Position numbers and translations under genes: made by a program. Below, piece by piece: positions 1-64,000 of a stretch of 64,000 bases of DNA. The DNA comes from an uncultured bacterium (GTDB lineage Bacteria; Patescibacteriota; Minisyncoccia; Phycocordibacterales; UBA9973). The DNA lies in the NCBI GenBank assembly GCA_903894955.1, contig CAITSA010000001.1, positions 3,769-67,768 on the forward strand. Reading direction: 5' to 3'. Position 1 is the first letter of the stretch. Each line of letters begins with the position of its first letter. A model generated the notes under the pieces. The model ran no database searches and was not told the DNA's origin. It saw only the letters and a list, made by a program, of their open reading frames with translations.

Positions 1-2348
1 GCTTTTTGTAAATCTTCCCCAGCAAACCTAATAGCCAACTTGATAATATCTGCAGCCGTTCCCTGAATAGGTGCATTGGTCGCGGTTCGCTCCGCCATGT
101 TTTTTAAAAAAGGAATTCTAGATTTAATATTAGGGAAATATCTTCTTCGACCAAACAATGTTTCTGTATAAGAAAATTTTGTTGCATATTCTTTAATACT
201 ATCTAAATAATCTCGCAATCCAGAAAACTGATTAAAATAATTATCGTAAAATTTTTGCGCTTCTTCACGTGTCCCCCCAAGATTTTTTTTCAAAGCAGAA
301 ACTCCCATACCATAAATAATTCCAAAATTTATCACTTTTGCTTTACGGCGCATTTCACTATCCACTTGATCAAATGGAACATTAAAAACAAAAGAAGCAA
401 TTCCAGTATGAATATCTTTTTTTTCATAAAAAACTTTAGTCATCTTTTTATCTCCTGAGAGCATCGCTGCCACCCGTAATTCAATCTGACTATAATCAAA
501 AGCTACTAGCTTATAACCCTTGGGAGCAATAAAACCCCCTCGAATTCTTCTACCTAATTCTGTTTTGATTGGTAAATTTTGTAGATTTGGATCTTTGGAA
601 GAAAATCTCCCCGTGGTAGTGCCATTTTGTAAAAACTTAGCATGTAAACGACCATCGGTCGTCACCATTTTAGGGATAACATCAACATAAGTAGAAAGCA
701 ATTTCTGTAATTCTCGATAAAATAATATTTCTTTGATAATTAAATGATCTTCTTCTAATTCTTCTAACACTGAAACTTTAGTAGAAAAAGACCCACTAGC
801 ATTTTTCTTTACTTTATTTTTCCCTCCCAAACTTATCCCCATTTTACCAAAAATAACTTCTCCTAATTGTTTGGGTGAATTAATATTAAATTCTACGCCA
901 GCCTGTTTATATATTTTTTTAGTTAAAATATCTAATTCTACGTGATATTCACTTGATAATTTTTCAAAATATTTCTGATCTATTAAAATCCCGTGACTTT
1001 CCATCTCTTTAACTGTGGGAATAATAGGTTTTTCTATTTCTTCATATACTTTTTCTAAACTTGCCCCGCCCTGGCGTGGGTTTTTCTCTTTTAACTTTTT
1101 TAAAATATATTCATAAGCAATATCAAAAGAACCTTGGTCAGTTGATGAAGATGATATATTGGCAAACATTAAAATATCATTTAGTTGTGGATTAGAAATA
1201 TCAGAATTTATAATCCAAAGAGCAATACTAGCTTCTTGAAGTTTTTGTGGGGGAATTAAAGAAAGCAAAGTTTTCTCGGGTCCTCGGTTCTCCAGGTCCC
1301 CTACCCCGGCCAGACCAGCTCCAAAACTTGCTTTCTTTAATTCCCCTTCTGGGGCAGAACGGAGGGCATCTTCGGGAGATTTATGATTATCTCCAAAAAA
1401 GTTTTTCAAACGCCCAAACAAACTCCGAAATTCAAATTTAATAAAAATCTGTTCAATTTTTGTTAAATCTGCATTTTCCCAAAAAGTTTTTAAGGGTATT
1501 GCAAAATCTATCGGCGCATCGTTTCTGATGGTCGCTAAAATTTTAGAAAATAAAGCTTCTTCCTCATTGTCTTTTAATAATTTTACTATTCGATCAGAAA
1601 ATCCCAATTTTTTAAACTTTATTTCATAATTCGTACTTCGTAATTGTTTGTATATTTCTTCTATCGTTCCAAAGTTTACAATTAAACTTTCGGCTGTTTT
1701 TTCACCAATACCCTTGATGCCAATAATGTTATCTGAAGGATCTCCACGCAATCCTTTATAATCTGGTAAAAATTTTGGCTTGAAATGAAATCTCTCTACA
1801 ACCGCATCTTCGTCATATAAAATAGTGTCATTAATTCCTTTCTTTAAAGTATAAACTTGCACTTTTTTATCATCTACTAATTGCATTGTATCCATATCCC
1901 CAGAAGCAATAATTATATTTATACCCCCTCCGCCTTTGGCACCTCCCCCTATATAGGGGGAGGCTGGGCAGGGGTAAAATTGATACACTATCGTTCCCAA
2001 AATGTCATCTGCCTCAAACCCTGGGCTGTCATACATGGGAATATTAAAAGCTTCAAAAATCTGACGGGAATTTTTTAATTGCACAATAAGAGATTCTTCT
2101 GCTTTAGCCCGGCCAGCCTTGTACCCATCATAAGCTTCGTGTCGAAAAGTTTTTCCTGGTAAATCATAACAAGCCACAATATAATCTGGCTTTAAGTCAG
2201 TTACTATTTTCATCAACATACTAGAGAGTCCATAAAGAGCCCCGGTAGGTTCACCTTTGGAAGACATAAATTCCGGCAAGGCATGATAAGCACGGTGAAT
2301 TATAGCGTGAGCATCAAGTAATACTAAAGTTTTAATTTCTTTTTTCAT
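1..2348 (-). CDS. polA: DNA polymerase I, first ~782 codons (3' end runs off the left window edge)
   Basis: ATG at 2348-2346. My translation gives MKKEIKTLVLLDAHAIIHRAYHALP...GFEADDILGT...ASGDMDTMQLV (5'-nuclease domain). Near pos 1-100 it gives MAERTATNAPIQGTAADIIKLAI (polymerase motif) in the same frame (p mod 3 = 2). The ORF track omits it only because no stop lies inside the window. Confidence 0.9.
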   Translation of the reverse strand, partial: MKKEIKTLVLLDAHAIIHRAYHALPEFMSSKGEPTGALYGLSSMLMKIVTDLKPDYIVACYDLPGKTFRHEAYDGYKAGRAKAEESLIVQLKNSRQIFEAFNIPMYDSPGFEADDILGTIVYQFYPCPASPYIGGGAKGGGGINIIIASGDMDTMQLVDDKKVQVYTLKKGINDTILYDEDAVVERFHFKPKFLPDYKGLRGDPSDNIIGIKGIGEKTAESLIVNFGTIEEIYKQLRSTNYEIKFKKLGFSDRIVKLLKDNEEEALFSKILATIRNDAPIDFAIPLKTFWENADLTKIEQIFIKFEFRSLFGRLKNFFGDNHKSPEDALRSAPEGELKKASFGAGLAGVGDLENRGPEKTLLSLIPPQKLQEASIALWIINSDISNPQLNDILMFANISSSSTDQGSFDIAYEYILKKLKEKNPRQGGASLEKVYEEIEKPIIPTVKEMESHGILIDQKYFEKLSSEYHVELDILTKKIYKQAGVEFNINSPKQLGEVIFGKMGISLGGKNKVKKNASGSFSTKVSVLEELEEDHLIIKEILFYRELQKLLSTYVDVIPKMVTTDGRLHAKFLQNGTTTGRFSSKDPNLQNLPIKTELGRRIRGGFIAPKGYKLVAFDYSQIELRVAAMLSGDKKMTKVFYEKKDIHTGIASFVFNVPFDQVDSEMRRKAKVINFGIIYGMGVSALKKNLGGTREEAQKFYDNYFNQFSGLRDYLDSIKEYATKFSYTETLFGRRRYFPNIKSRIPFLKNMAERTATNAPIQGTAADIIKLAIRFAGEDLQK

Positions 2349-2350
2349 AT

Positions 2351-4075
2351 TTAATAAACTTCTTGTTGATAACACCTCTCACAATACACAATCTCTGGTC
2401 TATCTGGAGAATAAGAAGTTTCGAATTCATTAACACATCCTTCTTTCATACACTTTCTATGCCAAAGGTTTAAAGGATTTCTTTGTTTTAATCTCTGGTA
2501 ATGTCTACAATTAGGACATAATCTAGGTAAAGGTAGATTCATCCTTTGGTAGAATTGTAACTCAGCTCCTATGATTTTGAAGGCTTCAGTGCATTGTTCA
2601 TTGCATTCTCCTTTATGTTCACATTCAATGACTTTCCCTACCATATCATCCTTTACTTTTTTAATATCATTAGGAATATCTTCTGTTTTAATGTCTATGG
2701 TATAGTTTCTTTCTTCTCTATCTTTCCATTTAAAACCTTGTTTTAAAGCTTCTTCTTTTGTTAAAGGAAAGTATTCTTGAGCAATGGTTTCGTTGTAACA
2801 GAAGGGTGACAATTCACTTGGAAAGAATTCTCCATATTTGTATATTCTACCCTTACTATCTATATATAGCATATCATTCATATGCTGTATGATTTTTGGA
2901 ACTAATTCTTCGTATTGTTCCTTGGTGTATTGTTTGTTGAGGATGCAGTAGGATTTGTTATGTAAGCCAATGCAACCAAAGAGATTATTACAATTATCAC
3001 AATCGATCGAATATGAAACATTTATTAAATTTAAACCATGTAAAGTACTTAAAATATTAGAACTAAAATCAACATTCAAGGATTCATAAGCTAGTTCTCC
3101 TCCACTAACACCAAAGACATCACTGGTATCTTTTTGTCCCTTAACAGACCTAATACTATATCTAACATTATCAACCTCTGAAACAAAATGAGATTTTTTT
3201 ACATTTCTTGAATTGTTAATAAAATTTCCAGTGACATTAACATAGTTTTTCCCAATCATAAATTTATTAATAGCTTGGCTTTTGACTTTTGTATATTTAT
3301 TAAATAATTCATCAAGCCCATTTTTCAAATTAAGGGAATTTAATAAAGATTCTTTGATTTTAAAAAATTCTTCTTTTGAAACTGGTTTATTTTCAATGTA
3401 AAATTGTTGATTACGAAGATTAGAAGAAAAAAGACAATTCTGACAATTTTTACAATCATATATAAACCAGCAATCTATACAATTTTCACAATCCTGAGCA
3501 AAAAAGGTTTGGTAACAGGTATCAGAATTTATCAACTGAGTTGAAAGTTCACATTTATTTATCCATGAATTATCAACACAATTTTTACTTTCCAAAACAG
3601 TATCACCATACTGACAATTTTCTGAATACCAACTACCAAAAACTAAGTAGCAATCTTTCATATCAACACAAATATTACAATAATCACTTCTTACAGGATT
3701 AACGTTATATAAAGCATATTTTGGAACTTTTTTATCAAGATTATGGAACTGTTCAAAAAATGATTTAGTAAAATCATAATCTACTCCATAATCTCTAGGG
3801 TCCCAATTGTCATCATTTATCCAATATTCTTTATCATAAATTACATAAGGAGATTCGGGAGAATACATACTTATTATTTTTTCTTTAGATTTTGAAGCAC
3901 TATTTTCTTTTTTATATAAAACCCTTTCATTTCTGAATAATAATCTTCGTATTGTTCTACATTCTGGACAAAAAGTCGGAGCAGAAACTTTTATTTTTTT
4001 ATAGAAAGTAAAATCTTCTAGCTCAATTTTAAAGTCTTTTTTACAATTTTGACAAACCTTAGTTTCTACCTGCAT
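2351..4075 (-). CDS. Cys-rich zinc-ribbon protein, paralogue 1 of 3, function unknown
   Basis: 574-aa ORF. The N-terminal module CQNCKKDF..FYKK..FCPECRTIRR is echoed at the C-terminus (FKIIGAELQFYQRMNLPLPRLCPNCRHYQR...YCERCYQQEVY). The centre is full of [ND]C / CxNC repeats. Paralogous to 22579-24303 and 54239-55918. Confidence 0.8.
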   Translation of the reverse strand: MQVETKVCQNCKKDFKIELEDFTFYKKIKVSAPTFCPECRTIRRLLFRNERVLYKKENSASKSKEKIISMYSPESPYVIYDKEYWINDDNWDPRDYGVDYDFTKSFFEQFHNLDKKVPKYALYNVNPVRSDYCNICVDMKDCYLVFGSWYSENCQYGDTVLESKNCVDNSWINKCELSTQLINSDTCYQTFFAQDCENCIDCWFIYDCKNCQNCLFSSNLRNQQFYIENKPVSKEEFFKIKESLLNSLNLKNGLDELFNKYTKVKSQAINKFMIGKNYVNVTGNFINNSRNVKKSHFVSEVDNVRYSIRSVKGQKDTSDVFGVSGGELAYESLNVDFSSNILSTLHGLNLINVSYSIDCDNCNNLFGCIGLHNKSYCILNKQYTKEQYEELVPKIIQHMNDMLYIDSKGRIYKYGEFFPSELSPFCYNETIAQEYFPLTKEEALKQGFKWKDREERNYTIDIKTEDIPNDIKKVKDDMVGKVIECEHKGECNEQCTEAFKIIGAELQFYQRMNLPLPRLCPNCRHYQRLKQRNPLNLWHRKCMKEGCVNEFETSYSPDRPEIVYCERCYQQEVY

Positions 4076-4109
4076 TGGTTAATTATACCATTTAAGCTAT
4101 AATTCATAT

Positions 4110-5810
4110 ATGGCAACAGATTTTGATGAAGAAAAACAAAATAGACAATTAGACGAATTACATAAAAAAGAAGAAGAGCAATTAATAGCTACTTTAGCGG
4201 AGTCAAAATATGGTCTCCCTTATATTGATCTTTCTCGCTTAGGAGTAGACAATGAAGCCCTTCGAGCTATCTCTGAAAAAGATTGCAAAGAATTAAATGT
4301 AGCTCCCTTTAAACTTTTTGGGAAAAATATTTTCATAGCTTTACGTTCTCCAAATGATGACCTTATCAAAAGACTAAAAGAAGACATGGAAAGACACAAT
4401 CTGGTTCCAACTTTTTATATGGCCTCTATGGCCAGTCTAAATAAAGTCTGGGATAGATATCAAGAAATTTCAATGGCAGAAAATTCTACAATCGGTGGTT
4501 TAGAAATTTCTGCAGAAATTCTAAGAGAAATAGCAAAACAAATACAAAAGATGCAGGACATCGATAAGATGATAGAGGAAATTTTAAAAGAAAATAAAAT
4601 TCATAAAATTTCTCACATGCTGGAAGTAATCCTAGCTGGAGCAATAGCCATTAAGGCATCTGACATTCACATTGAAGCAGAAGAGGATAAGGGAAGACTG
4701 AGACTTCGACTCGATGGAATTCTCATCGATGTAACATTTTTTAGTTTAGATGTTTATCGTTTACTTAATTCGCGAATAAAACTTATTTCTGGGATGAAAC
4801 TAACATCAAAAATAGCTCAAGATGGACGCTTTAGTATCACCGAAGGAAAAGAAGAAATAAGTATTCGTACTTCTCTTATTCCTGGCGCTTATGGAGAATC
4901 AATAGTGATGAGAATCTTAGACCCCAAGTCAATTCAAGTACCCCTAGAAGAAATTGGGATTGAACCTTTTCTTTTTTCAGTTATCCAAAAAGAAATTTCA
5001 AAACCAAATGGACTAATTTTAGTGACTGGTCCAACAGGATCTGGAAAAACTACTACCCTTTATGCCTTTTTGAAGAAAATATATTCTCCTGAAATAAAAA
5101 TAATAACAATTGAAGATCCAGTTGAATATCATTTAGTTGGTATTACTCAAACTCAAACTGACGTAACCAAAGGTTATACTTTTGCAGAAGGACTACGTTC
5201 AGCCCTACGCCAAGACCCAGATGTAGTCATGGTTGGAGAAATTCGCGATAATGAAACCGCTGAAATTGCCGTACAATCAGCCTTAACTGGTCACATAGTT
5301 TTCTCTACCCTACATACCAATAATGCCGCTGGGGTAATACCACGCTTAATAAACTTAGGGGTCAATCCAAAAATATTAGTTTCTGCTTTGTCTCTGTCTA
5401 TTGCTCAACGTTTGGTTCGTAAATTATGCCAATTTTGCAAAAAAGAAAAAACTCTAAGCAAGGAAGAGGAAGAAACAATCAAAGTTGTTTTAAATAGCAT
5501 CAAAGAAGAAGGCAAAAGTCTTTCAAATTATAATATAAATCCGGATGCACCTTTGAAACTTTTCACATCAGTTGGTTGTGAGAAATGTAATTTAACTGGA
5601 TTTAAAGGCAGAATAGGAATATTTGAAGCCATAAAAACTGACGAGACTATCGAAAAAATAATTCCTGAAAATCCAAGTGAACGAGAAATTAAAAAAGTGG
5701 CGCGAGCCCAAGGGATACTTTCGATGCGTCAGGATGGTGTAGTAAAAATGATAAATGGAATTACTTCATTTGAAGAAGTGCAAAGCGTAGTTGATTTAAA
5801 TGAAGAATAA
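4110..5810 (+). CDS. pilB: GspE/PilB-family secretion ATPase (type IV pilus assembly ATPase)
   Basis: Walker A GPTGSGKTTT, Asp box GEIRD, His box FSTLHTN, tetracysteine CQFC...CEKC. Confidence 0.85.
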   Translation: MATDFDEEKQNRQLDELHKKEEEQLIATLAESKYGLPYIDLSRLGVDNEALRAISEKDCKELNVAPFKLFGKNIFIALRSPNDDLIKRLKEDMERHNLVPTFYMASMASLNKVWDRYQEISMAENSTIGGLEISAEILREIAKQIQKMQDIDKMIEEILKENKIHKISHMLEVILAGAIAIKASDIHIEAEEDKGRLRLRLDGILIDVTFFSLDVYRLLNSRIKLISGMKLTSKIAQDGRFSITEGKEEISIRTSLIPGAYGESIVMRILDPKSIQVPLEEIGIEPFLFSVIQKEISKPNGLILVTGPTGSGKTTTLYAFLKKIYSPEIKIITIEDPVEYHLVGITQTQTDVTKGYTFAEGLRSALRQDPDVVMVGEIRDNETAEIAVQSALTGHIVFSTLHTNNAAGVIPRLINLGVNPKILVSALSLSIAQRLVRKLCQFCKKEKTLSKEEEETIKVVLNSIKEEGKSLSNYNINPDAPLKLFTSVGCEKCNLTGFKGRIGIFEAIKTDETIEKIIPENPSEREIKKVARAQGILSMRQDGVVKMINGITSFEEVQSVVDLNEE

Positions 5811-5824
5811 AATAAAAAGATATA

Positions 5825-6637
5825 TTATTTTAATTCTCCCTTAAATACACATACTGCGGGACCACGAAGAATAATTTGTCCTTCTTTGCTTTTTGATAAA
5901 AAAAGATTTCCACCTAGAAATTCTAAGGTTATTTCTCCTCCAACTTCTTGGTCATTTTTTAATATTGCATATACCGCACAAGCTCCAGTACCACAAGCAA
6001 GAGTTACGCCACAACCACGCTCCCAAACTTTTACCTTAAAATAATTATCGGTAACTTTTTCTACCAATTCTACATTTATTTTGTTGGGAAAATGAAAATC
6101 CTGTTCTATTTTTGGACCAATTTTTGATATATCAATTTCAGATATATTTTTTACCAACCCAACAGCATGTGGATTTCCCATTGAAACAAATTTAAATAAA
6201 ATATTTTCAAGAGTAAGTGAACTATCTGGAAAATCACTATGAGAAAAAACAGGAGCTCCCATATTTACAGAGAAACTTTCATCGTCATTACATATTACTT
6301 TCTTGATCCCCGCCCTGGTGTCAATGGATAATTCCTTTAAATTAGAGTTGGTCTGCTTTAGGAAAAATTTAGCCAAACACCTTACTCCATTCCCACACAT
6401 TTCTGCCACAGTTCCATCAGCATTGTAATAATTCATAAAACAATTTGCTTGTGGTGAGTTTGTCGAATCCACCTTATTCGATAATTCAAGAAGGATCAAT
6501 CCATCTGCCCCAATCCCAAAACGGCGATTGCATAAAAGTTTAATTTTGTTCACGTCAGTAACATCAAAATTCCCATCACGATTATCTATCATAATGAAGT
6601 CATTTCCAGCACCGTGATATTTATAGAATTCAAGCAT
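5825..6637 (-). CDS. dapF: diaminopimelate epimerase
   Basis: N-terminus YHGAGNDF; catalytic Cys contexts MCGNG and ACGTGA; 270 aa. Confidence 0.85.
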   Translation of the reverse strand: MLEFYKYHGAGNDFIMIDNRDGNFDVTDVNKIKLLCNRRFGIGADGLILLELSNKVDSTNSPQANCFMNYYNADGTVAEMCGNGVRCLAKFFLKQTNSNLKELSIDTRAGIKKVICNDDESFSVNMGAPVFSHSDFPDSSLTLENILFKFVSMGNPHAVGLVKNISEIDISKIGPKIEQDFHFPNKINVELVEKVTDNYFKVKVWERGCGVTLACGTGACAVYAILKNDQEVGGEITLEFLGGNLFLSKSKEGQIILRGPAVCVFKGELK

Positions 6638-6658
6638 AATTTTATTATATATTAAAAA

Positions 6659-7579
6659 TTAACTAATTAATGTACCGGCTGAATCTAAATCCCAAAATGG
6701 CCTTACTTGCAGAGGAATTCTTTTTTCTTTGACTTCCTTTAAGGTTTTAGGATGCACTAAACCAAGAGCAACATCTTGCAAAAGACCACTAAGGTCATCA
6801 TAAGTTAAAAAGTCAATTCTTTTTACTTTTTCATTACTAAATAATTTTGGATTTTTTTCCATCACCCCAGGAACATCTTTCCAAAGAACCACTTTGTCTG
6901 CATGGAGAAGGTTACCGAGTAACCCAGCAGTATAATCACTCCCCCCTCTTCCTAATGTTGTCATAAATTTACTATCATTCTTTAGGTTATTTTTTGAGAA
7001 CCCAATAAAACCTTGAGTAATAATATTTTTGTGTAATTTAAAAACTTCTTCGCTAATTTTTAAATTTAAATTTAACGCAGTGGCGTTTTTATCAACATTC
7101 GCAGAACTAAAATTAGAATCAGTATATAAAAAATCAGTAGCATTAATAAGTTTATTTGGAATCCCAATAAAAGAAAAATAATTACTAATAATCAAACTCG
7201 CCAATATTTCTCCAAAAGGAACAATTTGATCATAGATAAATTTATCGTTCTCCAGATGCCCTATTCTAGAGAATGTATCTTTTATTTTTTTAAATTCATC
7301 TTCAATAATACTAAAAATAGTATGTGCTTTGGGAAAAAGTTGGGACACGATTTCCAGATGAAAAACTTTTAATTCATTTAACAACTTCTCATTTTCTTCT
7401 TTTTTCCCTTGTATATAATTCTTGACTATTGTTTCTAAATTATTAGTAGTCTTGCTAAAAGCAGAAAAAACATTTACAGAATAATCCTGTAAAGGGAAAT
7501 TTTCAAATATTTTTGACAAGTGTTTTATGGAAACAGCTCCTTCTATAATCCCGCCCCCAAATTTGTTCACTATAATCAT
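6659..7579 (-). CDS. lysC: aspartate kinase, catalytic domain only (no ACT domains)
   Basis: Start moved to ATG 7579 (MIIVNKFGGG), which avoids overlap with asd. KFGG and GRGGSDYTA motifs. About 306 aa, ending right after the kinase fold. Confidence 0.75.
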   Translation of the reverse strand: MIIVNKFGGGIIEGAVSIKHLSKIFENFPLQDYSVNVFSAFSKTTNNLETIVKNYIQGKKEENEKLLNELKVFHLEIVSQLFPKAHTIFSIIEDEFKKIKDTFSRIGHLENDKFIYDQIVPFGEILASLIISNYFSFIGIPNKLINATDFLYTDSNFSSANVDKNATALNLNLKISEEVFKLHKNIITQGFIGFSKNNLKNDSKFMTTLGRGGSDYTAGLLGNLLHADKVVLWKDVPGVMEKNPKLFSNEKVKRIDFLTYDDLSGLLQDVALGLVHPKTLKEVKEKRIPLQVRPFWDLDSAGTLIS

Positions 7580-7583
7580 AAAT

Positions 7584-8585
7584 TTAGATAATTTTACTAT
7601 GACAGAGGTATTCCGCAATTTGCACTGCATTAGTGGCTGCTCCTTTACGTAAATTATCAGCCACAATCCACATATTTAGAGAATTTTTATTTGATTCATC
7701 TCGGCGAATTCGACCCACAAATACTTCATCTTTACCATCGGTATATAACGGCATAGGATATTGTGAATTTCTAATATCATCAAGCACGATAACCCCTGGC
7801 ATTTTAGAAAGTAAAAATCTAACTTTTTTTAAATCGTAATCTTTTTCAAATTCAATATTGACTGACTCTGAGTGTCCTCCCATCACTGGAATACGAACAG
7901 CGGTCGTAGTTATATTTATACTTTCATCGCCTAATATTTTTCTCGTCTCATTAACCATTTTCATTTCTTCTTTGGTATAACCATTATCAAGAAAAACATC
8001 AATCTGTGGAATTAAGTTTAGGTCAATCGGATAGGCATAAGCCATCGCTCCCTTAATACCTTTACGCTCATTCATAAGTTGATCTACTGCTTTTTTACCG
8101 GTACCGGTCACAGATTGATAAGTTGAAACAACGATTCTTTTTATTTTAAATTCCTTATGTAAAGGATAAAGCGCCATAACCATTTGAATAGTTGAACAAT
8201 TTGGATTAGCAATAATTTTGTCTTCTTTTACTAAAACATTTCCATTTATTTCAGGCACGATAAGTTTCTTTAAAGAGTCCATTCTCCACGCTGAAGAATT
8301 ATCAATCACTGTTGCCCCTATTTGCGCAAAAAGTGGAGCCCACTCTAAAGAAACTGTTCTCCCAGCTGAAAATAAAACAATCTCTGGTTTTTTAGTTAAA
8401 GCTTCTTGAAGAGAAATAATTTTTAAAGGTACTCCATTGAAAATTATTTCTTCCCCAACTGATTTTTCACTTGCAACTGGCAATAATTCTAGAATAGGAA
8501 ATTTTCTTTCTTCAAGAACTTTGAGCATCATTCTCCCCACTAGACCAGTGGCCCCCACAACTGCAATTTTTTTCTTTTCTAACAT
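7584..8585 (-). CDS. asd: aspartate-semialdehyde dehydrogenase
   Basis: VGATGLVGR nucleotide-binding motif; active-site NPNCSTIQ; 333 aa. Confidence 0.9.
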   Translation of the reverse strand: MLEKKKIAVVGATGLVGRMMLKVLEERKFPILELLPVASEKSVGEEIIFNGVPLKIISLQEALTKKPEIVLFSAGRTVSLEWAPLFAQIGATVIDNSSAWRMDSLKKLIVPEINGNVLVKEDKIIANPNCSTIQMVMALYPLHKEFKIKRIVVSTYQSVTGTGKKAVDQLMNERKGIKGAMAYAYPIDLNLIPQIDVFLDNGYTKEEMKMVNETRKILGDESINITTTAVRIPVMGGHSESVNIEFEKDYDLKKVRFLLSKMPGVIVLDDIRNSQYPMPLYTDGKDEVFVGRIRRDESNKNSLNMWIVADNLRKGAATNAVQIAEYLCHSKII

Positions 8586-8611
8586 TTTAATTTTACCCGA
8601 ATGTAAATTTT

Positions 8612-9844
8612 TTATAATTTAAAATTATCTCGAATACTTTTAACTGCTTTTTCAATGTCTGTGGTATGACCAAAAGCGCTTAAACGCAAGTACCCTTCTC
8701 CAGACAGACCAAAACCAGATCCTGGTGTTCCAACAACATGGGTTTCATTTAAAAGTTTGTCGAAAAATTCCCAAGAGCTAAGACCTTTTGGATTTTTTAC
8801 CCAAATATAAGGAGCATTTTCTCCACCAAAAACTTTAAATCCAATTTTCAATAAATTTTTCTTTATTATTCTTGCATTGTTCATATAATAACCAACCATT
8901 TTTTTGCTTTCTCTTAGCCCAGCTTTTGACAAAACTGCTAGGGCGCCTGCCTGAGCAACATTGGATGCTCCATTAAACATCGTTCCTTGTCGTCTGTTCC
9001 ATAAATTATTAACTTCTCTCTTTTTTGTTTTTTCGATAACTAAATCCATCGGTACGACCGTCCAACCAAAACGAACACCGGTAAACCCTGCTGATTTTGA
9101 AAAACTATTTATCTCGATGGCACATTTTTTAGCTCCTTTTATCTCATAAATACTCTTCGGTAAAGATTTATTGGAGATATATTCGCAATAGGCTGCGTCG
9201 TAAATAATAACTGCTTTGTTTTTTATTGCATAATCAACAAAGGATTTTAACTGCTTTTTAGTAGCGACTGAACCAGTTGGATTATTTGGATTGCAAAGAT
9301 AAATTATATCCACCTTTTGTTTTGGCGGAAAAGGTACAAAATTATTTTTTTCGTTACATTCCATATACACTAAACCTTTATATTGACCATCAACAAACTC
9401 TCCTGTCCGGCCAGCAATAACAGTGGTGTCCACATATGCTGGGTATACAGGATCTGAAACAGCCACAATGTTATTTGAATCAAAAATTGATTGAATATTA
9501 GCTAAGTCCGTTTTAGCTCCATCATTAATAAAAATTTCCTGCATATTTAAACTAATATTCCTTGTCTTGTAAAAAGACATGAGCATTGTTAGGAGTTTTA
9601 TATTTGCTTCTTTTCCTTCAGCATCCTGATAACCTGTGTAGGTTTTAATATTGGCAAGTTTTTTTACTCCTTCAGATAATCCTTTGATAATAGTGGGAGA
9701 AAGAGGTTCTGTTGTATCACCTACTCCAAGTCGCATAACTTCTACTCTAGGATTCTTTTCTATAAAATCTCTAGTTCGTCTATCAATTTCACTAAATAAA
9801 TATCCACTTTTTAATTTATTAAAATTTTTATTTATAGTAGCCAT
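8612..9844 (-). CDS. dapL: LL-diaminopimelate aminotransferase-type class I aminotransferase
   Basis: N-terminal KLKSGYLFSEI; PLP-lysine context NSFSKSAGFTGVRFGW; 410 aa; lies between dapA and asd. Confidence 0.75.
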   Translation of the reverse strand: MATINKNFNKLKSGYLFSEIDRRTRDFIEKNPRVEVMRLGVGDTTEPLSPTIIKGLSEGVKKLANIKTYTGYQDAEGKEANIKLLTMLMSFYKTRNISLNMQEIFINDGAKTDLANIQSIFDSNNIVAVSDPVYPAYVDTTVIAGRTGEFVDGQYKGLVYMECNEKNNFVPFPPKQKVDIIYLCNPNNPTGSVATKKQLKSFVDYAIKNKAVIIYDAAYCEYISNKSLPKSIYEIKGAKKCAIEINSFSKSAGFTGVRFGWTVVPMDLVIEKTKKREVNNLWNRRQGTMFNGASNVAQAGALAVLSKAGLRESKKMVGYYMNNARIIKKNLLKIGFKVFGGENAPYIWVKNPKGLSSWEFFDKLLNETHVVGTPGSGFGLSGEGYLRLSAFGHTTDIEKAVKSIRDNFKL

Positions 9845-9859
9845 GAATCGTTATCAGAT

Positions 9860-10762
9860 TTAAATTAATTTTAAGTCTTTCAGAATTTTTTCTAGTAAAA
9901 TCCTATTTTTGTCTTCAATAAAAGTAAGGGGTAGTCTGAAACTTTCCTCAATCTTCCCCATCATAGCTAAAGCTGTTTTCACTGGAATTGGATTAGATTC
10001 AACAAAATTTATGTTCATTAAAGGCAAAAGGTCGTAGTGTAATTTTCTTGCCTCTTCTAAATTACCTTTAAGTGCTAAGTGAATCATTTTGGAAAATAAT
10101 TTAGGAGCTTCGTTGCAAACAACTGAAATACATCCTTGTCCACCTAGGGCAATAAGTGGCAAGGCCACAGCATCATCTCCAGAAAATACAATAAAATCTT
10201 TTGGACCATTTTTCCTTATTTCATTAATTATTTCCATCATCTGATTCAAGGAACCCGAAGCTTCTTTGACTGCTTTTACTTCCGGTACCTCTCTCGCAAT
10301 TCTTACAATAGTTTCTGGAGATACATTAGATCCAGTTCTCCCCGGAACATTATAAACAATAATGGGCATATCTACCATTTTGGCAATTTCTTTAAAGTGA
10401 AGAACTAAACCATTAGGAGTTGGTTTGTTGTAATAAGGAGTTACGTGAAGTAGGGCATCAGCTCCAGCCTTTTTTGCTAAGCGAGATAAATGAACTGCTT
10501 TTTTTGTATCATTACTACCGGCTCCGGCAATGACCGGAACTTTTTTAGCAACTGTTTTCACCACTGTTTTTATCACCAGACTATATTCTTCTTCATTTAA
10601 GGTAGTTGCTTCTCCAGTAGTCCCCACAACCACTATCGCATCTACCCCACCTTCTAATTGAAAAAGAACTAACTTTTCCAAAGCAGGCAAATCTAGGTCT
10701 CCATTTTTTTTAAAAGGAGTAACGATAGCTGGAATAGAACCAAAAAATTTTATGTTCTTCAT
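9860..10762 (-). CDS. dapA: 4-hydroxy-tetrahydrodipicolinate synthase
   Basis: VVGTTGE, YNVPGRTG, KEASG (Schiff-base Lys context); 300 aa. Confidence 0.9.
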   Translation of the reverse strand: MKNIKFFGSIPAIVTPFKKNGDLDLPALEKLVLFQLEGGVDAIVVVGTTGEATTLNEEEYSLVIKTVVKTVAKKVPVIAGAGSNDTKKAVHLSRLAKKAGADALLHVTPYYNKPTPNGLVLHFKEIAKMVDMPIIVYNVPGRTGSNVSPETIVRIAREVPEVKAVKEASGSLNQMMEIINEIRKNGPKDFIVFSGDDAVALPLIALGGQGCISVVCNEAPKLFSKMIHLALKGNLEEARKLHYDLLPLMNINFVESNPIPVKTALAMMGKIEESFRLPLTFIEDKNRILLEKILKDLKLI

Positions 10763-10778
10763 ATTTTATTTTGTTAAT

Positions 10779-11519
10779 TTATAAGATATTTTCAAAAGCA
10801 TAAATTCCTTTTTTACTTTTAATAAATTCTGCTGCAAACAATGCACCTTTAGCAAAACCAACTCTATTATATGCTTGGTGAGAAAGAGTAATGCCATCAG
10901 CATTACTATCAAAAATAACCTCGTGAAAACCAGGGTTTCTGCCCCCTCGAATTGAAGCAAGATGAAGTTCAGTAGGATCAATTTGTCTATTTAATTTTTC
11001 AGTTTGAATAGATTTTTTGGCTGGAAAATTTTCCAAAATCTTTCCTGCTATTTTCAAAGCAGTGCCGGAAGGACTGTCTAATTTACCTCCATGATGAATT
11101 TCAAAACCATAGACGTCATATTCTGGAAATTTAGCAAAAAGCTTAGAAGCAGAAGCTATCATTTTAAAAAATATATTGGCCCCCACTGAAAAATTAGCAC
11201 CATAAATTAATCCTATTTTATATTTCTTAACTATTTTTTTTACTTTCTCTATGTCAGAAGCCCATCCAGTCGTCCCGATAACTAAATTTTTACCAAGTTT
11301 GGCAATCTGTTCAATATTTTTTAAAACTATATCTTTGGAGGTGAAATCAATAGCAATGTCTGCTTTCTTGATCCCTTCTATATCTAACTTGTCATTAATA
11401 TTTTTAAAACTAATCGAAACAACCTCAAAGATTTCGGATTCATTACATAATGTATTAATTTCTTGGCCCATTTTCCCGTAACCAATCAAGGCAATTTTTA
11501 TTTTCTTTTTCATACTCAT
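10779..11519 (-). CDS. dapB: 4-hydroxy-tetrahydrodipicolinate reductase
   Basis: IGYGKMGQ and EIHHGGKLDSPSGTA motifs. Confidence 0.85.
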   Translation of the reverse strand: MSMKKKIKIALIGYGKMGQEINTLCNESEIFEVVSISFKNINDKLDIEGIKKADIAIDFTSKDIVLKNIEQIAKLGKNLVIGTTGWASDIEKVKKIVKKYKIGLIYGANFSVGANIFFKMIASASKLFAKFPEYDVYGFEIHHGGKLDSPSGTALKIAGKILENFPAKKSIQTEKLNRQIDPTELHLASIRGGRNPGFHEVIFDSNADGITLSHQAYNRVGFAKGALFAAEFIKSKKGIYAFENIL

Positions 11520-11680
11520 TAAGAGTACGAGCTTTATTGCCTAAAGTTAAGTTTTTTAACATTTACCTCAAAATTATGACTTTTTGTAAAATCTGTTAAA
11601 ATAGTAATACCTGTCCCGTACTAAATTTTTGATTACGGGATATAAGAATAAAGATTATTAATTAAAATTTTAGTACTGGG

Positions 11681-12337
11681 ATGATCAAAATACAACCAAT
11701 AGTGCGAGAAATAGTGCTTGGAGAATTAGAGGCTTGTTTTGCTTTAACTAATGGCTATATGAATATGAGCAGTTATGCACATCGCATTCGTCCAAAGGTG
11801 GAGGCCCTCACCAAAAAACAAGTAACTATTACCAGCCTAGTGGTTTCTTTGTCACGCTTACGAAAAGAATTTAAAAAAGAAAAACCTCTGATCCACGATG
11901 TCACTATAAAAAATATAACCACCAAACTCCCCATCTCAGAGATAATCTACGAAAACAACAGTAAATTTATTGAGGAGCTCGAATCATTTTATAAAGAAAT
12001 AGCAGTGACTCCGGAAGACTTTTTTACCATTACTATGGGGACCGCCGAGATTGATATTCTTTGTTCTTCTAATTTAGAAAATAAAGTATTGAAACATTTT
12101 AAAATAAAACCAAAAATTATGAATCATAATTTAGCAGCTATTGGAATTTCCTATGGCTCAGAAGTTTTCGGTATGCCAAATGTTTTCTTTTCGCTTCTTT
12201 CAGTTACCGCTCGAGCCCGCATCAACATAGAAGAGCTCGTCTCTACTCCAACTGAATTAATTTTTATTATTGCTGAAAAAGATTTCAGTCAAACAGTCGC
12301 TTTATTTTCTGAACTACATCGAGAAGTTAATAAATAA
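11681..12337 (+). CDS. hypothetical protein with C-terminal ACT-like domain
   Basis: The C-terminal ~70 aa (LAAIGISYGSEVFGMPNVFFSLLSVTARARINIEELVSTPTELIFIIAEKDF) look like an ACT fold by eye. Divergent from the dap operon. Confidence 0.4.
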   Translation: MIKIQPIVREIVLGELEACFALTNGYMNMSSYAHRIRPKVEALTKKQVTITSLVVSLSRLRKEFKKEKPLIHDVTIKNITTKLPISEIIYENNSKFIEELESFYKEIAVTPEDFFTITMGTAEIDILCSSNLENKVLKHFKIKPKIMNHNLAAIGISYGSEVFGMPNVFFSLLSVTARARINIEELVSTPTELIFIIAEKDFSQTVALFSELHREVNK

Positions 12338-12514
12338 AATTGGCAACAAAAAAAGCATTAATCTCTAAACAATCCTTTCGGAGCTGTGCTCCAAAAGTAA
12401 CAAAATATTATAGGATAGTTCCAGAAACTAATAAAAGTACCAAAACGTCCTATGCAAATTCATATAACCAAGGGCTGATTGCTTAGAGATTAATGCCTTT
12501 TTCAATTGTCAATT
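12338..12514. ncRNA. long-stem palindromic element (candidate structured RNA or elaborate terminator)
   Basis: 12348-12374 AAAAAAAGCATTAATCTCTAAACAATC is near-complementary to 12477-12502 GATTGCTTAGAGATTAATGCCTTTTT. About 100 nt between them carries two inner hairpins (GGAGCtgtGCTCC; ATAGGA...TCCTAT). Confidence 0.3.
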
Positions 12515-12561
12515 TTTCTTTCGCTTGATAAATTATACTACATACTTAATCAAGTAAATGC

Positions 12562-12597
12562 TATAATGTTGATAGCTATGTTGATACCCTGTTGATA
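12562..12597 (+). promoter_or_regulatory. TATAAT box followed by three helically phased TGTTGATA direct repeats upstream of ruvB
   Basis: TATAAT at 12562-12567. TGTTGATA at 12567-74, 12579-86 and 12590-97 (spacing 12 and 11 nt). The third reads TGTTGATAA, the complement of the DnaA-box-like TTATCAACA. Confidence 0.35.
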
Positions 12598-12661
12598 AAT
12601 GTACCACTTTTACAATATAGCATATAAGAAAATAAATGTCAACCCCTATCGTTTACGGACA

Positions 12662-13729
12662 ATGAAATTAAGTAAAAAAATCCTTATGAAAAAAGACGAA
12701 AAAAAAGAAATAGCTGATGATTCTTTTTTAGATCAAACCCTCCGCCCTACTCGATGGGATGAATATATTGGTCAAAAACACATAAAAGACAACGTTAAAA
12801 TCTTATTGCGAGCTGCCCAAGAACGCGGGCACATTCCAGAGCATCTTCTTTTTTATGGACCTCCTGGATTAGGGAAAACTACCTTAGCGCATTTAATTGC
12901 CAAAGAAACTGGCAAGCAAATGAAAATTACTTCTGGTCCAGCCATAGAAAAAGTTGGTGACTTGGCTTCAATTCTAACAAATTTGGCTTCTGGGGACATC
13001 CTTTTTATAGATGAAATTCACAGACTAAATAAAATGGTTGAGGAAATACTCTACCCTGCTATGGAGTCTGGAGTTTTAGATATTATTATCGGTAAAGGCC
13101 CTTCCGCGCGTACTATTCAGCTTGATCTCCCCCCTTTTACTTTAATTGCTGCCACGACTCGAGTGGCCATGGTTTCTTCTCCGCTTCGTTCTCGTTTTTC
13201 GGGAGGAGTTTTTCGTTTGGAATTTTACTCTAATGAGGAAATTGCAAAAATTGTTGAAAGGTCCAGTAAACTTTTAAAAATAAATTTAGCTCCGGAAGCC
13301 TTAAAAGAAATTGCGGAAAGGAGTAGGTTTACTCCTCGTACTGCAAATTACTTTTTGAAACGTTGTCGCGATTTCGCTCAAGTGTACCCCGAAGGAAAGC
13401 AAGCTTCCTACGGGGCAGGTGAAAAAGCTATTAGTAAAGAAATGGCGAGAAAAGCTCTTGCTATGCTGGCTATTGATGATATTGGTTTGAATTCTTCAGA
13501 TAGAAAATTTCTGGAAATATTAATTGAAAAATTCAAAGGTGGACCAGTGGGATTAAAAACTATGTCAGCCGCTATGTCAGAAGAAGAAGCGACTGTAGAA
13601 GAAGTGATAGAACCATACTTAATTCAATTAGGTTTACTAGAACGCACCGCCCGCGGAAGAGTTGCGACCAATAAAGCATATGAGCATTTAGGGTTTGACT
13701 CGAAAGAAAAACAAGAAAAACTTTTATAA
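12662..13729 (+). CDS. ruvB: Holliday junction branch-migration ATPase RuvB
   Basis: Start moved to ATG 12662 (MKLSKK). Walker A GPPGLGKTT, Walker B LFIDEIHR, RTANYFLKRCRDFA. Confidence 0.9.
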   Translation: MKLSKKILMKKDEKKEIADDSFLDQTLRPTRWDEYIGQKHIKDNVKILLRAAQERGHIPEHLLFYGPPGLGKTTLAHLIAKETGKQMKITSGPAIEKVGDLASILTNLASGDILFIDEIHRLNKMVEEILYPAMESGVLDIIIGKGPSARTIQLDLPPFTLIAATTRVAMVSSPLRSRFSGGVFRLEFYSNEEIAKIVERSSKLLKINLAPEALKEIAERSRFTPRTANYFLKRCRDFAQVYPEGKQASYGAGEKAISKEMARKALAMLAIDDIGLNSSDRKFLEILIEKFKGGPVGLKTMSAAMSEEEATVEEVIEPYLIQLGLLERTARGRVATNKAYEHLGFDSKEKQEKLL

Positions 13730-13808
13730 AAAGACAAATAGAAAGCCACTATAAAACTAAAAGTCTTATAGTGGCTGGTAGATCTTTAGACCATGGTTAG
13801 GTCAAGTT

Positions 13809-13833
13809 TAGACACAAAAGCGTGTCTATTTTT
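13809..13833 (+). terminator. rho-independent terminator-like hairpin
   Basis: TAGACAC-aaaagc-GTGTCTA followed by TTTTT. Confidence 0.6.
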
Positions 13834-14177
13834 GAAACTCTGATTTTTTGATAATAAAAACCTCCTATGTTTTTTAAAGAAGACATAGGGAACTCCTTCA
13901 CTGTGCAGTTTGTTACATTACTTTACAAAAAACACGCATAGGCAATATCTCCTTTTTCTTAAAAAGAAACGTTGTTATAGTGCGTTTTTCTTCTCTCTGT
14001 AGGGATAGATTAAATAACCCTAAAGAGTAACAATACACACCGGGTGACGGATCTATTATCATCATTTTCTTGGCACTCCCAAGAAAATGATAAAAACTAA
14101 AAGGAACTTATTTGTTTGTATACAATATCTAATCATTTAAAAATGCAAGAACTTGTTCATAATGTTAAAATTATCAA

Positions 14178-14663
14178 ATGACACGAATTTTAGGGATAGA
14201 TCCAGGATACGAACGACTTGGGGTCGCTATCTTGGAAAAGAATAAAGGTGATAAAAAAGAAAGAGTGCTTTTTTCGGAATGTTTTAAAACTTCAGCTAAA
14301 TTAAATTTTTCTGAACGATTATTTTTAATTGGCGAAGAAGTAAAAAAAGTAATAAATAAATACAAACCAGAAGTTCTTTCAATTGAAACTCTTTTCCTAA
14401 ACACTAATCAAAAAACAGTGATGAAAGTCGCAGAAGCACGCGGAGTGGTTGTTTATGAAGCTGTCAGCGCTGGATTGAAAATATTTGAAGCTTCTCCTCC
14501 CCAAATAAAAATAGCCACCACGGGTTACGGCCGAGCCAACAAAGAACAAATAACAAAAATGGTAAAAATATTAGTGGACATCGAAAAATCTAAAACCTCT
14601 GACGATGAATTGGACGCTATCGCTATCGCACTAACAGCCCTTGCTTGCCTAAAAATGAAGTAA
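14178..14663 (+). CDS. ruvC: crossover junction endodeoxyribonuclease RuvC
   Basis: ILGIDPGYERLG N-terminus, ...ELDAIAIAL C-terminal acidic motif; 161 aa. Confidence 0.85.
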   Translation: MTRILGIDPGYERLGVAILEKNKGDKKERVLFSECFKTSAKLNFSERLFLIGEEVKKVINKYKPEVLSIETLFLNTNQKTVMKVAEARGVVVYEAVSAGLKIFEASPPQIKIATTGYGRANKEQITKMVKILVDIEKSKTSDDELDAIAIALTALACLKMK

Positions 14664-14758
14664 TACTTTTAAAAACCGCACATAATTTTCTGCTGAAAAT
14701 TTGCTATGCTCGGCTCGCCAGCCTGCGCAATGCTTTTTAAAAGTATTACTTCATTTTT
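14651..14758 (+). repeat. arm-core-arm element, copy A (conserved hairpin CTCGGCTCGCCAGCCT at 14709-14724)
   Basis: 25-bp perfect inverted arms (14651-14675 / 14734-14758). The left arm contains the last codons and stop of ruvC. The 58-nt core shares its architecture with 25589, 49870 and 59225. Confidence 0.7.
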
Positions 14759-14850
14759 AAGTACAAGTTATCCACATTTGCTATTGCCAAGCTTTTTATA
14801 TTTTGATACAAAGTATGCATTAGTAGGAATTTAATAAAAATAAATTTTTT

Positions 14851-14976
14851 ATGTACGATGAAGATGAGGAAATAGATGGGAATTTCAAAATGGGCGTGGA
14901 CGAAGATGAACCGCTCGACATGCCTGATGATCCTGATTTTGGATTAGATGAAGAAGACCCAGACAGAGATGGTTAA
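14851..14976 (+). CDS. possible 41-aa highly acidic small protein
   Basis: My translation: MYDEDEEIDGNFKMGVDEDEPLDMPDDPDFGLDEEDPDRDG*. Followed directly by a strong terminator. No clear SD; below the ORF-track cut-off. Confidence 0.35.
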   Translation: MYDEDEEIDGNFKMGVDEDEPLDMPDDPDFGLDEEDPDRDG

Positions 14977-14980
14977 AAAA

Positions 14981-15010
14981 TAACCCCGTCGCTCGCGAGC
15001 GACGGGGTTA
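14981..15010. terminator. bidirectional terminator, 30-nt perfect palindrome
   Basis: TAACCCCGTCGCTCG|CGAGCGACGGGGTTA flanked by an A-run and a T-run. Shared by the small ORF (+) and tyrS (-). Confidence 0.8.
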
Positions 15011-16210
15011 TTTTATTACAATTTTCACAAATCTTTTTTTACCAATTTTAAGAGTTAAGTTTTCTGAAATTTTTAAGTTTACGTCTGTTATATTTTTATC
15101 ATTTAGTAAATCATGAACTGCGTTTTCTAAAACAAGTCTTCGCCACTCTCCTTTAGAGGATAAAATCTTATTTTTTACTAAAATTTCGCTCAACATTTCT
15201 CCGGTTTTAACTTTTATTTCCTTTATTTTTTCTGGAATTTCCTTTTTTTGAAAAGTATTCACAAAATTCTCTTCTGCTTTTTGGGCATCTTTTACAGAGT
15301 GATAAAAGGAGATAATTTTTTTAGCTAAAATCTTTTTAAATTCCATTGGATTTTCTCCATTTTTTAAGGAATTTTCTATCTTCGCTATTTCACTTAAGTT
15401 TAAGTCTGTTGTCAGTAAAAAATATTTTGTAATAAGTTCATCTTTTAAAGACATTATTTTCCCGAACATTTCATCTGGGGTATCAATAACAGAAATTATA
15501 TTTCCCCAAGAAGAAGACATCTTACGTCCATCTGTCCCCTCGAGCATAGAAAGAACCATAATATCTTGTTCTTTTTGCCCGTATCTTTTTTGAACAGTTC
15601 TCCCTGCTTTTAAATTAAAAAGTTGGTCAAACCCCCCAATTTCAACATCTGAATTAACAGCCACGCTATCATACCCCTGTAAAGCAGGATACATAAATTC
15701 AACCATAAAAACATCTTTACCCGCATCCAATCTTTCTTTAAAATTTCTTCTTTTTGTCATTTGTTGCACAGTAAAACATTCCAACAACTGACCTATCTCC
15801 GGAATACTCATCCCTTTGAGCCATTCAGAGTTATATCTAACTTCTACCTCTTTCATATCCAAAATAAGATTAATTTGTTCCAAATATTTTTTTAAATTAT
15901 TACTTATTTGTTCATCGGTTAGCATTGGTCTTTTTTCTAATTTATCTGATGGATCTCCAATTTTTGCAGTAAAATCACCAATAATTAAGACAATATGATG
16001 CCCTAAATCTTGAAAGGCTTTAAGTTTAAGGAGGGTTACCGCTCGGCCGAGATGAATAAAAGGACTTGTTGGGTCAATGCCAAGTTTAATTCTTAGTTGT
16101 TTTCCAGAACTTAATCTTTCTTTTAAGTCTTCTTTTATAAAAATATCTTCCACCCCTCGACTTAAAACTTCTTTTATTTTCTTTTCATCTGTTATGACTT
16201 TCACCCTCAA
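15008..16210 (-). CDS. tyrS: tyrosyl-tRNA synthetase
   Basis: GIDPTSPFIHLGR (HIGH-type), IGDPSDK, KMSSS (KMSKS-type), C-terminal S4-like tail; 400 aa. Confidence 0.75.
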   Translation of the reverse strand: MRVKVITDEKKIKEVLSRGVEDIFIKEDLKERLSSGKQLRIKLGIDPTSPFIHLGRAVTLLKLKAFQDLGHHIVLIIGDFTAKIGDPSDKLEKRPMLTDEQISNNLKKYLEQINLILDMKEVEVRYNSEWLKGMSIPEIGQLLECFTVQQMTKRRNFKERLDAGKDVFMVEFMYPALQGYDSVAVNSDVEIGGFDQLFNLKAGRTVQKRYGQKEQDIMVLSMLEGTDGRKMSSSWGNIISVIDTPDEMFGKIMSLKDELITKYFLLTTDLNLSEIAKIENSLKNGENPMEFKKILAKKIISFYHSVKDAQKAEENFVNTFQKKEIPEKIKEIKVKTGEMLSEILVKNKILSSKGEWRRLVLENAVHDLLNDKNITDVNLKISENLTLKIGKKRFVKIVIK

Positions 16211-16242
16211 ATAATACCATATTTTATGATATAATTCGACTA

Positions 16243-18792
16243 ATGAAAGGGGTATTTAAAAAAATAAAAAATTTATACAAAAACAAAAGAGCATTTAGAA
16301 ATTTATTGCTGTTGTTAACGGGTATTTTTATTTTATTAATGGGAATAATTATTATTTTATTGTCTTCTTTGGAGATTCCTGATTTTCATTCTTTTGAAAA
16401 TAGAAAGGTAGTAAATTCTACTCAGATTTATGACCGAACGGGAAAAATTTTACTTTATGACATACATCAAGATGTCAAAAGAACAGATATCCCTTTTGAA
16501 CAAATGAGTTTGAATATAAAAAATGCCACCGTCGCTATTGAAGATTCTGAATTTTACAATCATGGTGGAATACGAATAACTTCTATCATTCGCGCCATTC
16601 TTTCTAATCTATTTCATGTTGGGATAGGAGGAGGAGGTTCAACCATCACTCAGCAATTAGTGAAAAATACTCTCCTCACTAACAGTAGTGGTTTTGCTAA
16701 ATATATTAGAAAAGTAAAAGAATGGGTCTTGGCTATAAAAATAGACAACTCTATGCCCAAAGATAAAATCTTAGAGGCTTATTTGAATGAAATTCCCTAC
16801 GGTGGAAATGTTTATGGGATAGAAGCAGCTAGTAAAACTTATTTCAATAAAGATGCACAAGATTTGACCTTAGCCGAAGCGGCCTATTTGGCTTCAATCC
16901 CACAGTCTCCTAGTACCCTCTCTCCTTATGGAAAGAATAGAAGCAAATTAGACGCTAGAAAAAATCTAGTGCTTTCTAGAATGTTAGATTTGAAGTTCAT
17001 TACTCAAGAAGATTACGATAAAGCAAAAAATGAAGAGGTAGTTTTTAACCCCCCAGCAACCCAAGGCATCAGAGCTCCACATTTTGTTTTTTTTATTAAA
17101 GATTATCTTGAACAAAAGTATGGCAGTGATGTAGTAGACGGAAGTGGGTTGAAAGTTACCACCACGATTGATGCCGACCTTCAAGCTAAAGCGGAACAAA
17201 TTGTCAAAGATGGCGCCCTGCAAAACGAAAAAGATTGGAACGGAAAGAATGCTGGGTTAGTGGCCATAAATCCGAAAACGGGACAAATTTTAACCATGGT
17301 CGGCTCAAGAGATTATTTTGATAAAACAATCGATGGTAATTTCAACATAACTACAGCCAATCGACAGCCAGGATCCTCTTTTAAGCCCTTTATTTACGCT
17401 ACGGCCTTCAATAAGGGCCTTACTCCTGATACAGTACTCTTCGACCTACCTACAGAATTTCAAACAACCTGTAATGCTTATGGAAAGGCTCTAGTAGGGC
17501 ACAGCCAAAAAGATTGCTATATGCCGGATGATTATGATGGAAAATTTCGGGGACCAATGTCGTTACGAGATGCTCTAGCGCAATCAATAAACATTGTAGC
17601 CGTAAAACTTTTCTATTTAGCAGGACTTCCTGATTCATTAAAGACAGCGCAAGATATGGGAATCAGTACTTTGGGAAATAGTGGTCAGTATGGACTTACT
17701 TTAGTTATCGGAGGTGGTGAAGTTTCACTTTTGGACATGACGTCAGCTTATGGAGTTTTTGCTAATGATGGCACAAAAAATCCATATACTGGAATTTTGG
17801 AAGTGCAAGATTTAACTGGAAAAATCTTAGAACAATATCAACCTAATCCACAATATGTTCTACCAAAAAATACTACTCTAACTATTTCCGATATTTTATC
17901 AGACAACCAAGCTCGAATTCCAACCTTTGGAGCAAATTCAGCTCTACAAATACCCAACGAAGAAGTGGCAGTAAAAACCGGAACAACAAATGATAACAAG
18001 GACGCTTGGACTATTGGATATACGCCATCTATTGTGGTAGGTGTATGGGCTGGTAATAACGATAACATTCCAATGAAAAAAGGTGGAGCAGCCGTAGCCG
18101 GACCTATTTGGAATAAATTTATAACCGAAGCCTTAAAAACTTTACCAAATGAAAGCTTTGAAAAACCAGACCTAACAACCGACCCAACTAAAATAAAACC
18201 AGTGCTCCGTGGATTTTGGCAAGGAAATGAAAACTTCTTTATAGATAAAATTTCTGGAAAGTTATCCACGGCCGACACTCCGCCAGAAACCTTACAAGAA
18301 AAAGTAATAACAAACGTACATTCAATTTTATATTGGGTAGATCGAAGTAATATTTTGGGTCCGGCACCACTAGGAGGAGGAGATAATAGTGCTCAGTTTA
18401 ATCACTGGGAGATACCGGTCCAAAACTGGTGGGCAAAAAATAAAGATAAATATCCAACGACAACCTGGAGTGAAAAACCAACCACCCTGGATAATGTACA
18501 TACTAGCGCAAATCAGCCAAAGGTTTCAATTATTGAGCCAAATAATGAAACGATTTATTCACCAGATCAAAAAATAAACTTGAAAATTTCAAATTCCAGT
18601 GTTTTCCCTTTGCAGAAAATAGATATTTTTATAAATAATACTTATTTAGAAACACTGAAACCGCCTTTTAATTTTTCTTTCACCCCATCCGATTTAGAAA
18701 ATATACAAAGTGAAAATGAATTAAAATTAATTTCTTATGATACAGTTTATAACCGCAGTGAGACTAATTTAATCTTTAAAATAACGCAGTAG
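16243..18792 (+). CDS. class A penicillin-binding protein (glycosyltransferase + transpeptidase)
   Basis: EDSEFYNHGG and GGSTITQQL (GT51). SSFKP, SIN and KTGTT (transpeptidase). N-terminal TM helix. Confidence 0.85.
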   Translation: MKGVFKKIKNLYKNKRAFRNLLLLLTGIFILLMGIIIILLSSLEIPDFHSFENRKVVNSTQIYDRTGKILLYDIHQDVKRTDIPFEQMSLNIKNATVAIEDSEFYNHGGIRITSIIRAILSNLFHVGIGGGGSTITQQLVKNTLLTNSSGFAKYIRKVKEWVLAIKIDNSMPKDKILEAYLNEIPYGGNVYGIEAASKTYFNKDAQDLTLAEAAYLASIPQSPSTLSPYGKNRSKLDARKNLVLSRMLDLKFITQEDYDKAKNEEVVFNPPATQGIRAPHFVFFIKDYLEQKYGSDVVDGSGLKVTTTIDADLQAKAEQIVKDGALQNEKDWNGKNAGLVAINPKTGQILTMVGSRDYFDKTIDGNFNITTANRQPGSSFKPFIYATAFNKGLTPDTVLFDLPTEFQTTCNAYGKALVGHSQKDCYMPDDYDGKFRGPMSLRDALAQSINIVAVKLFYLAGLPDSLKTAQDMGISTLGNSGQYGLTLVIGGGEVSLLDMTSAYGVFANDGTKNPYTGILEVQDLTGKILEQYQPNPQYVLPKNTTLTISDILSDNQARIPTFGANSALQIPNEEVAVKTGTTNDNKDAWTIGYTPSIVVGVWAGNNDNIPMKKGGAAVAGPIWNKFITEALKTLPNESFEKPDLTTDPTKIKPVLRGFWQGNENFFIDKISGKLSTADTPPETLQEKVITNVHSILYWVDRSNILGPAPLGGGDNSAQFNHWEIPVQNWWAKNKDKYPTTTWSEKPTTLDNVHTSANQPKVSIIEPNNETIYSPDQKINLKISNSSVFPLQKIDIFINNTYLETLKPPFNFSFTPSDLENIQSENELKLISYDTVYNRSETNLIFKITQ

Positions 18793-19075
18793 GAGTTTTT
18801 TTACCAAAAGATTCTTCAAGTTTGGAAAATATTTGATTTTGTTTTAGTAAAATTTCGTTTTTATAAATAGGTTTAATATTTAAATAAATTATATTATTTT
18901 TTATTTCTATTTCTTGAGATTTTATCTCTATATTAATAACCTCAGAAATAGTTTTCCGGATAATTTCTTTTTTCCCTTCTTCCCCTAGAAGGAGATTATT
19001 AAATCTGCTTAATAAATCTTTTATCTCTATCATGAATTCCTTTATAACCTTATGAACTTTATAACTTTTTACCAA
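18776..19075 (-). CDS. small DUF721-like protein downstream of dnaN (start uncertain: TTG 19075 or ATG 19033)
   Basis: Position after dnaN; C-terminal ...NNIIYLNIKPIYKNEILLKQNQIFSKLEE pattern. Weak, by eye. Confidence 0.3.
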   Translation of the reverse strand: MVKSYKVHKVIKEFMIEIKDLLSRFNNLLLGEEGKKEIIRKTISEVINIEIKSQEIEIKNNIIYLNIKPIYKNEILLKQNQIFSKLEESFGKKTPTALF

Positions 19076-19076
19076 T

Positions 19077-20174
19077 CTATCTATTCATTGGCATTATGAG
19101 ATAAGTAAAAGATGAATCAGAAACTGCAGATATAACTATCGGGCGAGAAGCTCCGGATAATTTTATAGAAACACTATCTGTCCCAATTGACTGAAAACAG
19201 TCTAAAAAATATTTATAATTGAAACCAAGTTCAATAATCTCTCCTTTAATGACTGCGTCTAAATATGTTTTATTTTCTCCAATGTCATTATTAGCAGAAG
19301 AAAGTTCAAAGATTTTTTCCTTGGGTGAAATTTTCAAATTAACTTGATTAAATTTATCTGAAAAAATATTAGAAAGTTTTAAAGCATTTAATAGATCTTG
19401 TTTTAAGACAACCACTTCAGTGGAAGAATCTTTTGGAATAATTTGCCTATAATCTGGGAAAACACCATCAATGATTCGTGAAGTTAAATATATATTATTA
19501 GAAGAAAAAGAAATTTGGTTCTTATTAAAACACACTTTTACCACACTCTTTAATTCTCCAAATATTTTTATTATTTCTCCTATATTTTTATAAGGGATAA
19601 GAATTCCTAAAATTTCATCGAGTCCTTTTATTTTAACCTTTTTCTCAGCTAGTCTAAAAGAATCCGTCGAGACAAAAACTAAATTATCATCATGGGTATA
19701 TATAAAAACACTGGAAATTTCAGATTTTATATCAGAAACAGAAGAACTATAGTAAACTGATTTTATACCATCAACTAATTTATTTGATTCTATTTCAAAA
19801 CTATTTCCATCAACTATTGGTATAGTTGGAAAATCTTCATAAGGTTGACTTTTAAATTTTATTTGACTTTTTTTTGTTTTAATTAATAAATTCCCATTTT
19901 GTTCTTCAAGTTGTATGTTTTCGTTTTGAGAAACATTAGAAAAAACAGCGTTTAGTATTGAACCAGAAATAGCCACAGTGCCTTCTTTTTCTATTTTGGC
20001 TGGAATTTCAATTTCAATACCAAGACTTAAATTAGTGGCTCTAAGTTTTAACAACCCATCAGAGGCAATAAGTAAAACAGAACTTAAAATAGGTAATGTT
20101 AGATTTTTACCAGTAATTCTCTCTACTTGAGAAACTGCACTTTTTATTTTTTCAATTGAACATTCTATCTTCAT
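19077..20174 (-). CDS. dnaN: DNA polymerase III beta sliding clamp
   Basis: 365 aa, three-domain length; ends ...FTYLIMPMNR; adjacent to dnaA. Confidence 0.9.
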   Translation of the reverse strand: MKIECSIEKIKSAVSQVERITGKNLTLPILSSVLLIASDGLLKLRATNLSLGIEIEIPAKIEKEGTVAISGSILNAVFSNVSQNENIQLEEQNGNLLIKTKKSQIKFKSQPYEDFPTIPIVDGNSFEIESNKLVDGIKSVYYSSSVSDIKSEISSVFIYTHDDNLVFVSTDSFRLAEKKVKIKGLDEILGILIPYKNIGEIIKIFGELKSVVKVCFNKNQISFSSNNIYLTSRIIDGVFPDYRQIIPKDSSTEVVVLKQDLLNALKLSNIFSDKFNQVNLKISPKEKIFELSSANNDIGENKTYLDAVIKGEIIELGFNYKYFLDCFQSIGTDSVSIKLSGASRPIVISAVSDSSFTYLIMPMNR

Positions 20175-20423
20175 ATATTTGTTTATATTTTATATATTTA
20201 ATTTATTAATAATACTAATGGTGTTAATAAGTGGATAAGTATTCTTATTGTTATTTTATATGGTTTTATTTTATATTCTATGTTTTTTATAAATCTAACA
20301 ACTTTTTCTATTTTTTATAAATTAATTTTTAAAACTTAAAACACTTTTCTTATTATTTTTTATGCACTATTTTTTATATTTTTTATTCTACTTTTCATTG
20401 TCTTATAAGTCACTTCTTAACAG
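20175..20423. other. candidate oriC part (very AT-rich dnaA-dnaN spacer, likely DNA-unwinding region)
   Basis: 249 nt almost devoid of G/C. One near-consensus DnaA box AGTGGATAA (20230-20238, complement TTATCCACT). Confidence 0.5.
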
Positions 20424-21764
20424 TTATTTAAACATAATTCTTATCTGCTCTAACTCTTGCATTAATTGTGAATCATTTTTTAAATCTGCTTTAATTTTCA
20501 CACACGAATGCATAACAGTGGTGTGATCTTTCCCACCTAATTTTTGGCCTATTAAAGGATAAGAAACACTAAAATCTTCTCGAAGTAGATACATTATAAT
20601 TTGTCTCGTTCTTACTATCTCTTTTTTTCTAGTCTTTTCATAAACAGAGGCTTCTTCTAATTTATAATATTCAGCTACAATTTTGACCACATCTTTGATG
20701 GCTATATTTTTCTTTGGTTTCATGTTGTTTTTTAGTAAGTTTTTAACTTCTAAAAGCGTCGGAGCCTTATTTTTCAAGCGATATTGGCAAACAATAAGAT
20801 TAAGACTTCCCTCAAGTTCACGTATATTCCCCTGCATTGAAGCTGCCACATATTCGATTAAATCTTCTTCTAAAACAACATTAAATTCACGAAGCCTTAC
20901 TTTTATAATTGCGAGACGAGACTCATATTCTGGTTCAGAAACATCCACAATCATTCCCGCAGCAAAACGAGACTTTAAACGATCTGCTAATTCTGGAATG
21001 TAATTAGGGTGTTTATCAGAAGAAAAAATAATTTGTTTATTATTTTCATAAAAAGTATTAAAGGTGTGAAAAAGTTCTTCTTGAATTTTTTCCATTTTAC
21101 CAATGAATTGGATGTCGTCTATAATTAAAAGATCGTATTTACGATATTTTTCTTTAAAAGAATTTGCTTTATTGCTCTGGAGGGAGTTTATAAAATCTGT
21201 TGCAAACTTCTCTAAAGTCATATAATGGACTTTTTTATTAGGATATTTATCTTTTATTGAATTTCCTATAGCTTGAATTAAGTGAGTTTTCCCGAGACCA
21301 GTTCCTCCATAAACAAAAAATGGATTATATTTAGTTCCTGGTGATTCTATGATGGCTTGAGCGGCTGCATACGCGAGTTCATTAAATGTCCCAACAATAA
21401 AAGAGTTGAAATGGTAACGCGGATTTAGGTTGTTCTCTGGATTTATGTATAAATCCCTTAAGGGGAGCTCTTTGGCGATGGTTTCGCTTGTTATAATTGT
21501 TTCTTGTTTAGGGTTTTCTATTTTGGTAATTACATATTCTACGGCCCGCATGTTTTCATAAGCTTCTGTGATGGTTTTAGTTATTAGTTTATGGTATTTA
21601 TTGATGAGCCAGTCACGAACAAACTCGTTGGGTACTCCTATATAGATGATTCCGGCCTCTTCTTTTAAAATAGAGGTATTTTTAAACCAAGTACTAAAAT
21701 TTGCTTTTGACATTCCGGACTCAATTTTTAGTAGGCAGTTCCCCCATAACTGTTTTGTATTCAT
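20424..21764 (-). CDS. dnaA: chromosomal replication initiator DnaA
   Basis: GGTGLGKTHL Walker A, LLIIDDIQF, C-terminal KDHTTVMHS DNA-binding signature. Confidence 0.95.
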   Translation of the reverse strand: MNTKQLWGNCLLKIESGMSKANFSTWFKNTSILKEEAGIIYIGVPNEFVRDWLINKYHKLITKTITEAYENMRAVEYVITKIENPKQETIITSETIAKELPLRDLYINPENNLNPRYHFNSFIVGTFNELAYAAAQAIIESPGTKYNPFFVYGGTGLGKTHLIQAIGNSIKDKYPNKKVHYMTLEKFATDFINSLQSNKANSFKEKYRKYDLLIIDDIQFIGKMEKIQEELFHTFNTFYENNKQIIFSSDKHPNYIPELADRLKSRFAAGMIVDVSEPEYESRLAIIKVRLREFNVVLEEDLIEYVAASMQGNIRELEGSLNLIVCQYRLKNKAPTLLEVKNLLKNNMKPKKNIAIKDVVKIVAEYYKLEEASVYEKTRKKEIVRTRQIIMYLLREDFSVSYPLIGQKLGGKDHTTVMHSCVKIKADLKNDSQLMQELEQIRIMFK

Positions 21765-21820
21765 AGTTTCATATTATACTATTTATAAGATAGAAGACAT
21801 CTTTGAAAGCTTATTAACTC

Positions 21821-21840
21821 TGTTGATAAGCTGTGGATAA
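21821..21840 (-). promoter_or_regulatory. two adjacent DnaA boxes upstream of dnaA
   Basis: TGTTGATAA (21821-29) and TGTGGATAA (21832-40, perfect complement of TTATCCACA). Confidence 0.6.
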
Positions 21841-21920
21841 TTTTAATTGATTTTTGGGGTTTAGTATTAGAACTTAGCGCCTAACTTGCTAGAAGCTAAT
21901 TTTTATTATAGACTAGTCTT

Positions 21921-22055
21921 ATGTCAGTTACATATCAACCTAAAAAAAGAAAAAGAGCTAGAGCTCACGGGTTTTTAGTTCGATCCAGAATAAAAACTGG
22001 GAAGAAAGTCTTAAAAAGAAGGCGCCAAAAGGGTAGAAAAAAATTGTCTGTTTAA
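21921..22055 (+). CDS. rpmH: 50S ribosomal protein L34
   Basis: My translation: [44 protein letters not shown]. Below the ORF-track cut-off. Confidence 0.9.
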
Positions 22056-22061
22056 ATAAAC

Positions 22062-22388
22062 ATGCTTCCTAAAAAAAATAGAGTAGGCAAAAAAGAAGTA
22101 GATTTAATTTTTAAACAAAGTAAATTTATAACTTCTCCTACCTTAACTTTTAAGTTTATTGTAAATAACAATACCAATTCTCCTCGTGTTTCTTTCATTA
22201 CACCAAAAAGTGTTGCTAAGTTGGCTGTTACTAGAAATTTATTACGACGTCGAGGCTATGCCGTTTTATCTAAATATATAAATCAATTCCCTCTTGGGAT
22301 GATGGGCGTTTGTGTTTTTAAAAAATATCAAGACGACGTTTTTGTTATAGAAAATGAAATTAAAACAATTCTCTCAAAACTTAATTAA
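22062..22388 (+). CDS. rnpA: RNase P protein component
   Basis: 108 aa, basic, directly after rpmH; RNRLLRRRGY-type motif ([12 protein letters not shown]). Confidence 0.8.
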
Positions 22389-22572
22389 TTTTTATCAAAA
22401 AAATATTTCAATTTTTTTAAAAGCAAATACCTGTGTTTTTTATCCATCTTGTTCTGAATATACTAAACAAGCTATAGAAAAATATGGAATTCTGAAAGGG
22501 GTTTATTTAGGATTTAAACGTATTTTACGTTGCCATCCGTGGCAGAAAAATCATATTGACCCAGTAAAATAA
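22354..22572 (+). CDS. yidD: membrane protein insertion efficiency factor YidD
   Basis: [17 protein letters not shown]...RILRCHPW...DPV. Confidence 0.85.
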
Positions 22573-22578
22573 AAATAC

Positions 22579-24303
22579 CTAATACACCTCCCCCTGATAA
22601 CATTTCTCACAATACACAATCTCTGGTCTGTCAGGGGAATAAGAAGTTTCAAATTCATTAGAACAGCCTGCTTTCATACACTTTCTATGCCAGAGGTTTA
22701 AAGGATTTCTTTGTTTTAATCTCTGGTAATGTCTACAATTAGGACATAATCTAGGTAAAGGTAGATTCATCCTTTGGTAGAATTGGAGCTCAGCTCCTAT
22801 GATTTTGAAGGCTTCAGTGCATTGTTCATTGCAAGTACCTTGATGCTCACATTCTATGATTTTCCCTACAATATCTTCTTTAACCTCTTTAATATCATCT
22901 GGAATATCATTAGTTTTAATGTCTATATTATAGTTTCTTTCTTCTCTGTCTTTCCACTTATACCCTTGTTTTAAAGCTTCTTCTTTGGTTAAAGGAAAGT
23001 ATTCTTGAGCAATGGTTTCATTGTAACAAAAAGGTGACAATTCACTTGGGAAGAACTCTCCATATTTATATACCCTACCCTCTCTATCTATATAGGGCAT
23101 AGTATTCATATGTTCGATGATTTTTGGGACTAATGCTTCGTATTGTTCCTTAGTGTATTGTTTGTTTAGGATGCAGTATTGTTTGTCTCGGAGGGCGACG
23201 GAGGCAAAGAGGTGATGGGAATCATGACAATCAATAGAATAGTATATATCTTGAGACCCTCTGATCTGAATTGAGAAATATGTTTTAGCCACAGAATGAG
23301 CGGCAGACACATTTTCATAAAGAAGTTCACCTCTTACTCCACAAGCAACACCATCATACATATCACGCATTCCTGCCCCAACCCAAAAACCAAATTTACT
23401 ATCTTCATTCTTACCATCTGCGCAATCAAAAATATAATGACAATTTTTTGCATCAAGAATGTAGTCTCCTGTTGTATTTTGAACATTTATAATATTTGCA
23501 AATTTTCTTGGATATTTAAGCTTTAACTCTTCAAATTTCTTTTTGGATTGAATTAAATTTTGAAAATTACCTGGGTTAAGTTCCCCGAGTTTTTTATCGT
23601 AATCTTCTTTAGAATACTGGACATTAAAAATACAATTAGACTTATTTCGAAGATCAACACAACCGAAACAATTTGAACAATTTTTGCAATCATACATTAA
23701 ACAAGACTCTACGCAATTATTACAATTTTCTACAAAAAATAATTTATATGAATTTTGGCAATTTACTCCCTCGTAACAAAATTCTATTTTACTACAAAAG
23801 TAAATATCTATAGAATCTTTACAGTTAAAAGGTCGATTTCCATAAAAAACATTTTCCGCAAAGCCGCCACCGAATGCCAAATAGCAATTTTTACTATCAT
23901 CTAACCAATTAACATACTCACAAGAGGTAATATTTTTATTTACTAAGTTACTTTTTGGTACTTTTTTAAATAAATCATCAAATTGCCTAAAAAAATTTGA
24001 AGCAAAATCATATGGAGCTCCATAGTTCATAGGGTCCCATTTGTCTCCCCACCAAGATTTTTGATCATAGACTATGCCATTATTAGGTGAATAAGCGGAA
24101 AAAATTTCCTCATTGTGATCTCTTGCATCACATTTTCTTTTATATAAAGTTCTTTCATTTCTAAAGTTCATCCGCCTAGCCATACGACAAGACCAACACC
24201 AAGTAGGAGCTGGAACTTTTATTTTTTCATAAAAGTTAAAATCTTCCAGCTCTATCGTGAAATCTTTTTTACAATTTTGACAAATTCTAGTTTCTTCCTT
24301 CAT
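22579..24303 (-). CDS. Cys-rich zinc-ribbon protein, paralogue 2 of 3
   Basis: 574 aa. The C-terminal ~200 aa are near-identical to paralogue 1; the middle is diverged. Confidence 0.8.
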   Translation of the reverse strand: MKEETRICQNCKKDFTIELEDFNFYEKIKVPAPTWCWSCRMARRMNFRNERTLYKRKCDARDHNEEIFSAYSPNNGIVYDQKSWWGDKWDPMNYGAPYDFASNFFRQFDDLFKKVPKSNLVNKNITSCEYVNWLDDSKNCYLAFGGGFAENVFYGNRPFNCKDSIDIYFCSKIEFCYEGVNCQNSYKLFFVENCNNCVESCLMYDCKNCSNCFGCVDLRNKSNCIFNVQYSKEDYDKKLGELNPGNFQNLIQSKKKFEELKLKYPRKFANIINVQNTTGDYILDAKNCHYIFDCADGKNEDSKFGFWVGAGMRDMYDGVACGVRGELLYENVSAAHSVAKTYFSIQIRGSQDIYYSIDCHDSHHLFASVALRDKQYCILNKQYTKEQYEALVPKIIEHMNTMPYIDREGRVYKYGEFFPSELSPFCYNETIAQEYFPLTKEEALKQGYKWKDREERNYNIDIKTNDIPDDIKEVKEDIVGKIIECEHQGTCNEQCTEAFKIIGAELQFYQRMNLPLPRLCPNCRHYQRLKQRNPLNLWHRKCMKAGCSNEFETSYSPDRPEIVYCEKCYQGEVY

Positions 24304-24357
24304 ATTTTGATTATAACAAAACTTTGATTTTTAATCATTTTCATATAGAATGGGTAA

Positions 24358-25086
24358 ATGCTCACAAGTATCTGGAATGCCATTTTATATCAACCACTTT
24401 TAAATGCCTTAGCGGCCTTAGTGTCCATTATTCCTGGAGGAGATGTAGGGGTAGCGGTTATAGTTTTAACCATCTTGGTGAAGGTTATTCTTTTTCCTTT
24501 ATCCCAAAAATCCATTGAAAGTCAGGCGGAGATGAACATTTTGACTCCCGAGATTAATAAAATAAAAGCGAGTGGTGCTTCTAAAGAAGAACAAGCAAAA
24601 CAAACATTTGATTTATATAAAAAACACAATACTAACCCTTTTTCAGGCTGTCTTTTGGTTTTGATCCAGATTCCAGTTATTTTTGCCTTATATTACGTCT
24701 TTTTAAAAGGAATAAATTTCCAAAGTGGTTTGCTTTATTCTTTTGTTAAAGTTCCAGTACATATCAATATGATTTTTCTTGGTTTCCTTGATATAACTAA
24801 AAAAAGCTTAGTTCTAGCAATTTTAGCTGGTATTTCTCAATATTTACAGGCGCAATTTATGCCCAAACCCGCTCTTTCCTTAGGGGCCGACAACGCTTCT
24901 TTTTCAGATAGTTTTGCTAAAAGTATGAACATGCAAATGAAATATATCTTCCCATTTATTATTGCTTTTATCGCTTATAACATTTCTGGGGCAGTGGCAC
25001 TTTATTGGATTACCAGTAATCTTTTCATGGTAGGACAGCAGATTTATGTTCAAAGAGAAAAGAATTTCAAAATTGTGATTAAGTAA
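24358..25086 (+). CDS. yidC: YidC/Oxa1-family membrane insertase (short form)
   Basis: LYKKHNTNPFSGCLLVLIQIPVIFALY; multi-TM; 242 aa. Confidence 0.85.
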   Translation: MLTSIWNAILYQPLLNALAALVSIIPGGDVGVAVIVLTILVKVILFPLSQKSIESQAEMNILTPEINKIKASGASKEEQAKQTFDLYKKHNTNPFSGCLLVLIQIPVIFALYYVFLKGINFQSGLLYSFVKVPVHINMIFLGFLDITKKSLVLAILAGISQYLQAQFMPKPALSLGADNASFSDSFAKSMNMQMKYIFPFIIAFIAYNISGAVALYWITSNLFMVGQQIYVQREKNFKIVIK

Positions 25087-25107
25087 AAGAATATTTTTTT
25101 AAAAATT

Positions 25108-25590
25108 ATGAAAAAAGAAGAGATTCAAAATTTAATAAAAGATTTAATTGAAAAAACTACAGTAAAATTAAATGGAATTTCGATGGTTGATGATGGACCT
25201 AAAAATGTATGGGTTTCAGTGGAAGTCAGTGAACCACATTTTTTTATTGGGCACGATGGTGATGGCTTGCACGCATTAAGTCACCTTGTTCATAGAATCA
25301 TAGAAGCTAAAACTCCTCGTGAAGAAAATTCTCTACCTCAACAAGGGTTAGGTATTATTATTGATATAAATGGTTTTCAGAAAAAACATATTGAGAATAT
25401 TCGTGCAGTAGCCCATATGATGTCAGAACGAGCAAGGTATTTCAAGTCTAATATAGAAGTTGACCCAATGTCCGCTTTTGAACGTAGAATCGTTCATGAA
25501 TTTTTAGCCGAATCAAGTGATCTAAAGACTGAATCTATGGGAATAGGGCGTGATCGCCGAGTGGTGATTAAATATATAGGAGCGATTTAA
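25108..25590 (+). CDS. jag: Jag/SpoIIIJ-associated KH + R3H RNA-binding protein
   Basis: C-terminal R3H context ERRIVHEFLAE...GRDRRVVI; follows yidC. Confidence 0.8.
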   Translation: MKKEEIQNLIKDLIEKTTVKLNGISMVDDGPKNVWVSVEVSEPHFFIGHDGDGLHALSHLVHRIIEAKTPREENSLPQQGLGIIIDINGFQKKHIENIRAVAHMMSERARYFKSNIEVDPMSAFERRIVHEFLAESSDLKTESMGIGRDRRVVIKYIGAI

Positions 25591-25731
25591 AAATATAAAT
25601 ATGACTTTTTCCGGTACGGATTTTTAGTCGCACCAAAAGGACTTGCGCGACATGATTCCGCAGAATCAAAAATCCTGAAGTTCTCGGCTCGTCAGCCTCG
25701 AAACCCCTTCAAAAGGCATATTTATATTTTT
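25589..25731 (+). repeat. arm-core-arm element, copy B (conserved hairpin CTCGGCTCGTCAGCCT at 25683-25698)
   Basis: 15-bp perfect inverted arms AAAAATATAAATATG / CATATTTATATTTTT. The core matches copy C except for an enlarged first hairpin. Confidence 0.7.
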
Positions 25732-25743
25732 TTGAGACCCCTT

Positions 25744-27153
25744 TTATTTCAAAGCAAGTTCCCAAAGGAAAGAATCTTTTTTATTTACAAAAAATAAATA
25801 ATTTTCTCCATCATCAAGCATAGGTTTGATACTATCAAGATCTTCTCCCCTGACAATAGTAGCTGGGTCTGCAATTATGGTTGCATTTTCAGTTTTAATA
25901 TCTATTTTCCAAATTTGATCTGAAAAAGAAACTTCTCCCTGATACCAACTATCTGGATATTGACCACTAGCGATAGATTTCGGTACTCCACAATAAATAG
26001 TATCGCTAGTTTTATTCCAAACACATTTTTCTGCTAATGTTTTTACTCCTAAAATATCAGAAACTTTTGTATCCATGTGATAAACATTAAGTGCCAGATT
26101 ATCATTACTATAAAGGACTAATTTTCCGTCAGGACTGGTTATAGTGGTGAGTCCATTTATTTTACCCAAGACTTGATGAAAGTTATAATTTTTACTATTA
26201 GGGTCCATTACATACATATATCCTGGGACAAGAGATGCAGGCTTGGTGGTAAAGGTAATTATTTTATTGTTTGGAAAAAGTGAAAGCCATTCAGAAAATG
26301 GCGAGCTAAAAACTTGAACCTTTTTATTAGTTAATAAATTTAAAGTTGTACCAATCATATTATCTCCAGAATTGAAAAGATAAAATACACTAAGAGCATC
26401 GCTTGATAGGCTTATGTCTTTTATGTTTTCTGGTAGAAATGTTCCTTTTATTTCATTACTACTCGTGGTATCTGCACCAAGATATTCTTTTGGAAGAGTG
26501 CCAACAAAAGTTATGATGGTTCTGGCATCTTCTTTTAAATATCTCATGACTACAGATTCCCCATTGTTTCCAAAAAATGCTTCGTAAACCATAGGGATAA
26601 TAGTAGTGGAAAATTTCTTTTCTTCTATTTTATCTGCAAAGGTTTGATAAATATTCCCTGTTGCTTTATCCACATATCTTAAAGCTGGCATAAATTCAGT
26701 TAGGGGTGGAGTTGGTTTGGTTGTTTTTTTAGTGGTTGTTTTAGGTGAAGTTGAAGACTCGGAGTTTGTTTGTTCTGAGTTTGCCGAAGGGGTAGAGTCA
26801 GATGAAGGAGTGGCTGTTGAATCAATTGTTGGGGTAACTATTGGAATATCTATTAATCTTTCTTTAGAAAATACAGTAAACCCTGCTATGGGCATGCTTG
26901 AAATCTTTTTTAATTTTACGTTTACTGTTGGTGGCGTAGAATCTGATCCATTATCAGAAATATCGACTGGTGGGGTGGTTGGAGGTGTTGTTGGTTTATT
27001 GTTTTTAAATGGGTTAAATTGTGAAATAAAGTTTGTCCCCATATTATCTCCTCCTGGTCCAGTTGTGCCTTGATTAAAATATAAAAATCCAAAAAATATA
27101 ATTATGGCGATGACTAGGATTATTATTAAAAGTATAAAGTTTCTTTTTGACAT
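25744..27153 (-). CDS. membrane-anchored extracytoplasmic protein, unknown function
   Basis: N-terminal TM (FILLIIILVIAIIIFFGFLYF), Pro/Thr/Ser-rich linker, beta-rich (propeller-like by eye) C-terminal region. Confidence 0.7.
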   Translation of the reverse strand: MSKRNFILLIIILVIAIIIFFGFLYFNQGTTGPGGDNMGTNFISQFNPFKNNKPTTPPTTPPVDISDNGSDSTPPTVNVKLKKISSMPIAGFTVFSKERLIDIPIVTPTIDSTATPSSDSTPSANSEQTNSESSTSPKTTTKKTTKPTPPLTEFMPALRYVDKATGNIYQTFADKIEEKKFSTTIIPMVYEAFFGNNGESVVMRYLKEDARTIITFVGTLPKEYLGADTTSSNEIKGTFLPENIKDISLSSDALSVFYLFNSGDNMIGTTLNLLTNKKVQVFSSPFSEWLSLFPNNKIITFTTKPASLVPGYMYVMDPNSKNYNFHQVLGKINGLTTITSPDGKLVLYSNDNLALNVYHMDTKVSDILGVKTLAEKCVWNKTSDTIYCGVPKSIASGQYPDSWYQGEVSFSDQIWKIDIKTENATIIADPATIVRGEDLDSIKPMLDDGENYLFFVNKKDSFLWELALK

Positions 27154-27159
27154 AAAATG

Positions 27160-28278
27160 TTAAATTATGGATATTGTTGTTCCTGTTTTTATGCAGGGGG
27201 CAAGTAGAGTTAAGTCGTCATTACTCATTCTAATACAACCGTTGGTTGTTCCTAAGGTGTCTTGTTCGTTTCCGTGAAAGCCGATGCCTCTATCGTTGCC
27301 AGAAGAATCTTTTGCGCCAATATTAACAAAAGCAGCACCCAAATTATAACCATTGTTCGAGATAACAGCATTTCCACTGTTCCCCAGCCTTATGTCCCCA
27401 CTTGTAGTAAAAGTTCCTTTTGGAGTTTTACTATCCCCACTCTTTGCTTGGCCAACTTCTGCTACTCCTTTATATCCAAGATTTACTGGAACAGAAACAC
27501 AACTTGATCTGGAACAAAAGCTGGCCTGTTTGGTAGCGGTATTTACTGTAACTTTACTTAATGATGAGCAACTGTTGTTGGCAAAATCAGTAACTCCCGA
27601 ACTAGGAGTTCCACTTAATTTATATCCAGTTCCCACAGAGGCTGTTGTCTGCTCTGTAGCAGCAAAATTTGCCTGGTCTGCAGTTACTGTTACTGTTACA
27701 CTTGTTAAATTTTTTAAACTACTATCAAGCAAATTAGGATTTATTGCGTTAAGAAGGGTCCAAGCACCTAGTGCCAAAAGGAGACCAAAAATTGCATTTC
27801 TAATTCTTTCCTTGCCTGCTTCTTTACTTGAAATCAATTCGCTCGTCATATATTCAATACCACCCACGACAATCATTATTACAGCCAAGACAGCGCAGAT
27901 ACCAATGAAGAGTTTTATCATCATATTTAAATATCCACTAAAAGCACTACTGTCACCTGTTGGGACATTACTCATTGTTCCACCGGCAGGATTGGGTAAT
28001 GGAGCTAAAAGATTATAATTTGAATTTGCTGGAGTTGTTGTTGGAGTTGATGGTGTGTATCCCCCCGTACATCCAGCTGGTGTATAAGCTCCAGTGGGGT
28101 CTACTCCTGTACATGTCACTGTTCCTGTTATTGGCGTTGTTGATGTACATCCATCTGGTGTGGGAGTGTTAGTTACTACATTGAAACCTGTACATGTTTC
28201 GGCCTTTACTTCTCTCATCGGGCCAAAAAACCCGATTGATACGATGAGTATTAAAATGTAAATTGAAATTTTTTTCAT
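27160..28278 (-). CDS. VirB2/TrbC-like pilin segment fused to a YkuD-type L,D-transpeptidase domain
   Basis: Signal peptide. Two-helix hydrophobic hairpin (MIKLFIGICAVLAVIMIVVGGIEY...AIFGLLLALGAWTLLNAI). C-terminal TPKGTF...GFHGNEQDTLGTTNGCIRMSNDDL (H..G..S/T.GC[IV]R motif). Confidence 0.6.
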   Translation of the reverse strand: MKKISIYILILIVSIGFFGPMREVKAETCTGFNVVTNTPTPDGCTSTTPITGTVTCTGVDPTGAYTPAGCTGGYTPSTPTTTPANSNYNLLAPLPNPAGGTMSNVPTGDSSAFSGYLNMMIKLFIGICAVLAVIMIVVGGIEYMTSELISSKEAGKERIRNAIFGLLLALGAWTLLNAINPNLLDSSLKNLTSVTVTVTADQANFAATEQTTASVGTGYKLSGTPSSGVTDFANNSCSSLSKVTVNTATKQASFCSRSSCVSVPVNLGYKGVAEVGQAKSGDSKTPKGTFTTSGDIRLGNSGNAVISNNGYNLGAAFVNIGAKDSSGNDRGIGFHGNEQDTLGTTNGCIRMSNDDLTLLAPCIKTGTTISII

Positions 28279-28283
28279 TTGAT

Positions 28284-29267
28284 TTAAAATTCTATATTAA
28301 TTTCTTTGGTGGCACTCTCGAAAATTTTCTCTGTATTATTAATTTCTAATCTTATATTAGATGTTCCAGAAGTTCCAGTCTGTACTTGGAGTGGCATAGT
28401 ATTTTTCATATAAATCGGAGGATTTACCGTTTCGTCATTAATAAACCAATCCCAGGTAAGGAACGAAATTCTGATGTCGCCCGGCGATATGAAATATGGG
28501 GCGGCTACCAAAATTTCACTGTTTACTATTTTATGGCCATCGTCAAGAGCTTGTTCCCAAAGTGTTCCGAGATTAGTATCATTTTTGTAAAATATAATTT
28601 TTGGTTTTACCGTTCCAATATCCATACTTGCTGTTGAAGAATATTTTTGATCAATAGTTGAAGCAGTTACTCCAATATTATTTGAATCTTCCAAATAATC
28701 ATTTACATAAGTAAAAGAATTCTTTCCATAGCCTGAACCATCTGGATTATTGGAAGAATCTCTCTGCCAACTATAAGTCATGTTTTTAGGGTCTACTAGA
28801 TTAGAGCCTGATTTTATTTCAGGGATAGCAACAACTTTTACCGTACTATCAGGTGAAGGCAACGCCTTTCCTTTATAAAACGGAGGAACATAAGAATCCA
28901 TTGCTTGATAGAGCAAGACCATCACATTAGGCCTTATTGTTATTCTGGTGTCTGTTGCTCCATCTGGGAGAGACACAGTAGCGACAACACTTGTTTCCTC
29001 TCCTGCATTTGGAGCATTAAGAGAAAAAGATTTTTTCCCAATTTCAGATGAAACGTTTTTACCATTTACAGACCAAGAGATTAAAACACTATCTAAGTCG
29101 TAATTATAACTTTTTAAGGTAATATCTACCCCTTCACCAGGGGCTGGGTTTTCTGGTGCTATGTTAACCGAAATTCCAATAGAGGGAACAGCCTTTACTT
29201 TAAAAGGTAAAAAAGTTCCGAATATTATAATTACTGTAATTAAAAATGGTAAAAATTTAAACCTCAT
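28284..29267 (-). CDS. secreted protein, unknown function
   Basis: Signal peptide MRFKFLPFLITVIIIFGTFLPFKVKA; beta-rich. Confidence 0.7.
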   Translation of the reverse strand: MRFKFLPFLITVIIIFGTFLPFKVKAVPSIGISVNIAPENPAPGEGVDITLKSYNYDLDSVLISWSVNGKNVSSEIGKKSFSLNAPNAGEETSVVATVSLPDGATDTRITIRPNVMVLLYQAMDSYVPPFYKGKALPSPDSTVKVVAIPEIKSGSNLVDPKNMTYSWQRDSSNNPDGSGYGKNSFTYVNDYLEDSNNIGVTASTIDQKYSSTASMDIGTVKPKIIFYKNDTNLGTLWEQALDDGHKIVNSEILVAAPYFISPGDIRISFLTWDWFINDETVNPPIYMKNTMPLQVQTGTSGTSNIRLEINNTEKIFESATKEINIEF

Positions 29268-29288
29268 ATTTTAATTGTATCATATCTA

Positions 29289-31163
29289 CTACTTTTCAGT
29301 CACATTTATTGTTTGCCCTGTTGCTGTGGGGGTTTCTTGCTCTTGTTTGGCTTTTTTGTTTAATAATATTTGTGAAGGATCGGAAGTAATGATCTGGTCC
29401 TCGGTATAAGAAGAGACTATTTTTATAGCAACATGTTTTAATCCTGCGAAAAAGATACCTTCCCCTAACCCAGATTCTAAAAGTAAATATTTCTCTTCAT
29501 CAGTGAGATTAAAAGTTTTTTGCAGGATATCAATTGTGGTTGGTGATTGTTTTAAAAGAAGCTGGATAGAGGAATTCGTAATGATTGGTACTCCATAAGG
29601 AGATTTCATGAAGTCGGCTGCGTCTTGGGTAATAGTAGAAAGACCCAAATAATATTTTCGTCCTCTTTTGGCAATAGAGTACAAGAATGAGGCTGTGTCT
29701 TCGGACTTCATCATCCACCAAGCCTCATCTACTACGAGTAAGCGTTTTTTTAAATTTTTGCGTATGGCATTCCAAATATAATGCATAATGATATACATGG
29801 CGACTGGTTTTAATTCGTCTTCCATGTCGCGCACAGAGAATACCACGAACTTTTTATTAATATCTACGTTCGACGGTCTGTTTAAAAAAGTTGCCCAAGA
29901 ACCTCTGGTGTATTTTGCCAATCTAGCAACAACTGAATCACTTCCATCCATTCCAGAGAGCACCATTTCAAGATCTGAAAGAAGAGGAGGTTCAATATTG
30001 AAAAAATCCGATTCCGGAGTTATGTCTTTTATGGCATAAGTTTCAGAGATAGCTCGGTCTACCATTGAATCTTCTTCTGGAGTGAGTCCACCCAACATCA
30101 ATCTGAAAAGACCTACTAAGTTAATGATATTTGAACGCAAGACATCTTCTGCAGTCTCATCTTCGCGAGGGATAGGTAAATCAAATGGGTTTAGATGGTG
30201 GTCTGAAGAAAGTGAAATATTAAAATATCGTCCACCTACTGCTTCAGCTAAAAATTCATATTCTCTTTCTGGGTCGATCACAATGACATCGGTATCAAAC
30301 ATGAGTGACCTTAGAATTTCTAATTTTGTTGCGTAAGATTTTCCAGAACCAGATTTAGCAAAGGTTACGGAGTTGTAATTTTCTAAGGAAAATCTATCAA
30401 AGATAACTAAGCTCGAGTTGTTTCTATTGATACCATAAAGTATTCCTTTATCAGAAGTAAGATTAGAAGAAATAAATGGGAAAACACTCGACAAGGGGTC
30501 AGAATTTAATTTTTGGTGAATATTTAATAAATCTGTTTCTATTGGAATGACGCTTTTGAAACCTTCTTCTTGTTGAAAAAGTGCTGGTTTTATATAGATA
30601 AGTTTTGATTCCAGCATTGATTTTATTTCATTTTCTATCTTGAAAAGTTCGAAATCGTTGTCTGCATAAATCGTGATATAAATACCAACATCAAACATCT
30701 TTTCTTGCGCTTGAATTAAGTTATTACGAAGTTCTTCAAGGTCTTGGTAAGCAGTGTCGAGCATTGGGTCTCGGACCATTCCTTTTGATTCTCGGACATT
30801 TATTTGGCTTTGTACTTCAGCAACTTTTTTCTGAAATTGTCGTAGCATTAAAGAAGTGTCTATTGGGTGAATGAAGATTGAAATATCAAAAATTTTATCC
30901 AAATTAATTATTGGAGAAAACCAATTATCCGTTAAAAATCTAGGATAAGATATTATAAAAAAAGTACGGGCAATTTTGTCACCTAGGTTTATAGATTTCG
31001 GGTCAATTTTTAAGGCTGATGGGGCAATGACATCTTGAAGTTCTAGGTTTGCCGACTCATAAATTTTTTCTGGTAAGACCGCCAAAACAGAAGCCCGAGG
31101 TCCCTCTCCTTCAGTTTCTTTTCCTTTTCCAAATAATTTTTTAATGTCTTCTAAAATACTCAT
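29289..31163 (-). CDS. VirB4/TraC-type T4SS ATPase, ATPase portion
   Basis: Walker A AKSGSGKSYATK, Walker B LLVVDEAWWMM, ...GLSTITQD... Confidence 0.8.
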   Translation of the reverse strand: MSILEDIKKLFGKGKETEGEGPRASVLAVLPEKIYESANLELQDVIAPSALKIDPKSINLGDKIARTFFIISYPRFLTDNWFSPIINLDKIFDISIFIHPIDTSLMLRQFQKKVAEVQSQINVRESKGMVRDPMLDTAYQDLEELRNNLIQAQEKMFDVGIYITIYADNDFELFKIENEIKSMLESKLIYIKPALFQQEEGFKSVIPIETDLLNIHQKLNSDPLSSVFPFISSNLTSDKGILYGINRNNSSLVIFDRFSLENYNSVTFAKSGSGKSYATKLEILRSLMFDTDVIVIDPEREYEFLAEAVGGRYFNISLSSDHHLNPFDLPIPREDETAEDVLRSNIINLVGLFRLMLGGLTPEEDSMVDRAISETYAIKDITPESDFFNIEPPLLSDLEMVLSGMDGSDSVVARLAKYTRGSWATFLNRPSNVDINKKFVVFSVRDMEDELKPVAMYIIMHYIWNAIRKNLKKRLLVVDEAWWMMKSEDTASFLYSIAKRGRKYYLGLSTITQDAADFMKSPYGVPIITNSSIQLLLKQSPTTIDILQKTFNLTDEEKYLLLESGLGEGIFFAGLKHVAIKIVSSYTEDQIITSDPSQILLNKKAKQEQETPTATGQTINVTEK

Positions 31164-31191
31164 ATAATTGTTGTGATGTTAAGCTCGTAGT

Positions 31192-31830
31192 TTACTCTAA
31201 TCTAACTTTTCCTTCTACTTCTCCTGGGTTGAAAACTTTATAAAATACTTCTACCACTTCTTCGGTGCCGAGCTGAGCTGAATTTATACCACAACGGGAG
31301 AGCCCTTGTTGAATAACTGATACCCTTTCTTCTAATTGGGACCTTTTTTCTTCAAAAGCTACCTGTTGAGCTGCCTTTATTTCCGCTTTATTTTTTGAAG
31401 AAAATATTTTGTCGATGATTCCAGAGTCTGATTTTAAGGTGGTATGAGTATAAGGGACTACTATAAAAAAGTTTTTTGTCATAATGGCAACAGAGTCAGT
31501 AAAATTTTTAATAAAGTCTATATATTCTCTGGTTTGTAATTTTAAAAGAGGTTCATTTTGCACTTTGATTCTATTTTCCAAAAGTAAAAGATAAGGTCGA
31601 ATATCAAGCCTTCTTGATTGGATTGATATTTGGATAGAAAAATCTAAAGTATTTAGAAAATTTTGGAATTGCATTATTGTTGCTTGTTGCTCGTCGGTTG
31701 ATTTTAAAGATAAATTTACTGAGTTGGCAAGTACAATTGCTCGGAGCTCGTCGTTTTTTAGCACGACTATTCCATCGCGGACTTCCTTAATAGGTACGAA
31801 TTCTTGAGTTGCTTTTGCATTTAAGGCCAT
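31192..31830 (-). CDS. VirB4 N-terminal-domain-like protein (separate ORF)
   Basis: FVPIKEVRDGIVVLKNDELRAIVLANSVNLSLKSTDEQQATIMQFQNFLNTLDFSIQISIQSRRLDI resembles the N-terminal domain of Gram-positive VirB4 homologues. 28-nt gap to the ATPase ORF. Confidence 0.55.
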   Translation of the reverse strand: MALNAKATQEFVPIKEVRDGIVVLKNDELRAIVLANSVNLSLKSTDEQQATIMQFQNFLNTLDFSIQISIQSRRLDIRPYLLLLENRIKVQNEPLLKLQTREYIDFIKNFTDSVAIMTKNFFIVVPYTHTTLKSDSGIIDKIFSSKNKAEIKAAQQVAFEEKRSQLEERVSVIQQGLSRCGINSAQLGTEEVVEVFYKVFNPGEVEGKVRLE

Positions 31831-31838
31831 ATTATTTA

Positions 31839-32285
31839 TTACTTATTATTCTCTTTTTGTTTACTTAAATCTAATATATCCAAACTCCAAGCTAAATCTC
31901 GTAACTTACTCCCGCTTAACTGGTCGCCTTCTTTTATCATTTGAACTTTATTTGTATTATTATTTTTTTCCCCGCCCGCATCGCCTTGCGAAGCATGGCG
32001 GGCAGGTATACGTTTTTTCCAGATGTAAAGTTTATTTTGGGTAAAATATTTAAAACTTGATTCTAGCATATTCACAAAAGGTTTATTATTTGGTTTATAA
32101 AAAGTAAGGGTTAGAGAAAATCCAGCCATGATTAAAATCGGGATTGCTCCCATCACGAGACCTAATAATTTATACAATACAAAACATAGGCCTGCTCCTC
32201 CTGCCAAGTAAATAAATTCCCTAAAAGTAAAAGGACCAAATATTTTATCTTCAATATCTAAAAATTGTGGAACTTTGAATTGCAT
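31839..32285 (-). CDS. PrgI/VirB3-like small membrane protein
   Basis: MQFKVPQFLDIEDKIFGPFTFREFIYLAGGAG followed by two TM helices; directly upstream of the VirB4 ORFs. Confidence 0.6.
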   Translation of the reverse strand: MQFKVPQFLDIEDKIFGPFTFREFIYLAGGAGLCFVLYKLLGLVMGAIPILIMAGFSLTLTFYKPNNKPFVNMLESSFKYFTQNKLYIWKKRIPARHASQGDAGGEKNNNTNKVQMIKEGDQLSGSKLRDLAWSLDILDLSKQKENNK

Positions 32286-32566
32286 CCCGTTAGAGATAGG
32301 AAGCGCCTAATCTATTTTTAAGATAACGCTTGCCCATTCCTGATTTTAAAAATAACTCTCTCGACCTCGCTTTACTTTTTAATAAGCACCCTTCGTAGTA
32401 TATCAAAATAAATGGGCCTCGTCCTTTCGTATATGTAGATAAACCTTTATTGTGCTGACTTAGGCGCTTTCGTAGGTCTTGCGTATATCCCGTATAAATT
32501 TTACCGTCCTTCTTACTTTTTAAGATATATGTGTAATAAAACATAAGTGATCTCTAACGGGATGCA
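32281..32566 (-). mobile_element. GIY-YIG gene cassette bounded by 17-bp perfect inverted repeats
   Basis: TGCATCCCGTTAGAGAT (32281-32297) and ATCTCTAACGGGATGCA (32550-32566) are exact reverse complements. Between them lies only the GIY-YIG ORF. Confidence 0.65.
32290..32544 (-). CDS. GIY-YIG nuclease-domain protein (short, UPF0213-like)
   Basis: YYTYILKSKKDGKIYTGYTQDLRKRLSQHNKG; 84 aa. Confidence 0.8.
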   Translation of the reverse strand: MFYYTYILKSKKDGKIYTGYTQDLRKRLSQHNKGLSTYTKGRGPFILIYYEGCLLKSKARSRELFLKSGMGKRYLKNRLGASYL

Positions 32567-32569
32567 TGA

Positions 32570-33190
32570 TTATTCATCTGGTGACAAACGATATGGATCT
32601 GCCTTAGGTGGATAAGAGGCAGCAGATGTTAGATTTTTCAACGAGTGCTCAGTTTCTACTACCTCATTTTTAACATAACCAGATAATTTTTGGGCTAAGA
32701 TTGGAGGGGGAGTTGGTAACTCTGTTTTTTTAGGTTCATTTATTGGTGATGTGGGGATAATTTCAATTCCAGCAGAACTTAATATTTTAGCATTATTTTC
32801 TGCTTCTTCTTTAGTCTCAGGGATTTCTTCTGGCCCTTGTTTTTCTACAGATACTTTTTTATTTTCAATAATTTTAATTAAATTTTCTTTTATTTTTACA
32901 AAAACTCGGTCATTCATTTCTTTTACTAAATCATTAACTTCACTTTTTTGGAGTTTTAGCCTTTTTTCTATTTCTTTTGAATAGTTTTCAGGGATAATAA
33001 GCCCACAAAGCACTAATTCTGTTTCAATTTCTAGATCTTCTAATTGTTCGAAACTGTATCCTTTTTTCTCTCTCATTCCTAAAACCACTGATTTCCAATC
33101 AACGGCGTTGATAGCATTTTGGGTATCTTCCGGCAACCCTGCTTTTGCTTTCTCAATTTTTATTTGTAGTAAATCTTTTGTATCGTTCAT
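32570..33190 (-). CDS. hypothetical protein, paralogue of 33223-33786
   Basis: Shared N-terminal ~110-aa domain (..NAINAVDWKSVV...LEIETELVLCGLI.PENYSKEIE / ..DVINTFGWEKIT...FQVETLLILTGLEDPNSYAKNIE). Pro-rich tail. Confidence 0.7.
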   Translation of the reverse strand: MNDTKDLLQIKIEKAKAGLPEDTQNAINAVDWKSVVLGMREKKGYSFEQLEDLEIETELVLCGLIIPENYSKEIEKRLKLQKSEVNDLVKEMNDRVFVKIKENLIKIIENKKVSVEKQGPEEIPETKEEAENNAKILSSAGIEIIPTSPINEPKKTELPTPPPILAQKLSGYVKNEVVETEHSLKNLTSAASYPPKADPYRLSPDE

Positions 33191-33222
33191 ATCATTATTA
33201 TACCTTATGTTAATAATTTATT

Positions 33223-33786
33223 TTACTTTGGCGCAGAACTTGTTGGTGAAGGTTTCACTCCTTCGTTCATATCAGTGATTTTGGTTTTTTGACTATTGGC
33301 TCTTATGTCAACCAGTCTTGGGGTAATCATTGGAGAAGTAGGTGTTTTGTTTGTTTCTATAGATTCAGGAGTAGTTTCCCTTTCTACTATAAAAGCGGAA
33401 TAGTCTCCACCGGATAGGATAAAATTAAGATTTTGTTCCGTGTTTGACGTCATAAACACCCAACCCTTTTTAACATTTTGTATTAGAAGATCGTTAATTG
33501 GAGTAAATATTTTTTGTACAACTTCGTTGGTTATTTTTTCAGCTTCGTCTTTACTGGTACCAACATTGCTTTCAATATTTTTTGCATATGAATTTGGATC
33601 TTCCAAGCCAGTTAAAATTAAAAGGGTTTCAACTTGAAAATTAGTTAATTTACTTTCGTTAAGTGAATACTCTCTACCAACTTCTTCTGTTATTTTTTCC
33701 CAGCCAAAAGTATTAATCACATCTTGATTTTCTTTTGATAATTTTCCAACTTCTTCTTTAATTGTTTGTTTTAATTTACCAGTCAT
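33223..33786 (-). CDS. hypothetical protein, paralogue of 32570-33190
   Basis: See the partner entry above. Confidence 0.7.
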   Translation of the reverse strand: MTGKLKQTIKEEVGKLSKENQDVINTFGWEKITEEVGREYSLNESKLTNFQVETLLILTGLEDPNSYAKNIESNVGTSKDEAEKITNEVVQKIFTPINDLLIQNVKKGWVFMTSNTEQNLNFILSGGDYSAFIVERETTPESIETNKTPTSPMITPRLVDIRANSQKTKITDMNEGVKPSPTSSAPK

Positions 33787-33792
33787 AATTTT

Positions 33793-36198
33793 TTATTTTT
33801 TTTCTTCTTGTATACTTGCACGAATTTTATTTGCAGCTTCATTGGCTCCACGATGTAAGGCATACTCGCCTCCACTAAATATAAAGTTCAAAGCTCTGCT
33901 TCCACTACCCTCTAATTTTTCAGCATACTTTGTTTTTCTCTCTCTATTTACTCCAACGACAGCATTTTCTGCTACCTTTAGAGCAACTTCTGCTGTATGA
34001 GTATCACTCCCTGCATCTCTAATATCTTTTTCTCTGGTAAGCACAAGTTGTCTTGTATTAGTTTTTTCTCCCTGCAATCTAACTTGTTCATCAATAGCAT
34101 TTTTTACTCTAGCGCTTTTCCCTGTTGGGTCTGCGGCCTGTGCCGCCTTCAGTTCTCTTTCAGCATCAGCAAGATCCCTTTCTGCTTGGGTGGCAGCTCT
34201 TTCTAATTGCTTTAGGCTTTGTCCTGCTCCTTCTATAGGATTACCATCCTTGTCGAGAGTCCCCGCAGTCCCTTCGGTTAGTGCTAATATTTGTGGCGCT
34301 GCCGCTATTTTTGCCGCCTGAAGTTTGCCTTCTTTCTCTCTAACAGTTTGCATTTCTTTCTCGTCCTCTCCGACTTCAATTTCTTTTGCCCTTTCCATTC
34401 TCTTCTTTACATCTTGTTCTCTCCTTTCTTTAAATCCTCCCTTTTGTGCTTCACCGACTTTCATACCAGTTGCTGATGCCAAAGTTTTACCCCCAATGCT
34501 TGCCCCGCGAACATCAAAGCTTCCACTTTGCATCTTTTTAAACCCAGACATGGCAGCTTCTCCACCAAAACCACTTGCCTCCCAATTCTTTGCCCATCGA
34601 GAGTTAGCCATAGCAGAGCCTGCCCTTCCAGCAGTTGCGCGACCAACTTTTGCAGCTCCAATTGCTGTTGCCCCCAAAGCAAGTCCGCCTGCTATCTTTG
34701 CGCCTTTAAAAATTGCTTCCCCTAATTCCCCGGATGCTTTTTTAGCAAATTTAGTTGCTTGAAGAAGAAGAATCAAAACCAAAAGTGCTGGTATAACAAG
34801 GAGCACTATAGCTTCTAGTGTTGATTGATCCTTAAAATTGCGAACTGCAAGACTAGCAAATAGATCTGCTTTTACAAGTAAAAATATTAAATATAGAAAA
34901 AACATAAAAATTGGCGCCATAAATGCCACTTTAAGTAAACGTTTAGACCAAGCATCCCATCCTAAATATTCAACACTACTAAAAATTGGAAGGGTTGAAG
35001 ACATAAAAGCAAAAGGAGAAAAGATAATTAAAATCCAAAGTTCAATTAATCTACTTAAAAAACAAAAACCTGCTATAAAGAATGCATATGCAGCAAAAGC
35101 CATTATTAACCCACTTATAAGAATTATTCCAATCATAAAAGGAGCAGGAATAGCATTTGAAGGAATGAATGAATAAGCGAGGTAGGCTGCAGTTGCCACC
35201 CCTGCACCAACAACCCCTCCGAAAACAGCTCCAGTGCCCGCAGTTGCTGCTGTACCAACCATAGTTGGACGTGAGGAAGTTTGTTTTTTAGCTTTGTCAA
35301 AAAATTCCTGGGTTAACATTTCTCCTGGCTTAAAGGCCTTGGCTAATCCACCAGCAAAATCTTTTTCTGTATTTCCAGTTTTTGTTGGGTCTGTAATTGG
35401 TTTATATTCTATATTTGTGGCTGTTGTTCCAGTCCCTATCTGTTGATTAACATTAATTTTATTATAAAAAATTAAAGCTAAAATATTTGATGTATCAATA
35501 ATTACTTCAGTGAAAAACATAGAAAAGTTTATAAGCAAAGCGACAACTATCACCTTGACTATCATTTTTTTAACATCAGCTCCCCCCAGCCCTAAAATAA
35601 CTTTAATAGCTATATAAAGGAGAATAAGGATAAAGAAAATATTAGAAAGATCACGCACAACTGCCCAAGCATTAGGAATGAAACTAGATTTGGTATACAA
35701 GGCACTGCTTAACGTAATAGACAATAATACATCTAAAAATTCTGCAGCTACACTCAACAGTAAACTGGGAACTGTATAGAATACAATATAAGTTATTTTA
35801 ACCAAGCAACCTTCCAAGCTACTACTCCCAATTACACCGCAAGACTGTAGATTGTTTTCAAGTGCACTGTTGCCAGTTGATCCTATGTTATTAGGATCTC
35901 CTGCCTTACCACTACACGCTTTTTGAGCAGCGGCTGTTTGTGCAGCAACATCCTTATTCCCTTTAGCATCCACCATTCCACTATTTATAACAGTTTGATC
36001 TGTTATACACTGTGTGTATTCACTTGCACTTGCTTTTCTCACTGGACTAAAAAGTCCAACGAAGACGATAAGCAGGATTATTCCCAATACTAAAATTTTA
36101 CTCTGCTTGCCCCATAGTGAATGTTGCTCTACTATTGGGGTAGTTTCTGATTTTGAATTTCTGGTAGTAGAATTTTGGTTTATTAAATCTTTTATCAT
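33793..36198 (-). CDS. polytopic membrane protein, VirB6/TrbL-like, with long Ala/Lys/Glu-rich C-terminal tail
   Basis: At least 8 predicted TM helices after a Cys-containing extracytoplasmic segment. Sits in the T4SS-like locus. 801 aa. Confidence 0.5.
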   Translation of the reverse strand: MIKDLINQNSTTRNSKSETTPIVEQHSLWGKQSKILVLGIILLIVFVGLFSPVRKASASEYTQCITDQTVINSGMVDAKGNKDVAAQTAAAQKACSGKAGDPNNIGSTGNSALENNLQSCGVIGSSSLEGCLVKITYIVFYTVPSLLLSVAAEFLDVLLSITLSSALYTKSSFIPNAWAVVRDLSNIFFILILLYIAIKVILGLGGADVKKMIVKVIVVALLINFSMFFTEVIIDTSNILALIFYNKINVNQQIGTGTTATNIEYKPITDPTKTGNTEKDFAGGLAKAFKPGEMLTQEFFDKAKKQTSSRPTMVGTAATAGTGAVFGGVVGAGVATAAYLAYSFIPSNAIPAPFMIGIILISGLIMAFAAYAFFIAGFCFLSRLIELWILIIFSPFAFMSSTLPIFSSVEYLGWDAWSKRLLKVAFMAPIFMFFLYLIFLLVKADLFASLAVRNFKDQSTLEAIVLLVIPALLVLILLLQATKFAKKASGELGEAIFKGAKIAGGLALGATAIGAAKVGRATAGRAGSAMANSRWAKNWEASGFGGEAAMSGFKKMQSGSFDVRGASIGGKTLASATGMKVGEAQKGGFKERREQDVKKRMERAKEIEVGEDEKEMQTVREKEGKLQAAKIAAAPQILALTEGTAGTLDKDGNPIEGAGQSLKQLERAATQAERDLADAERELKAAQAADPTGKSARVKNAIDEQVRLQGEKTNTRQLVLTREKDIRDAGSDTHTAEVALKVAENAVVGVNRERKTKYAEKLEGSGSRALNFIFSGGEYALHRGANEAANKIRASIQEEKK

Positions 36199-36268
36199 TT
36201 TTTTAAATATCTCTTAATCAAAAATTCAGTACGGGACAAGAATATATAGCAAAAACTCTTTTTAAATT

Positions 36269-38875
36269 CTAATTTGCTAACCATACTCCAGTAGCTTTTT
36301 TACATTCCGATTGTAATGTATTGGGTATTGGTAGGGTCGTAGGTAGTGTTGTTTGGTTAGGTAGTTGTATTGTGCAAGTCCCGAGTGGTTCTAATGGTCC
36401 CCAAGTTCCGGAATTTTGAGTACATTGGTATTTGGTTAAATCTGTGTCAATAACTCCATTGATGTACCTACAATTACCTAATGTTTCTGTGTCACCCACA
36501 TGAAGAGGTGTCTCGTTTAGGTTTCCAGGTAAGTCTCCTTTATAATCTGATGCTCTTGCATTAAAAATATTATTGCAATTAATTTCTGGGACCCACGATG
36601 CATCTTCCAAAGGGTTTCCGGGTATAAAACCACCACCAAGAGTAAAGCTGAAAGCAACAGATTTCAAAAGTGATGCAATAGTCACAGTTTTATATTGCAA
36701 TCCATTCTGTCCATTATTTGCTGGATTTACTAATGGTATCTCTGGATAGGTAACATTACTATTCCCAAAGTATGGATGAGAATACCCACCACTACTTGGC
36801 AAACTACAGAATAATGCTTCTTCTGTTTTACCATTATCTACGGTTGGTCCACTAGGGCTAGGGTTTTTCCAGGTAGCACTTGGCCCACCAGGATTACTCC
36901 AACCCTTGGCGGCTCTTTCTGCTGGGCAAGAAAGGGGATTGTTTATATCCAACAAACTAACAAAATTGTTATACATGTCTTTTACTTCAGATAATTTATT
37001 TCGTGTATTTTCTATGGTATTTGTATTAGACAAGTCAGTGCTTGCTCCTTGATATTGTTTCCAGATTGATACTAGAGTTTGTTCTTCCGCTGAACCTGTG
37101 TCTGGTTGGGTATTTGTAGGAAATTTAAGATCCAAATTTGTTTTAATTGCTTGCAGTCTTGCTAGAGCAGTATTTTTGGCCATTCTATCACTATTTAGTT
37201 GGTCCATTCCTTGAGACAATTTTGTAATACTGTTTACTGCATCTATATATGCTAATGAACTTGGAAGTTCAGGCATCATTTTATTATCTATCCAAGCCTT
37301 GAAAAATTTCATAGCGGAAGTTAATTCTTTTATAATTGAATCTACTTCGTCTTGGTTGGTACCACCAGTAACAATACTCAAAAAACCACTTGCTTTTGTT
37401 TGAACATCTGCTCGTGCCTTGGTAACTTCTGCGTCAACTCTGTCTTTTAGTCCTATAACATCTGGACCGGGAATACATTCATCAAGTTTCTGTGCCTCGG
37501 GCCAAACTTTACTATAGTATTGATATATGCCAGGATTTACAGGATCCTCGTTATACATTAATCTGATTTCTGTGTTTAAACTGTTTATCCCTTGGTTTAC
37601 TGTGTTCTTAAAGTCACTTAAGACAATTGGTTGGTCTGGACCCCCATTCCAATTATCAGTTGAGTTGGTGCCTGTGCCTGCGTCCAATGGGCTACCAACA
37701 GTTTGGCCATTATAACTCCAATCATCTGTTACGGGGGCAGGATTTATTGTGCTTGAGAGCGCACTTAAGCCTTTATCTAAGTAGTGACTTATCAGAGCAT
37801 CAAAGACAGCAGACAAACTATTGCCTACTGCTCCATCAAGGGCTGTTGTTAAGAACGGTGAATTTATAGCAGTCATTATAGAATTAGCAGCAACTGAACC
37901 CGGAGTAGTGTTTTCAAAGCCACTTGTCCCATCTTTTTTTGGTGGACAAGTATTTGCGTCTGTCCAGGTTTTTTTTGTTGCATCATAGTCGGCATTCCAT
38001 TTTGCTAGGTTGGCGCTGTCTTTCGTTGCATCACCTGTTAATGCTGGTTGGGGTTCTTTTTGGTAAAATGCAGCATCATCAAAACTTGGTTGTGTAAATT
38101 CATTTGTACCATTATTAAATTTCGGATTGGTTGCACATTTTTGTGGAGATAAAAAGCCCGCTCCTTGCGCAAGGAGACCTTTGACTCCTTCGGCAGCGGA
38201 TTGTTGAGTGCCTCTAACATCATTGGCAAGTTGTTGAGTTGCTATCATTTGAAATCCTAATACATTATTTTGTGGATATTGAGTGTTAGTTAGAAATCCA
38301 TTCCACCCTCCATAACTAAAGTCATTTCTATAACTGTTAAGTTGTGCTGAATTCATAACATTACTTAAAGTATATGTGGCATTATTTTCTTGGGTAGTTT
38401 TATAAAGATTGATTGCATCTAGCGCGAATTGCTTGCCAAAAGGATAGAGTAGGTTGTTATAGCCATAGGTATTTACTATGTTTTTTAATTGAGATTTAGC
38501 TATATCACCAAAGAAAGACTGAGGATTTGTTAAGAAAAGTGGGGATCCATGAAAATCAGAATTTATCCAGTTTATAGTAGACTTGGTCATTTCTGCCAAA
38601 ACTTTTTTTGCCACTGCTTTAGCTAATTCTTGAAGTATTTTTTGGGCTTGATCTTGATATTTTAGTGCGAGATCTTTTAAACTTGTAGCTAATAATTCCA
38701 GCGAACTTGCTGCGATTGAGGAAGTTGAAAAATCTCCTATTGGGTTAGTTCCAACATCTCCTGCCCCCCAAACAGCGTATCCTGTTTTTGGGAAAGACAA
38801 CAAAACAGAGGGTAATAATATCAAAATAATTAAAAGACCAGAGATGAATTTTTTTGTTTTATTACTGACTGTCAT
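36269..38875 (-). CDS. large secreted protein, unknown function
   Basis: 868 aa; N-terminal signal/anchor (LLIILILLPSVLLSFPKTGYA); Asn/Thr/Gly-rich. Confidence 0.7.
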   Translation of the reverse strand: MTVSNKTKKFISGLLIILILLPSVLLSFPKTGYAVWGAGDVGTNPIGDFSTSSIAASSLELLATSLKDLALKYQDQAQKILQELAKAVAKKVLAEMTKSTINWINSDFHGSPLFLTNPQSFFGDIAKSQLKNIVNTYGYNNLLYPFGKQFALDAINLYKTTQENNATYTLSNVMNSAQLNSYRNDFSYGGWNGFLTNTQYPQNNVLGFQMIATQQLANDVRGTQQSAAEGVKGLLAQGAGFLSPQKCATNPKFNNGTNEFTQPSFDDAAFYQKEPQPALTGDATKDSANLAKWNADYDATKKTWTDANTCPPKKDGTSGFENTTPGSVAANSIMTAINSPFLTTALDGAVGNSLSAVFDALISHYLDKGLSALSSTINPAPVTDDWSYNGQTVGSPLDAGTGTNSTDNWNGGPDQPIVLSDFKNTVNQGINSLNTEIRLMYNEDPVNPGIYQYYSKVWPEAQKLDECIPGPDVIGLKDRVDAEVTKARADVQTKASGFLSIVTGGTNQDEVDSIIKELTSAMKFFKAWIDNKMMPELPSSLAYIDAVNSITKLSQGMDQLNSDRMAKNTALARLQAIKTNLDLKFPTNTQPDTGSAEEQTLVSIWKQYQGASTDLSNTNTIENTRNKLSEVKDMYNNFVSLLDINNPLSCPAERAAKGWSNPGGPSATWKNPSPSGPTVDNGKTEEALFCSLPSSGGYSHPYFGNSNVTYPEIPLVNPANNGQNGLQYKTVTIASLLKSVAFSFTLGGGFIPGNPLEDASWVPEINCNNIFNARASDYKGDLPGNLNETPLHVGDTETLGNCRYINGVIDTDLTKYQCTQNSGTWGPLEPLGTCTIQLPNQTTLPTTLPIPNTLQSECKKATGVWLAN

Positions 38876-38941
38876 TTTGTTTGTATTATATCTTTTATTT
38901 ACCCAGGAGTGAAGCTTTTTGCTTCTACTCTACTATTGGAT

Positions 38942-39838
38942 TTAATTTTTCAATAATAATTTGGGGATAATTGCATTTTGAAGTTTTGTAACAGCTGATT
39001 CTAATGAGGTAATATTTTTGTCCAATTGATTAATGGCTCCCATGGCCACGATGGGGTCAGTGTCAAAAAGCTTTATATCATTCAGATTCTCCAGCACCCT
39101 TTCTAGTCCATTTAAACAATCAAGATGTAGCTGAGTTAGAGATTGGGGTACATTTAGTTTTAATCCCTCTTCTATTCCACTTTGCATGGGGTTAATTACT
39201 AAGTCTAGTTTTGCTAAGGCTGAAAGATCTACATTATTTTCATCCGCCACGGCCTTTTGCAGGACAGACATCAAATCTTCCTTCATTGGATATTTATTTT
39301 GAATTTTATTCATTGCATTTAAATAACTTATGATAGTTGAGGTACTGTCATCGTTGATTATTTTGAGATCAGAGGTTGTAAAGACTTTTCGAACAACAGG
39401 AGTCCCAATTTTTTCAGCCAAAGAAGCTCCTAATGCGTCTACTGTAGTTTGATCCATTGTTCCAGTTTGGCTTTCGGCAGCTACAGTGGCGAAAAGCTCT
39501 CTAGAAAATTGTTCGGTTTTAGTTAGTTTTTCTGGTTCTGTGGAAGTAATATCTCCATTTATTTTTCCTGTATTTCCCTCTTCCCCAGCTTGTAATTTAC
39601 TGATGACTGTGCTGTTTGGTATTCCAGGAGTTGTTTCTTTTTTAGTTGGATCAAGTCCATACAAGGATTCCTCCCAATCTGGTATTCCATTACCATTGGA
39701 ATCTTTGTTTACTGAGTCTTCTATGGTTGCGTTGTCAAAAGCCATTAATCCATTGTTTTGGTTGCTTTGAACGAATTTGAGAGTATTTTTAAAGATAGAT
39801 GTATCTCTTATTAAAAAAAGGGTAACAAGAAAAAGCAC
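38942..39838 (-). CDS. membrane-anchored protein with Ca-binding-like DSNGNGIPDWEE motif
   Basis: N-terminal hydrophobic anchor. The D-x-N-x-N-G-x-x-D-x-x-E motif resembles thrombospondin type 3 repeats. Confidence 0.6.
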   Translation of the reverse strand: MLFLVTLFLIRDTSIFKNTLKFVQSNQNNGLMAFDNATIEDSVNKDSNGNGIPDWEESLYGLDPTKKETTPGIPNSTVISKLQAGEEGNTGKINGDITSTEPEKLTKTEQFSRELFATVAAESQTGTMDQTTVDALGASLAEKIGTPVVRKVFTTSDLKIINDDSTSTIISYLNAMNKIQNKYPMKEDLMSVLQKAVADENNVDLSALAKLDLVINPMQSGIEEGLKLNVPQSLTQLHLDCLNGLERVLENLNDIKLFDTDPIVAMGAINQLDKNITSLESAVTKLQNAIIPKLLLKN

Positions 39839-39924
39839 TGCAAAGGCAATTAAAATTATCCTTTTATGTTTTTCCCAAATATTTTTAATTATGAGTTAAT
39901 TATAACATCTCTTTTAAAAAGAAA

Positions 39925-40728
39925 CTAGCTTTTAGAGAGGGCAATCCAGCCAGAAAGAGTTAAATCTTCTGCTCTTTTGTTTTTTAAGGTCTCTGAAGTA
40001 GAAATTCCTCTATTTTTTAGATTTGAGGAGAGCTTTTTTCTTTTATGAGCAAAGCCAGCTTTGACTATTCCCCAAAATCTTTCCTCATCAATGTTGTTTT
40101 CCTTAAAAGTCTTTCGAGAAATATTTTTTATGGCAATAATAGCTGAATCAACCTTGGGGCTGGGTGAAAAATATCTTTTATCAACTTTTGCAATAATTTT
40201 TGGCTCCCCGTAAGCTTTGACTGAAATAGACAGAATACTTTCTTTATTATCACGAGCCACTATTCTTTTTGCTACTTCGTGTTGCACCATTAGAATCATC
40301 CTTTCTGGTTGTGCTTCTATTGTTAAAAATTTTTTTAAAATTGCACCAGTAATATTATAAGGAATATTGGCGATGATTTTATAGTGAACCCCTCTAGCCT
40401 TCCTTGTCATGGGAATATTTTCTCCCCCTGCTAAGGGGGAGATTAAGAGGGGGTCGAATTTTAAAATATCATCATTTATTAAAATTAATTTTTTTTCTAA
40501 AATTTCTTTTTCAAATTTTGTTTTTAAAAATTCAAAAAGTTCACGGTCTTTTTCTACTGCGATGACGAGATTGGATTGCTCTAAAAGTTTTTCTGTGAGT
40601 GCTCCTTTTCCTGGTCCAATTTCTAAAATTACATCATCTTTTTTTATTTCCCCAACTTCCGCAATTTTCTTTAAAGCAATTTCTGACTTTAAAAAATTTT
40701 GCCCCAGTGATTTTTTAGCTCTGTGCAT
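39925..40728 (-). CDS. rsmA: 16S rRNA (adenine1518/1519-N6)-dimethyltransferase
   Basis: Start moved to ATG 40728 (MHRAKKSLGQNFL). EIGPGKGALT SAM motif; ANIPYNITG. Confidence 0.85.
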   Translation of the reverse strand: MHRAKKSLGQNFLKSEIALKKIAEVGEIKKDDVILEIGPGKGALTEKLLEQSNLVIAVEKDRELFEFLKTKFEKEILEKKLILINDDILKFDPLLISPLAGGENIPMTRKARGVHYKIIANIPYNITGAILKKFLTIEAQPERMILMVQHEVAKRIVARDNKESILSISVKAYGEPKIIAKVDKRYFSPSPKVDSAIIAIKNISRKTFKENNIDEERFWGIVKAGFAHKRKKLSSNLKNRGISTSETLKNKRAEDLTLSGWIALSKS

Positions 40729-40736
40729 AAATATAA

Positions 40737-42335
40737 TTATTGGAATGCAATAGTGCCTATAATTAAAATAAGATAGATCATATAAACCACAAACGCTTTC
40801 CATTCTTTATAATTTTCTTCATTAATGAAATACCAAGAAAGGATGGAAGCTATGATAGATGGAACAAAAAGGAATGGAATGTGAAAATACCATGGAATTA
40901 AAAGAAAGAAAAAACAAATAATTCCAGCAATTAATTTTTTAGATTTTTTTAATCCCAATAAAGTAGGAATGGTTTTTATACGAGCGACACGATCTCCTTC
41001 AAAATCTTTAATATCACGAATATTAGAAACTGCAATATGGAAAATAACAATAGCTACAGCCAGACCAAACGGGAAAGCAGTGATAGCTTTATTAGGACTT
41101 ACTAAGAAAAATCCTCCTAAAACAGCTGATAAACAAGCAAGTCCAACTAGGCTGGAATTTAAGATGACGAATCTTTTTAGTCTTAAGGGCGGATTGGAAT
41201 AAATAAAATAAATAGAAAGTCCTAGGCAGGTAAAAAATAATATATAAAGGCTAGATGCATAAGCTGATAATAATGCAAAGATTAGAAATATTTTTGAAGC
41301 TATCTCTAGGTCATTTTTTGATAAATCTTTTGTAATTAATGGACGATTTTTATTTGATACAGTATCAATTACTTCATCTTGTATATCATTTTGACAAATA
41401 CTAAACATTCCAGCACAAATAAGTGTTATGGTCGCTAATATATAACTCTGAATATCAATCCAGTTTGTTGACCAGGTGCCATGAGCCAAAACCACGCCAA
41501 ATATGGATAAAAGAAAAAAATAAAATAGTCTTTCCAATCGGCTGTTTTTTAGTAAAGCTATTAATTTTTTTCTAGCACCAAGAAAGAAAAAAGAAAGGGT
41601 AGCTAATATAGCTATGATGGTGTTAAAACCAATCATTGTTTTATTAAAAGCGAATTCAATTAGTCCTTGGTTGGTTGCTGTGAAATTTGGATCAAGATTA
41701 TTTTGAATTATGTGTGATGAAATGATTGATTGTACGACTGAAAAAGCTGGTCCATTTTGGTTTGGTAAGAATAAAGCTATTAATGAAGGAATTGAGCCAA
41801 GGAAAAGTACAAAAACATAAAAAGCAAAAGTTGCTCCCAGAGCCCGAAGAAAATTTTTTGTAACTTTGTACACGTAAACACAACAAAAAATACCTCCAAT
41901 GATTCCTTCAATTTTCATTCCAAGAGTTACCCCAGAGTTTATCTTTCCGCTAAAAAAATATGTCCCAAACTGAAGCAGTAAGTCTTTTCCAGTTACGAAA
42001 AGATAATTTATTGGGTGTCCACCCACTCCGCCAAAAATTAAATCAATAATTGGAGGAATCCAAATTACGAAAAATCCTAAAAGACAAATTACTGACACTT
42101 CTTTTAGACTTGTTTTGGCAAAAAACATTAAAATAACCATTAAGCCAACAATAGTAGTAAGAAAAAATATATTAAAATGAATGATACTGGATAGATTAAT
42201 CAGAATAAATTCTCCTGGTTTAAAATTTGAAAACTGCTCTAATAGAGCTCTGATCAATACAATCCCAACAAAAGAAGCAATCCAAGAATTAAAAGTTATC
42301 GGGACAGAATTTGCATACAAGCGCAATTTTTCCAT
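40737..42335 (-). CDS. UbiA-family prenyltransferase with ~300-aa N-terminal polytopic extension
   Basis: NDIQDEVIDTVSNKNRPL and DIKDFEGD Asp-rich motifs in the C-terminal half. 532 aa, hydrophobic throughout. Confidence 0.65.
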   Translation of the reverse strand: MEKLRLYANSVPITFNSWIASFVGIVLIRALLEQFSNFKPGEFILINLSSIIHFNIFFLTTIVGLMVILMFFAKTSLKEVSVICLLGFFVIWIPPIIDLIFGGVGGHPINYLFVTGKDLLLQFGTYFFSGKINSGVTLGMKIEGIIGGIFCCVYVYKVTKNFLRALGATFAFYVFVLFLGSIPSLIALFLPNQNGPAFSVVQSIISSHIIQNNLDPNFTATNQGLIEFAFNKTMIGFNTIIAILATLSFFFLGARKKLIALLKNSRLERLFYFFLLSIFGVVLAHGTWSTNWIDIQSYILATITLICAGMFSICQNDIQDEVIDTVSNKNRPLITKDLSKNDLEIASKIFLIFALLSAYASSLYILFFTCLGLSIYFIYSNPPLRLKRFVILNSSLVGLACLSAVLGGFFLVSPNKAITAFPFGLAVAIVIFHIAVSNIRDIKDFEGDRVARIKTIPTLLGLKKSKKLIAGIICFFFLLIPWYFHIPFLFVPSIIASILSWYFINEENYKEWKAFVVYMIYLILIIGTIAFQ

Positions 42336-42364
42336 AGAAAAACTATATCATAGACTAGGGATAT

Positions 42365-43441
42365 TTACACTTTTCGATCAATAATGTAATTTACAATTCC
42401 AGTAAAAAATTCTTTAGCCTCTTTGTTTTTAAAATTAATTTTTGTCAGAGCAATTAGAGCTTCTTCAGCAAAACTTTTTGCTAGTTTTTCAGAATATTCC
42501 AAAGAGCCAGTTTCTCTAATAACCTTTCTGAATTCTTCAATTTCTTTTTTTGAAATATTTTTATTATTTAAACATTTTTTGATGAACCTTTTTTGTTTCC
42601 CGTTTCCTTTTTCTAGGGCTTTCAAAACTAAAAGTGTTTTTTTGCCTTCAGTAATATCAGATCCGACGGTCTTGCCAATTTCTTTTTCATTTCCAAAAAT
42701 CCCTAAAATATCATCTTTTATTTGGAAAGCTTTTCCTAAAGGTAGGGCAAATTTATAAAATAAATCTAAATATGATTTATCAGCTTCAGCTAAAATACAT
42801 CCCAAATTAATTGGTCCTTCAAAAGTATAAAAAGCTGTCTTCATCTCGTACATTTTGAGGATTTGTTTTTCTGTTGTTTTGTCTTGATAACTCATTGTAA
42901 TATCAAGTATTTCTCCAGAACAAGTCGAGAATATAATGTTTTCAAGTTTTTTAAGAAATTTTAATTTAACATCATCTTTGAAGTTCGTATTAAAAATAAT
43001 ATCACGCGCCATAGAGCTAGCCATATCGCCAGAGATTATGGCCATAGAATTTCCGAAATGAGTTTTATCTTTTTTATGATTATATTTATTGGCATTTTTT
43101 TTATATTCCTCATGGATTGTATCTCTACCATGTCGGACAGGATCTTTGTCTATAATATCGTCATGAATTAAAGCAAAAGAATGAAGAAGTTCGCTTCCCA
43201 TTGAAATTTTAAAAATTTCTCTATAGTTTTTACCGCCTGTGGCTAGATAGCTGTAATATAAAAAAGCTGGCCTGATTCTTTTTCCTCCAGCCAGAGTGTA
43301 GTCTCTAATCATTTCTATCGCTTCTTTAGTGGTTGAGTCAATTTTGCCAGCTTGATGAATTTTTTCTTCAAAATAGTTTTGCAGAGAAGGATCGAATCTT
43401 GTTTTGAAATTTTTCAGAAGTTGAATGGCTTTTATGCTCAT
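42365..43441 (-). CDS. trans-polyprenyl diphosphate synthase
   Basis: LIHDDIIDKD (first DDxxD) and FQIKDDILG (second Asp-rich motif). Confidence 0.8.
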   Translation of the reverse strand: MSIKAIQLLKNFKTRFDPSLQNYFEEKIHQAGKIDSTTKEAIEMIRDYTLAGGKRIRPAFLYYSYLATGGKNYREIFKISMGSELLHSFALIHDDIIDKDPVRHGRDTIHEEYKKNANKYNHKKDKTHFGNSMAIISGDMASSMARDIIFNTNFKDDVKLKFLKKLENIIFSTCSGEILDITMSYQDKTTEKQILKMYEMKTAFYTFEGPINLGCILAEADKSYLDLFYKFALPLGKAFQIKDDILGIFGNEKEIGKTVGSDITEGKKTLLVLKALEKGNGKQKRFIKKCLNNKNISKKEIEEFRKVIRETGSLEYSEKLAKSFAEEALIALTKINFKNKEAKEFFTGIVNYIIDRKV

Positions 43442-43490
43442 ATAAAGATAAGTTTAACTTATTTATAATATAAAGCCAAACTTTAATACT

Positions 43491-45560
43491 TTATAAGTAA
43501 ATTGTTTTTATTCCACTGGCCTCACCTTCTTTTTTTAAAATATCAGCTGGAATATCTGAAATAAATTCTGATGGTGTATTTATCTGGCGTGATCCAAAAA
43601 TAGTCCGGAAATTTGCAAATGACAAAAATAATTTTTCTTTAGCGCGAGTGAGTGCCACATAAAAAAGTCTGCGTTCTTCCTCGTCGTCTTCATTTGCTTT
43701 ATTTTCATTTTGTCTTTCGTGTGGGAAAAGTCCATCTTCTAATCCTGTAATAAAAACATATTTAAATTCAAGTCCTTTTGAAGCATGGACGGTCATAAGT
43801 TTTATAGCGTTTACTTTTTCTTTTTTTTCTTGATTAATCATTAATGAATCTTGATCTGATGCTAGTGACGCATCTTCTAAAAGTTTTTCTACTCCTGTTC
43901 CACTTGTTAGATTGTCATATTTGAGTGCAAGGGTGGCGAGCTCTTTGATGTTTTCTAATCTCTCCATATCTTCTTCGGTTCCAGCAGAAAGTTCTTGTTC
44001 AATCCCGGACTTTTTAACTACAAATTTTATTATCTCGCTTGTCTTTAAACCTTGTTTTTGTTCATCTTGTCTGGATATTTTTTCTTTTATCTCTTCGAGT
44101 ATTTTATAAAAATTATTAATTTTTATTTGCATTTTTATCGGCAAGGTTTCTCTTTGTCCAGAAAAAATTTTCATTAAAGTTACTTTTCCGATGCCTCGTG
44201 CTGGGAAATTTATTATTCTTTTTATATCAGATAAACTATCGGGGTTTAGAGCTGCTCGTAAATAGGCTAAAGTATCTTTAATTTCTTTTCTTTCAAAAAA
44301 TTTAACACCTAAAACTTGATATGGGATATTATACCGAAGCATCGCTTCTTCCAAAACTCTGGACTGAAAATTTGCACGATAAAGAATTGCTATTTCAAAC
44401 AAATGAGAGGATGTTACTTTTGTGGGGTCGCTGTCTGTGCCTACTGGCACAGCGCTGCCTCTCGGCCCGTCGGCCTGTGAGACACCCCTCAAAAGCAAAT
44501 CCTCTCCTTTGTCTAGTATTTCTAGAATTTTTGTTGCGACGAATTCTCCTTCGTCTGTTTCGTCGAGTGCTTCATATAAGCCTATCTTCTCCCCTTCCAC
44601 ATTGTTTGTAAATAAATTTTTATCTGGTCTATATTTATTTTTCTTGATTACCACATTGGCTGCTTCTAAAATATTTTTTGTAGATCTGTAATTTTGTTCC
44701 AGTAAAATTATTTTTGCATTTGGATAATCTTTTTCAAAATTTAAAATATTTTTCAAATTTGCTCCGCGCCAAGAATAGATATTTTGATCTGCATCACCCA
44801 CCACGCAAATATTTCTATTAGTATTTGTTAGTAATTTAGACATCAAATACTGCACTTCATTTGTGTCTTGATATTCATCGATGTGTATATATTCCCATCT
44901 TTCTTGATAAATTTTTCTTATCTCTTTGTTTTCTTTTAATAATTTTGTAGTCTTTAACAACAGATCATCAAAATCTAATGCATTCTCTTTTGTCTTTTGT
45001 TTTTCATATAAATTCCAAACTTGAGCCACAATTTTCCCCAAAGAATTTCCTCCTCCCTCTTCCCTTTCTACATAATCCGCTAAATATACAAACTTTCCTT
45101 TTTCTCGGGAAATTATATTTTTGATTTTTTTTGGATCATATTGTTTCGGGTCTAAGCTAAGCTCTTTTAAGATATTCTTTATCAGAGTGGTGGTATCATT
45201 TTCGTCTAAAATAGTAAAATATTTTGTTAAACCTAAAAGTTGTGCATTTTCTTTTATAATATAGACTCCCAAAGAGTGGAAGGTGCTGACGAAAGGAATT
45301 TTATCTTGTCCTTTGGCATTTTTTTGGATTTCTCCGATAATTCTCTCGCGCATTTCTTTAGCTGCTTTGTTGGTGAACGTGACCGCTAAAATTTTATCAG
45401 GCGAAACTCCATTTTTTATTAGATTGACAATTCGATGCGTAATAGTCTTTGTTTTTCCCGCTCCCGCTCCAGCCACAATCAAAAGTGGACCCTTCACATG
45501 AAGTGCTGCCTCTTTTTGCTCCTTATTGAGACCTTTTAAATGCTGTTCGTCTATAGCCAC
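43491..45560 (-). CDS. pcrA: UvrD/PcrA-family SF1 DNA helicase
   Basis: AGAGAGKTKTITHR, IHIDEYQDTN, VGDADQNIYSWRGA, TVHASKGLEF. Confidence 0.9.
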   Translation of the reverse strand: MAIDEQHLKGLNKEQKEAALHVKGPLLIVAGAGAGKTKTITHRIVNLIKNGVSPDKILAVTFTNKAAKEMRERIIGEIQKNAKGQDKIPFVSTFHSLGVYIIKENAQLLGLTKYFTILDENDTTTLIKNILKELSLDPKQYDPKKIKNIISREKGKFVYLADYVEREEGGGNSLGKIVAQVWNLYEKQKTKENALDFDDLLLKTTKLLKENKEIRKIYQERWEYIHIDEYQDTNEVQYLMSKLLTNTNRNICVVGDADQNIYSWRGANLKNILNFEKDYPNAKIILLEQNYRSTKNILEAANVVIKKNKYRPDKNLFTNNVEGEKIGLYEALDETDEGEFVATKILEILDKGEDLLLRGVSQADGPRGSAVPVGTDSDPTKVTSSHLFEIAILYRANFQSRVLEEAMLRYNIPYQVLGVKFFERKEIKDTLAYLRAALNPDSLSDIKRIINFPARGIGKVTLMKIFSGQRETLPIKMQIKINNFYKILEEIKEKISRQDEQKQGLKTSEIIKFVVKKSGIEQELSAGTEEDMERLENIKELATLALKYDNLTSGTGVEKLLEDASLASDQDSLMINQEKKEKVNAIKLMTVHASKGLEFKYVFITGLEDGLFPHERQNENKANEDDEEERRLFYVALTRAKEKLFLSFANFRTIFGSRQINTPSEFISDIPADILKKEGEASGIKTIYL

Positions 45561-45580
45561 GCATCTAATATAACACGAAT

Positions 45581-48496
45581 TTATTTTCTTAGACTTTCTT
45601 CAAATATTTCTAATTTTCCATCTGCCACTAGTTTTTGCAAAGCGCGGCATATGTAATGTCCACTATTCTCAGTTCCTACTCCAAGGAACCCTGCTTTAGG
45701 TTTAAGTTCGCTGAAATTTTTAAGTAAATTTAAATAATCTGAGAAACGTTTCGTTGTGGCATCAATATTTGTTTCGTTTGTGTATTCTAGAATCTTGGTT
45801 GCTTTTAAGGCACCCAACCTACTCCAGGTTGCTGGTTCGTTTCCAAATAAATGATTCATATCTCCAAGGCTGGCATCATAAGCTTTTATTAATTCCTTCC
45901 CAGGTAAATTGAAAGGATTATCTGCAAATACCGGATATTTTTGTAAAATAACATTTTCATCTGTTGTAAGTTCAGGAAAATATGGTTTACCATATGCATC
46001 ATGAAATTGACCAGCTTCATTAAGATAATATCTTTCTCCATTAAATATAGATGTTTGATTTCCATAATAATTACCCCCAGTATAGGCTTCACTTCCAGTA
46101 TATGCTACATCATTTCCCGTATATGCTTTAGTTCCAATCTCATGGGCTGTGCCTACATGTACAACTTGAGAACCTAGATGAGGTGTTTTTATGTTATTGG
46201 CAAGATTGGGCTTTTCTGTTCCCGCAACACCCTGTGTTGCTTTTAATTTTTCAGCTTCATTAAATTTATCATCTATTTCTTTTTCTATTTGATCTGCAGT
46301 CTTTATGCTTGGCGCTTTAACTTTTTCTGGTTCAGTAGGTGGAGTAGTATGATGTTCTTGTACAACTTGTTCTGGTTGGTGGTGAGCTGTGCTTATTTTT
46401 TCATATTGGTTATTTGGGTTTTTCCCAAATTCATACCCTTCTTCTTTATCATATGTTTCAATTATTTTCCCATCAAGTGTTTTTTCTATAACTACTGGGT
46501 GTCCATTTTCCACTTTAAGTTCAAAAGCTATTTTATTTGCTTCTGTTATGCGAACTTCTTGCCCATTTTCCCCAATATAACCCATCTTATCAGCTATTTT
46601 ATGAGCTTCTTGTCCTGCGAATTTATGCAAAGCCGCTGTATCACTTGTGTCTCCCTTAAATCCTAATTGTTCGGCTAATTTTGGATTAGCATCTATTTGT
46701 TTTATGAATGTATGCTCCACTCCTTGACCTTGATATACTACTGCGTTTGCATTTGGAGGAGTTAGAGTTTCTGGAGTAGCTACATTAGCAGATTCAGGTG
46801 AAGTAGTAGGAGGCACATTTGAGAAATTTTTCGGAGCACCAGTAGCATCAGGTTGAGCAACTCCACTTTTTGGCATATTTCCATGAACTCCCCACCAGCC
46901 TAAATGTTCTCCAACATACCTCAAAGCATAACCAGCAGTTGCTAGTCCAGCTCCTAGTAATGCACCATTTCGTGTTTGTTTGTAAATAAATTCTCTTTGT
47001 GCTTCAGAAGTTTTTTCAGCTAGATTGCTACCTTTTCTAGCTAATAGAAGATTAATTCTTGTTTTTAATTCCACATTTGTTTTTTCAGACATTGTTTCTC
47101 TTAAAACCAATGCTTCATTTAAATTATTTACTAAATTATATTCATTCACAAGAGACGACTTAGAATCTCCAAAATTTACTTGTCCTTTTTCTATTTTACC
47201 TAAAGTGTGCTCTATTCTTACAGACAACATACTAAGTTTTTCTGCGTGTTCTTCTTTTCGTTCGTCTTTATTAGTAGTATTTTTTATTTCTTGAATTAAT
47301 TTTTCTAAACGTTTATTTAAATGCGTTGCATCCGTAGTTACAATTTTTTCTTTACTAGTATCTTTTTTCCCATGCCTAGCTTCTTTTTGTCTTTCTTCTA
47401 GGGTTTCTTTCCCGCGAAAACGACCTCTGATTCCTCCTATTACTCCACCTACAGCAACAGTAGCTACTCCTGTCATAATATTTACCCCTGAAGCAAAAGC
47501 TAAACTTTTTGATAACCATCTTGCACCATAACCTCCAGCAAATATAGCTTTATTTATAGCTCCTTTCCCTCCAGCCATATTCAAAACATCTTTTCCTTGG
47601 GCAAGCCAGTTGTCACTTTTTTCATTTTTTGATAAATGGGCCAGTTCTGCTTCAAATTCAGGATGTGTGTTTATTAGCTGGTCCATTTTAATTAGGTTAT
47701 CCAACTGTAAGAATTCTATTATTGCAGACCCTTTTCCTTTTTCATTTTCCTTTATTTTTAAAAGTTCATTTCTTGCTTTTTCATATTCAGCTTTAGTTTT
47801 TTCGTATTCTTTTCTATGCTTAACCCCTATTTCCATACTTCCTAATTTTAATTTAGCTTTCTCTTGACTCCATTCATAGGGTATTTTTCGAAAATTATTT
47901 GCCGCAGTATTGAAATTTATAATAATTATTTTTTCTATCTCGCTAGAAGCTTTATCTGGATTAATAAAAGCAATTTCTAGTTTATTATTATTTATAGAAA
48001 CCTCTCTATCCTTTGTCATCTCTGTAAGTTGTGCCAAATTTTCAACTATTAGTTTTTTCCCTTCTTCTGTATTTTTGATTGTTTCGAAAGCTTTTATTTC
48101 AAAGTTTTTTGTTTCTGATTCTTTATTTAGGGATGTTCTTATTTTTGCTATTGCTCCTTTTTCTTTTATGTCTTCAGAATATTGTGTTTGTGCGTCTGAT
48201 TTTACAAGGTCAACAATTCTGCGCTTGAGATCTCGAATTATTTTTAGTTTTTGTGCATTATTTAAAGTTTCAAATTCTTTTGTAAGAAAGGGACCCAAAT
48301 CCATTTCAGTAATAAAATCTGTTACTTCTTTTTGTGCACGTTCTTTATTATATTGCTGTTCTGGCTCTTCTTCATAGGTCTCTTTTGTTTCTTCTTCAAC
48401 TTCTTCTGGGATAACATCTATAATATTAGGATCTTTGGGATTTATTTCTCCTCTTATTGCTCTTAGGAGACGTTCTGTTTCATTCATAGTATTCAT
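45581..48496 (-). CDS. 971-aa orphan protein with two Gly-rich hydrophobic hairpins
   Basis: Acidic/coiled N-terminal third. GVNIMTGVATVAVGGVIGGI and GALLGAGLATAGYAL segments. No recognisable catalytic motif. Confidence 0.7.
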   Translation of the reverse strand: MNTMNETERLLRAIRGEINPKDPNIIDVIPEEVEEETKETYEEEPEQQYNKERAQKEVTDFITEMDLGPFLTKEFETLNNAQKLKIIRDLKRRIVDLVKSDAQTQYSEDIKEKGAIAKIRTSLNKESETKNFEIKAFETIKNTEEGKKLIVENLAQLTEMTKDREVSINNNKLEIAFINPDKASSEIEKIIIINFNTAANNFRKIPYEWSQEKAKLKLGSMEIGVKHRKEYEKTKAEYEKARNELLKIKENEKGKGSAIIEFLQLDNLIKMDQLINTHPEFEAELAHLSKNEKSDNWLAQGKDVLNMAGGKGAINKAIFAGGYGARWLSKSLAFASGVNIMTGVATVAVGGVIGGIRGRFRGKETLEERQKEARHGKKDTSKEKIVTTDATHLNKRLEKLIQEIKNTTNKDERKEEHAEKLSMLSVRIEHTLGKIEKGQVNFGDSKSSLVNEYNLVNNLNEALVLRETMSEKTNVELKTRINLLLARKGSNLAEKTSEAQREFIYKQTRNGALLGAGLATAGYALRYVGEHLGWWGVHGNMPKSGVAQPDATGAPKNFSNVPPTTSPESANVATPETLTPPNANAVVYQGQGVEHTFIKQIDANPKLAEQLGFKGDTSDTAALHKFAGQEAHKIADKMGYIGENGQEVRITEANKIAFELKVENGHPVVIEKTLDGKIIETYDKEEGYEFGKNPNNQYEKISTAHHQPEQVVQEHHTTPPTEPEKVKAPSIKTADQIEKEIDDKFNEAEKLKATQGVAGTEKPNLANNIKTPHLGSQVVHVGTAHEIGTKAYTGNDVAYTGSEAYTGGNYYGNQTSIFNGERYYLNEAGQFHDAYGKPYFPELTTDENVILQKYPVFADNPFNLPGKELIKAYDASLGDMNHLFGNEPATWSRLGALKATKILEYTNETNIDATTKRFSDYLNLLKNFSELKPKAGFLGVGTENSGHYICRALQKLVADGKLEIFEESLRK

Positions 48497-48585
48497 ATTA
48501 TACCCAATAGTAAGATTTTAACAATTTTTTAGGTGTGTGGTTTATCCACAGGTGGTTCTTGTCCGATTGACTTTTGACCATTTTT

Positions 48586-48711
48586 GCGATATCTTGGAGG
48601 GGTACCCAGCAGTAGAGAAATCTCACTTCTGGGCATAGTCCTGAAGAGAGGTACAGAGCAAATTGACTGAAGGCTAGAGAAGACAGTAACCATCGTGAGA
48701 ACCTTTATCGC
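48586..48711 (+). promoter_or_regulatory. candidate c-di-AMP (ydaO/yuaA-class) riboswitch
   Basis: P1 GCGATA/TATCGC. GGGGTACCCAGC (cf. GGGGGACCCA); internal pseudo-repeat GAGGTACAGAGC; GACAGTAACCATCGTGAG (cf. GUCAGCUAACCUCGUAAG). Lies upstream of a LysM/M23 cell-wall hydrolase, a typical ydaO context. Confidence 0.55.
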
Positions 48712-48785
48712 CAGTTGGCGAATGCAGCACAATACAGGTCGTCCTGTGATTCTACCTTTATAATAAAAGGCTAGAAAAGGAAATC

Positions 48786-49865
48786 TTGCGATATTTAGTT
48801 TGTTTTATAAAACGTTCAACTAAAACAGTTAGCAAAATATTTAGATCTACTTTAGCCTCTTCTTTATTGCTTGGGACTCTTTTTATGTCTGCCAGAGTAG
48901 CTCAAGCAGATTTCCTTTCTTCTATCTTTGGTGGTGGCCAAGCTTATGCGCTTCAAGTTAGTGATTCTAATCAAGTTACAGATGGTAAAAATAATGATGA
49001 TTCAGTAACTATTACCGATGATAGTGGTACTGCCCTTGTTCCAGCAACTGGTCTTTCGGGCGGGCAAGATGTCTCTGCTTCTTCAGGAGACACAAGTGTT
49101 TATGTAGTTAGGCCGGGAGATAATATTGCCACTATCGCTAAAATGTTTGATGTTTCGGTAGATACTATTCTTTGGGCTAATGACATGAAAAAGGGAGATA
49201 AACTTACGACAGGCGATGTCCTTTTGATTTTACCTATTTCTGGGCTTGAACATACAGTTACTAAAGGTCAAACCTTACAGAGTATTGCCAAGCTTTATAA
49301 AGTGGACGTAAATGACATTATTCAAAACAATGATGTTACTGAGGATACCAAACTAGCCGTTGGTGATACGCTTATTGTTCCGAATGCCTCAAAATCTGAA
49401 GAAAGTGGTATTCCCGTCAAGGACACAAAGGCAAGCACCGTAAAAGATAATCAATATTATCAAAAGCATCCTATCAAGAATCTTGCTGGGTATTATGTAA
49501 ATCCTGTACCAGGCTATAGAAAAAGCCAAGGTATTCATGACAATAATGCGGTAGATCTCGCTATCCCCAGAGGAACTTCTGTTCACGCGGCTGCTTCTGG
49601 TACTGTTACTCTTGCTAGACTTGGATACAATGGAGGGTTCGGAGGATTAGTAATTATTTCTCACCCAAATGGAACATCAACTCTTTATGCTCATTTATCC
49701 AAGTTGTCTACCTATACCGGAGAAAGTGTTTCTCAAGGTGAAGTAATTGCATCTTCTGGAGGTGTCCCTGGGACTCCTTATGCCGGACATTCTACTGGCG
49801 CACACCTACACTTTGAAGTTCATGGAGCAAGGAATCCAGGGGCAGATGGATCTTGGGCAAATTAA
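48786..49865 (+). CDS. secreted LysM-LysM-M23 peptidoglycan endopeptidase (TTG start)
   Basis: Signal peptide ...LFMSARVAQA. Two LysM repeats (YVVRPGDNIATIAKMF; HTVTKGQTLQSIAKLY). M23 motifs GIHDNNAVDLA...HLHFEV. Confidence 0.85.
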   Translation: MRYLVCFIKRSTKTVSKIFRSTLASSLLLGTLFMSARVAQADFLSSIFGGGQAYALQVSDSNQVTDGKNNDDSVTITDDSGTALVPATGLSGGQDVSASSGDTSVYVVRPGDNIATIAKMFDVSVDTILWANDMKKGDKLTTGDVLLILPISGLEHTVTKGQTLQSIAKLYKVDVNDIIQNNDVTEDTKLAVGDTLIVPNASKSEESGIPVKDTKASTVKDNQYYQKHPIKNLAGYYVNPVPGYRKSQGIHDNNAVDLAIPRGTSVHAAASGTVTLARLGYNGGFGGLVIISHPNGTSTLYAHLSKLSTYTGESVSQGEVIASSGGVPGTPYAGHSTGAHLHFEVHGARNPGADGSWAN

Positions 49866-49869
49866 AATT

Positions 49870-49973
49870 CTTTAGAATATAACTTTTTCCGGTACGGATT
49901 TTTCGAAGCTTGAAAAATCCTGAAGTTCTCGGCTCGTCAGCCTCGAAACCCCTACAAAAATTATATTCTAAAG
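49870..49973 (+). repeat. arm-core-arm element, copy C (conserved hairpin CTCGGCTCGTCAGCCT at 49928-49943)
   Basis: 13-bp perfect arms CTTTAGAATATAA / TTATATTCTAAAG. Core: TTTTTCCGGTAC-[GGATTTTTCGAAGCTTGAAAAATCC]-TGAAGTT-CTCGGCTCGTCAGCCT-CGAAACCCCTAC. Confidence 0.7.
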
Positions 49974-49977
49974 ATAT

Positions 49978-50703
49978 TTAAATTCCAGCGAGATGAATTG
50001 CTCCAAATAAAACAACCACTCCTAATATAGTAGCTACTGTAGTCCACATAGTGGGATGATTGTGGTGGCTTTCTGGTAGTAAATCAGATGCTCCTATGTA
50101 CAAGAAAAATCCAGTAAATAAAGCAAGAATTATCCCTAAGGTTGATTCTGATACTGAAAAAAATAAAGTAGAAGTTATTCCCAAGACTGGAGCAATGGCG
50201 TCAACTAACAGCCAGCTAAAAGCTTGTTTTTTTGTACCAGAATTTTTTAAGATCATATTAACTGTATTTATTCCATCAGAAAAATCATGAACTAATACAG
50301 CAACAGCTACGATAGCACCAACAGCGCTTGATACTTGGAAAGCTAAACCGATAGCAGCCCCATCTAGAAAACTATGCGCAGATAAACTTCCAGCTCCAAG
50401 CAATCCCCTTTTATTTGGATTACACCCCTCATCATTATGGTCACAGTGTGAATGAAAGAAAAAGAGTCTATCTAAAATCATATAAATTACGAAACCAAGA
50501 GCGGTAATGGAGGTAATCAAACTAAGATCATAACTTCCTCCTCCTAGTTCTAATGCTTCAGGCAATAAATCAAAAAATGCTACACCAATAACTGCTCCAG
50601 CCGAGAATCCTAAAATTAAATGTAGTTTATCTTTGAAACGCAAAGCGAACATTCCACCCAAGAATGTGGAAACTAATGTTGCAATAGCTATGAATATAAT
50701 CAT
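49978..50703 (-). CDS. ZIP-family divalent metal transporter
   Basis: HDFSDGINTV, LLPESHHNH; about 8 TM; 241 aa. Confidence 0.8.
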   Translation of the reverse strand: MIIFIAIATLVSTFLGGMFALRFKDKLHLILGFSAGAVIGVAFFDLLPEALELGGGSYDLSLITSITALGFVIYMILDRLFFFHSHCDHNDEGCNPNKRGLLGAGSLSAHSFLDGAAIGLAFQVSSAVGAIVAVAVLVHDFSDGINTVNMILKNSGTKKQAFSWLLVDAIAPVLGITSTLFFSVSESTLGIILALFTGFFLYIGASDLLPESHHNHPTMWTTVATILGVVVLFGAIHLAGI

Positions 50704-50704
50704 G

Positions 50705-50775
50705 TGCGGGATGGGAGAATCGAACTCCCAACCTCAGTTTGGAAAACTGACGTTTTACCATTAAACTAATCCCGC
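50705..50775 (-). tRNA. tRNA-Gly (anticodon UCC)
   Basis: Hand-folded: GCGGGAT-TA-GTTT-AATGGTA-AAAC-G-TCAGT-TTTCCAA-ACTGA-GGTT-GGGAG-TTCGATT-CTCCC-ATCCCGC-A. No encoded CCA. Confidence 0.9.
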
Positions 50776-50805
50776 AATGTCACAAATCCTGAATTTACTG
50801 AAGGG

Positions 50806-50876
50806 TCGGGCTGCTGGGAATTGAACCCAGTCTAAATGCTCCCAAAGCACTTGTACTACCGGTATACTACAGCCCG
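50806..50876 (-). tRNA. tRNA-Pro (anticodon UGG)
   Basis: Hand-folded: CGGGCTG-TA-GTAT-ACCGGTA-GTAC-A-AGTGC-TTTGGGA-GCATT-TAGA-CTGGG-TTCAATT-CCCAG-CAGCCCG-A. G37 present. Confidence 0.9.
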
Positions 50877-50913
50877 AAAATTATATAAATTTTGAAAAAC
50901 ACTTACCGACAAT

Positions 50914-50965
50914 AGTCTAAATGCTCTCACTATAAGCACTTGTACTACCGGTATACTACAACCCG
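50914..50965 (-). pseudogene. 5' fragment of a tRNA-Pro-like gene (acceptor 5' strand to variable region) with an 11-nt anticodon loop and no T-arm
   Basis: CGGGTTGTAGTATACCGGTAGTACAAGTGC-TTATAGTGAGA-GCATTTAGAC. Identical to tRNA-Pro except for one substitution and the enlarged loop. Similarity ends before the T-arm. Confidence 0.7.
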
Positions 50966-50984
50966 CTTTCGCTGGTTTAATATA

Positions 50985-51416
50985 TCACAAAATAATATCA
51001 TTGACCACTTTTATTCTTGCTTTTTTGTTTTTTATATCAAGAAATACAACCAATAAATCTATTTGCCATTCTTTATCATCCGATATTTTTTCAGACAAAA
51101 GATAAGTTTGAATTGTTCGTGATAAACGTTTTAATTTCCACGGATGCATGTTGTCTTCAGGTCTAGGATCAGATATTTCATGCCCGCCTTGTCTAATTGA
51201 GGCAGGTAAAACATTGTTTAAGGTTTCACAGGCAACTGATTTTACCTCAATAAAGTATAATTTATTAGCTTTTTCAGCTATTATATCTATTTCACCCCAT
51301 TTTTTAGTATAATTTCGATCTAATATTGAAAAATTATGTTTCACGAGAAACTTTACTGCAATGTTTTCGCCAATCTCCCCTATTTTTTGTGTTTTTGATG
51401 TAAATACTTTTGGCAT
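50985..51416 (-). CDS. yraN: YraN-family (UPF0102) endonuclease-like protein
   Basis: GENIAVKFL...WGEIDIIA...LYFIEVKS. Confidence 0.75.
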   Translation of the reverse strand: MPKVFTSKTQKIGEIGENIAVKFLVKHNFSILDRNYTKKWGEIDIIAEKANKLYFIEVKSVACETLNNVLPASIRQGGHEISDPRPEDNMHPWKLKRLSRTIQTYLLSEKISDDKEWQIDLLVVFLDIKNKKARIKVVNDIIL

Positions 51417-51486
51417 TTTAATTTTACCAATATTAAATCTTAATTTTACAAGGTTTTATAAGAAAAATGTTAGTTTCACATGGAAC

Positions 51487-51504
51487 ATGTTTCACGTGAA
51501 ACAT
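51487..51504. promoter_or_regulatory. 18-bp perfect palindrome ATGTTTCACGTGAAACAT (candidate operator)
   Basis: Exact dyad about 70 nt upstream of the yraN start. An extra half-site AGTTTCACATGGAAC lies immediately upstream. Confidence 0.4.
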
Positions 51505-51685
51505 TTATCAAATTTTAATGTCTTTTACTGAAATATCCTTATTTTACAAGCTATTTTATAAAAAAGCATAATAAAAGACAATTTTTTATTGTGTCCTTTA
51601 TGAACACTACTAACATAGTTATCCACATATTTAATAAAAACTTTATATCGTAAAGGTTTAACTAAGAGACATCAAAAATTTAATG

Positions 51686-51756
51686 TGCGGCCACCGGGAA
51701 TCGGACCCGAATCTGATCCTTGGCAAGGACCTGTTCTACCATTAAACCATGACCGC
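51686..51756 (-). tRNA. tRNA-Gly (anticodon GCC)
   Basis: Hand-folded: GCGGTCA-TG-GTTT-AATGGTA-GAAC-A-GGTCC-TTGCCAA-GGATC-AGAT-TCGGG-TCCGATT-CCCGG-TGGCCGC-A. Atypical T-loop (C at position 55). Confidence 0.8.
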
Positions 51757-51759
51757 TTT

Positions 51760-52434
51760 TTATTTAAAATTTTCTTTACAAAGTTCAAGCCATTTCATCA
51801 TTTTTTTCTTTAAGCTTGTGTTAGATATTATACTATTTCCAACTCCGTATTGCAATTTTCTTAACTTTGATTTTCCTATTATTACTTGGGATTTATTGAA
51901 ATTTAATCTATTAATACTTAATTTTTCAGACCAAACTTTAATGCAATCTTCTATTACATGATCTGGATACAACAACAACCAAACCTTTATTTTGTCACGT
52001 CCAATTTTAAGAAATTTCTCAGAAAACCTTATAAATACTAGGTGTAAATAGAATTCAGAATTAGCTAATTTTATGTTAAATCTATTGGTTTTATCTCCCT
52101 CACCAGCATAAACCATTAATCCTGCCATGAACAAGGGGTCGTTTTTGTATATTTCAAATTCTTTTTTTGCATCTTCTTCTACTCTTTTATACTTTTTTTC
52201 CAACATTATTCTGCGTCCCTCATTTAATTTTTCTAGATGTGTTTTACTAATTTTTATTTGTTTTTCTGTGTTTGTTTTTTTAATATGTTTTGACCAAGTT
52301 TCATTTTTAAACCAATCACAAAGTGTACTTCGTGAAACATCAAGTAAGGCCTCAATTTCCCTGTAAGTTTTACCCTGTTTTCTTAATTCAAATGCTTTTG
52401 GTTGGTCGTGTCTCATACTGTATAAGTATATCAC
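51760..52434 (-). CDS. HTH + degenerate LAGLIDADG-like protein
   Basis: N-terminal GKTYREIEALLDVSRSTLCDW (resolvase-type HTH). Central PLFMAGLMVYAGEGDKTN resembles a LAGLIDADG motif with the catalytic Asp replaced. Confidence 0.35.
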   Translation of the reverse strand: MIYLYSMRHDQPKAFELRKQGKTYREIEALLDVSRSTLCDWFKNETWSKHIKKTNTEKQIKISKTHLEKLNEGRRIMLEKKYKRVEEDAKKEFEIYKNDPLFMAGLMVYAGEGDKTNRFNIKLANSEFYLHLVFIRFSEKFLKIGRDKIKVWLLLYPDHVIEDCIKVWSEKLSINRLNFNKSQVIIGKSKLRKLQYGVGNSIISNTSLKKKMMKWLELCKENFK

Positions 52435-52495
52435 AAGGGTTCGCTTTGTAAAATAAATATAATAGTATATAATTGTTAGATTATTAAATAATTTT

Positions 52496-52567
52496 GCACC
52501 CGTAGTGAAATGGATATCATACCCGCCTTCGAAGCGGTCGTTGAGGGTTCGACTCCCCCCGGGTGCA
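52496..52567 (+). tRNA. tRNA-Arg (anticodon UCG)
   Basis: Hand-folded: GCACCCG-TA-GTGA-AATGGATA-TCAT-A-CCCGC-CTTCGAA-GCGGT-CGTT-GAGGG-TTCGACT-CCCCC-CGGGTGC-A. Two stem mismatches (27:43, 50:64). Confidence 0.7.
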
Positions 52568-52577
52568 CAAAGTAACA

Positions 52578-54170
52578 GTGGAACAAAATACTAAAAATTT
52601 AATATCAAAAATCCCCAAAGAAGTTTCACATGTAACAGATACGCTTGAAGAAGCTGGTTTTGAGGCATACTTAGTTGGTGGATGTGTTCGTGATCTTTTA
52701 ATGTCAGAGATCCTGAGTGGAACCGAAAGAGATAAAGAACCAAAGGATTGGGACATTACAACCAACGCTAAACCAGAACAAATTATTAGTCTTTTTGAAA
52801 AGACAGTTTATGAAAATACTTTCGGAACAGTTGGGGTATGTGTTCCACTATTTGGGGAGACTCAGGATGTTTCGCGTGAAACATTGGCAGGAGACGTTTC
52901 ACAAGATTTGCCCGCCGAAATGGAGGGAACATCCAAATATAAGATTATTGAGGTAACTCCTTATAGAATTGAGGCAAAATATAGTGATTTTAGACATCCA
53001 GACGAGATAAAGTTTAGTGATAATCTAGAAGACGACCTTAAAAGGCGTGATTTTACAATAAACTCGATAGCTCTTAGTTCTAAAGGACACCTAATTGATT
53101 TATTTAATGGCATAAAGGACATTAAAAATAAGACACTAAAAGCGGTAGGGAATCCAGATGACCGTTTTGCTGAAGATGCTCTTCGCATGTTGCGTGCTGT
53201 GCGCTTTTCTTGCCAGCTTAATTTTTCTGTGTCATATGAAACAACGGAAAGTATTTTAAAAAATTCAGATTTAATAAGAAAAATATCGGCAGAAAGAATT
53301 CATGATGAGTTTGTAAAAATAATTATGTCATCGAATCCAGCGAGTGGAATTGTGATGTTGCAAAAATTTAATTTGTTAAAAAATATAATTCCAGAATTAG
53401 AAGAGGGGATAAATTGTGAACAGGGAGGGGAACATATTTATGATGTGTGGAATCATTTACTACACGCTCTTTCACATGCTGCAAATAAGAATTGGTTTTT
53501 AGAAATAAGGCTTGCAGCCCTTTTTCATGATATTGGGAAACCAAGAAGTCGAAGAGAATCGGAATCTGTTTCTAAGAAGAAATATACATTTTATGGCCAC
53601 GAAGTTGTTGGTGCACGAATGACGAAAAAAATAATGGAGAGATTAAAATTTCCTAAAAAAGAAATTGAGTTAGTTGAAAAATTAATACGTAACCATATGT
53701 TTTTTTCTGATACAGAATTAATTACACTTTCTGCAGTGCGAAGAATTATCACCAAGGTGGGGGTGGAAAACATTTGGTTGTTAATGAATGTCCGTGAGTG
53801 CGACAGAGTAGGCATGAAGAAAAAAGAAACTCCTTATAGACTTCGAAAATATTTTGCCATGATAGAAGAAGCTCTTCGTGACCCTATTTCTGCCCGTCAG
53901 CTTAAAATTAATGGGGAATTTATGATCAAAGAGCTTGGTATGAAGCCTGGACCTCGGATGGGATGGATTTTAAATGCTTTATTGGAAGAAGTTTTGGATG
54001 CTCCAGAAAAAAATACAGTGGAACATTTGTCAGAGTTAGCTAAATCTTTAAATATGTTGGGCAACAACGAGCTAAAAATCTTAGGGGAGCGAGGAAAAGA
54101 AAAAAAAGAAGAAGCAGAAGAAGCAGAAATTAGTAAGCTTCACGAGAAACATGGGGTGAGGAGAAAATAA
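52578..54170 (+). CDS. cca: CCA-adding enzyme / poly(A) polymerase family with HD domain (start uncertain: GTG 52563 overlaps the tRNA, GTG 52578 preferred)
   Basis: EAYLVGGCVRD, RDFTINS, HD motif LFHDIGKP. Confidence 0.8.
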   Translation: MEQNTKNLISKIPKEVSHVTDTLEEAGFEAYLVGGCVRDLLMSEILSGTERDKEPKDWDITTNAKPEQIISLFEKTVYENTFGTVGVCVPLFGETQDVSRETLAGDVSQDLPAEMEGTSKYKIIEVTPYRIEAKYSDFRHPDEIKFSDNLEDDLKRRDFTINSIALSSKGHLIDLFNGIKDIKNKTLKAVGNPDDRFAEDALRMLRAVRFSCQLNFSVSYETTESILKNSDLIRKISAERIHDEFVKIIMSSNPASGIVMLQKFNLLKNIIPELEEGINCEQGGEHIYDVWNHLLHALSHAANKNWFLEIRLAALFHDIGKPRSRRESESVSKKKYTFYGHEVVGARMTKKIMERLKFPKKEIELVEKLIRNHMFFSDTELITLSAVRRIITKVGVENIWLLMNVRECDRVGMKKKETPYRLRKYFAMIEEALRDPISARQLKINGEFMIKELGMKPGPRMGWILNALLEEVLDAPEKNTVEHLSELAKSLNMLGNNELKILGERGKEKKEEAEEAEISKLHEKHGVRRK

Positions 54171-54238
54171 TATTTAGTAGATTTCTTGCTGATAACACCC
54201 CGATAGCAGAGCAAGCTCGCTACGGGGCAGGAGTTTCA

Positions 54239-55918
54239 CTAATATATCTCCTGCTGATAACATTGTTCGCAATATACTTTTTCGTCTCGGTCGGGGGAGT
54301 AGGCAGTTTCAAATTCGTTTTCGCATTTTTTGGAACCGTGAATATGACTTTCTATTTTACACAAACACGAACGATGCCAGAGTTTACGAGGATTGCGGTT
54401 TTTCATTCGATCGTGATTTCTACATTCAAAATCTTTGTGTGGTAGGGGAATAATCATTCTTTTATAGAAATCAAATTCTCCTTTTGTGATACGGAAATTC
54501 TTTTTACAATCTTTACAGACTAAAACTTGATTTAAAATATCTTCAGTGACTTCTTCTATGGTTTCCGGCATATTTTCTTCTTTTATTGTTTCTTTTCCAT
54601 AAGTGCCAGAAGTTTCACTTTGCCAATTGAAACCTTTTTCTTTTGCTTCTTTTTCATTTATTGGAAAATATTCTTGGGCTAATGTTTCATTATATCCAAA
54701 AGCACTAACAAAAGGAGGAATAAAATCACCATAAACTCCCTCCTTTTTCATATTTTCAATAATCTCTTCTTTTAATTTTTCATATTCTTCTTTAGTATAT
54801 TGCTTGTTTAGGATGCAATATTTTTTCTTTTTTAGTCCGAGACAGCCAAAACAACTATCACAATTATGTAAACTTTCTGAATATTCTGAATTACTTGTAT
54901 ACATCATATAAACTGAGTGTTTTATGTTATATGTTTGGAGTGTGCCCATTACATCTAGGTTTAATTCTGGCTTATAGTAAGTGTTGTTCATATCCCAACA
55001 ATCAATAGTTCCTTCTGTATCCCCTACATATTTACAGTTTTTTGTATTCTCCGCATCAAAACCATGGGTTGTGTCATGACAGTTATACATATAATCCCCA
55101 GTAGCATTTTTACATTTTACTTGATGTGAAAATTTTACAATTGCTTCTTTTTTAAATTTTTCATATTCTTTTTTTGCTTCAGCTAATTTTTTATTTGAAG
55201 ATAAAATTTCTTTTTTCTTTTTCTCATATTCTTCTTTTGAAACAGGTTGGTTTAAAATATGATAACTTTTATTTCTTAAGTTGATGGAAAAAATACAGTT
55301 TTGACAATTGCGTAAATTAAAACAAAAGATTAAATCCATACTTGTCTCACAGCCATCAGAGAACATGCAGTTGTAGCATTTTCGACAATCAATACACTCG
55401 TATAAAAATTCAGAATCTTGTACAAAATCATTGTCAATTGCAAATTTACTTCGATAAACTAGTCGGCCATACATTGAATCCTCGTTTTTTTGTGCTCCGA
55501 ATATTAAGTAACAATTTTTATTATCTTCTGAATTATTTACATAATCGCTATTTATGCCATCAATATTTAAAAGAGAGATGCGGGGAACTTTGTTTCGAAG
55601 TTCTAGCCACTGTTCAAAAAATGGTCGACTTGGATCATAGTCTTGTCCATAATCTACTCCGTCCCAATCATCACCCCACCAAATATGTTGATCATAAACA
55701 GGGAAAGGGGTATTGGGAGGGTAAAGGGAAACGATAGGTTTACCACTTTTACTGCAAGTTCTTTTATAAAGAGTTCTTTCATTACGAAAACAAAGTCTAC
55801 GGGCTACTCTGCAATCCGGACAATAGTTTGGAGCAGGAGCTTTCATTTTTTCATAAAAATTTAAATCATCTTGCTCTATTTCAAAATCTTTTTTACAAGT
55901 TTTACAAATTTTTTGCAT
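54239..55918 (-). CDS. Cys-rich zinc-ribbon protein, paralogue 3 of 3
   Basis: 559 aa. Same N- and C-terminal modules (CKTCKKDFEIEQDDLNFYEK...CPDCRVARR; ...VYCEQCYQQEIY), more diverged. Confidence 0.8.
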   Translation of the reverse strand: MQKICKTCKKDFEIEQDDLNFYEKMKAPAPNYCPDCRVARRLCFRNERTLYKRTCSKSGKPIVSLYPPNTPFPVYDQHIWWGDDWDGVDYGQDYDPSRPFFEQWLELRNKVPRISLLNIDGINSDYVNNSEDNKNCYLIFGAQKNEDSMYGRLVYRSKFAIDNDFVQDSEFLYECIDCRKCYNCMFSDGCETSMDLIFCFNLRNCQNCIFSINLRNKSYHILNQPVSKEEYEKKKKEILSSNKKLAEAKKEYEKFKKEAIVKFSHQVKCKNATGDYMYNCHDTTHGFDAENTKNCKYVGDTEGTIDCWDMNNTYYKPELNLDVMGTLQTYNIKHSVYMMYTSNSEYSESLHNCDSCFGCLGLKKKKYCILNKQYTKEEYEKLKEEIIENMKKEGVYGDFIPPFVSAFGYNETLAQEYFPINEKEAKEKGFNWQSETSGTYGKETIKEENMPETIEEVTEDILNQVLVCKDCKKNFRITKGEFDFYKRMIIPLPHKDFECRNHDRMKNRNPRKLWHRSCLCKIESHIHGSKKCENEFETAYSPDRDEKVYCEQCYQQEIY

Positions 55919-55924
55919 AGTTTT

Positions 55925-56587
55925 TTAATCCGCAAAGTGACCTTTGACGTCTTCTCCAAAAAATAAGTGATGAAGCATCTTTAGAATATTTTCAAAAAGT
56001 GTAGTGCTATAAGAAGAAAGGTTAAAAATAACAGCTAGAGTAAACAAGACAAGAGCAAGTTTTATGCTCCAGAAACAAAGTGGGATGGCAATAAGCGAGA
56101 AGAACACTGGCATTAGAGTACGAATAGTACTACCCCGAATTTCCCTTTTTGGAATTTCAGGATTTACAATATGTTCTGAGTAAAATACATATCTTCGCAT
56201 CCAGTATAAAGTAAGGCCGATTAAGATTGTATGTATGCCAAAGATTACAACAGCTAGTTCATTTTTGTTATATTCTCCAAGAATACTAGCGGAAAAAGGG
56301 ATTAAACTTATGAGCATAAAAAACAAGGCATTAATGTTGGTGAGCATAGAGTCAACATTTTTTGCGTAAACAGAAACAAAAAAATGGTGTGCTCGCCAAT
56401 AAGTGAAAAGTAGAGCAAAGCTTAAAATATAACTCATCAATACTGGAAATAACTTTTCAATCTGGAGCCAAAGGTCTAAATTGCTTATTTGTCCCCAGAC
56501 TACAGGTACTTTTATATCAAAAACGAGAATTGTCATCACGATGGCAAAAATTCCATCGGAAAGCTGATCTAATCTTGTATGGTTCAT
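55925..56587 (-). CDS. TMEM175/DUF1211-family putative K+ channel
   Basis: Start moved to ATG 56587 (MNHTRLDQLSDGIFAIVMTILV, the family signature). 6 TM. Confidence 0.75.
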   Translation of the reverse strand: MNHTRLDQLSDGIFAIVMTILVFDIKVPVVWGQISNLDLWLQIEKLFPVLMSYILSFALLFTYWRAHHFFVSVYAKNVDSMLTNINALFFMLISLIPFSASILGEYNKNELAVVIFGIHTILIGLTLYWMRRYVFYSEHIVNPEIPKREIRGSTIRTLMPVFFSLIAIPLCFWSIKLALVLFTLAVIFNLSSYSTTLFENILKMLHHLFFGEDVKGHFAD

Positions 56588-56625
56588 GCTTAAAATATAG
56601 CATAAAATATTTAAAATATAAACTT

Positions 56626-57441
56626 TTAAATCTCTAGCCAAATTGGACAGTGGTCCGAGCCGTAATAATCAGACAACATGCCCGTGGCTTTTATCCCGAC
56701 GCTTTTAGGTCGGGACCCCGACAACGAAGTTCGTCGGGGCTTTAGATCTTTGAAAAAAATTTCATCGGCAAAAAAATAATCAAGACGCCAGCCGACATTT
56801 CTATCTCTAGCGCGAGTTTTGATATCCCAATATGTATAAGCGCCAATTTTTTCTGGATAAAACTTTCTAAATACATCAATGAATTTATTTTTTATTACTT
56901 TATCAATCCAAGCACGTTCTATGGGCAAGAAACCAGTATTTTCAACGTTAGCTTTCGGGCGGGCAAGGTCGATTTCTTCATGGGCTGTATTTATATCTCC
57001 ACAAAAAATTACATTTTCGCCATTCTTTCGCAACTTCAGGATAAATTTTAGAAAAGCTTCGTAAAATTCTAATTTATATTTTAATCTATGTGGTCCTTGG
57101 CCACCATTTGGAAAATATCCAGTAATGATGGTGCAATTTTTTAATTTTACACCAAGCAATCTTCCCTCGTTGTCTAATTTTTTTACACCCATACCATAAA
57201 AAACTTCTCTCGGTTTTTCTTTAGTGTAAATTGCTACCCCACTGTATCCTTTCTTAATTTTTGGATGTGAAAAGTAAGAATAATATCCAGAAATATTTCG
57301 TACTTCGGGAGGCAATTGTTCTGGAGTGGCTTTTGTTTCTTGTAGACATAAAATATCTGGTCTGTTTTTAAATAGGGGAATAAAAAATCCTTGTTTTGCT
57401 GTTGCCCGAAGCCCGTTGGTGTTCCAAGAAATTATTTTCAT
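56626..57441 (-). CDS. xthA: exodeoxyribonuclease III
   Basis: [31 protein letters not shown]. Confidence 0.9.
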   Translation of the reverse strand: [271 protein letters not shown]

Positions 57442-57568
57442 ATTATTATTTTAACATAAATTTGAAAATTGATTTTACTACTCCTTTTTATAGATAAATA
57501 CAAATATCCTTGTTTTTTTATAGGAGAGGGGTAGAATTGAGGTATTATTAATTTATATATAAAAATAT

Positions 57569-57970
57569 ATGGGTATAAATGATGAACCAGGGAAAAACTT
57601 AAGCAATGTCGAGAAGCAAGTTCCAAAAGATAAAGTAGAAAAATTAAATAATACTAATGTCGAGGGCCAAGTTCCAAAAGATAAAGTAGAAAAATTAGAA
57701 ATAACTGGTGCAATAAAAGATCCTGAAGTTGCAGGTGCTATAATTATTCAAGCTAAAGATGAAGCAGGTGATATTATTAGATACTCCTTCCGTAAAGATA
57801 ATGGAGGAAACATAACGGCAACTATAATGTGGGGGTCGGATTATCTTTCCAAAACTCACGGGGCACGAACTCTAGGAAAGAGTGAATTTGAAAAGTTAAG
57901 AAAGAATGGCGTTTTACAAGCTTATGAAACTGCCGTTGCTACTGAAAAAGTAGAAAGTAGTTTTCAATAG
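57569..57970 (+). CDS. small hypothetical protein containing a 51-nt tandem duplication
   Basis: 133-aa ORF. The repeat VE[K/G]QVPKDKVEKL.. occurs twice. Confidence 0.6.
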   Translation: MGINDEPGKNLSNVEKQVPKDKVEKLNNTNVEGQVPKDKVEKLEITGAIKDPEVAGAIIIQAKDEAGDIIRYSFRKDNGGNITATIMWGSDYLSKTHGARTLGKSEFEKLRKNGVLQAYETAVATEKVESSFQ

Positions 57971-58003
57971 GTGAGCGAGATTAATCCTTACTTAACTTAA
58001 AAT

Positions 58004-58918
58004 TTACTGTTTGTTATGAAATTTTTTGTGTACTTCTCTTAATTGTTTGTCTGTTACGTGTGTATAGATTTGTGTAGTATTGATATTAGAATGTCCGAGC
58101 ATTGCTTGGACAGAACGAAGGTCAGCACCATTTGAAAGTAAGTCAGTAGCAAAGCAATGTCTTATTACATGTGGAGTTACCTTTTTTGATATTCCTGCAA
58201 TGGTGGCATATCTCTTTACAATTCTTTCAATCGAACGACTAGTTAGACCATCACTTTTTGATACTTCATCTTTGCCTTTTACAAAAAGGGCATCAGACAT
58301 ATCTTTTCTCAAAGCTAAATAATCTCTCACTGCTTTTTTTGCTTCATCAGATAAAAAAACCACGCGGACCTTGCCACCTTTGCCACGAATTGAAAATTCA
58401 TCTAAGTGTAAATCCAGATCATTTCTTAGTGAGCACAGTTCGGAAACACGCAGGCCGGTAGAAAAAAGCATTTCTAAAATTGCCTTATCACGGTACCTTC
58501 TTTCTAAGTTTCTTTCTTTATCTGGAGCGAGTAAAAGTCTTTTTAATTCTTCTTGTGAAATAATATCAATTTGTCTCTCATTGATTTTTGCCAGTTCTAT
58601 GTAATCGGCTGGTAGAGAAGCGATGTTTCTTTTTGTGAGAAATTTAAGAAAAGTCCGAAGAGCAATTAAATAATAATTTTGTGTTTTTTTTGTTACAGTA
58701 TTGCCAGTGGCACGGTTGTTTCCGGTTGACTGGCGATTGAGCCAAATCCGAAAATCTCGGACCTTGGTGTCCGTAATGTCTTTTGGGTCGGTTATTTTTG
58801 TTTGATTAAGAAAGACAGTCAAATAATGGTCGTAATTTTCTATTGTTCTAATAGCACGTCCTTTTTCTATTTCAATATATTCCAAAAATTCGGTTTTAAG
58901 CTGTTTAAGAGAGACCAT
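58004..58918 (-). CDS. tyrosine recombinase, XerC/XerD-like
   Basis: GLRVSEL, HVIRHCFAT, LGHSNINTTQIYTHV (R-H-R-Y catalytic set). Confidence 0.85.
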   Translation of the reverse strand: MVSLKQLKTEFLEYIEIEKGRAIRTIENYDHYLTVFLNQTKITDPKDITDTKVRDFRIWLNRQSTGNNRATGNTVTKKTQNYYLIALRTFLKFLTKRNIASLPADYIELAKINERQIDIISQEELKRLLLAPDKERNLERRYRDKAILEMLFSTGLRVSELCSLRNDLDLHLDEFSIRGKGGKVRVVFLSDEAKKAVRDYLALRKDMSDALFVKGKDEVSKSDGLTSRSIERIVKRYATIAGISKKVTPHVIRHCFATDLLSNGADLRSVQAMLGHSNINTTQIYTHVTDKQLREVHKKFHNKQ

Positions 58919-58955
58919 ATTGCAATTATAACAGTTTTGTGTTAATATTGTGAGT

Positions 58956-59219
58956 ATGTTAGCTACTAAGAAAAAGCAAGCAGTTATAAAGAAAAATCAA
59001 ATACACGAGAAAGATACAGGCTCTCCAGAGGTACAGGTGGCTGTTTTGTCTGTTCAAATTTCAGAATTAGCCAAACATTTAAAGAAACATAAAAAAGACA
59101 ATCATTCTCGTCGAGGGTTGATCAAAATGGTAGCTGACAGACGTACTCATTTGAAATATTTGGAACGCAAAAGTAAGCCTCGTTACACTGCCTTGATGAA
59201 GAAAATGGATCTAGCGTAA
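58956..59219 (+). CDS. rpsO: 30S ribosomal protein S15
   Basis: ATG at 58956 (the track uses GTG 58950). [26 protein letters not shown]...V..R..LL.YL pattern. Confidence 0.9.
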
Positions 59220-59224
59220 AAAGG

Positions 59225-59356
59225 AAGATTTAAAACTCTTTCTTGGCATACTTTTTATAAAGCAATCTATCTGGCGAAGCTTCGCCAGCGAACTGCTCGG
59301 CTCGTCAGCCTGCGCAAGGCTTTCAAAAAAGTACGCCTGCAACAAGTTTTTAAATC
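59225..59356 (+). repeat. arm-core-arm element, copy D (conserved hairpin CTCGGCTCGTCAGCCT at 59296-59311)
   Basis: Long imperfect arms (AGATTTAAAACT..GGCATACTTTTTATAAAGC / GCTTTCAAAAAAGTACGCC..AAGTTTTTAAATCT). The core resembles copy A. Confidence 0.65.
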
Positions 59357-59372
59357 TGCTATAATTAAGTAT

Positions 59373-59882
59373 ATGACAGTCATAAAACATAAAGAACAGA
59401 GAGTTGGAGTTTTTATTGATACTCAAAATTTATACCACAGTGCACGCAATTTATATCAAGCGCGAGTTAATTTCGGTGCAGTTTTGAAAGATGCAGTAGC
59501 TGGACGAAAGCTTGTGCGGGCAGTGGCTTATGTTATCACCACTGAAGCGGGGGATGAGAAGAATTTTTTTGAAGCACTTTCTAAACTTGGGATTGAAACA
59601 AAAACAAAAGATTTACAAATATTTGCTGGAGGTGCAAAAAAGGCAGATTGGGATGTAGGTCTTGCCGTTGACGCTATTAAAATGTCTCCTCGATTGGACT
59701 CGGTGGTAATTATTTCTGGGGATGGAGACTTTGTTCCGTTGGTAGAATATTTACAGACTATTGGTGTGCAAGTTGAAGTTGTTTCATTCGGTAAATCAAC
59801 TTCTGGGAAACTCCGTGAGGCGGTGGATGATTTTGTAGATTTGTCTGAAAATCCTAGAAAATATTTAATGGGGATGAAATAA
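59373..59882 (+). CDS. NYN/LabA-like domain protein
   Basis: VGVFIDTQNLYHS...VVIISGDGDFVPLVEYL. Confidence 0.8.
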   Translation: MTVIKHKEQRVGVFIDTQNLYHSARNLYQARVNFGAVLKDAVAGRKLVRAVAYVITTEAGDEKNFFEALSKLGIETKTKDLQIFAGGAKKADWDVGLAVDAIKMSPRLDSVVIISGDGDFVPLVEYLQTIGVQVEVVSFGKSTSGKLREAVDDFVDLSENPRKYLMGMK

Positions 59883-60014
59883 TTTTTACATTTTAATCAA
59901 TAGATGCTAATATAAATTTAGTTTATCAGTTAATTAAAGTTCGCCTTTAGATAGAGATAGTGTCTCACTTTTTTGTGAAACAATACTTTATTCTGGAGGG
60001 GAACTAGCCTTTAA

Positions 60015-62165
60015 ATGGGCGAATATATGCAAAAAAAAGAATATAGTGTAGAGATTGGCGGAAAAACATTAACGGCTATTTTTACTGATTTAGCTGAACA
60101 AGCTCATGGTTCAGTAATATTAAAATATGGAGAAACAATTGTTCTGGCCACTGTTTGTATGTCTCATGACAAACAAAAAGGTTTAGGATATTTTAATTTG
60201 ACAGTTGATTATGTAGAAAAATTTTATGCAGCTGGAAAAATTTTAGGTTCACGTTTTGTTAGACGAGAAGGGAGACCTTCAGAAGAAGCTATCCTTGCCA
60301 GTCGAGTTATCGACAGGACTCTTCGTCCACTTTTTGATCAATCGATTCGTCACGCGGTGCAAGTCATTGTGACGGTTCTTTCGGTAGACGACAATGATCC
60401 GACGATTTTAGCAGTTAATGCAGCCTCTCTCGCTTTAGCTGTTTCGAATATTCCATGGAATGGTCCTATTGGTTGTGTGCGTATTGGTAAATACGATAAC
60501 GATAATCTAATCATCAATCCAGCCCAGTCTTTGCGTATAGATGAGGATACTCAATATAAGTTTGACCTAACTGTTTGCGGGAAAGATGGAAATATAAATA
60601 TGATTGAAGCCTCTGCCCGTCAGAGCAAGGAAGAAGAATTAGAAGAAGCCTTAGAAAAGGCAAGTATTGAAATAACTAAACTAGAAAATTTTCAAAAGAA
60701 AATAGTGGGAGAAATAGGTAAAGAAAAAAGAATTATTGAGAAAGAAATAATTTCTCCAGAATCAGTGGCTTTATTTAATGAAAATATTTTACCCAAAATG
60801 GAGGAAGCACTTTTTGGCGAAGCGGGCCTGCCTGCGCAGTCAGGCAAAAAGAAAATAGATGATTTGCATAATATGTGGAATAAAATGGTGCAGGATAAAT
60901 TCAAAGACCGAGACGATTTCTTCTTAGAAGATAATTTGTTTGATGATGCAGAAAATGAAATCTTGCACAAAAAAGCGATAGCAGAAAACAAAAGAGCTGA
61001 TGGAAGAAAGATGGACGAACTTCGTGATTTATATGCTCAAGCCGGAGGATTTTCGAGTAAATTACATGGTTCGGGAATTTTTTATCGTGGAGGAACACAT
61101 GTGCTTTCAGTCCTCACCTTAGGTGGTCCTGAAGATAGAAATTTAGTTGATGGCTTACAGTTGAAAGTAGAGAAAAGATTTATGCATCATTATAATTTTC
61201 CTCCTTATTCTGGAGGAGAAGTAGGAAGATCAGGTTTTACTAATCGCCGAGAAATTGGACATGGAGCCCTCGCCGAAAAAGCTCTAGCGATGGTTCTGCC
61301 TTCAGTTTCAGAATTTCCATATACCATGAGAATTGTTTCTGAATCAATGGCTTCTAATGGTTCTACTTCACAAGCAAGTATTTGCGCTTCTATTCTCGCC
61401 TTGATGGATGGCGGAGTGCCAATTAAAGCACCTGTCGCTGGCATAGCGATGGGCTTGATGATTGAAGATGATGCAAAATACAAAATTTTGACTGACATTC
61501 AAGGACCCGAAGATCATCATGGTGATATGGATTTCAAAATTGCTGGAACGAGAATTGGTGTTACCGCTATCCAGCTTGATGTAAAAGTAGAAGGAGTATC
61601 GATAAAAATATTAGGGGAAGCAATGAGACAAGGAAAAATTGCACGGGTAGTTATTATTGATAGACTAGAAAAAGAAATTCCAAAATCCCGAGACAATATT
61701 TCTCCAAACGCACCAAAGATTTTAATTATTAAAATTAATCCTGAAAAAATTGGTTTAGTGATTGGTGGTGGAGGAAAAACAATCAAAGAAATTAAAGAAA
61801 AATCTGGCGCGGAAATAACCATTGAAGATGACGGAACTGTTTATTTGACCGGAAAAGATGGATCAGCTGAAAAAGCAAAAGAATTAGTTGAAGAGATGAC
61901 TCATGAATTTAAAGTGGGGGAAATGTTGAAAGGTGAGGTTATGAAAATTCTTGATTTTGGAGCTTTTGTGGCCTTGAATCCTTTCACGGATGGAATGGTG
62001 CATATTTCTGAAATAGCACCATTTCGCGTCGAGAGAGTATCAGATATAATAAAGGAAGGGATGATTGTTCCAGTGAAAGTTATCTCTATTGATAAAGAAA
62101 GAGGGAAAATTGGTCTATCTATTAAAGAAGCGGATAAAGATTTTTTTAATGGCGGAAAAAAATAA
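60015..62165 (+). CDS. pnp: polyribonucleotide nucleotidyltransferase (PNPase)
   Basis: Two RNase PH domains; KH (VIGGGGKTIKEI); S1 (GEVMKILDFGAFVAL). Follows rpsO as usual. Confidence 0.9.
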   Translation: MGEYMQKKEYSVEIGGKTLTAIFTDLAEQAHGSVILKYGETIVLATVCMSHDKQKGLGYFNLTVDYVEKFYAAGKILGSRFVRREGRPSEEAILASRVIDRTLRPLFDQSIRHAVQVIVTVLSVDDNDPTILAVNAASLALAVSNIPWNGPIGCVRIGKYDNDNLIINPAQSLRIDEDTQYKFDLTVCGKDGNINMIEASARQSKEEELEEALEKASIEITKLENFQKKIVGEIGKEKRIIEKEIISPESVALFNENILPKMEEALFGEAGLPAQSGKKKIDDLHNMWNKMVQDKFKDRDDFFLEDNLFDDAENEILHKKAIAENKRADGRKMDELRDLYAQAGGFSSKLHGSGIFYRGGTHVLSVLTLGGPEDRNLVDGLQLKVEKRFMHHYNFPPYSGGEVGRSGFTNRREIGHGALAEKALAMVLPSVSEFPYTMRIVSESMASNGSTSQASICASILALMDGGVPIKAPVAGIAMGLMIEDDAKYKILTDIQGPEDHHGDMDFKIAGTRIGVTAIQLDVKVEGVSIKILGEAMRQGKIARVVIIDRLEKEIPKSRDNISPNAPKILIIKINPEKIGLVIGGGGKTIKEIKEKSGAEITIEDDGTVYLTGKDGSAEKAKELVEEMTHEFKVGEMLKGEVMKILDFGAFVALNPFTDGMVHISEIAPFRVERVSDIIKEGMIVPVKVISIDKERGKIGLSIKEADKDFFNGGKK

Positions 62166-63027
62166 TAATAAAATAAATAAGGTATTTGCGGAAACTTATG
62201 CTGAAGATATGGCGGAGGTAATTGAAAATAACAAAGATGGCTTAGTAAAAAAAATAATTCACGGGGAGGAAGAGCACGAAAAAGAAAAGAAAAATTTATC
62301 TCCAGAATCAACCCAAAACAAAGTTTTTATGCTGATTAGCCTTTTACTTGTAATTATCGCTTTGCTTATCTTATCTTTTTTCGTTTTTAAAAAAGACGAC
62401 AATGCAGTGACAGTAGAGAAGCAATTTGTTCCTATTATTTTTAATGATCAAAGCACTTTTCTAGAAATTTCTACTTTGAATAAAGAAGAAATAATGCAGA
62501 CTATTTCAAGTGAAGTGAATAACACGAAGGTGCAAACAGGAGGAGTGGAAGGAATTTATCTTACAGAAAATAAGCAAATTGTAGGACTGAGAAGGTTCCT
62601 CTCCTTAATCAAGAGTAATTTTATTCCAGGTGATAATACTCTTTTTGTTAATGATGATTTTATGATGGGAGCGGTCCTGACTGGGTTGAAGTCTACTTCA
62701 CCTAAGGCTGGGGATTTCTTTATTTTACTGAAAGTTCGTTCTACGGTGGATATTTTTGATGCTCTCCGTGCTTGGGAAGGAAAAATGTTTTCTGATATGT
62801 ACAAATTTTTTGGAGTCACTATTTCAAAAGACACAAATTATCTTTTCACAAAAGAATTTCAAGATGGGGTGGTGGAAAATAAAAATGCTCGTATTCTTTA
62901 TGGTCAAGATGGTCAAATAATAATGATGTATATTTTTGCTGACGATGGTTCTGTTCTTATCACGGATTCTCAACCTGTCGCACATGAAATTATGCTCCGC
63001 CTCGCTTCTGCTCAAAAGAAGCAGTAG
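62149..63027 (+). CDS. single-pass membrane protein, unknown function
   Basis: Start moved to ATG 62149 (MAEKNNNK). TM VFMLISLLLVIIALLILSFFVF. Confidence 0.65.
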   Translation: MAEKNNNKINKVFAETYAEDMAEVIENNKDGLVKKIIHGEEEHEKEKKNLSPESTQNKVFMLISLLLVIIALLILSFFVFKKDDNAVTVEKQFVPIIFNDQSTFLEISTLNKEEIMQTISSEVNNTKVQTGGVEGIYLTENKQIVGLRRFLSLIKSNFIPGDNTLFVNDDFMMGAVLTGLKSTSPKAGDFFILLKVRSTVDIFDALRAWEGKMFSDMYKFFGVTISKDTNYLFTKEFQDGVVENKNARILYGQDGQIIMMYIFADDGSVLITDSQPVAHEIMLRLASAQKKQ

Positions 63028-63032
63028 AAATT

Positions 63033-64000
63033 TTATTTTATTTTCTCAATTTTTTCCCACGGGAGATTTTTTTTGCCAAAGTGGCCATAAGTGGCAGTTT
63101 GTTTAAAAATTGGTTTACGAAGATTAAGTTTTTCTATGATGGCAAGTGGTTTAAAGTCAAAATTTTTCTGAACAATTTGTGATAAATCTTCACCTTTTTC
63201 ATTTTTTGCTTCGATCATTAGAGGTTCAGCCATACCGATAGCATAAGCAACAGACACGAGCACTTCTTTTCCATAACCATTCGCGACAAGATTTTTAGCG
63301 ACAAAACGTGCCATATAAGCACCCGAACGGTCAACTTTTGTAGCGTCTTTCCCGGAGAAAGAACCACCACCGATCGATATTTGCGGTCCATAATTATCAA
63401 TGATTAATTTTCTACCAGAGAGCCCTGTATCTGCATCAAACCCTCCCAATGTCCATTCTCCCGCGGGATTAATTATATATGTATCAGCCTTAATTATTTT
63501 TTTAGTTAATTTTAAAAGTTCTTTATTTTTTGTATTTTGAAAACTGGCGACCACGGTCAATACTTTGCCATTTTCTATTGTTACTTGTGTTTTGCCATCA
63601 TATGGATAGACCGAAAATATTTTTTGGCATAAATTACGAGCTAAAACATATTCAAGAGGTAAATATAGAGGGGTCTCATTGGTTGCATATCCCTTCATAA
63701 TTCCTTGATCTCCAGCTCCGCCATTATCCACTCCATGTGCAATTTCTGGACTTTGTAAAACAATATTGATTATTATTTTGTAATTTGGTCCGACAATTTT
63801 TCTAACTAACTTTTCTATATTTATATTACTTTTTGAAGTTACTTCGCCATTGATGGTTATCAAATTGTGTCCGCCCATTATTTCAATTGCAGTTCGACTT
63901 TTTTTATCCTTTTTTAAATAAGCGTCTAAAATACTATCGGCGATAAAGTCACAGATTTTGTCCGAATGTTTTGGGCTTACAAATTCAGCTGTTTTTTTCA
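63033..64000 (-). CDS. metK: S-adenosylmethionine synthetase (5' end essentially at the window edge)
   Basis: GAGDQGIMKGYA, DTGLSGRKLIIDNYG. The frame continues upstream of the track's Met: KKTAEFVSPKHSDKICDFIADSILDAYL. The codon spanning 64001-63999 ends in TG, so the ATG is probably at 64001. Confidence 0.9.
   Translation of the reverse strand, partial: KKTAEFVSPKHSDKICDFIADSILDAYLKKDKKSRTAIEIMGGHNLITINGEVTSKSNINIEKLVRKIVGPNYKIIINIVLQSPEIAHGVDNGGAGDQGIMKGYATNETPLYLPLEYVLARNLCQKIFSVYPYDGKTQVTIENGKVLTVVASFQNTKNKELLKLTKKIIKADTYIINPAGEWTLGGFDADTGLSGRKLIIDNYGPQISIGGGSFSGKDATKVDRSGAYMARFVAKNLVANGYGKEVLVSVAYAIGMAEPLMIEAKNEKGEDLSQIVQKNFDFKPLAIIEKLNLRKPIFKQTATYGHFGKKNLPWEKIEKIK

Follow-up and report, generated by a model that had tools for sequence, protein, structure and literature searches.

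The 64,000-nt stretch of DNA analyzed here (the window) comes from a Paceibacterota/Nomurabacteria-like bacterium, and in it the 3′ end of ruvC is part of an inverted repeat that encloses a short GC-rich core. This locus raises the question of where the second, mirror-image arm of the repeat comes from. The initial annotation offered two readings, either that an element homes to the loops of terminators or that its insertion creates an inverted duplication of the target. The ruvC copy (copy A) was compared with other copies in the window, with copies in other genomes, and with orthologous sites that lack an insertion.

Copy A and its repeat family

The end of ruvC is inverted around a core, as first described, with two arms (14650-14675 and 14734-14759) that are 100% complementary and lie 58 nt apart; the arms measure 26 nt, not the 25 nt originally given. 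The left arm, TAAAAATGAAGTAATACTTTTAAAAA, takes in the TAA stop of ruvC and the four codons before it (L K M K), and the interior sequence agrees in full with the initial annotation. The gene and the parts of copy A are as follows.

14178-14663, + strand: ruvC ORF (Pfam RuvC in all homologues)
14650-14665, + strand: outer 5′ arm; native host DNA made up of the last ruvC codons, the TAA at 14661-14663, and 2 more nt
14666-14675, + strand: left terminal inverted repeat CTTTTAAAAA, common to all A-type copies
14676-14733, + strand: GC-rich core of 58 nt, from the alignment of 105 copies and the consensus fold
14676-14683, + strand: 5′ segment CCGCACAT, read directly
14684-14701, + strand: variable hairpin P2, AATTTTCtgctGAAAATT (AATTTTC-tgct-GAAAATT)
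14702-14708, + strand: linker TGCTATG, read directly
14709-14724, + strand: segment CTCGGCTCGCCAGCCT, read directly
14707-14709 paired with 14727-14729, + strand: 3-bp stem P3b, from the consensus fold
14712-14715 (GGCT), loop CGCC, and 14720-14723 (AGCC), + strand: conserved hairpin P3, from the consensus fold
14725-14733, + strand: 3′ segment GCGCAATGC, read directly
14734-14743, + strand: right terminal inverted repeat TTTTTAAAAG, common to all A-type copies
14744-14759, + strand: outer 3′ arm; reverse complement of the ruvC end, absent from element-free relatives

The gene end covered by the outer 5′ arm, ..AAAAATGAA[G/A]TAA, was found in L001, L003, L007, and L008, with the core or without it. 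The 120-nt unit of copy A folds on either strand into a long hairpin with a Y-shaped tip. Compared with shuffled sequences, the z scores of this folding were -8.6 and -9.4 for the two strands, and no shuffle folded as well. Three independent assemblies of the same species (L004-L006) carry an identical copy A, which rules out an assembly artifact, and copies A, B, and D are present as in the window, without polymorphism, in all same-species contigs examined.

Copy A is best explained as a member of a family of small, non-coding, GC-rich double-hairpin repeats of about 55-105 nt. The motif GGCTCGYCAGCC occurs four times in the window, each time on the + strand (14712, 25686, 49931, and 59299), against 0.05 expected occurrences. 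A fifth, diverged copy lies within the uvrD/pcrA ORF at about 44399-44512. The four copies other than copy A are located as follows.

25589-25731, + strand: copy B, BC subfamily; 3′ of a jag/R3H gene, between convergent genes
44399-44512, + strand: copy E, E subfamily; within uvrD/pcrA (ORF 43491-45560, minus strand)
49859-49984, + strand: copy C, BC subfamily; fills the spacer of the convergent M23 peptidase/ZIP transporter gene pair
59229-59353, + strand: copy D, D subfamily; 3′ of rpsO (S15, 58956-59219)

The arms of copy B (25589-25609 and 25711-25731) are 95% complementary, and its P2 loop holds a nested 42-nt insert (25626-25667). Those of copy E (44399-44412 and 44499-44512) lie in a reading frame that remains open through the copy and encodes the peptide ..DKGEDLLLRGVSQADGPRGSAVPVGTDSDPTKVTSSHLFE.., and those of copy C contain the stop codons of both neighboring genes at mirror positions. 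Copy D has a conserved outer shell (CTCTTTCTTGGCATAC.. / ..GTACGCCTGCAAC) together with short outer locus-specific arms, and this D-type shell recurs in many other genomes, including L023, L048, L084, L096, and L118.

A scan of 185,579 species genomes with the query CTCGGCTCGYCAGCCTSSRMA returned at least 118 matching stretches. Nearly all of the matches listed were in Patescibacteria metagenome-assembled genomes, labeled Nomurabacteria, Paceibacterota, Zambryskibacteria, Minisyncoccia, Parcubacteria, or 'Saccharibacteria', although some of these labels may be coarse. The few matches in GC-rich contigs from outside the Patescibacteria lacked the architecture of the element. A scan of viral contigs yielded three chance matches in GC-rich contigs, none with the element architecture, and carriage by phages was rejected on these grounds. 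Metagenome contigs were often seen to end inside the element (L003, L008, L011, L016, L027, L102, and L217).

In total, 105 distinct copies align as one family with a common plan, which confirms the layout proposed at the outset for copies A, B, C, and D and the copy inside uvrD. The plan consists of a 5′ segment, the variable hairpin P2, a linker, and the conserved hairpin P3 (GGCY-CGYC-RGCC) on a covarying 3-bp base. Subfamilies are recognized by their signatures, which are CCGCACATAA..GCGCAATGC for A, CGGTACGGA..CGAAACCCC for BC, GCAATCTATCT..GCGCAAGGC for D, and GGGTCGCTGTCT..GCGAGACACCC for E; there are several minor subfamilies in addition.

The consensus fold, for which pairs were counted in 60 non-BC copies, has two helices, P2 and P3/P3b. 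All seven P2 pairs covary and none is broken, with up to four Watson-Crick types per position. Across the 60 copies, 99.7% of 900 cells are paired. The covariation score was 0.625, compared with 0.13 in shuffles (0/500), and it collapsed when the pairing partners were slid. At the base of P3, P3b alternates between TGC/GCA (A and D), TTC/GAA (B and C), and CTC/GAG (the copy in uvrD, among others); the first two of these had been proposed as a covarying stem, and the third is an addition. The P3 stem itself covaries in distant copies (GCGC/GCGC, ACGC/GCGT, AGCT/AGCT, and GGGC/GCCC), which keep the CGYC loop and the flanking CTC..T despite these changes. G·U pairs occupy two of 420 variable P2 cells, and the changes are essentially always between different Watson-Crick pairs.

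Searches of Rfam, at gathering thresholds for the whole window and at permissive E-values for copies A, C, and D, gave no family match; the output consisted only of tRNAs and chance miRNA-like hairpin matches. A hammerhead or other small self-cleaving ribozyme was considered and rejected, as box-like strings are confined to BC copies, with none in A, D, or E, stem II lacks its closing pairs, and Rfam gave no match even at E up to 5-10. We found no description of palindromic repeat elements in Patescibacteria/CPR in a literature search that covered mainly non-subscription journals, and the family is apparently undescribed.

Most copies adjoin the 3′ ends of genes. In 75 of 107 copies, an ORF of 80 codons or more has its stop codon inside an arm or within 40 nt of one. 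Twenty copies lie between convergent genes, some with mirror-placed stop codons (copy C of the window, L093, L100, and L109), and 12 of the 107 are inside ORFs. The motif strand shows a modest bias toward co-orientation with the upstream gene (37 versus 18, p = 0.014). In-frame copies were found in genes for UvrD (two sites), TsaD, MnmA, an RluA-like protein, and an IscS-like protein. These genes are unrelated, most filled alleles of UvrD site 1 are of exactly 46 codons, and the frame is open in both orientations of the core. A GC-rich core of another kind, with arms built on the same plan, lies in PolA of the window (1250-1346). Nested insertions in P2 or P3 loops occur in L097, L116, and L061/L063 as well as in copy B, and A-runs and T-runs flank many arms. 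An identity as an intrinsic terminator was rejected, because the arms of the element are AT-rich, its stem encloses 58 nt, and a terminator consensus scan of 14500-15100 gave no match at the element. Elsewhere in the window, dnaA/dnaN lie at 19-21.8 kb with two DnaA boxes at 21.8 kb, and GC skew follows gene orientation.

Inverted arms across the family

The best inverted repeat abutting the core was determined for the 123 copies with sufficient flanking sequence. The arm score was at least 10 in 107 of these, with a median of 16 and a median arm length of 19 nt (10th-90th percentile, 14-26 nt), and 27 copies had perfect arms of at least 15 nt. Control positions from the same loci (n=185) had a median score of 6 and a maximum of 10. 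About 90% of copies therefore have locus-specific inverted arms, and in all 107 the flanks are inverted rather than directly repeated.

The arms vary from copy to copy, but their innermost part is specific to the subfamily. The inner 10 nt of the A-type arms (CTTTTAAAAA/TTTTTAAAAG), also seen in genomes L009, L036, L043, L054, L078, L104, and L121, belong to the element; the corresponding BC part is ..AACTTTTT/AAAAAGTT.., and D-type and some other copies have a conserved asymmetric shell, CTCTTTCTTGGCATAC ... GTACGCCTGCGACGAG. As to whether arms are always locus-specific, this holds for their outer parts and fails for the inner 10 nt shared by A-type copies. Additional locus-specific arms are present outside the shell (for example, 18/18 in L048 and L074), indicating that the structure of the element is layered. 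Stop codons are equally frequent in the 5′ and 3′ arms (22 versus 22), and both only-5′ and only-3′ gene contexts occur, so that no fixed arm polarity is established.

Arm mismatches are asymmetric with respect to the strand. Read in motif orientation, 53 were A·C or C·A and 16 were G·T or T·G (39 versus 9 when counted by copy). This bias persists with a neighboring gene upstream, downstream, or on both sides and also with none, and the two main subfamily groups both show it; it goes with the element and not with the host gene. On the complementary strand, the A·C mismatches become G·T wobbles, and that strand folds slightly more stably. Such an asymmetry would follow from fold-back synthesis, or from selection for hairpin formation, acting mainly on the complementary strand. 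Among orthologous copies, complementarity of the arms within a copy was 0.96 and identity between orthologues was 0.85, for arms that had been selected by score.

Nearly every long near-perfect inverted repeat of the window has 49-102 nt between its arms. The window has one clear classical terminator-like hairpin, at 14969-15022, with a GC-rich stem and without an insert.

Empty sites and the origin of the arms

Element-free syntenic relatives, in which the order ruvC - small ORF - tyrS is kept, were found in L207, L208, and L209, and their RuvC proteins are 86-88% identical to that of the window. These relatives read ruvC-stop|CTTATCCACA (also written CTTATCCACATTTGC and CTTATCCACATTTGCTATTGCC) and have no hairpin. 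The best inverted repeat near their ruvC stop scores 6-8, compared with 26 in the window, and this comparison, which the initial annotation had suggested, reveals no pre-existing hairpin in any of the three. In the window, the ruvC stop is followed in order by TAC-TTTTAAAAA, the 58-nt core, TTTTTAAAA-GTA, TTACTTCATTTTTA, AGTACAA, and GTTATCCACATTTGC. The net insertion relative to the empty relatives is about 103 nt. An 82-nt block of it comprises the core, both 10-nt repeats, and the palindromic TAC/GTA outside them, and among the other ~21 nt, the final 14 nt of ruvC recur in reverse complement. In its outer part, the right arm of copy A newly repeats the end of ruvC as a reverse complement: it reproduces adjacent pre-existing sequence and is missing from L207-L209. 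No direct repeat was seen at copy A in comparison with the empty ruvC sites.

The ruvC spacer has been occupied independently several times among relatives. It holds an A-type core in the opposite orientation in L003 and L007, another subtype with different arms in L035, and an unrelated palindromic element in L001 and L002. The arms in L035 are 24 nt long and match neither flank in the relatives examined.

Presence/absence polymorphism was also observed at two sites within UvrD. Empty alleles of site 1 have 12-14 codons (L147, L157, L183, and several proteins), and most filled alleles have exactly 46, with an E-type core in either orientation (peptides RGVSQADGPRGSA.. versus GSLSPRARGALPLGSSACETP..). 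Site 2 is empty in this window (45291-45320), as in most genomes, and then measures 28 residues (EMRERIIAEIKKNAKGQDKIPFVSTFHS); in about 15 other genomes it is filled, with 49-61 residues. Empty alleles of both sites lack a palindrome. The arms at site 2 look chimeric, each side being partly native. The UvrD comparison comprised 54 loci, all with only about 80% DNA identity, so that exact insertion boundaries are not readable from close pairs.

Orthologous intergenic sites occupied by different core subfamilies have unrelated arms (L023/L076/L095, and L038 with copy D of the window), indicating that arms go with the insertion event and not with the locus. The core at the same orthologous site was in opposite orientations in 18 pairs and in the same orientation in 24 pairs. 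Opposite orientations match either inversion of the spacer by template switching or repeated independent insertion.

These sites bear directly on the proposal that the element homes into the loops of existing hairpins (intrinsic terminators or older palindromic elements), with arms that pre-date the core. Several features of the family are in keeping with it, including the 75 of 107 copies that adjoin gene 3′ ends, the nested insertions in P2/P3 loops, and the resemblance of the D-type shell to an older hairpin that now hosts different cores. However, the empty ruvC and UvrD alleles have no hairpin, so that homing into an existing terminator is not supported, and for copy A it is already largely refuted. 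Arms differ at orthologous loci that hold different cores, and ruvC and UvrD coding sequence forms part of the arms. In addition, the inverted repeats of the window nearly all enclose 49-102 nt, and the terminator at 14969-15022 lacks an insert. The homing to terminator loops put forward initially is thus very unlikely, and creation of the arms is favored over it. At 86-88% RuvC identity, the relatives leave room in principle for a hairpin that formed first and was filled later.

The reading that we favor, as somewhat more probable than not, is that the element is a non-coding mobile double hairpin, and that its arms are reverse-complement copies of the flank generated by polymerase fold-back or template switching. 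An element with short T-run/A-run terminal inverted repeats has multiplied in AT-rich Patescibacteria genomes (Paceibacterota/Nomurabacteria-like) at sites that seem to tolerate it, that is, after stop codons, between convergent genes, in occasional 5′ leaders, and in frame within housekeeping proteins, putatively in their surface loops. On this view, the element did not bring its long locus-specific arms with it or find them in place; they were copied in reverse complement from adjoining DNA. The terminal stem of the element would let a nascent DNA strand fold back on itself, and the polymerase would then copy ~10-25 nt of that strand's own flank before returning to the template (snap-back, or intrastrand template switching). 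We infer that this fold-back step took place at insertion or during the first replications afterwards, and that the folded strand was mainly the complement of the CTCGGCTCGYCAGCCT strand. Later template switching may keep the arms and P2 Watson-Crick paired, and may also lengthen the arms and flip the core.

Template switching is known to produce reverse-complement copies and perfect stems in a single event (PMC8794818), as well as arm homogenization and spacer inversion (PMC8604942); arm expansion is reported as well (PMC13100816). The element resembles template-switch mutations (quasipalindrome correction, the Ripley model) in its reverse-complement copy of the flank and its perfect stems (PMC8794818, PMC8604942), and arm homogenization, arm expansion, and spacer inversion may have acted on it too (PMC8604942, PMC13100816). 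Known template-switch cases are isolated short repeats, whereas the element forms a proliferating family with spacers of 55-105 nt. In E. coli, SbcCD, ExoI, ExoVII, and RecJ counteract template switching at hairpins. The near absence of G·U is expected from templated copying of DNA and not from selection at the RNA level, which proceeds via G·U intermediates (PMC8794818), and template switching likely accounts for the Watson-Crick-only covariation.

It is very doubtful that the unit is chiefly a functional 3′ UTR RNA, such as a terminator, a stabilizer against 3′-exonucleases, or an RNase III site, with a stem maintained by RNA selection. Placement at gene 3′ ends, the modest co-orientation bias (37 versus 18, p = 0.014), the A-runs/T-runs that flank many arms, and strong conservation over many genomes are consistent with such a role. 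A perfect 26-nt stem, however, cannot come from point mutation, G·U pairs are almost absent, and arm mismatches favor wobble on the strand opposite the commoner transcript. Moreover, 12 copies lie within genes and are translated, a given site can carry the core in either orientation, and a simple terminator scan gave no match at the element. An RNA function could have been acquired secondarily.

Some observations sit less easily with fold-back copying of the flank. Nearly all copies are armed, and slow growth of arms would leave arm-less ones, which argues that arm formation is tightly coupled to insertion. Such coupling also fits a dedicated one-step mechanism, and the narrow range of arm lengths hints at a ruler. 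Strand-asymmetric mismatches are not an obvious outcome of passive template switching in which flipping is free. The L035 arms that match neither flank in relatives also count against the fold-back reading, which in addition leaves the spread of the core to new loci unexplained.

A different origin is that the insertion machinery, a nuclease or transposase acting on a folded strand or a hairpin intermediate, makes an inverted target duplication of 10-25 nt in one step. About 90% of copies are armed with arms of bounded length, the mismatch asymmetry follows core orientation in all contexts, and the arm at ruvC is a net addition, all of which are in keeping with such machinery. The stems covary around a conserved CGYC loop with conserved flanks, a pattern like that of a protein recognition site. 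We nevertheless consider this origin unlikely. Pfam searches of the 50 ORFs in the window identified no candidate enzyme and no transposase, the nearest matches being a Xer-like tyrosine recombinase, a YraN-like nuclease, and an NYN domain protein. There was no match to a RAYT/Y1 transposase in the 64-kb window, and no longer, ORF-bearing version of the element in about 0.9 Mb of loci, where only nested small insertions were seen. A search on inverted target site duplication, confined to non-subscription journals, returned nothing relevant, and no earlier case of a one-step inverted target duplication is known to us. The chimeric arms at UvrD site 2, partly native on each side, also argue against it. 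Finally, orthologous arms are near-perfect despite the divergence of the genomes, so that ongoing correction would be needed in any case.

It is likewise a tentative proposition, with a low probability, that the element represents a novel type of mobile DNA, one that inserts as a single strand in folded form (the complement of the CTCGGCTCGYCAGCCT strand) and in doing so generates an inverted 10-25 nt target duplication. If true, folded-strand integration would explain the arms on ~90% of copies, their bounded length, and the restriction of wobble-compatible mismatches to one strand. The second initial reading is thus upheld in part: the right arm is an inverted copy of the flank, but its production by the transposition step itself does not follow, as template switching gives the same pattern.

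That the inverted repeat is an assembly or amplification chimera, as the frequent breaks of metagenome contigs inside the element might suggest, is vanishingly improbable. An identical structure is present in independent assemblies (L004-L006, L215, and L216) and in more than 100 genomes from many projects, and reading frames are intact in the intragenic copies. The hairpin of copy A, with its mirror-image flank, is a real feature.

Relation to known repeats and significance

The element shares with Rickettsia palindromic elements (RPE) a small palindromic multi-copy form, several subfamilies, and a reduced AT-rich host genome. RPE are frequently inserted in frame, and translated, in unrelated housekeeping genes (PMC10969869). 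The in-frame hosts of the element are comparable, namely UvrD (two sites), PolA, TsaD, RluA-like, IscS-like, and MnmA proteins. Unlike RPE, the element is found in another phylum and is shorter, and it probably does not belong to the RPE. To our knowledge, flank-derived inverted arms, CGYC-loop hairpins, and a majority of copies at gene 3′ ends have not been described for RPE.

REP and REPIN sequences, which are mobilized by RAYT transposases, are similar in being extragenic imperfect palindromes, mostly at gene 3′ ends, that form single-strand hairpins, are present in high copy number, and have strand-specific features. The conserved repeat of a REPIN lies in its arms, around a variable loop; the element instead conserves its core and has arms of local sequence, and it includes intragenic copies. 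The GTAG head that identifies REP sequences is lacking, GTAG being found only in a minor 3′-segment variant. The element is not a REP sequence, since its conserved part is interior and has no GTAG.

Bacterial MITEs (Correia, ERIC, RUP, and others) resemble the element in their small size, absence of an ORF, subfamily terminal inverted repeats, presence/absence polymorphism, and nested insertions. The element is likewise short and non-coding, with terminal inverted repeats and multiple copies (5 in 64 kb and at least 118 matches). MITEs have direct target-site duplications and a parent IS with matching ends, in contrast to the inverted duplication seen here, for which no parent IS was seen; lacking a direct target duplication, the element falls outside the MITEs.

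Yeast mitochondrial GC clusters and green-algal organelle palindromes are GC-rich hairpin mini-elements that spread in AT-rich compact genomes, sometimes within coding sequence. Unlike the element, they are organellar, and they are unrelated to it in sequence; direct short target repeats have been reported for GC clusters. The distinctive trait of the element is its flank-templated inverted arm.

Patescibacteria account for much of bacterial diversity, and their genomes are very small and streamlined; five copies nevertheless occur in 64 kb, and at least one other repeat family of the same architecture is present in the window. These elements fill intergenic spacers, break metagenome assemblies, and lengthen enzymes of DNA repair and tRNA modification by loops of 30 residues. 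Their conserved 16-mer can serve as a marker for these genomes and can be used to anticipate contig breaks as well as protein insertions that annotation pipelines would misread. The flank-derived arms provide a natural, large-scale case of reverse-complement copying of the neighborhood around a seeded hairpin. With hundreds of independent events, it becomes testable how perfect stems arise and persist, and whether inverted target duplication is the signature of a transposition mechanism.

Strand asymmetry of the arms and a second insertion site in UvrD

Mismatches between the arms, the locus-specific inverted repeats that flank the conserved core of this small GC-rich double-hairpin element, were scored on the strand carrying the conserved core 16-mer. 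Over all copies, A·C mismatches outnumbered G·T mismatches by 53 to 16 (39 to 9 when counted by copy). The A·C excess was independent of the orientation of neighbouring genes, and the strand asymmetry is tied to the core.

A second insertion hot spot in uvrD (minus strand) was located at 45291-45320. It is empty in the window, where it reads NAKGQDKIPF, and is filled by E-type or A-type-like elements (two of the core subfamilies) in about 15 metagenome loci and in L069, in which a single uvrD gene carries two copies.

The region 3' of ruvC

The following features lie 3' of ruvC or are further DnaA boxes:

14767-14776, perfect DnaA-box sequence, TTATCCACA, directly 3' of ruvC
14851-14976, small, strongly acidic ORF of 41 residues, MYDEDEEIDGNFKMGVDEDEPLDMPDDPDFGLDEEDPDRDG
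14969-15022, classical GC-rich bidirectional terminator, 3' of the small ORF
21821-21840, two further DnaA boxes, upstream of dnaA

The DnaA box 3' of ruvC is kept in all relatives, with the element present or absent, including L001 and the element-free loci L207-L209. The acidic ORF is also conserved, with a gene call of 41-43 aa in these same four loci. Among relatives that lack the core, the closest is L001/L002 (RuvC 93%); its ruvC spacer is occupied by another palindromic element (3487-3660 there), whose arms, CCCCACCCCTTTCTTGGTAT.. and ..ATACCAAGAAAGGTGTGGGGG, reuse the left motif of the "shell", the conserved outer layer of D-type copies. A direct TTATCC repeat lies on both sides of this element and looks like a classical target duplication, here of the DnaA box.

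Other palindromic elements, nested inserts, and contig ends

Two further stretches of the window have the same architecture:

1250-1346, GC-rich core CTCGGGTCCTCGGTTCTCCAGGTCCCCTACCCCGGCCAGACCAGCTCC, distinct from the element family core, between 24-nt arms (92% complementary, ends ..GTTTT/AAAAC..)
12349-12502, 26-nt arms AAAAAAGCATTAATCTCTAAACAATC / GATTGCTTAGAGATTAATGCCTTTTT (92% complementary) around a 102-nt AT-rich interior unrelated to that of the element family, between ORF 11681-12337 and ruvB

The first core lies in frame within the gene for DNA polymerase I (its minus-strand ORF extends past the window start) and encodes the peptide GELKKASFGAGLAGVGDLENRGPEKTLLSLIPP. In other genomes, a UvrD hot spot is occupied by a related peptide, NGLAGIGTRRTEDLSK, and a BC-type copy in L116 carries a core related to this one, nested in the loop of its variable hairpin (P2). 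The P2 loop of copy B, located 3' of jag, likewise holds a 42-nt nested insert (25626-25667) that forms a hairpin in its own right. Comparable inserts were found in the P2 loop in L097, L125, and L116 and in the loop of the conserved hairpin (P3) in L061 and L063.

Elsewhere, the window carries a type IV secretion or conjugation-like gene cluster (27160-39838) encoding a T4SS pilin, a TraG/VirB4-like P-loop protein, and PrgI; several large ORFs in this interval had no Pfam match.

Many metagenome contigs terminate within the element (L003, L008, L011, L016, L027, L102, L110, and L217), and assemblies of these genomes apparently often break because of this family.

Follow-up and report, generated by a model that had tools for sequence, protein, structure and literature searches.

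A 278-bp GIY-YIG nuclease cassette at the start codon of a Patescibacteria PrgI-like gene: a candidate ultra-compact transposable element

The cassette and its operon

The cassette lies in a type IV secretion system (T4SS) operon of the window (the whole 64-kb stretch of DNA analyzed here), where all genes of the locus, and all features described below, are on the minus strand. On its downstream side is the gene for a PrgI/VirB3-like T4SS component (31839..32285; PrgI PF12666, E=8.7e-9), the start codon of which is the insertion site, followed by genes for a TrsD-like protein and a VirB4-like ATPase. On its upstream side are two genes without a family assignment and one for an 801-aa membrane protein; the operon gene directly adjoining the cassette (32570..33190) codes for a 206-aa protein with no family match. 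This is a conserved Patescibacteria T4SS locus, and PrgI has been reported to be essential in a cultivated Saccharibacterium (PMC12102498). Gaps between neighboring genes measure 6–32 nt, while the spacer that holds the cassette (32286-32569) measures 284 nt.

The original prediction placed a perfect 17-bp inverted repeat around an 84-codon GIY-YIG ORF that fills this 284-nt gap, and these coordinates are confirmed: TGCATCCCGTTAGAGAT occupies 32281-32297, its exact reverse complement 32550-32566, and the single ORF between the arms (32290-32544) codes for 84 aa. The left repeat in window coordinates holds both the stop codon of the nuclease gene (32290-32292) and the ATG of the PrgI-like gene (32283-32285), and the right one ends 3 nt from the stop codon of the upstream gene (32570-32572). 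No further match to the 17-mer was found in the 64-kb window with up to 3 mismatches allowed (0.12 expected by chance), nor was a second copy of the cassette or any other end of the CCCGTTAGA type found there.

Comparison with other copies redraws the boundaries of the predicted repeat. The element aligns over its full length with 74 others (an alignment of 75), and the likeness among copies ends at 32285 and 32562, beyond which the flanks are host-specific. The mobile element proper, taken from the first base of its 5′ to the last base of its 3′ terminal repeat, thereby spans 32285..32562 (278 bp), and the alignment indicates a conserved family repeat of 13 bp per arm. The apparent repeat grows locally from 13–14 to 17 bp because the duplicated host sequence, ATGCA, includes the palindrome TGCA; the 17-bp figure accordingly stands for this locus alone, its outer 4 bp deriving from the host. 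On the coding strand, the 5′ terminal repeat (32550..32562) reads TCCCGTTAGAGAT and ends 5 nt before the nuclease ATG. The 3′ repeat (32285..32297) reads ATCTCTAACGGGA, includes the nuclease stop TAA, and has as its final base, 32285, the A of the host ATG.

Both ends adjoin what flank covariation and the comparison of filled with empty sites indicate to be copies of one host sequence. The upstream copy, ATGCA (32563..32567), begins 2 nt after the stop codon of the 206-aa gene and is the former start codon of PrgI with 2 further nt, cut off from its gene. The downstream copy, TGCA (32281..32284), restores ATG-CA when joined to the terminal A of the element (32285), and this is the start that the PrgI-like gene uses. 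The nuclease stop, in what is the right arm on the coding strand, lies 4 nt ahead of this rebuilt ATG; in family variants of 86–87 aa the two overlap as ATGA.

The nuclease, its family and its conserved fold

The ORF (32290..32544) codes for a GIY-YIG nuclease domain (PF01541, E=1.1e-17, 64.5 bits against a cut-off of 22.6) of the UPF0213/YhbQ-like branch. Residues 3–69 match the 78-position Pfam profile, such that the 84-aa protein is nearly all catalytic domain with no added domain. Its best relatives of solved structure are the uncharacterized UPF0213 proteins BH0048 and EF2693 (structures 1zg2, E=1.7e-9, and 1ywl), with a faint match to Slx1. Across 75 distinct family proteins, Y4, Y6, Y17-T18-G19, R25/R27, H31-N32 and E63 are conserved in at least 97%, and the median dN/dS is 0.106 at a median dS of 0.81 (748 pairs). 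These values point to purifying selection on the ORF and to maintenance of its predicted nuclease function.

Close relatives of the protein fall into more than 1,100 protein clusters, of which the best 120 are 82–100% identical to it and almost all 84 aa long; the few clusters with a source name belong to Patescibacteria lineages (Nomurabacteria, Paceibacteria, Woesebacteria and Minisyncoccia). More widely, 7,448 representatives at 50% clustering match at E<=1e-3 and 849 at E<=1e-10. No close relative was found on viral contigs or in phage genomes, where only GIY-YIG genes below 45% identity were recovered. A published list of genes that apparently left Patescibacteria by horizontal transfer includes GIY-YIG proteins (PMC12455944), an observation that agrees with a mobile-element reading.

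Eighty loci were retrieved from reference genomes, and nearly all of their copies have this inverted repeat. In other Patescibacteria genomes, 76 copies have the ORF bracketed by the same 13-bp ends, (T/C)CCCGTTAGAGAT…ATCTCTAACGGG(A/G), which persist down to 62% protein identity. The ATG follows the upstream arm at a distance of about 5 nt, and the stop codon lies in the downstream arm. Throughout these 76 copies the core of the end, CCCGTTAGA, is invariant, positions 0, 10, 11 and 12 vary only as matched pairs, and 98.6% of cells in the terminal repeats are paired. At least 7 assemblies carry 2–3 copies on different contigs (for example, three contigs of LBZL01); copies within one genome are about 85–93% identical, with no recent burst seen. 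Hence, further copies of the cassette, sought in the original prediction and missing from the window, do occur several to a genome in other Patescibacteria. On a 94%-identical contig (L001) the cassette is identical and differences are confined to sequence farther downstream, so that this contig gives no information on the age of the cassette.

The same ends also bound 32 non-coding units of 46–120 bp which, in the manner of miniature inverted-repeat transposable elements (MITEs), share the flanking duplication and the start-codon position of the gene-bearing elements, and many of which are GC-rich hairpins. They are outnumbered by the gene-bearing copies (32 vs 76). Their layout consists of the terminal helix, a 1-nt bulge on its 3′ side and a second, P2-like stem (see below). 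Fifteen of the 32 have a mini-ORF, with differing peptides, that stops at the right-arm TAA located 4 nt ahead of the host ATG; 6 of the 32 read in frame into the host protein, and the shortest derivatives (46–69 nt) have no ORF. A rule that translation from the original host ATG runs through the derivative to the stop in the arm was rejected, as it holds in only 6 of the 32. In relatives (L001, L011, L094, L105 and L138), a 118-bp subfamily is found repeatedly where the TrsD-like gene begins, directly after PrgI; no such unit occupies the corresponding site of the window (31830). The window has GC-rich hairpins of its own, for which the original prediction had proposed the cassette as the autonomous partner. 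Their ends are unrelated to those of the element and no other CCCGTTAGA-type end occurs in the window, and they were rejected as partners; the general proposal nonetheless holds in other genomes, which carry the 46–120-bp hairpin derivatives with exactly the ends of the element.

A sister lineage of 87–88-aa nucleases (1,048 proteins, about 52% identical) has different ends of about 20 bp, ACCCGGTAGTGAGACTTTG… and ACCCCGTAGTAGAATTTTGAC…, its own MITE-like hairpin derivatives, and flanking duplications of TTTGA and TGAA. Nuclease lineage, end sequence and target co-vary between these two lineages. Distant GIY-YIG paralogs (32–41% identity) at the same loci show no comparable inverted repeats. 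A 282-bp unit with similar-looking arms (CCCGTTCGA) at L010 was placed outside the family; it has a tRNA-like T-arm and adjoins an unrelated distant GIY-YIG paralog.

Pfam and NCBIfam searches recover GIY-YIG alone in the element, of which the nuclease is the sole ORF, and no transposase of a known class (DDE, HUH, serine, tyrosine or Cas1) was found within it. Similarly, no larger unit combining these ends with another transposase was found in 1.0 Mb of element neighborhoods from 160 loci, where most "solo arms" are chance matches with 1 mismatch or remnants. A group I intron with a GIY-YIG endonuclease was also considered and rejected: Rfam finds no ribozyme core, and the ORF leaves just 23 nt of the element for anything else.

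RNAalifold applied to 75 distinct copies predicts two helices, the terminal repeat itself (P1) and an internal helix (P2). The 5′ strand of P2 is GGAAGCGCCT in most copies, about 90 nt into the element, and pairs with AGGCGCTTCC, 1 nt before the right arm. In the window it is GAAAGCGCCT at 32462..32471, within the nuclease codons for R-K-R-L, pairing with AGGCGCTTCC at 32299..32308, 1 nt upstream of the 3′ terminal repeat. In P1 and P2 together, 98.7% of 1,725 cells are paired, as against 31–51% in slid controls; 8 pairs are changed on both sides, a count reached in none of 500 shuffles, and compensated cells number 56 where 10.4 are expected. Double compensatory changes affect 4 of the 10 pairs of P2. 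This helix is inside the ORF and some of its compensating changes alter the protein (…GAS… vs …KRF…), which argues that the pairing itself is selected. Moreover, a single protein acting on two duplex ends would have no need of P2, which argues that a folded single strand matters.

The counts of G:U (11) and A:C (6) on the sense strand of the helices do not separate RNA from single-stranded DNA as the folded form. In gene-bearing copies the sense strand has a folding advantage of 3.4 kcal/mol over the antisense strand (p=3e-4), which is not seen in the MITE-like units and may reflect base composition. A search of the region against Rfam gave no match at E<=1 except a chance snoRNA hit. The original prediction had also raised the prospect of the stem looping the ORF out of the mRNA; this is plausible, the covariation pointing to a selected folded strand of either RNA or single-stranded DNA.

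Empty sites, duplicated target and rebuilt start codons

The original prediction had advised a comparison with orthologous loci that lack the cassette, and 80 PrgI-like loci were picked from metagenomes by the PrgI protein alone, blind to the cassette. Among these, 76 are empty, 3 carry an element of 276 bp and 1 carries a non-coding derivative of 119 bp, all at the same nucleotide. The 76 empty loci have the stop codon of the upstream gene and then, within a few nt, ATGCAATT…; in empty relatives a homologous tail of the upstream gene (…DPYRLSPxE, then the stop) is followed by ATGCAA within 1–13 nt. Thus, the empty locus L129 reads …ccagaagaaTAAt|ATGCAAttc, and the filled locus of the window reads …ccagatgaaTAAtc·ATGCA·T[element]ATGCAAttc, with ATGCA duplicated. 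The element is thus an insertion, and empty and occupied versions of the same site exist. L088, the closest relative by PrgI (82% identity), has no insertion; its sequence there, ATGC·ATGCAA, may be an excision footprint, though this is a single case. Where PrgI sites are shared, the synonymous divergence of the element (0.23–0.52) is consistently below that of the adjacent PrgI gene (0.41–0.87), which argues against simple co-divergence with the host.

The association with start codons extends well beyond PrgI. The right arm is followed by ATG in 56 of 71 gene-bearing copies and by GTG in 4 of 71; in 57 of the 71 this codon is the start of an ORF of 60 codons or more, always co-oriented with the nuclease gene. 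Over all 108 elements, 84 are directly followed by an ATG or GTG opening an ORF of at least 60 codons, and host genes at the insertion sites include those for FtsH, SecY, LeuRS, TrmD, MurG and VirB4. The consensus over the 108 elements reads A-T-G-R-A, then T·CCCG…CGGG·A for the element, then T-G-R-A.

The left arm is usually preceded by a short copy of the start of the downstream gene, and in many copies without an upstream ATG a single substitution would restore it. Flank position -3 equals +4 in 44 of 49 elements (24 expected) and -2 equals +5 in 45 of 49 (33 expected). This covariation of variable flank positions shows that the element is flanked by duplicated host sequence. Position -1 matches +6 in 15 of 49, with 15 expected, and therefore belongs to the element. 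The duplication is mostly (A)TGNN, 4–5 bp long with a range of 3–6 and smaller classes one base longer or shorter; such variation in apparent length is unusual for one enzyme and counts against mobility by a single nuclease. In lineages with a terminal C:G pair instead of T:A the host start is GTG while the upstream copy is still ATG, which argues that the element supplies the first base of the working start codon. The bias toward start codons could partly or wholly reflect selection after insertion at ATGRA, as opposed to targeting.

Taken together, these comparisons support an interpretation of the feature as one copy of a widespread, ultra-compact transposable element of the Patescibacteria (CPR). 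The minimal selfish cassette of the original prediction is strongly supported by its occurrence before many genes, by the several copies per genome, by the mostly empty PrgI orthologues and by the duplicated host sequence. The family is apparently undescribed, no account of such an element having been found in the openly searchable full-text literature.

Mobility, rival explanations and known systems

The GIY-YIG nuclease is probably the mobility enzyme of the element, because it is the sole gene, is strongly conserved and carries part of the fold, and because its lineages track ends and targets. We posit that it would recognize the ends in their folded P1/P2 form, in the manner of Slx1 and other structure-specific relatives, and make staggered cuts at the element ends and at ATGRA targets. 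GIY-YIG enzymes hydrolyze DNA without a covalent intermediate, and joining therefore needs another activity; in this scheme it would be left to host repair or ligation. Excision might leave circle or hairpin junctions such as CTCTAACGGGA-TGCA-TCCCGTTAGAG, and the short non-coding derivatives would be mobilized in trans. Ribosomes finishing the ORF of the element would re-initiate at the adjacent host start, such that expression of the host gene survives; re-initiation of this kind would explain the persistence of copies before the FtsH, SecY, LeuRS, TrmD, MurG and T4SS genes. The presence of only one copy in the 64-kb window was counted against mobility by the nuclease. A bolder version, in which the 84-aa protein alone is a transposase of a new catalytic class that cleaves the folded P1/P2 strand, and in which the element is a start-codon specialist that restores the codon with its own final base and relies on termination–reinitiation, allowing it to reside ahead of essential genes in minimal genomes, is a serious possibility that we hold somewhat short of probable. 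We know of no GIY-YIG protein that acts alone as a transposase.

That GIY-YIG nucleases are not known transposases also speaks for an enzyme unseen in our data and located elsewhere in the genome, which would move the repeat unit with the GIY-YIG gene as a passenger or as an accessory that raises recombination or stabilizes the unit. Gene-less MITE-like copies do occupy the same kind of site, the variable length of the duplication could be the product of host repair after cuts by such an enzyme, and a trans-acting transposase could sit outside the sampled element neighborhoods. Against a mere passenger, however, the gene-bearing form is the commoner one (76 vs 32), its ORF is under strong purifying selection and has helix P2 built into it, nuclease lineage, ends and target co-vary between the two lineages, and no other transposase with these ends turned up in 1.0 Mb; we consider the unseen enzyme unlikely. 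Still less likely is a free-standing homing endonuclease gene that cuts empty alleles and is copied by recombinational repair, with the repeats serving only RNA-level control of expression. GIY-YIG is a classic homing-endonuclease fold and the protein weakly matches a group I intron endonuclease model; furthermore, several diverged lineages have the element at one and the same PrgI site, where it is less diverged than the host gene. But homing yields no target duplication, whereas duplications are found here, and it cannot move a gene between unrelated genes, whereas many unrelated genes are targets here. The protein also has no DNA-binding domain beyond its 84-aa catalytic core, and non-coding derivatives that share the ends of the element are located at other genes.

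A further alternative is about what the structure does and is compatible with mobility through the nuclease: P1 and P2 could act in the mRNA and not in DNA, either occluding the host start and the ribosome-binding region of the element, which would make translation of the host gene dependent on ribosomes passing through the element, or forming a processing site, with mobility proceeding via the duplex terminal repeats alone. We regard this as possible if rather doubtful. The stop codon 4 nt before the host ATG, the pairing of the A and U of that ATG in the stem, the retention by 15 of 32 MITE-like units of a mini-ORF to the same stop despite differing peptides, and the better folding of the gene-bearing sense strand (3.4 kcal/mol, p=3e-4) all suit a function in RNA; yet the MITE-like units show no strand asymmetry, the G:U and A:C counts do not discriminate, the shortest derivatives (46–69 nt) lack an ORF and Rfam gives no match. 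By comparison, it is scarcely tenable that the T4SS operon simply includes a small static, domesticated nuclease gene, with an inverted repeat that is regulatory or due to chance. The cassette is indeed co-oriented and tightly packed within the operon, and several metagenome contigs from one population carry it in identical form, but 76 of 80 orthologous loci lack it, the same cassette stands before many unrelated genes and a host-sequence duplication flanks it. The case named in the original prediction as contrary to it, a static gene with no other copies, is excluded by the copies elsewhere and the empty loci, and the static gene as such is refuted by these loci together with the flanking duplication and the many unrelated targets.

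Should mobility by the nuclease hold true, a bare GIY-YIG core of 84 residues would suffice for a cut-and-insert life cycle and represent a new transposase class, and the element, at 278 bp, would be the smallest autonomous mobile element known, setting a new lower limit of size. The family is abundant, with more than 1,100 close protein clusters and about as many in the sister lineage with different ends. It is found before core genes such as secY, ftsH, leuS, trmD and murG, as well as T4SS genes, in genomes among the smallest known in bacteria. This bears on the tolerance of streamlined genomes for selfish DNA and on the annotation of gene starts in CPR bacteria, for gene callers will misplace starts and report spurious N-terminal extensions at element sites. 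With its short defined ends, defined target and tiny protein, the system is open to in vitro work, and a programmable or structure-guided mini-nuclease inserting at defined 5-nt motifs could be of interest to technology.

Among known systems, the element appears closest to insertion sequences (IS) and their MITEs and, in layout, to the REP/RAYT or IS200/IS605 systems, but with no known class of transposase. As in IS630/Tc1-mariner and IS5-type elements with their MITEs, there are terminal inverted repeats, a short target duplication and a biased target; a genome may hold several copies, sites occur both empty and filled, and short non-coding derivatives have the ends in common with the element. 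Unlike in these elements, its sole protein is an 84-aa GIY-YIG nuclease in place of a DDE, HUH, serine or tyrosine transposase, and at 278 bp it falls well short of half the length of the smallest IS known, which is about 700 bp. It differs further in inserting at start codons and rebuilding them, and in a second helix that extends into the ORF and is kept by covariation.

The REP/RAYT systems (REPtrons) likewise have a small gene bracketed by an inverted motif that is also dispersed as short hairpins, a parallel that applies family-wide and not to this window. With them and with IS200/IS605 the element shares a conserved subterminal structure, suggesting recognition of a folded single strand, and a target consisting of a 4–5-nt motif adjoining the left end. 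However, RAYT and TnpA are HUH/Y1 enzymes, whereas the element codes for a GIY-YIG nuclease, and IS200/IS605 elements have neither terminal inverted repeats nor a target duplication, both of which are present here.

Free-standing GIY-YIG homing genes (phage T4 Seg and the I-TevI family) resemble the element in catalytic fold, selfish spread, compact placement between host genes and the recurrence of one site in diverged genomes. Yet homing enzymes have a long DNA-binding domain and a long locus-specific site, in contrast to this bare catalytic core of the UPF0213 branch, and their genes lack terminal inverted repeats, target duplication and MITEs; the element, moreover, occupies many unrelated genes. 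The closest relatives of the nuclease in sequence are the Slx1-type endonucleases and UPF0213/YhbQ proteins (1zg2, 1ywl), and recognition of branched or folded DNA by Slx1-type enzymes offers a plausible model for recognition of P1/P2. These are single-copy cellular genes, unlike the nuclease gene of the element, and to our knowledge no mobility has been linked to them. Finally, Rickettsia palindromic elements and ERIC/Correia-type repeats are comparable in being hairpin repeats that persist in transcription units, and some of the MITE-like units are likewise translated in the host frame, but such repeats have no nuclease gene with matching ends and no start-codon specificity.

Insertion sites in the T4SS operon and their empty counterparts

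In relatives of the window, the gene directly downstream of the PrgI-like gene, which encodes a TrsD-like protein, carries at its start codon (ATGGCCTTAAA…) a 118-bp MITE, a non-coding derivative of the GIY-YIG element family (L001:~950-1003, L011:5687-5804, L094:1124-1240, L105:2183-2300 and L138:2949-3066), with a mini-ORF of 23-31 codons. The equivalent site in the window, at the start of the TrsD-like gene (31830), is empty. The starts of PrgI and of the TrsD-like gene, which are neighbours in the T4SS operon, are thus both sites of recurrent insertion. At three loci (L034:5253-5290, L056:5262-5384 and L057:284-406), the duplicated start following a GIY-YIG copy leads at once into another left arm or into a complete MITE, as in the junction …CGGGATGAAT·CCCGTTAGAG…. 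These tandem arrangements suggest that start codons restored by one insertion have served again as targets.

The nearest relative in which the window's PrgI site is empty, L088:2461-2521, reads …aataATGC·ATGCAAttt, with the tandem ATGC situated where the GIY-YIG element would be. This repeat may be an excision footprint that keeps the target duplication, but it is a single case that could be due to chance. At many empty PrgI loci, short tandem or dispersed repeat motifs lie directly 5' of the PrgI start, replacing the tail of the upstream gene, and several such motif families recur between contigs: taattcgtaattcg… in L093, L120, L128, L149 and L160; ctagggcctagcgcctaaagcc… in L119, L121, L122, L125 and L147; and actttatgaactttataac… in L137, L139, L155 and L156. 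These motifs may belong to the promoter region or be repeats of another kind.

The 84-aa nuclease family is frequently represented in the databases by proteins of 95-130 aa, in which the match begins only at residues 10-47 (e.g., P0123, P0128, P0130 and P0133). Their extra length is probably an artefact of gene calling, with the ORF begun at the duplicated host ATG or at some other in-frame codon upstream, and gene-start annotation near GIY-YIG elements is unreliable.

Unrelated hairpins and a tRNA-like unit

Within the PrgI-like gene, on the minus strand, lies a GC-rich hairpin-forming stretch (31969-32009; CCCCGCCCGCATCGCCTTGCGAAGCATGGCGGGCAGG in plus-strand letters), which is in frame and sits in the 3' portion of the reading frame. 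Contig L001, nearly identical elsewhere, lacks this stretch and differs there in sequence. The hairpin has the look of a distinct small palindromic element that the gene tolerates; its ends are unrelated to those of the GIY-YIG element. Further short GC-rich hairpins occur at 1945-1977, 44437-44497, 56711-56743 and 60814-60853 (e.g., CCTCCCCCTATATAGGGGGAGG and GGGACCCCGACAACGAAGTTCGTCGGGGC) in a genome of 34% G+C. These four have no ends in common with one another or with the GIY-YIG element, and some of them may be terminators. In L010, a 282-bp stretch (2661-2943) bounded by ATGCCCGTTCGAACAT and ATGTCGAACGGGCAT holds a tRNA-like T-arm (GGGTTCGATTCCCGTC…CCAC) and probably represents a gene of the tmRNA or tRNA type. 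Directly after it comes a distant GIY-YIG paralog of 94 aa.

Other small GIY-YIG lineages

A 78-aa GIY-YIG gene, with ~38% identity to the window's 84-aa nuclease, is present in two copies in L047 (2224-2460 and 3672-3908). The copies are 87% identical over 268 bp, and one directly abuts the left arm of an 84-aa element. Other small GIY-YIG lineages may also be repeated or mobile. In the sister lineage (L183:1430-1870 and L188), the terminal G of the element and the following TG form a GTG start (…ACTACGGG·GTG·AAAATTTCC), while the upstream flank still reads TTGAA. No ORF follows the L030 copy, so a start-codon rule may not be general in the sister lineage; the L183 and L188 junctions suggest the start-codon logic of the 84-aa family, applied here to a TTG/GTG start.

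Follow-up and report, generated by a model that had tools for sequence, protein, structure and literature searches.

The GC-rich segment embedded in the pcrA/uvrD helicase gene of this member of the Patescibacteria is best explained, with a probability that we put at about 0.7, as one copy of a dispersed, noncoding, T-shaped palindromic repeat that behaves as selfish DNA, mobile or recombinationally exchangeable, and that is tolerated and translated in a surface loop of the host protein. Copies of this repeat are gained and lost at given sites between close relatives, near-identical copies lie at different loci of one genome, and a single site can hold either orientation or a different subtype. 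The pcrA copy lengthens a surface loop of what we take to be domain 2A by 99 nt, preserves the reading frame, and would be read as a 33-residue peptide. That this peptide is actually translated, and not skipped or removed, is inferred from conservation of the frame in the absence of proteomic data, and the tolerance of the helicase for the insert is likewise an inference.

The hairpin within pcrA

All coordinates refer to the window, the whole stretch of 64,000 nucleotides that was analyzed. The host gene, identified from the list of open reading frames and its translation, occupies positions 43491 to 45560 on the minus strand and encodes a PcrA/UvrD-type superfamily 1 helicase of 689 amino acids that matches PDB entry 1pjr (E = 1e-158) and the Pfam families UvrD-helicase (E = 9e-88) and UvrD_C (E = 3e-62), the last of these matches being interrupted by the insert; a protein look-up returned no exact match to the window PcrA. 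An earlier note had placed an element in plus orientation at 44424 to 44488 within this minus-strand gene and had proposed that the open reading frame continues through it. Motif search, model hits, and translation bear out both the orientation and the in-frame reading, the frame remaining open across all 689 codons and reading ...DLLLRGVSQADGPRGSAVPVGTDSDPTKVTSS... through the element. The 65 bases in question are GGGGTCGCTGTCTGTGCCTACTGGCACAGCGCTGCCTCTCGGCCCGTCGGCCTGTGAGACACCCC; the parts, their order, and their coordinates were given correctly, but six bases had been dropped in transcription, CTGT following GGGGTCG and CT preceding CTCGGCC. The extent also had to be enlarged, as these bases form the GC-rich center of a 114-nt hairpin at 44399 to 44512, in which folds on both strands place a long closing stem and a three-way junction. 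This hairpin folds with a free energy of -57.3 kcal/mol (z = -7.4) on the plus strand and of -67.0 kcal/mol (z = -10.4) on the minus, or mRNA, strand.

Alignment with an empty-site orthologue and with 1pjr defines a net insertion of 99 nt at 44403 to 44501 on the minus strand, corresponding to codons E354 to S386 (EDLLLRGVSQADGPRGSAVPVGTDSDPTKVTSS). The nearest insert-free orthologue (L201/P0017, 83 to 88% identical) has LDGSAFSD opposite 41 residues of the window PcrA, and in the 1pjr alignment the residues flanking the gap, 353 and 389 of the query, match PcrA residues 348 and 353. The 33 residues encoded by the insertion are rich in Gly, Ser, Pro, Arg, and Asp, and the predicted translation of the hairpin region includes GVSQADGPR and SAVPVGTDSDPTK. 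Mapping of the insert to domain 2B, as had been suggested, was not supported: the insert lies in a loop between 1pjr residues 348 and 353, after UvrD residue 344 or thereabouts, and it precedes the GIG motif by about 65 residues. We assign this loop to domain 2A because of the position of the GIG motif, which we take to mark 2B, and of the domain limits in the UvrD and PcrA structures. An AlphaFold model of PcrA built with 32 close orthologues was poor (mean pLDDT, 58.9) and lends only weak support to the prediction that residues 352 to 384, which it leaves unstructured, have no ordered fold.

All parts of the element are given here as they lie on the plus strand. The conserved repeat core, ACTTTT...CAAAAG, spans 80 nt at 44416 to 44495, with boundaries that agree with those of three further copies in the window (copies A, C, and D, described below), and it is covered by the model hits. 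The closing stem, P1, is formed in both folds by a left arm at 44399 to 44423, comprising a locus-specific outer part and ACTTTTG (...TKVTSSHLF on the gene strand), and a right arm at 44489 to 44512 (DKGEDLLL on the gene strand); the arm sequences vary between orthologues, and complementarity is kept in every one of them. In the folded structure, the inner part of P1 pairs GGGGT at 44424 to 44428 with ACCCC at 44484 to 44488, and across the family alignments it is 93% paired, with covariation at 5 of 5 pairs. The variable hairpin P2 (CTGTGCC-TACT-GGCACAG), placed by the fold at 44435 to 44452, is 96 to 98% paired, and 7 of its 7 pairs have two-sided changes across copies. The conserved hairpin P3 (CTC-T-CGGCC-CGTC-GGCC-T-G-T-GAG), found by motif search at 44459 to 44481 with its 17-nt motif at 44461 to 44477, is 98 to 99% paired, its loop and bulges are invariant, and in the family alignments its apical pair alternates between C-G and U-A while its lower stem appears as CUC/GAG, UGC/GCA, or UUC/GAA. 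The compensatory change from GGCT/AGCC to GGCC/GGCC that the earlier note had read in this hairpin is real and family-wide: the pair is C-G in 18 copies, U-A in 16, and G-C in 2, with none unpaired, and a second set of 101 copies has C-G at this place in 64 and U-A in 35.

Family membership and distribution

With up to 3 mismatches allowed, the P3 motif CTCGGCYCGTCRGCCTG occurs five times in the window against an expectation of 0.01, always on the plus strand (positions 14709, 25683, 44461, 49928, and 59296), and the site in pcrA, at 44461 to 44477, matches it exactly. The distance from ACTTTT to AAAAG or AAAAA is 79 nt in copies A and C and 80 nt in copy D and at the pcrA site, where the fold gives the order P1, P2, P3, P1 and the same junction as in the family. 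A covariance model seeded with the single sequence and folded structure of copy D (R1), from which the pcrA site was excluded, scored that site at 45.8 bits (E = 1.1e-8) over all 93 model positions (44409 to 44502), compared with about 14 bits for the best unrelated matches; after iteration the family model (R2) matched 44408 to 44503 with 79.2 bits. A model of all four copies, A to D, was not used, since MAFFT failed to register P2 and P1. Failure to score above background would have refuted the proposed kinship, and on the combined strength of the model score, the common architecture, and the compensatory changes, the site in pcrA proves to belong to the three-way-junction elements found between genes.

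R2 finds exactly five members in the window, all on the plus strand. Copy A (14659 to 14750; 55.1 bits with R1 and 82.8 bits with R2) overlaps the ruvC stop codon between convergent genes; copy B (25596 to 25724; 37.3 bits with R2) has, relative to copy C, 42 extra bases in its P2 loop (25626 to 25667) that form two small hairpins; copy C (49874 to 49969; 50.5 bits with R2) lies between genes for an M23 peptidase and a ZIP transporter; and copy D (59245 to 59337), the R1 seed, lies between genes for an XerC/D-like recombinase and an NYN-domain protein. A near-identical copy is found upstream of pcrA in L008 (96 bits). The direct link that had been drawn from this family to the in-frame insertions of other genes in the window extends no further than a likeness in architecture: the GC-rich islands in polA (1249 to 1347 and 1921 to 1978) and ksgA (40385 to 40456) and those at 31963, 38155, 56680, and 60798 are not scored by the family model. 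They are other hairpin families, some of which use the same PcrA hotspot in other species.

Searches of Rfam 15, including the hammerhead and other small ribozymes, gave no match at any of the five copies, either at the gathering threshold or at E values up to 10. A hammerhead or other small ribozyme had been considered for the CUGAAGUU...CGAAAC arrangement in copies B and C and was rejected, as on inspection required core residues are lacking. The reverse strand contains CUGACGAG, a further string considered under the ribozyme idea, and here too the core does not fit.

Source names attached to orthologous proteins and loci assign the genome to the Patescibacteria. A further 109 full-length copies were recovered from metagenome contigs, and among Paceibacteria/Nomurabacteria-like Patescibacteria the family is a common palindromic repeat, dispersed and defined at the DNA level. 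Its intragenic hosts include the genes for TGT, an aminoacyl-tRNA synthetase, RecG, UvrB, TsaD, Fmt, a CCA/poly(A) polymerase, and PcrA. Read directly, the consensus of the GC-rich center contains no stop codon in any frame, and all 51 copies inside long open reading frames keep the frame while using only 2 of the six open ones, a bias that we count as support for in-frame reading under filtering at the peptide level. Literature searches turned up no account of comparable repeats from the candidate phyla radiation. A phage origin was discarded when none of 28 exact 17-mer matches in viral contigs passed the family model, which marks them as chance matches. A 46-column profile of the insert peptide retrieved only one 38-amino-acid fragment from a protein database, in a search for which the word index supplied too few candidates.

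The pcrA site itself is occupied in a patchwork. Orthologues 77 to 88% identical to the window PcrA include some with and some without the segment, and all distant PcrA orthologues are empty at this position. Within the ingroup, empty sites, antisense and sense copies, copies of another subtype, and other, unrelated hairpins are intermixed on the PcrA tree, on which the nearest relatives of the window carry another hairpin (L202) or nothing (L201). We count this pattern as support for the segment being an insertion and not an ancestral loop. The plus orientation is accordingly a property of the window copy and not of the site, which holds the opposite orientation in other species. PcrA has a second hotspot as well. 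Copy C is missing from the M23/ZIP junction of both L201 and L202, in which only 2 to 3 nt separate the two stop codons; conversely, ksgA holds a copy in L202 and none in the window. L011 and L070 each have, 1.3 kb from the copy in PcrA, another copy with the same P2 stem. The hotspots in PcrA and ksgA are shared by several unrelated hairpin families, and insertions are nested in the P2 loop of copy B and in the P3 loop of L048. No target-site duplication is visible where filled sites were set against empty ones, in PcrA (empty in L201) and at the ZIP/M23 junction (empty in L201 and L202); the flanks have diverged and been remodeled into inverted, not direct, repeats.

Constraint, rival explanations, and mechanism

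We infer that constraint on the element acts on nucleic acid and not on protein. Across the family, 94 to 95% of stem cells are paired, almost purely by Watson-Crick pairs, and 28 to 29 of the 31 pairs change on both sides. The outer arms, which are locus specific, run on into the native codons for LD.. and ..LSE and show covariation from one species to another, with 232 Watson-Crick pairs against 20 others. Were the segment instead a lineage-specific loop of PcrA retained for protein function, its palindromic form and its likeness to the intergenic repeats would be incidental. The peptide G-[VL]-SQAD-[GE]-PRGS...DSDP is indeed well conserved in many PcrA orthologues, but the same nucleotide sequence is found between genes and in unrelated proteins, and at the same site other species have nothing or the reverse complement, which encodes a different peptide (SLSPRARGALPLGSSACETP). 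Synonymous positions are, moreover, fixed at codons ending in G or C in a genome of about 33% GC, and the radical alternation of Gly and Glu in SQAD[G/E]PR is coupled to a silent change in an Ala codon nine bases away; a protein-level origin is therefore very improbable and already contradicted. Translational bypass, an intron, and an intein find no support either: all 51 intragenic copies preserve the frame, as do both orientations at the PcrA site, and 33 residues are far too few for an intein.

A more serious contender, although still an unlikely one, is a functional structured RNA (a 3' untranslated region stabilizer, terminator, protein-binding motif, or small RNA) maintained by selection for folding, with the PcrA copy tolerated or regulatory in the mRNA. 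All helices show very strong covariation, and neither the loop nor the bulges of P3 vary. Intergenic copies follow stop codons by 9 to 30 nt, those between co-directional genes are sense oriented in 10 of 10 cases, and the element lies just 3' of the pcrA stop codon in seven species, distant ones included; a signal in RNA or DNA that benefits the host would likewise be compatible with a P3 that is invariant in divergent species and with copies placed after stop codons. The strand with CAGGCYGACGRGCCGAG folds about 10 kcal/mol better, and transition-type (wobble-type) mismatches in the model stems lean the same way, 32 against 8. We give this asymmetry little weight because the mismatches are spread over P1 columns that contain gaps and the outer arms show no such bias (8 against 6). 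Structured RNAs are expected to contain far more G-U pairs than the roughly 1% of stem cells found here, and 7 of the 10 sense-oriented cases represent one and the same genomic site. The near-equal orientations inside genes (28 antisense and 23 sense) mean that no single transcript strand is conserved, presence differs between close relatives, and no Rfam family matches. A simple terminator scan did not report the copies either, although such a scan is blind to branching in a stem; a run of TTTTTTT follows copy B, and TTTTT closes the outer arm of copy A.

It is also conceivable that the hairpins are not mobile at all, arising and growing in place at fragile quasi-palindromic sites by replication template switching, with the core spread only by gene conversion between preexisting hairpins. 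Locus-specific, almost perfectly Watson-Crick closing arms, the presence of several unrelated hairpin families at the same PcrA and ksgA hotspots, and the flips of orientation at one site would all be accommodated. Growth in place, however, accounts for maintenance better than for first arrival: an 80-nt core of the same boundaries and length recurs at many unrelated loci, and the junction that holds copy C has no intergenic DNA in relatives, so that no prior hairpin was there to be converted. We regard this account as improbable.

We thus favor a dispersed, selfish repeat, although neither a transposase nor a target-site duplication nor a donor form was found, so that mobility is inferred from distribution only; ten open reading frames of the window that neighbor the copies or pcrA, including those for RuvC, the XerC/D-like recombinase, and the NYN nuclease, were scanned without a transposase being detected. 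For such a repeat, selection may merely filter the sites and the frames, out of six, in which copies survive, and the 17-nt P3 hairpin would probably be the recognition site of an unknown trans-acting factor. The closing stem may be kept and extended by copying of one arm from the other, through fold-back template switching or arm-to-arm conversion, and new hairpin elements may preferentially enter the loops of existing ones, which would account for the reuse of hotspots. This combination of arm copying and loop targeting is speculative and rather doubtful, being inferred from patterns and not observed, and what looks like targeting of the PcrA site could be selection for sites at which insertions are tolerated. 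Intergenic copies directly 3' of stop codons may double as 3'-end structures. A bolder possibility, which we put forward only tentatively, is that these repeats of Patescibacteria make up a hitherto undescribed class of mobile DNA, T-shaped hairpins that move through a single-stranded fold-back intermediate, with the invariant P3 as the handle for an unidentified nuclease or recombinase, copying of one arm from the other that keeps stems perfectly Watson-Crick and lets them grow into flanking codons, and entry at hairpin loops. If so, hotspots would persist, and surface loops in essential proteins such as PcrA, TGT, RecG, UvrB, and aminoacyl-tRNA synthetases would be continually rewritten.

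Significance and comparison with known systems

The genomes of Patescibacteria are tiny and leave little space for selfish DNA, yet in this lineage structured repeats reside in essential genes for replication, repair, and translation. If our interpretation holds, they represent a second large-scale case, independent of Rickettsia, of the colonization of coding sequence by palindromic DNA. Hundreds of metagenomic copies, the occurrence of both orientations at one site, and hotspots common to several hairpin families provide material for comparative work; covariation of stems across codons allows constraint on nucleic acid to be separated from constraint on protein, and the invariant P3 hairpin offers a concrete handle on movement without a recognizable transposase. 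For annotation, the Gly/Ser/Pro/Arg "loops" of 30 to 40 residues in these proteins are repeat DNA and not lineage-specific domains; the repeat segments should be masked in alignments and phylogenies of marker proteins, and they may mislead structure prediction.

The terminal repeats of adeno-associated virus (AAV) resemble the element only in shape, a long stem closed by two small hairpins, and in the existence of two mutually reverse-complementary forms. The T-shaped terminal hairpins of parvoviruses occur in flip and flop forms, and their small arm contributes to recognition by an HUH nuclease. They are ends of linear viral genomes, however, and not chromosomal repeats, and no Rep-like gene was found for the patescibacterial repeat; by analogy, the likeness suggests a single-stranded hairpin intermediate and nothing more.

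MITEs and REP/BIME sequences of the REP-RAYT type are also small, nonautonomous, structured repeats found at the 3' ends of genes and between convergent genes, with a conserved hairpin as a plausible site of enzyme recognition, and some insertion sequences insert into REP-type hairpins. MITE-like terminal inverted repeats are present in the form of the conserved ACTTTT...AAAAGT ends, which are part of P1 and beyond which the arms are locus specific, but no target-site duplication, partner insertion sequence, or RAYT gene was identified. At about 95 to 115 nt, the repeat is larger than a REP and branched, with many intragenic copies, and it does not meet the REP criterion of an extragenic single hairpin of 20 to 40 nt with a 5' GTAG or CGTC tag. 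Its CGTC is the P3 loop, whereas CGTC-tagged REPs carry these bases as a 5' tag (PMC3733652).

The double-hairpin elements of Allomyces and the GC clusters of yeast are GC-rich single or double hairpins spread across AT-rich, compact mitochondrial genomes; they occur occasionally in protein and rRNA genes at length-variable sites, stay in the transcripts, and are patchily distributed among close relatives, and the Allomyces elements are without flanking duplications (PMC2800124). GC-richness in an AT-rich, compact genome, intragenic copies, and patchiness are thus common to these elements and ours, which differ in that the former are organellar and eukaryotic and show no sequence relationship to the latter. 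We came across no report that the mitochondrial hairpins have a long, locus-specific closing stem or are systematically restricted to two frames.

Rickettsia palindromic elements (RPEs) are repeats that lie both between genes and, in frame, within unrelated housekeeping genes, with a preferred frame for each family and a conserved peptide; their insertions have been judged compatible with the fold of the host protein, and no transposase is known (PMC10969869). The patescibacterial repeat, too, is a short, noncoding, hairpin-forming repeat of a reduced genome, with intergenic as well as in-frame intragenic copies, a preferred frame, and no known transposase, and on the evidence of its 51 intragenic copies it behaves like an RPE in inserting in frame into unrelated housekeeping genes and encoding a conserved peptide. 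We nevertheless do not file it as an RPE: it occurs in a different phylum, no sequence relationship is claimed, and it is GC-rich in an AT-rich genome, with a defined three-way junction and one near-invariant hairpin. Unlike RPEs, it occurs in either orientation and is read in one frame for each, its locus-specific closing arms reach into native codons, and its hotspots are common to several hairpin families.

A dispersed repeat inside pcrA

The window has a GC content of about 33%, rising to about 70% in an island of 65 nt (44424-44488) inside a minus-strand ORF (43491-45560). This ORF encodes a PcrA/UvrD helicase, full length at 689 aa, identified by matches to PDB 1pjr (E = 1e-158), M. tuberculosis UvrD1 (7e-127), and E. 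coli UvrD (6e-113) and by the Pfam domains UvrD-helicase and UvrD_C. The PcrA frame is open across the island, and its translation contains ILDKGEDLLLRGVSQADGPRGSAVPVGTDSDPTKVTSSHLFEIAILYR. An earlier note, made from the sequence alone, had described a three-way-junction element here, and we confirm its observation of the parts, coordinates, orientation, and peptide; its transcription was accurate except for six missing bases (CTGT and CT). The site is real, but folding indicated a structured unit of 114 nt (44399-44512), not 65 nt, in which a long closing stem bears two hairpins (-57.3 kcal/mol, z = -7.4, for the + strand; -67.0 kcal/mol, z = -10.4, for the mRNA strand).

The motif CTCGGCYCGTCRGCCTG, with up to three mismatches, has five matches in the window (14709, 25683, 44461, 49928, and 59296; all on the + strand), against 0.01 expected. 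The pcrA copy and the four intergenic copies, A to D, have a common layout, in which ACTTTT...AAAAG forms part of the closing stem (P1) and the two hairpins are P2, of 7 bp and variable, and P3, bulged and conserved; the core measures 79 to 80 nt except in copy B, where the P2 loop holds 42 additional bases. With copy D as its only seed, a covariance model searched over the window with filters off recovered copy A (55.1 bits, E = 5.7e-11), the pcrA site (45.8 bits, E = 1.1e-8), and copy C (25.2 bits, E = 0.0012), with the best unrelated match at about 14 bits (E = 0.6). The earlier note had held that failure of such a model to score the pcrA site above background would refute its reading, which is thus supported; a family model recognised the five copies and no others, its next match in the window scoring 17 bits. 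These results establish the pcrA copy as one of a dispersed family of palindromic repeats, and Rfam has no family at the five sites, either above the gathering threshold or among matches with E values up to 10. The further link drawn to the GC-rich islands inside other coding sequences held only in general architecture, as these belong to different families.

The five copies (14659, 25596, 44408, 49874, and 59245) all lie on the + strand, for which the two-sided chance is 1 in 16; the cumulative GC skew has its minimum near 52 kb, so that a possible origin there would have four copies to one side and the fifth to the other. Copies A and D adjoin genes for junction or nucleic acid enzymes (RuvC, 14178-14663, beside copy A; an XerC/D-like recombinase, 58004-58918, and an NYN nuclease, 59373-59882, beside copy D), but with two cases only, this may be coincidence.

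Homologues of the helicase came from Patescibacteria, labelled Pacebacteria, Nomurabacteria, Paceibacterota, or Minisyncoccia. Among orthologues 77 to 88% identical, the site is found in three states: empty, reading ILEILDxG-LSEIAVLYR; filled by about 33 residues fitting ADLLLRG-VSQAD[GE]PRGS-AxRARx-DSDPxKxE; or occupied by other inserts. The nearest empty orthologue (P0017, from comparison locus L201) has LDGSAFSD opposite 41 window residues, a net gain of 99 nt (44403-44501), and comparison with close orthologues thus shows the focal segment to be an insertion. It follows the helix ending ...ILEILD and precedes the IAILYR strand; the 1pjr alignment is interrupted at query residues 353/389, corresponding to PcrA residues 348/353, and the ARGIGK (GIG) motif of domain 2B lies about 65 residues downstream. 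In UvrD, domain 2A reportedly comprises residues 281-377 and 551-647 and domain 2B residues 378-550; by these limits, the insertion is in a 2A loop and not in 2B, onto which the earlier note had proposed to map it. Residues 352-384 of the AlphaFold model lack secondary structure and have a pLDDT of <50, which is only weak support for an unstructured insert, since the model mean is 58.9. A sub-threshold match of Rfam RF03531 ("C. difficile sRNA included into helicase gene") at 43612-43709 on the minus strand (46.5 bits; gathering score, 65.2) falls where pcrA encodes the conserved C-terminal part of the helicase, and coding-sequence conservation is its most likely source.

Stem constraint and reading-frame use

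The stems are maintained at the nucleotide level, as shown by the pairing of 94.8% and 94.4% of stem cells in sets of 38 and 109 copies, respectively, against 62% and 66% in shuffled controls and 37 to 51% and 36 to 49% with slid partners; 28 and 29 of the 31 pairs were altered on both sides. Both alignments were fitted to the model and are biased toward pairing, but the effect size and the folds of single copies are independent of this bias. P3 is nearly invariant except at its apical pair (C-G in 64 copies, U-A in 35) and lower stem (CUC/GAG, UGC/GCA, and UUC/GAA). The apical pair sets a Gly/Glu alternation (GGG or GAG) in PcrA that always accompanies a silent GCC/GCT change in an Ala codon nine bases away, and G- or C-ending codons are fixed in the insert, whereas the genome elsewhere favours A and T. 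We infer that what is constrained is the nucleic acid, as DNA; about 1% of stem cells are G-U pairs, and compensatory evolution at the RNA level would be expected to leave a higher share.

Models found 38 to 45 family copies in 80 PcrA loci from GTDB species, at the 2A-loop site, after the pcrA stop codon, at other gene junctions, and at a second PcrA hotspot near residues 85 to 110, before FVSTFH (L014:3950-4045, L021:200-295, L032:2191-2284, and L042:10228-10320), which is empty in the window's gene. In metagenome contigs, an F-type pattern matched at least 120 loci, and the family model recovered 109 full-length copies from 100 loci examined, with host genes that include those for TGT (one holding two copies), a class I aminoacyl-tRNA synthetase, RecG, TsaD, UvrB, a formyltransferase, and CCA/poly(A) polymerase. 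The family thus resides in many housekeeping genes, and the 51 copies (of 123) situated well within ORFs of 300 aa or more are all confined to two frames, antisense in 28 (GVSQADGPRGS...DSDP) and sense in 23 (GSLSP...ALPLGSSACETP); the focal copy keeps the PcrA frame. On direct reading of the consensus, the GC-rich centre lacks stop codons in all six frames, yet only two are used, which points to translation of the insert and filtering on the encoded peptide. A phage source was rejected, as all 28 exact motif matches in viral contigs failed the family model.

Closing arms, hotspots, and turnover

The hairpin of every copy far exceeds the conserved core. Its outer 10 to 35 bp are locus specific and of nearly perfect complementarity: 232 pairs were Watson-Crick, 14 were transition-type mismatches, and 6 were of other types. 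Among PcrA orthologues, these arms extend into native codons (LD.. and ..LSE) and vary in concert from one species to the next (left and right, AGACAAAGGAGAGGAT and ATCCTCTCATTTGTTT in the window, GATAGCGGCGCGGAT and ATCCGCGCCGCTATC in L002, and GATGGCGGAGCAAAT and ATTTGCTCCGCCATC in L005), and empty-site orthologues have no corresponding palindrome. Sense and antisense forms are reverse complements of the whole element, arms included. A D-type subfamily (window 59245-59337; L008:9869-9962; L019:2547-2639; L046:12174-12266; L048:946-1075) differs from the other subtypes, with their locus-specific arms, in that about 20 additional bases on either side (AAAACTCTTTCTTGGCATACTTTTT ... AAAAAGTACGCCTGCGACGAGTTTT) are conserved between species and between loci, giving a conserved unit of about 130 nt.

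On a rough neighbour-joining tree of PcrA without the hotspot columns, every distant orthologue is empty, and the ingroup intermixes empty sites, antisense and sense copies, an A-type subtype (KSIAQADGPSIAISQQGNMCGF), and other hairpins; the nearest relatives of the window, in contrasts based on proteins 83 to 88% identical, are L202 (other hairpins) and L201 (empty). The other inserts are mostly long hairpins too (z = -4 to -9), and some have a core in common with a window polA insert, 1249-1347 (L025). Copy C (49874-49969) occupies a 112-nt gap (49866-49977) between ZIP transporter and M23 peptidase genes, whose stop codons are 2 to 3 nt apart in L201 (817-821) and L202 (2234-2237); the L048 junction holds a family copy of another subtype. 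Within ksgA (39925-40803, minus strand), the window has a CTCCCCC...GGGGGAG-type hairpin insert (40385-40456) and L202 (11920-12013) an A-type copy at the same position, so that ksgA is, on sequence comparison, a second hotspot common to different hairpin families. In L011 and L070, an intragenic copy and one 1.3 kb away have identical P2 stems. The extra bases of copy B (25626-25667) form two small hairpins in the P2 loop, and in L048:946-1075, a hairpin of about 40 nt replaces the P3 apex; both look like nested insertions into hairpin loops.

The polA gene (ORF 3-2378, minus strand) carries two GC-rich palindromic in-frame inserts, 1249-1347, whose outer stem is perfect over about 20 bp (GGGGAATTAAAGAAAGCAAAGTTTT.../...AAAACTTGCTTTCTTTAATTCCCC) and whose core, GGTCCTCGGTTCTCCAGGTCCCC.ACCCCGGCCAGACC, is found again in the L025 PcrA hotspot, and 1921-1978; neither scores with the family model. 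Nor do any of four further GC-rich islands inside ORFs (31963-32014, 38155-38199, 56680-56740, and 60798-60847), of which the first and third hold GC-rich hairpins and the last is flanked by ACTTTTT...AAAAAG, as in the family core.

Interpretation and relation to known elements

We infer that the repeat is a selfish DNA that is either mobile or recombinationally exchanged and whose copies persist at sites able to accommodate the encoded peptide, such as the 2A loop of PcrA, and that P3 is a recognition element for an unidentified factor. In E. coli, template switching is known to correct quasi-palindromes. We suggest, with a probability of roughly 0.3, that stem arms would be corrected and lengthened through fold-back template switching or arm-to-arm conversion and that new elements would enter chiefly at the loops of hairpins already present, a preference that would account for shared hotspots, nested copies, and orientation flips.

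The main rival explanation is that the family is a functional RNA, which is favoured by the invariance of P3 and by the position of intergenic copies 9 to 30 nt past stop codons. Between co-directional genes, all 10 intergenic copies are sense, although 7 of these represent the same post-pcrA site, where a copy lies 11 to 26 nt after the stop codon, always sense, in seven species that include distant ones with an empty PcrA hotspot (L019:2547-2639, L046:12174-12266, L014:6014-6105, L045:7542-7636, L057:3572-3667, L060:11934-12032, and L062:10555-10620). An RNA function is nevertheless improbable in our judgement, given the near absence of G-U pairs, the equal use of both orientations inside genes, and the variable presence of the element among close relatives; we retain the selfish-DNA interpretation.

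No target-site duplication was seen where filled and empty sites were compared, nor a transposase among ten scanned ORFs of the window, and we found no account of such elements in Patescibacteria, although our literature coverage was incomplete and a prior description is not excluded. The repeat does not meet the criteria for REP elements, and membership in this class, the Rickettsia palindromic elements, or the mitochondrial elements has not been shown. It nevertheless behaves like Rickettsia palindromic elements (PMC10969869) and resembles the hairpin and double-hairpin elements and the GC clusters of mitochondria, which stay in transcripts and, in Allomyces, lack flanking duplications (PMC2800124). 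We regard the repeat as a probable case of in-frame palindromic selfish DNA, a kind already known, with unusual features.
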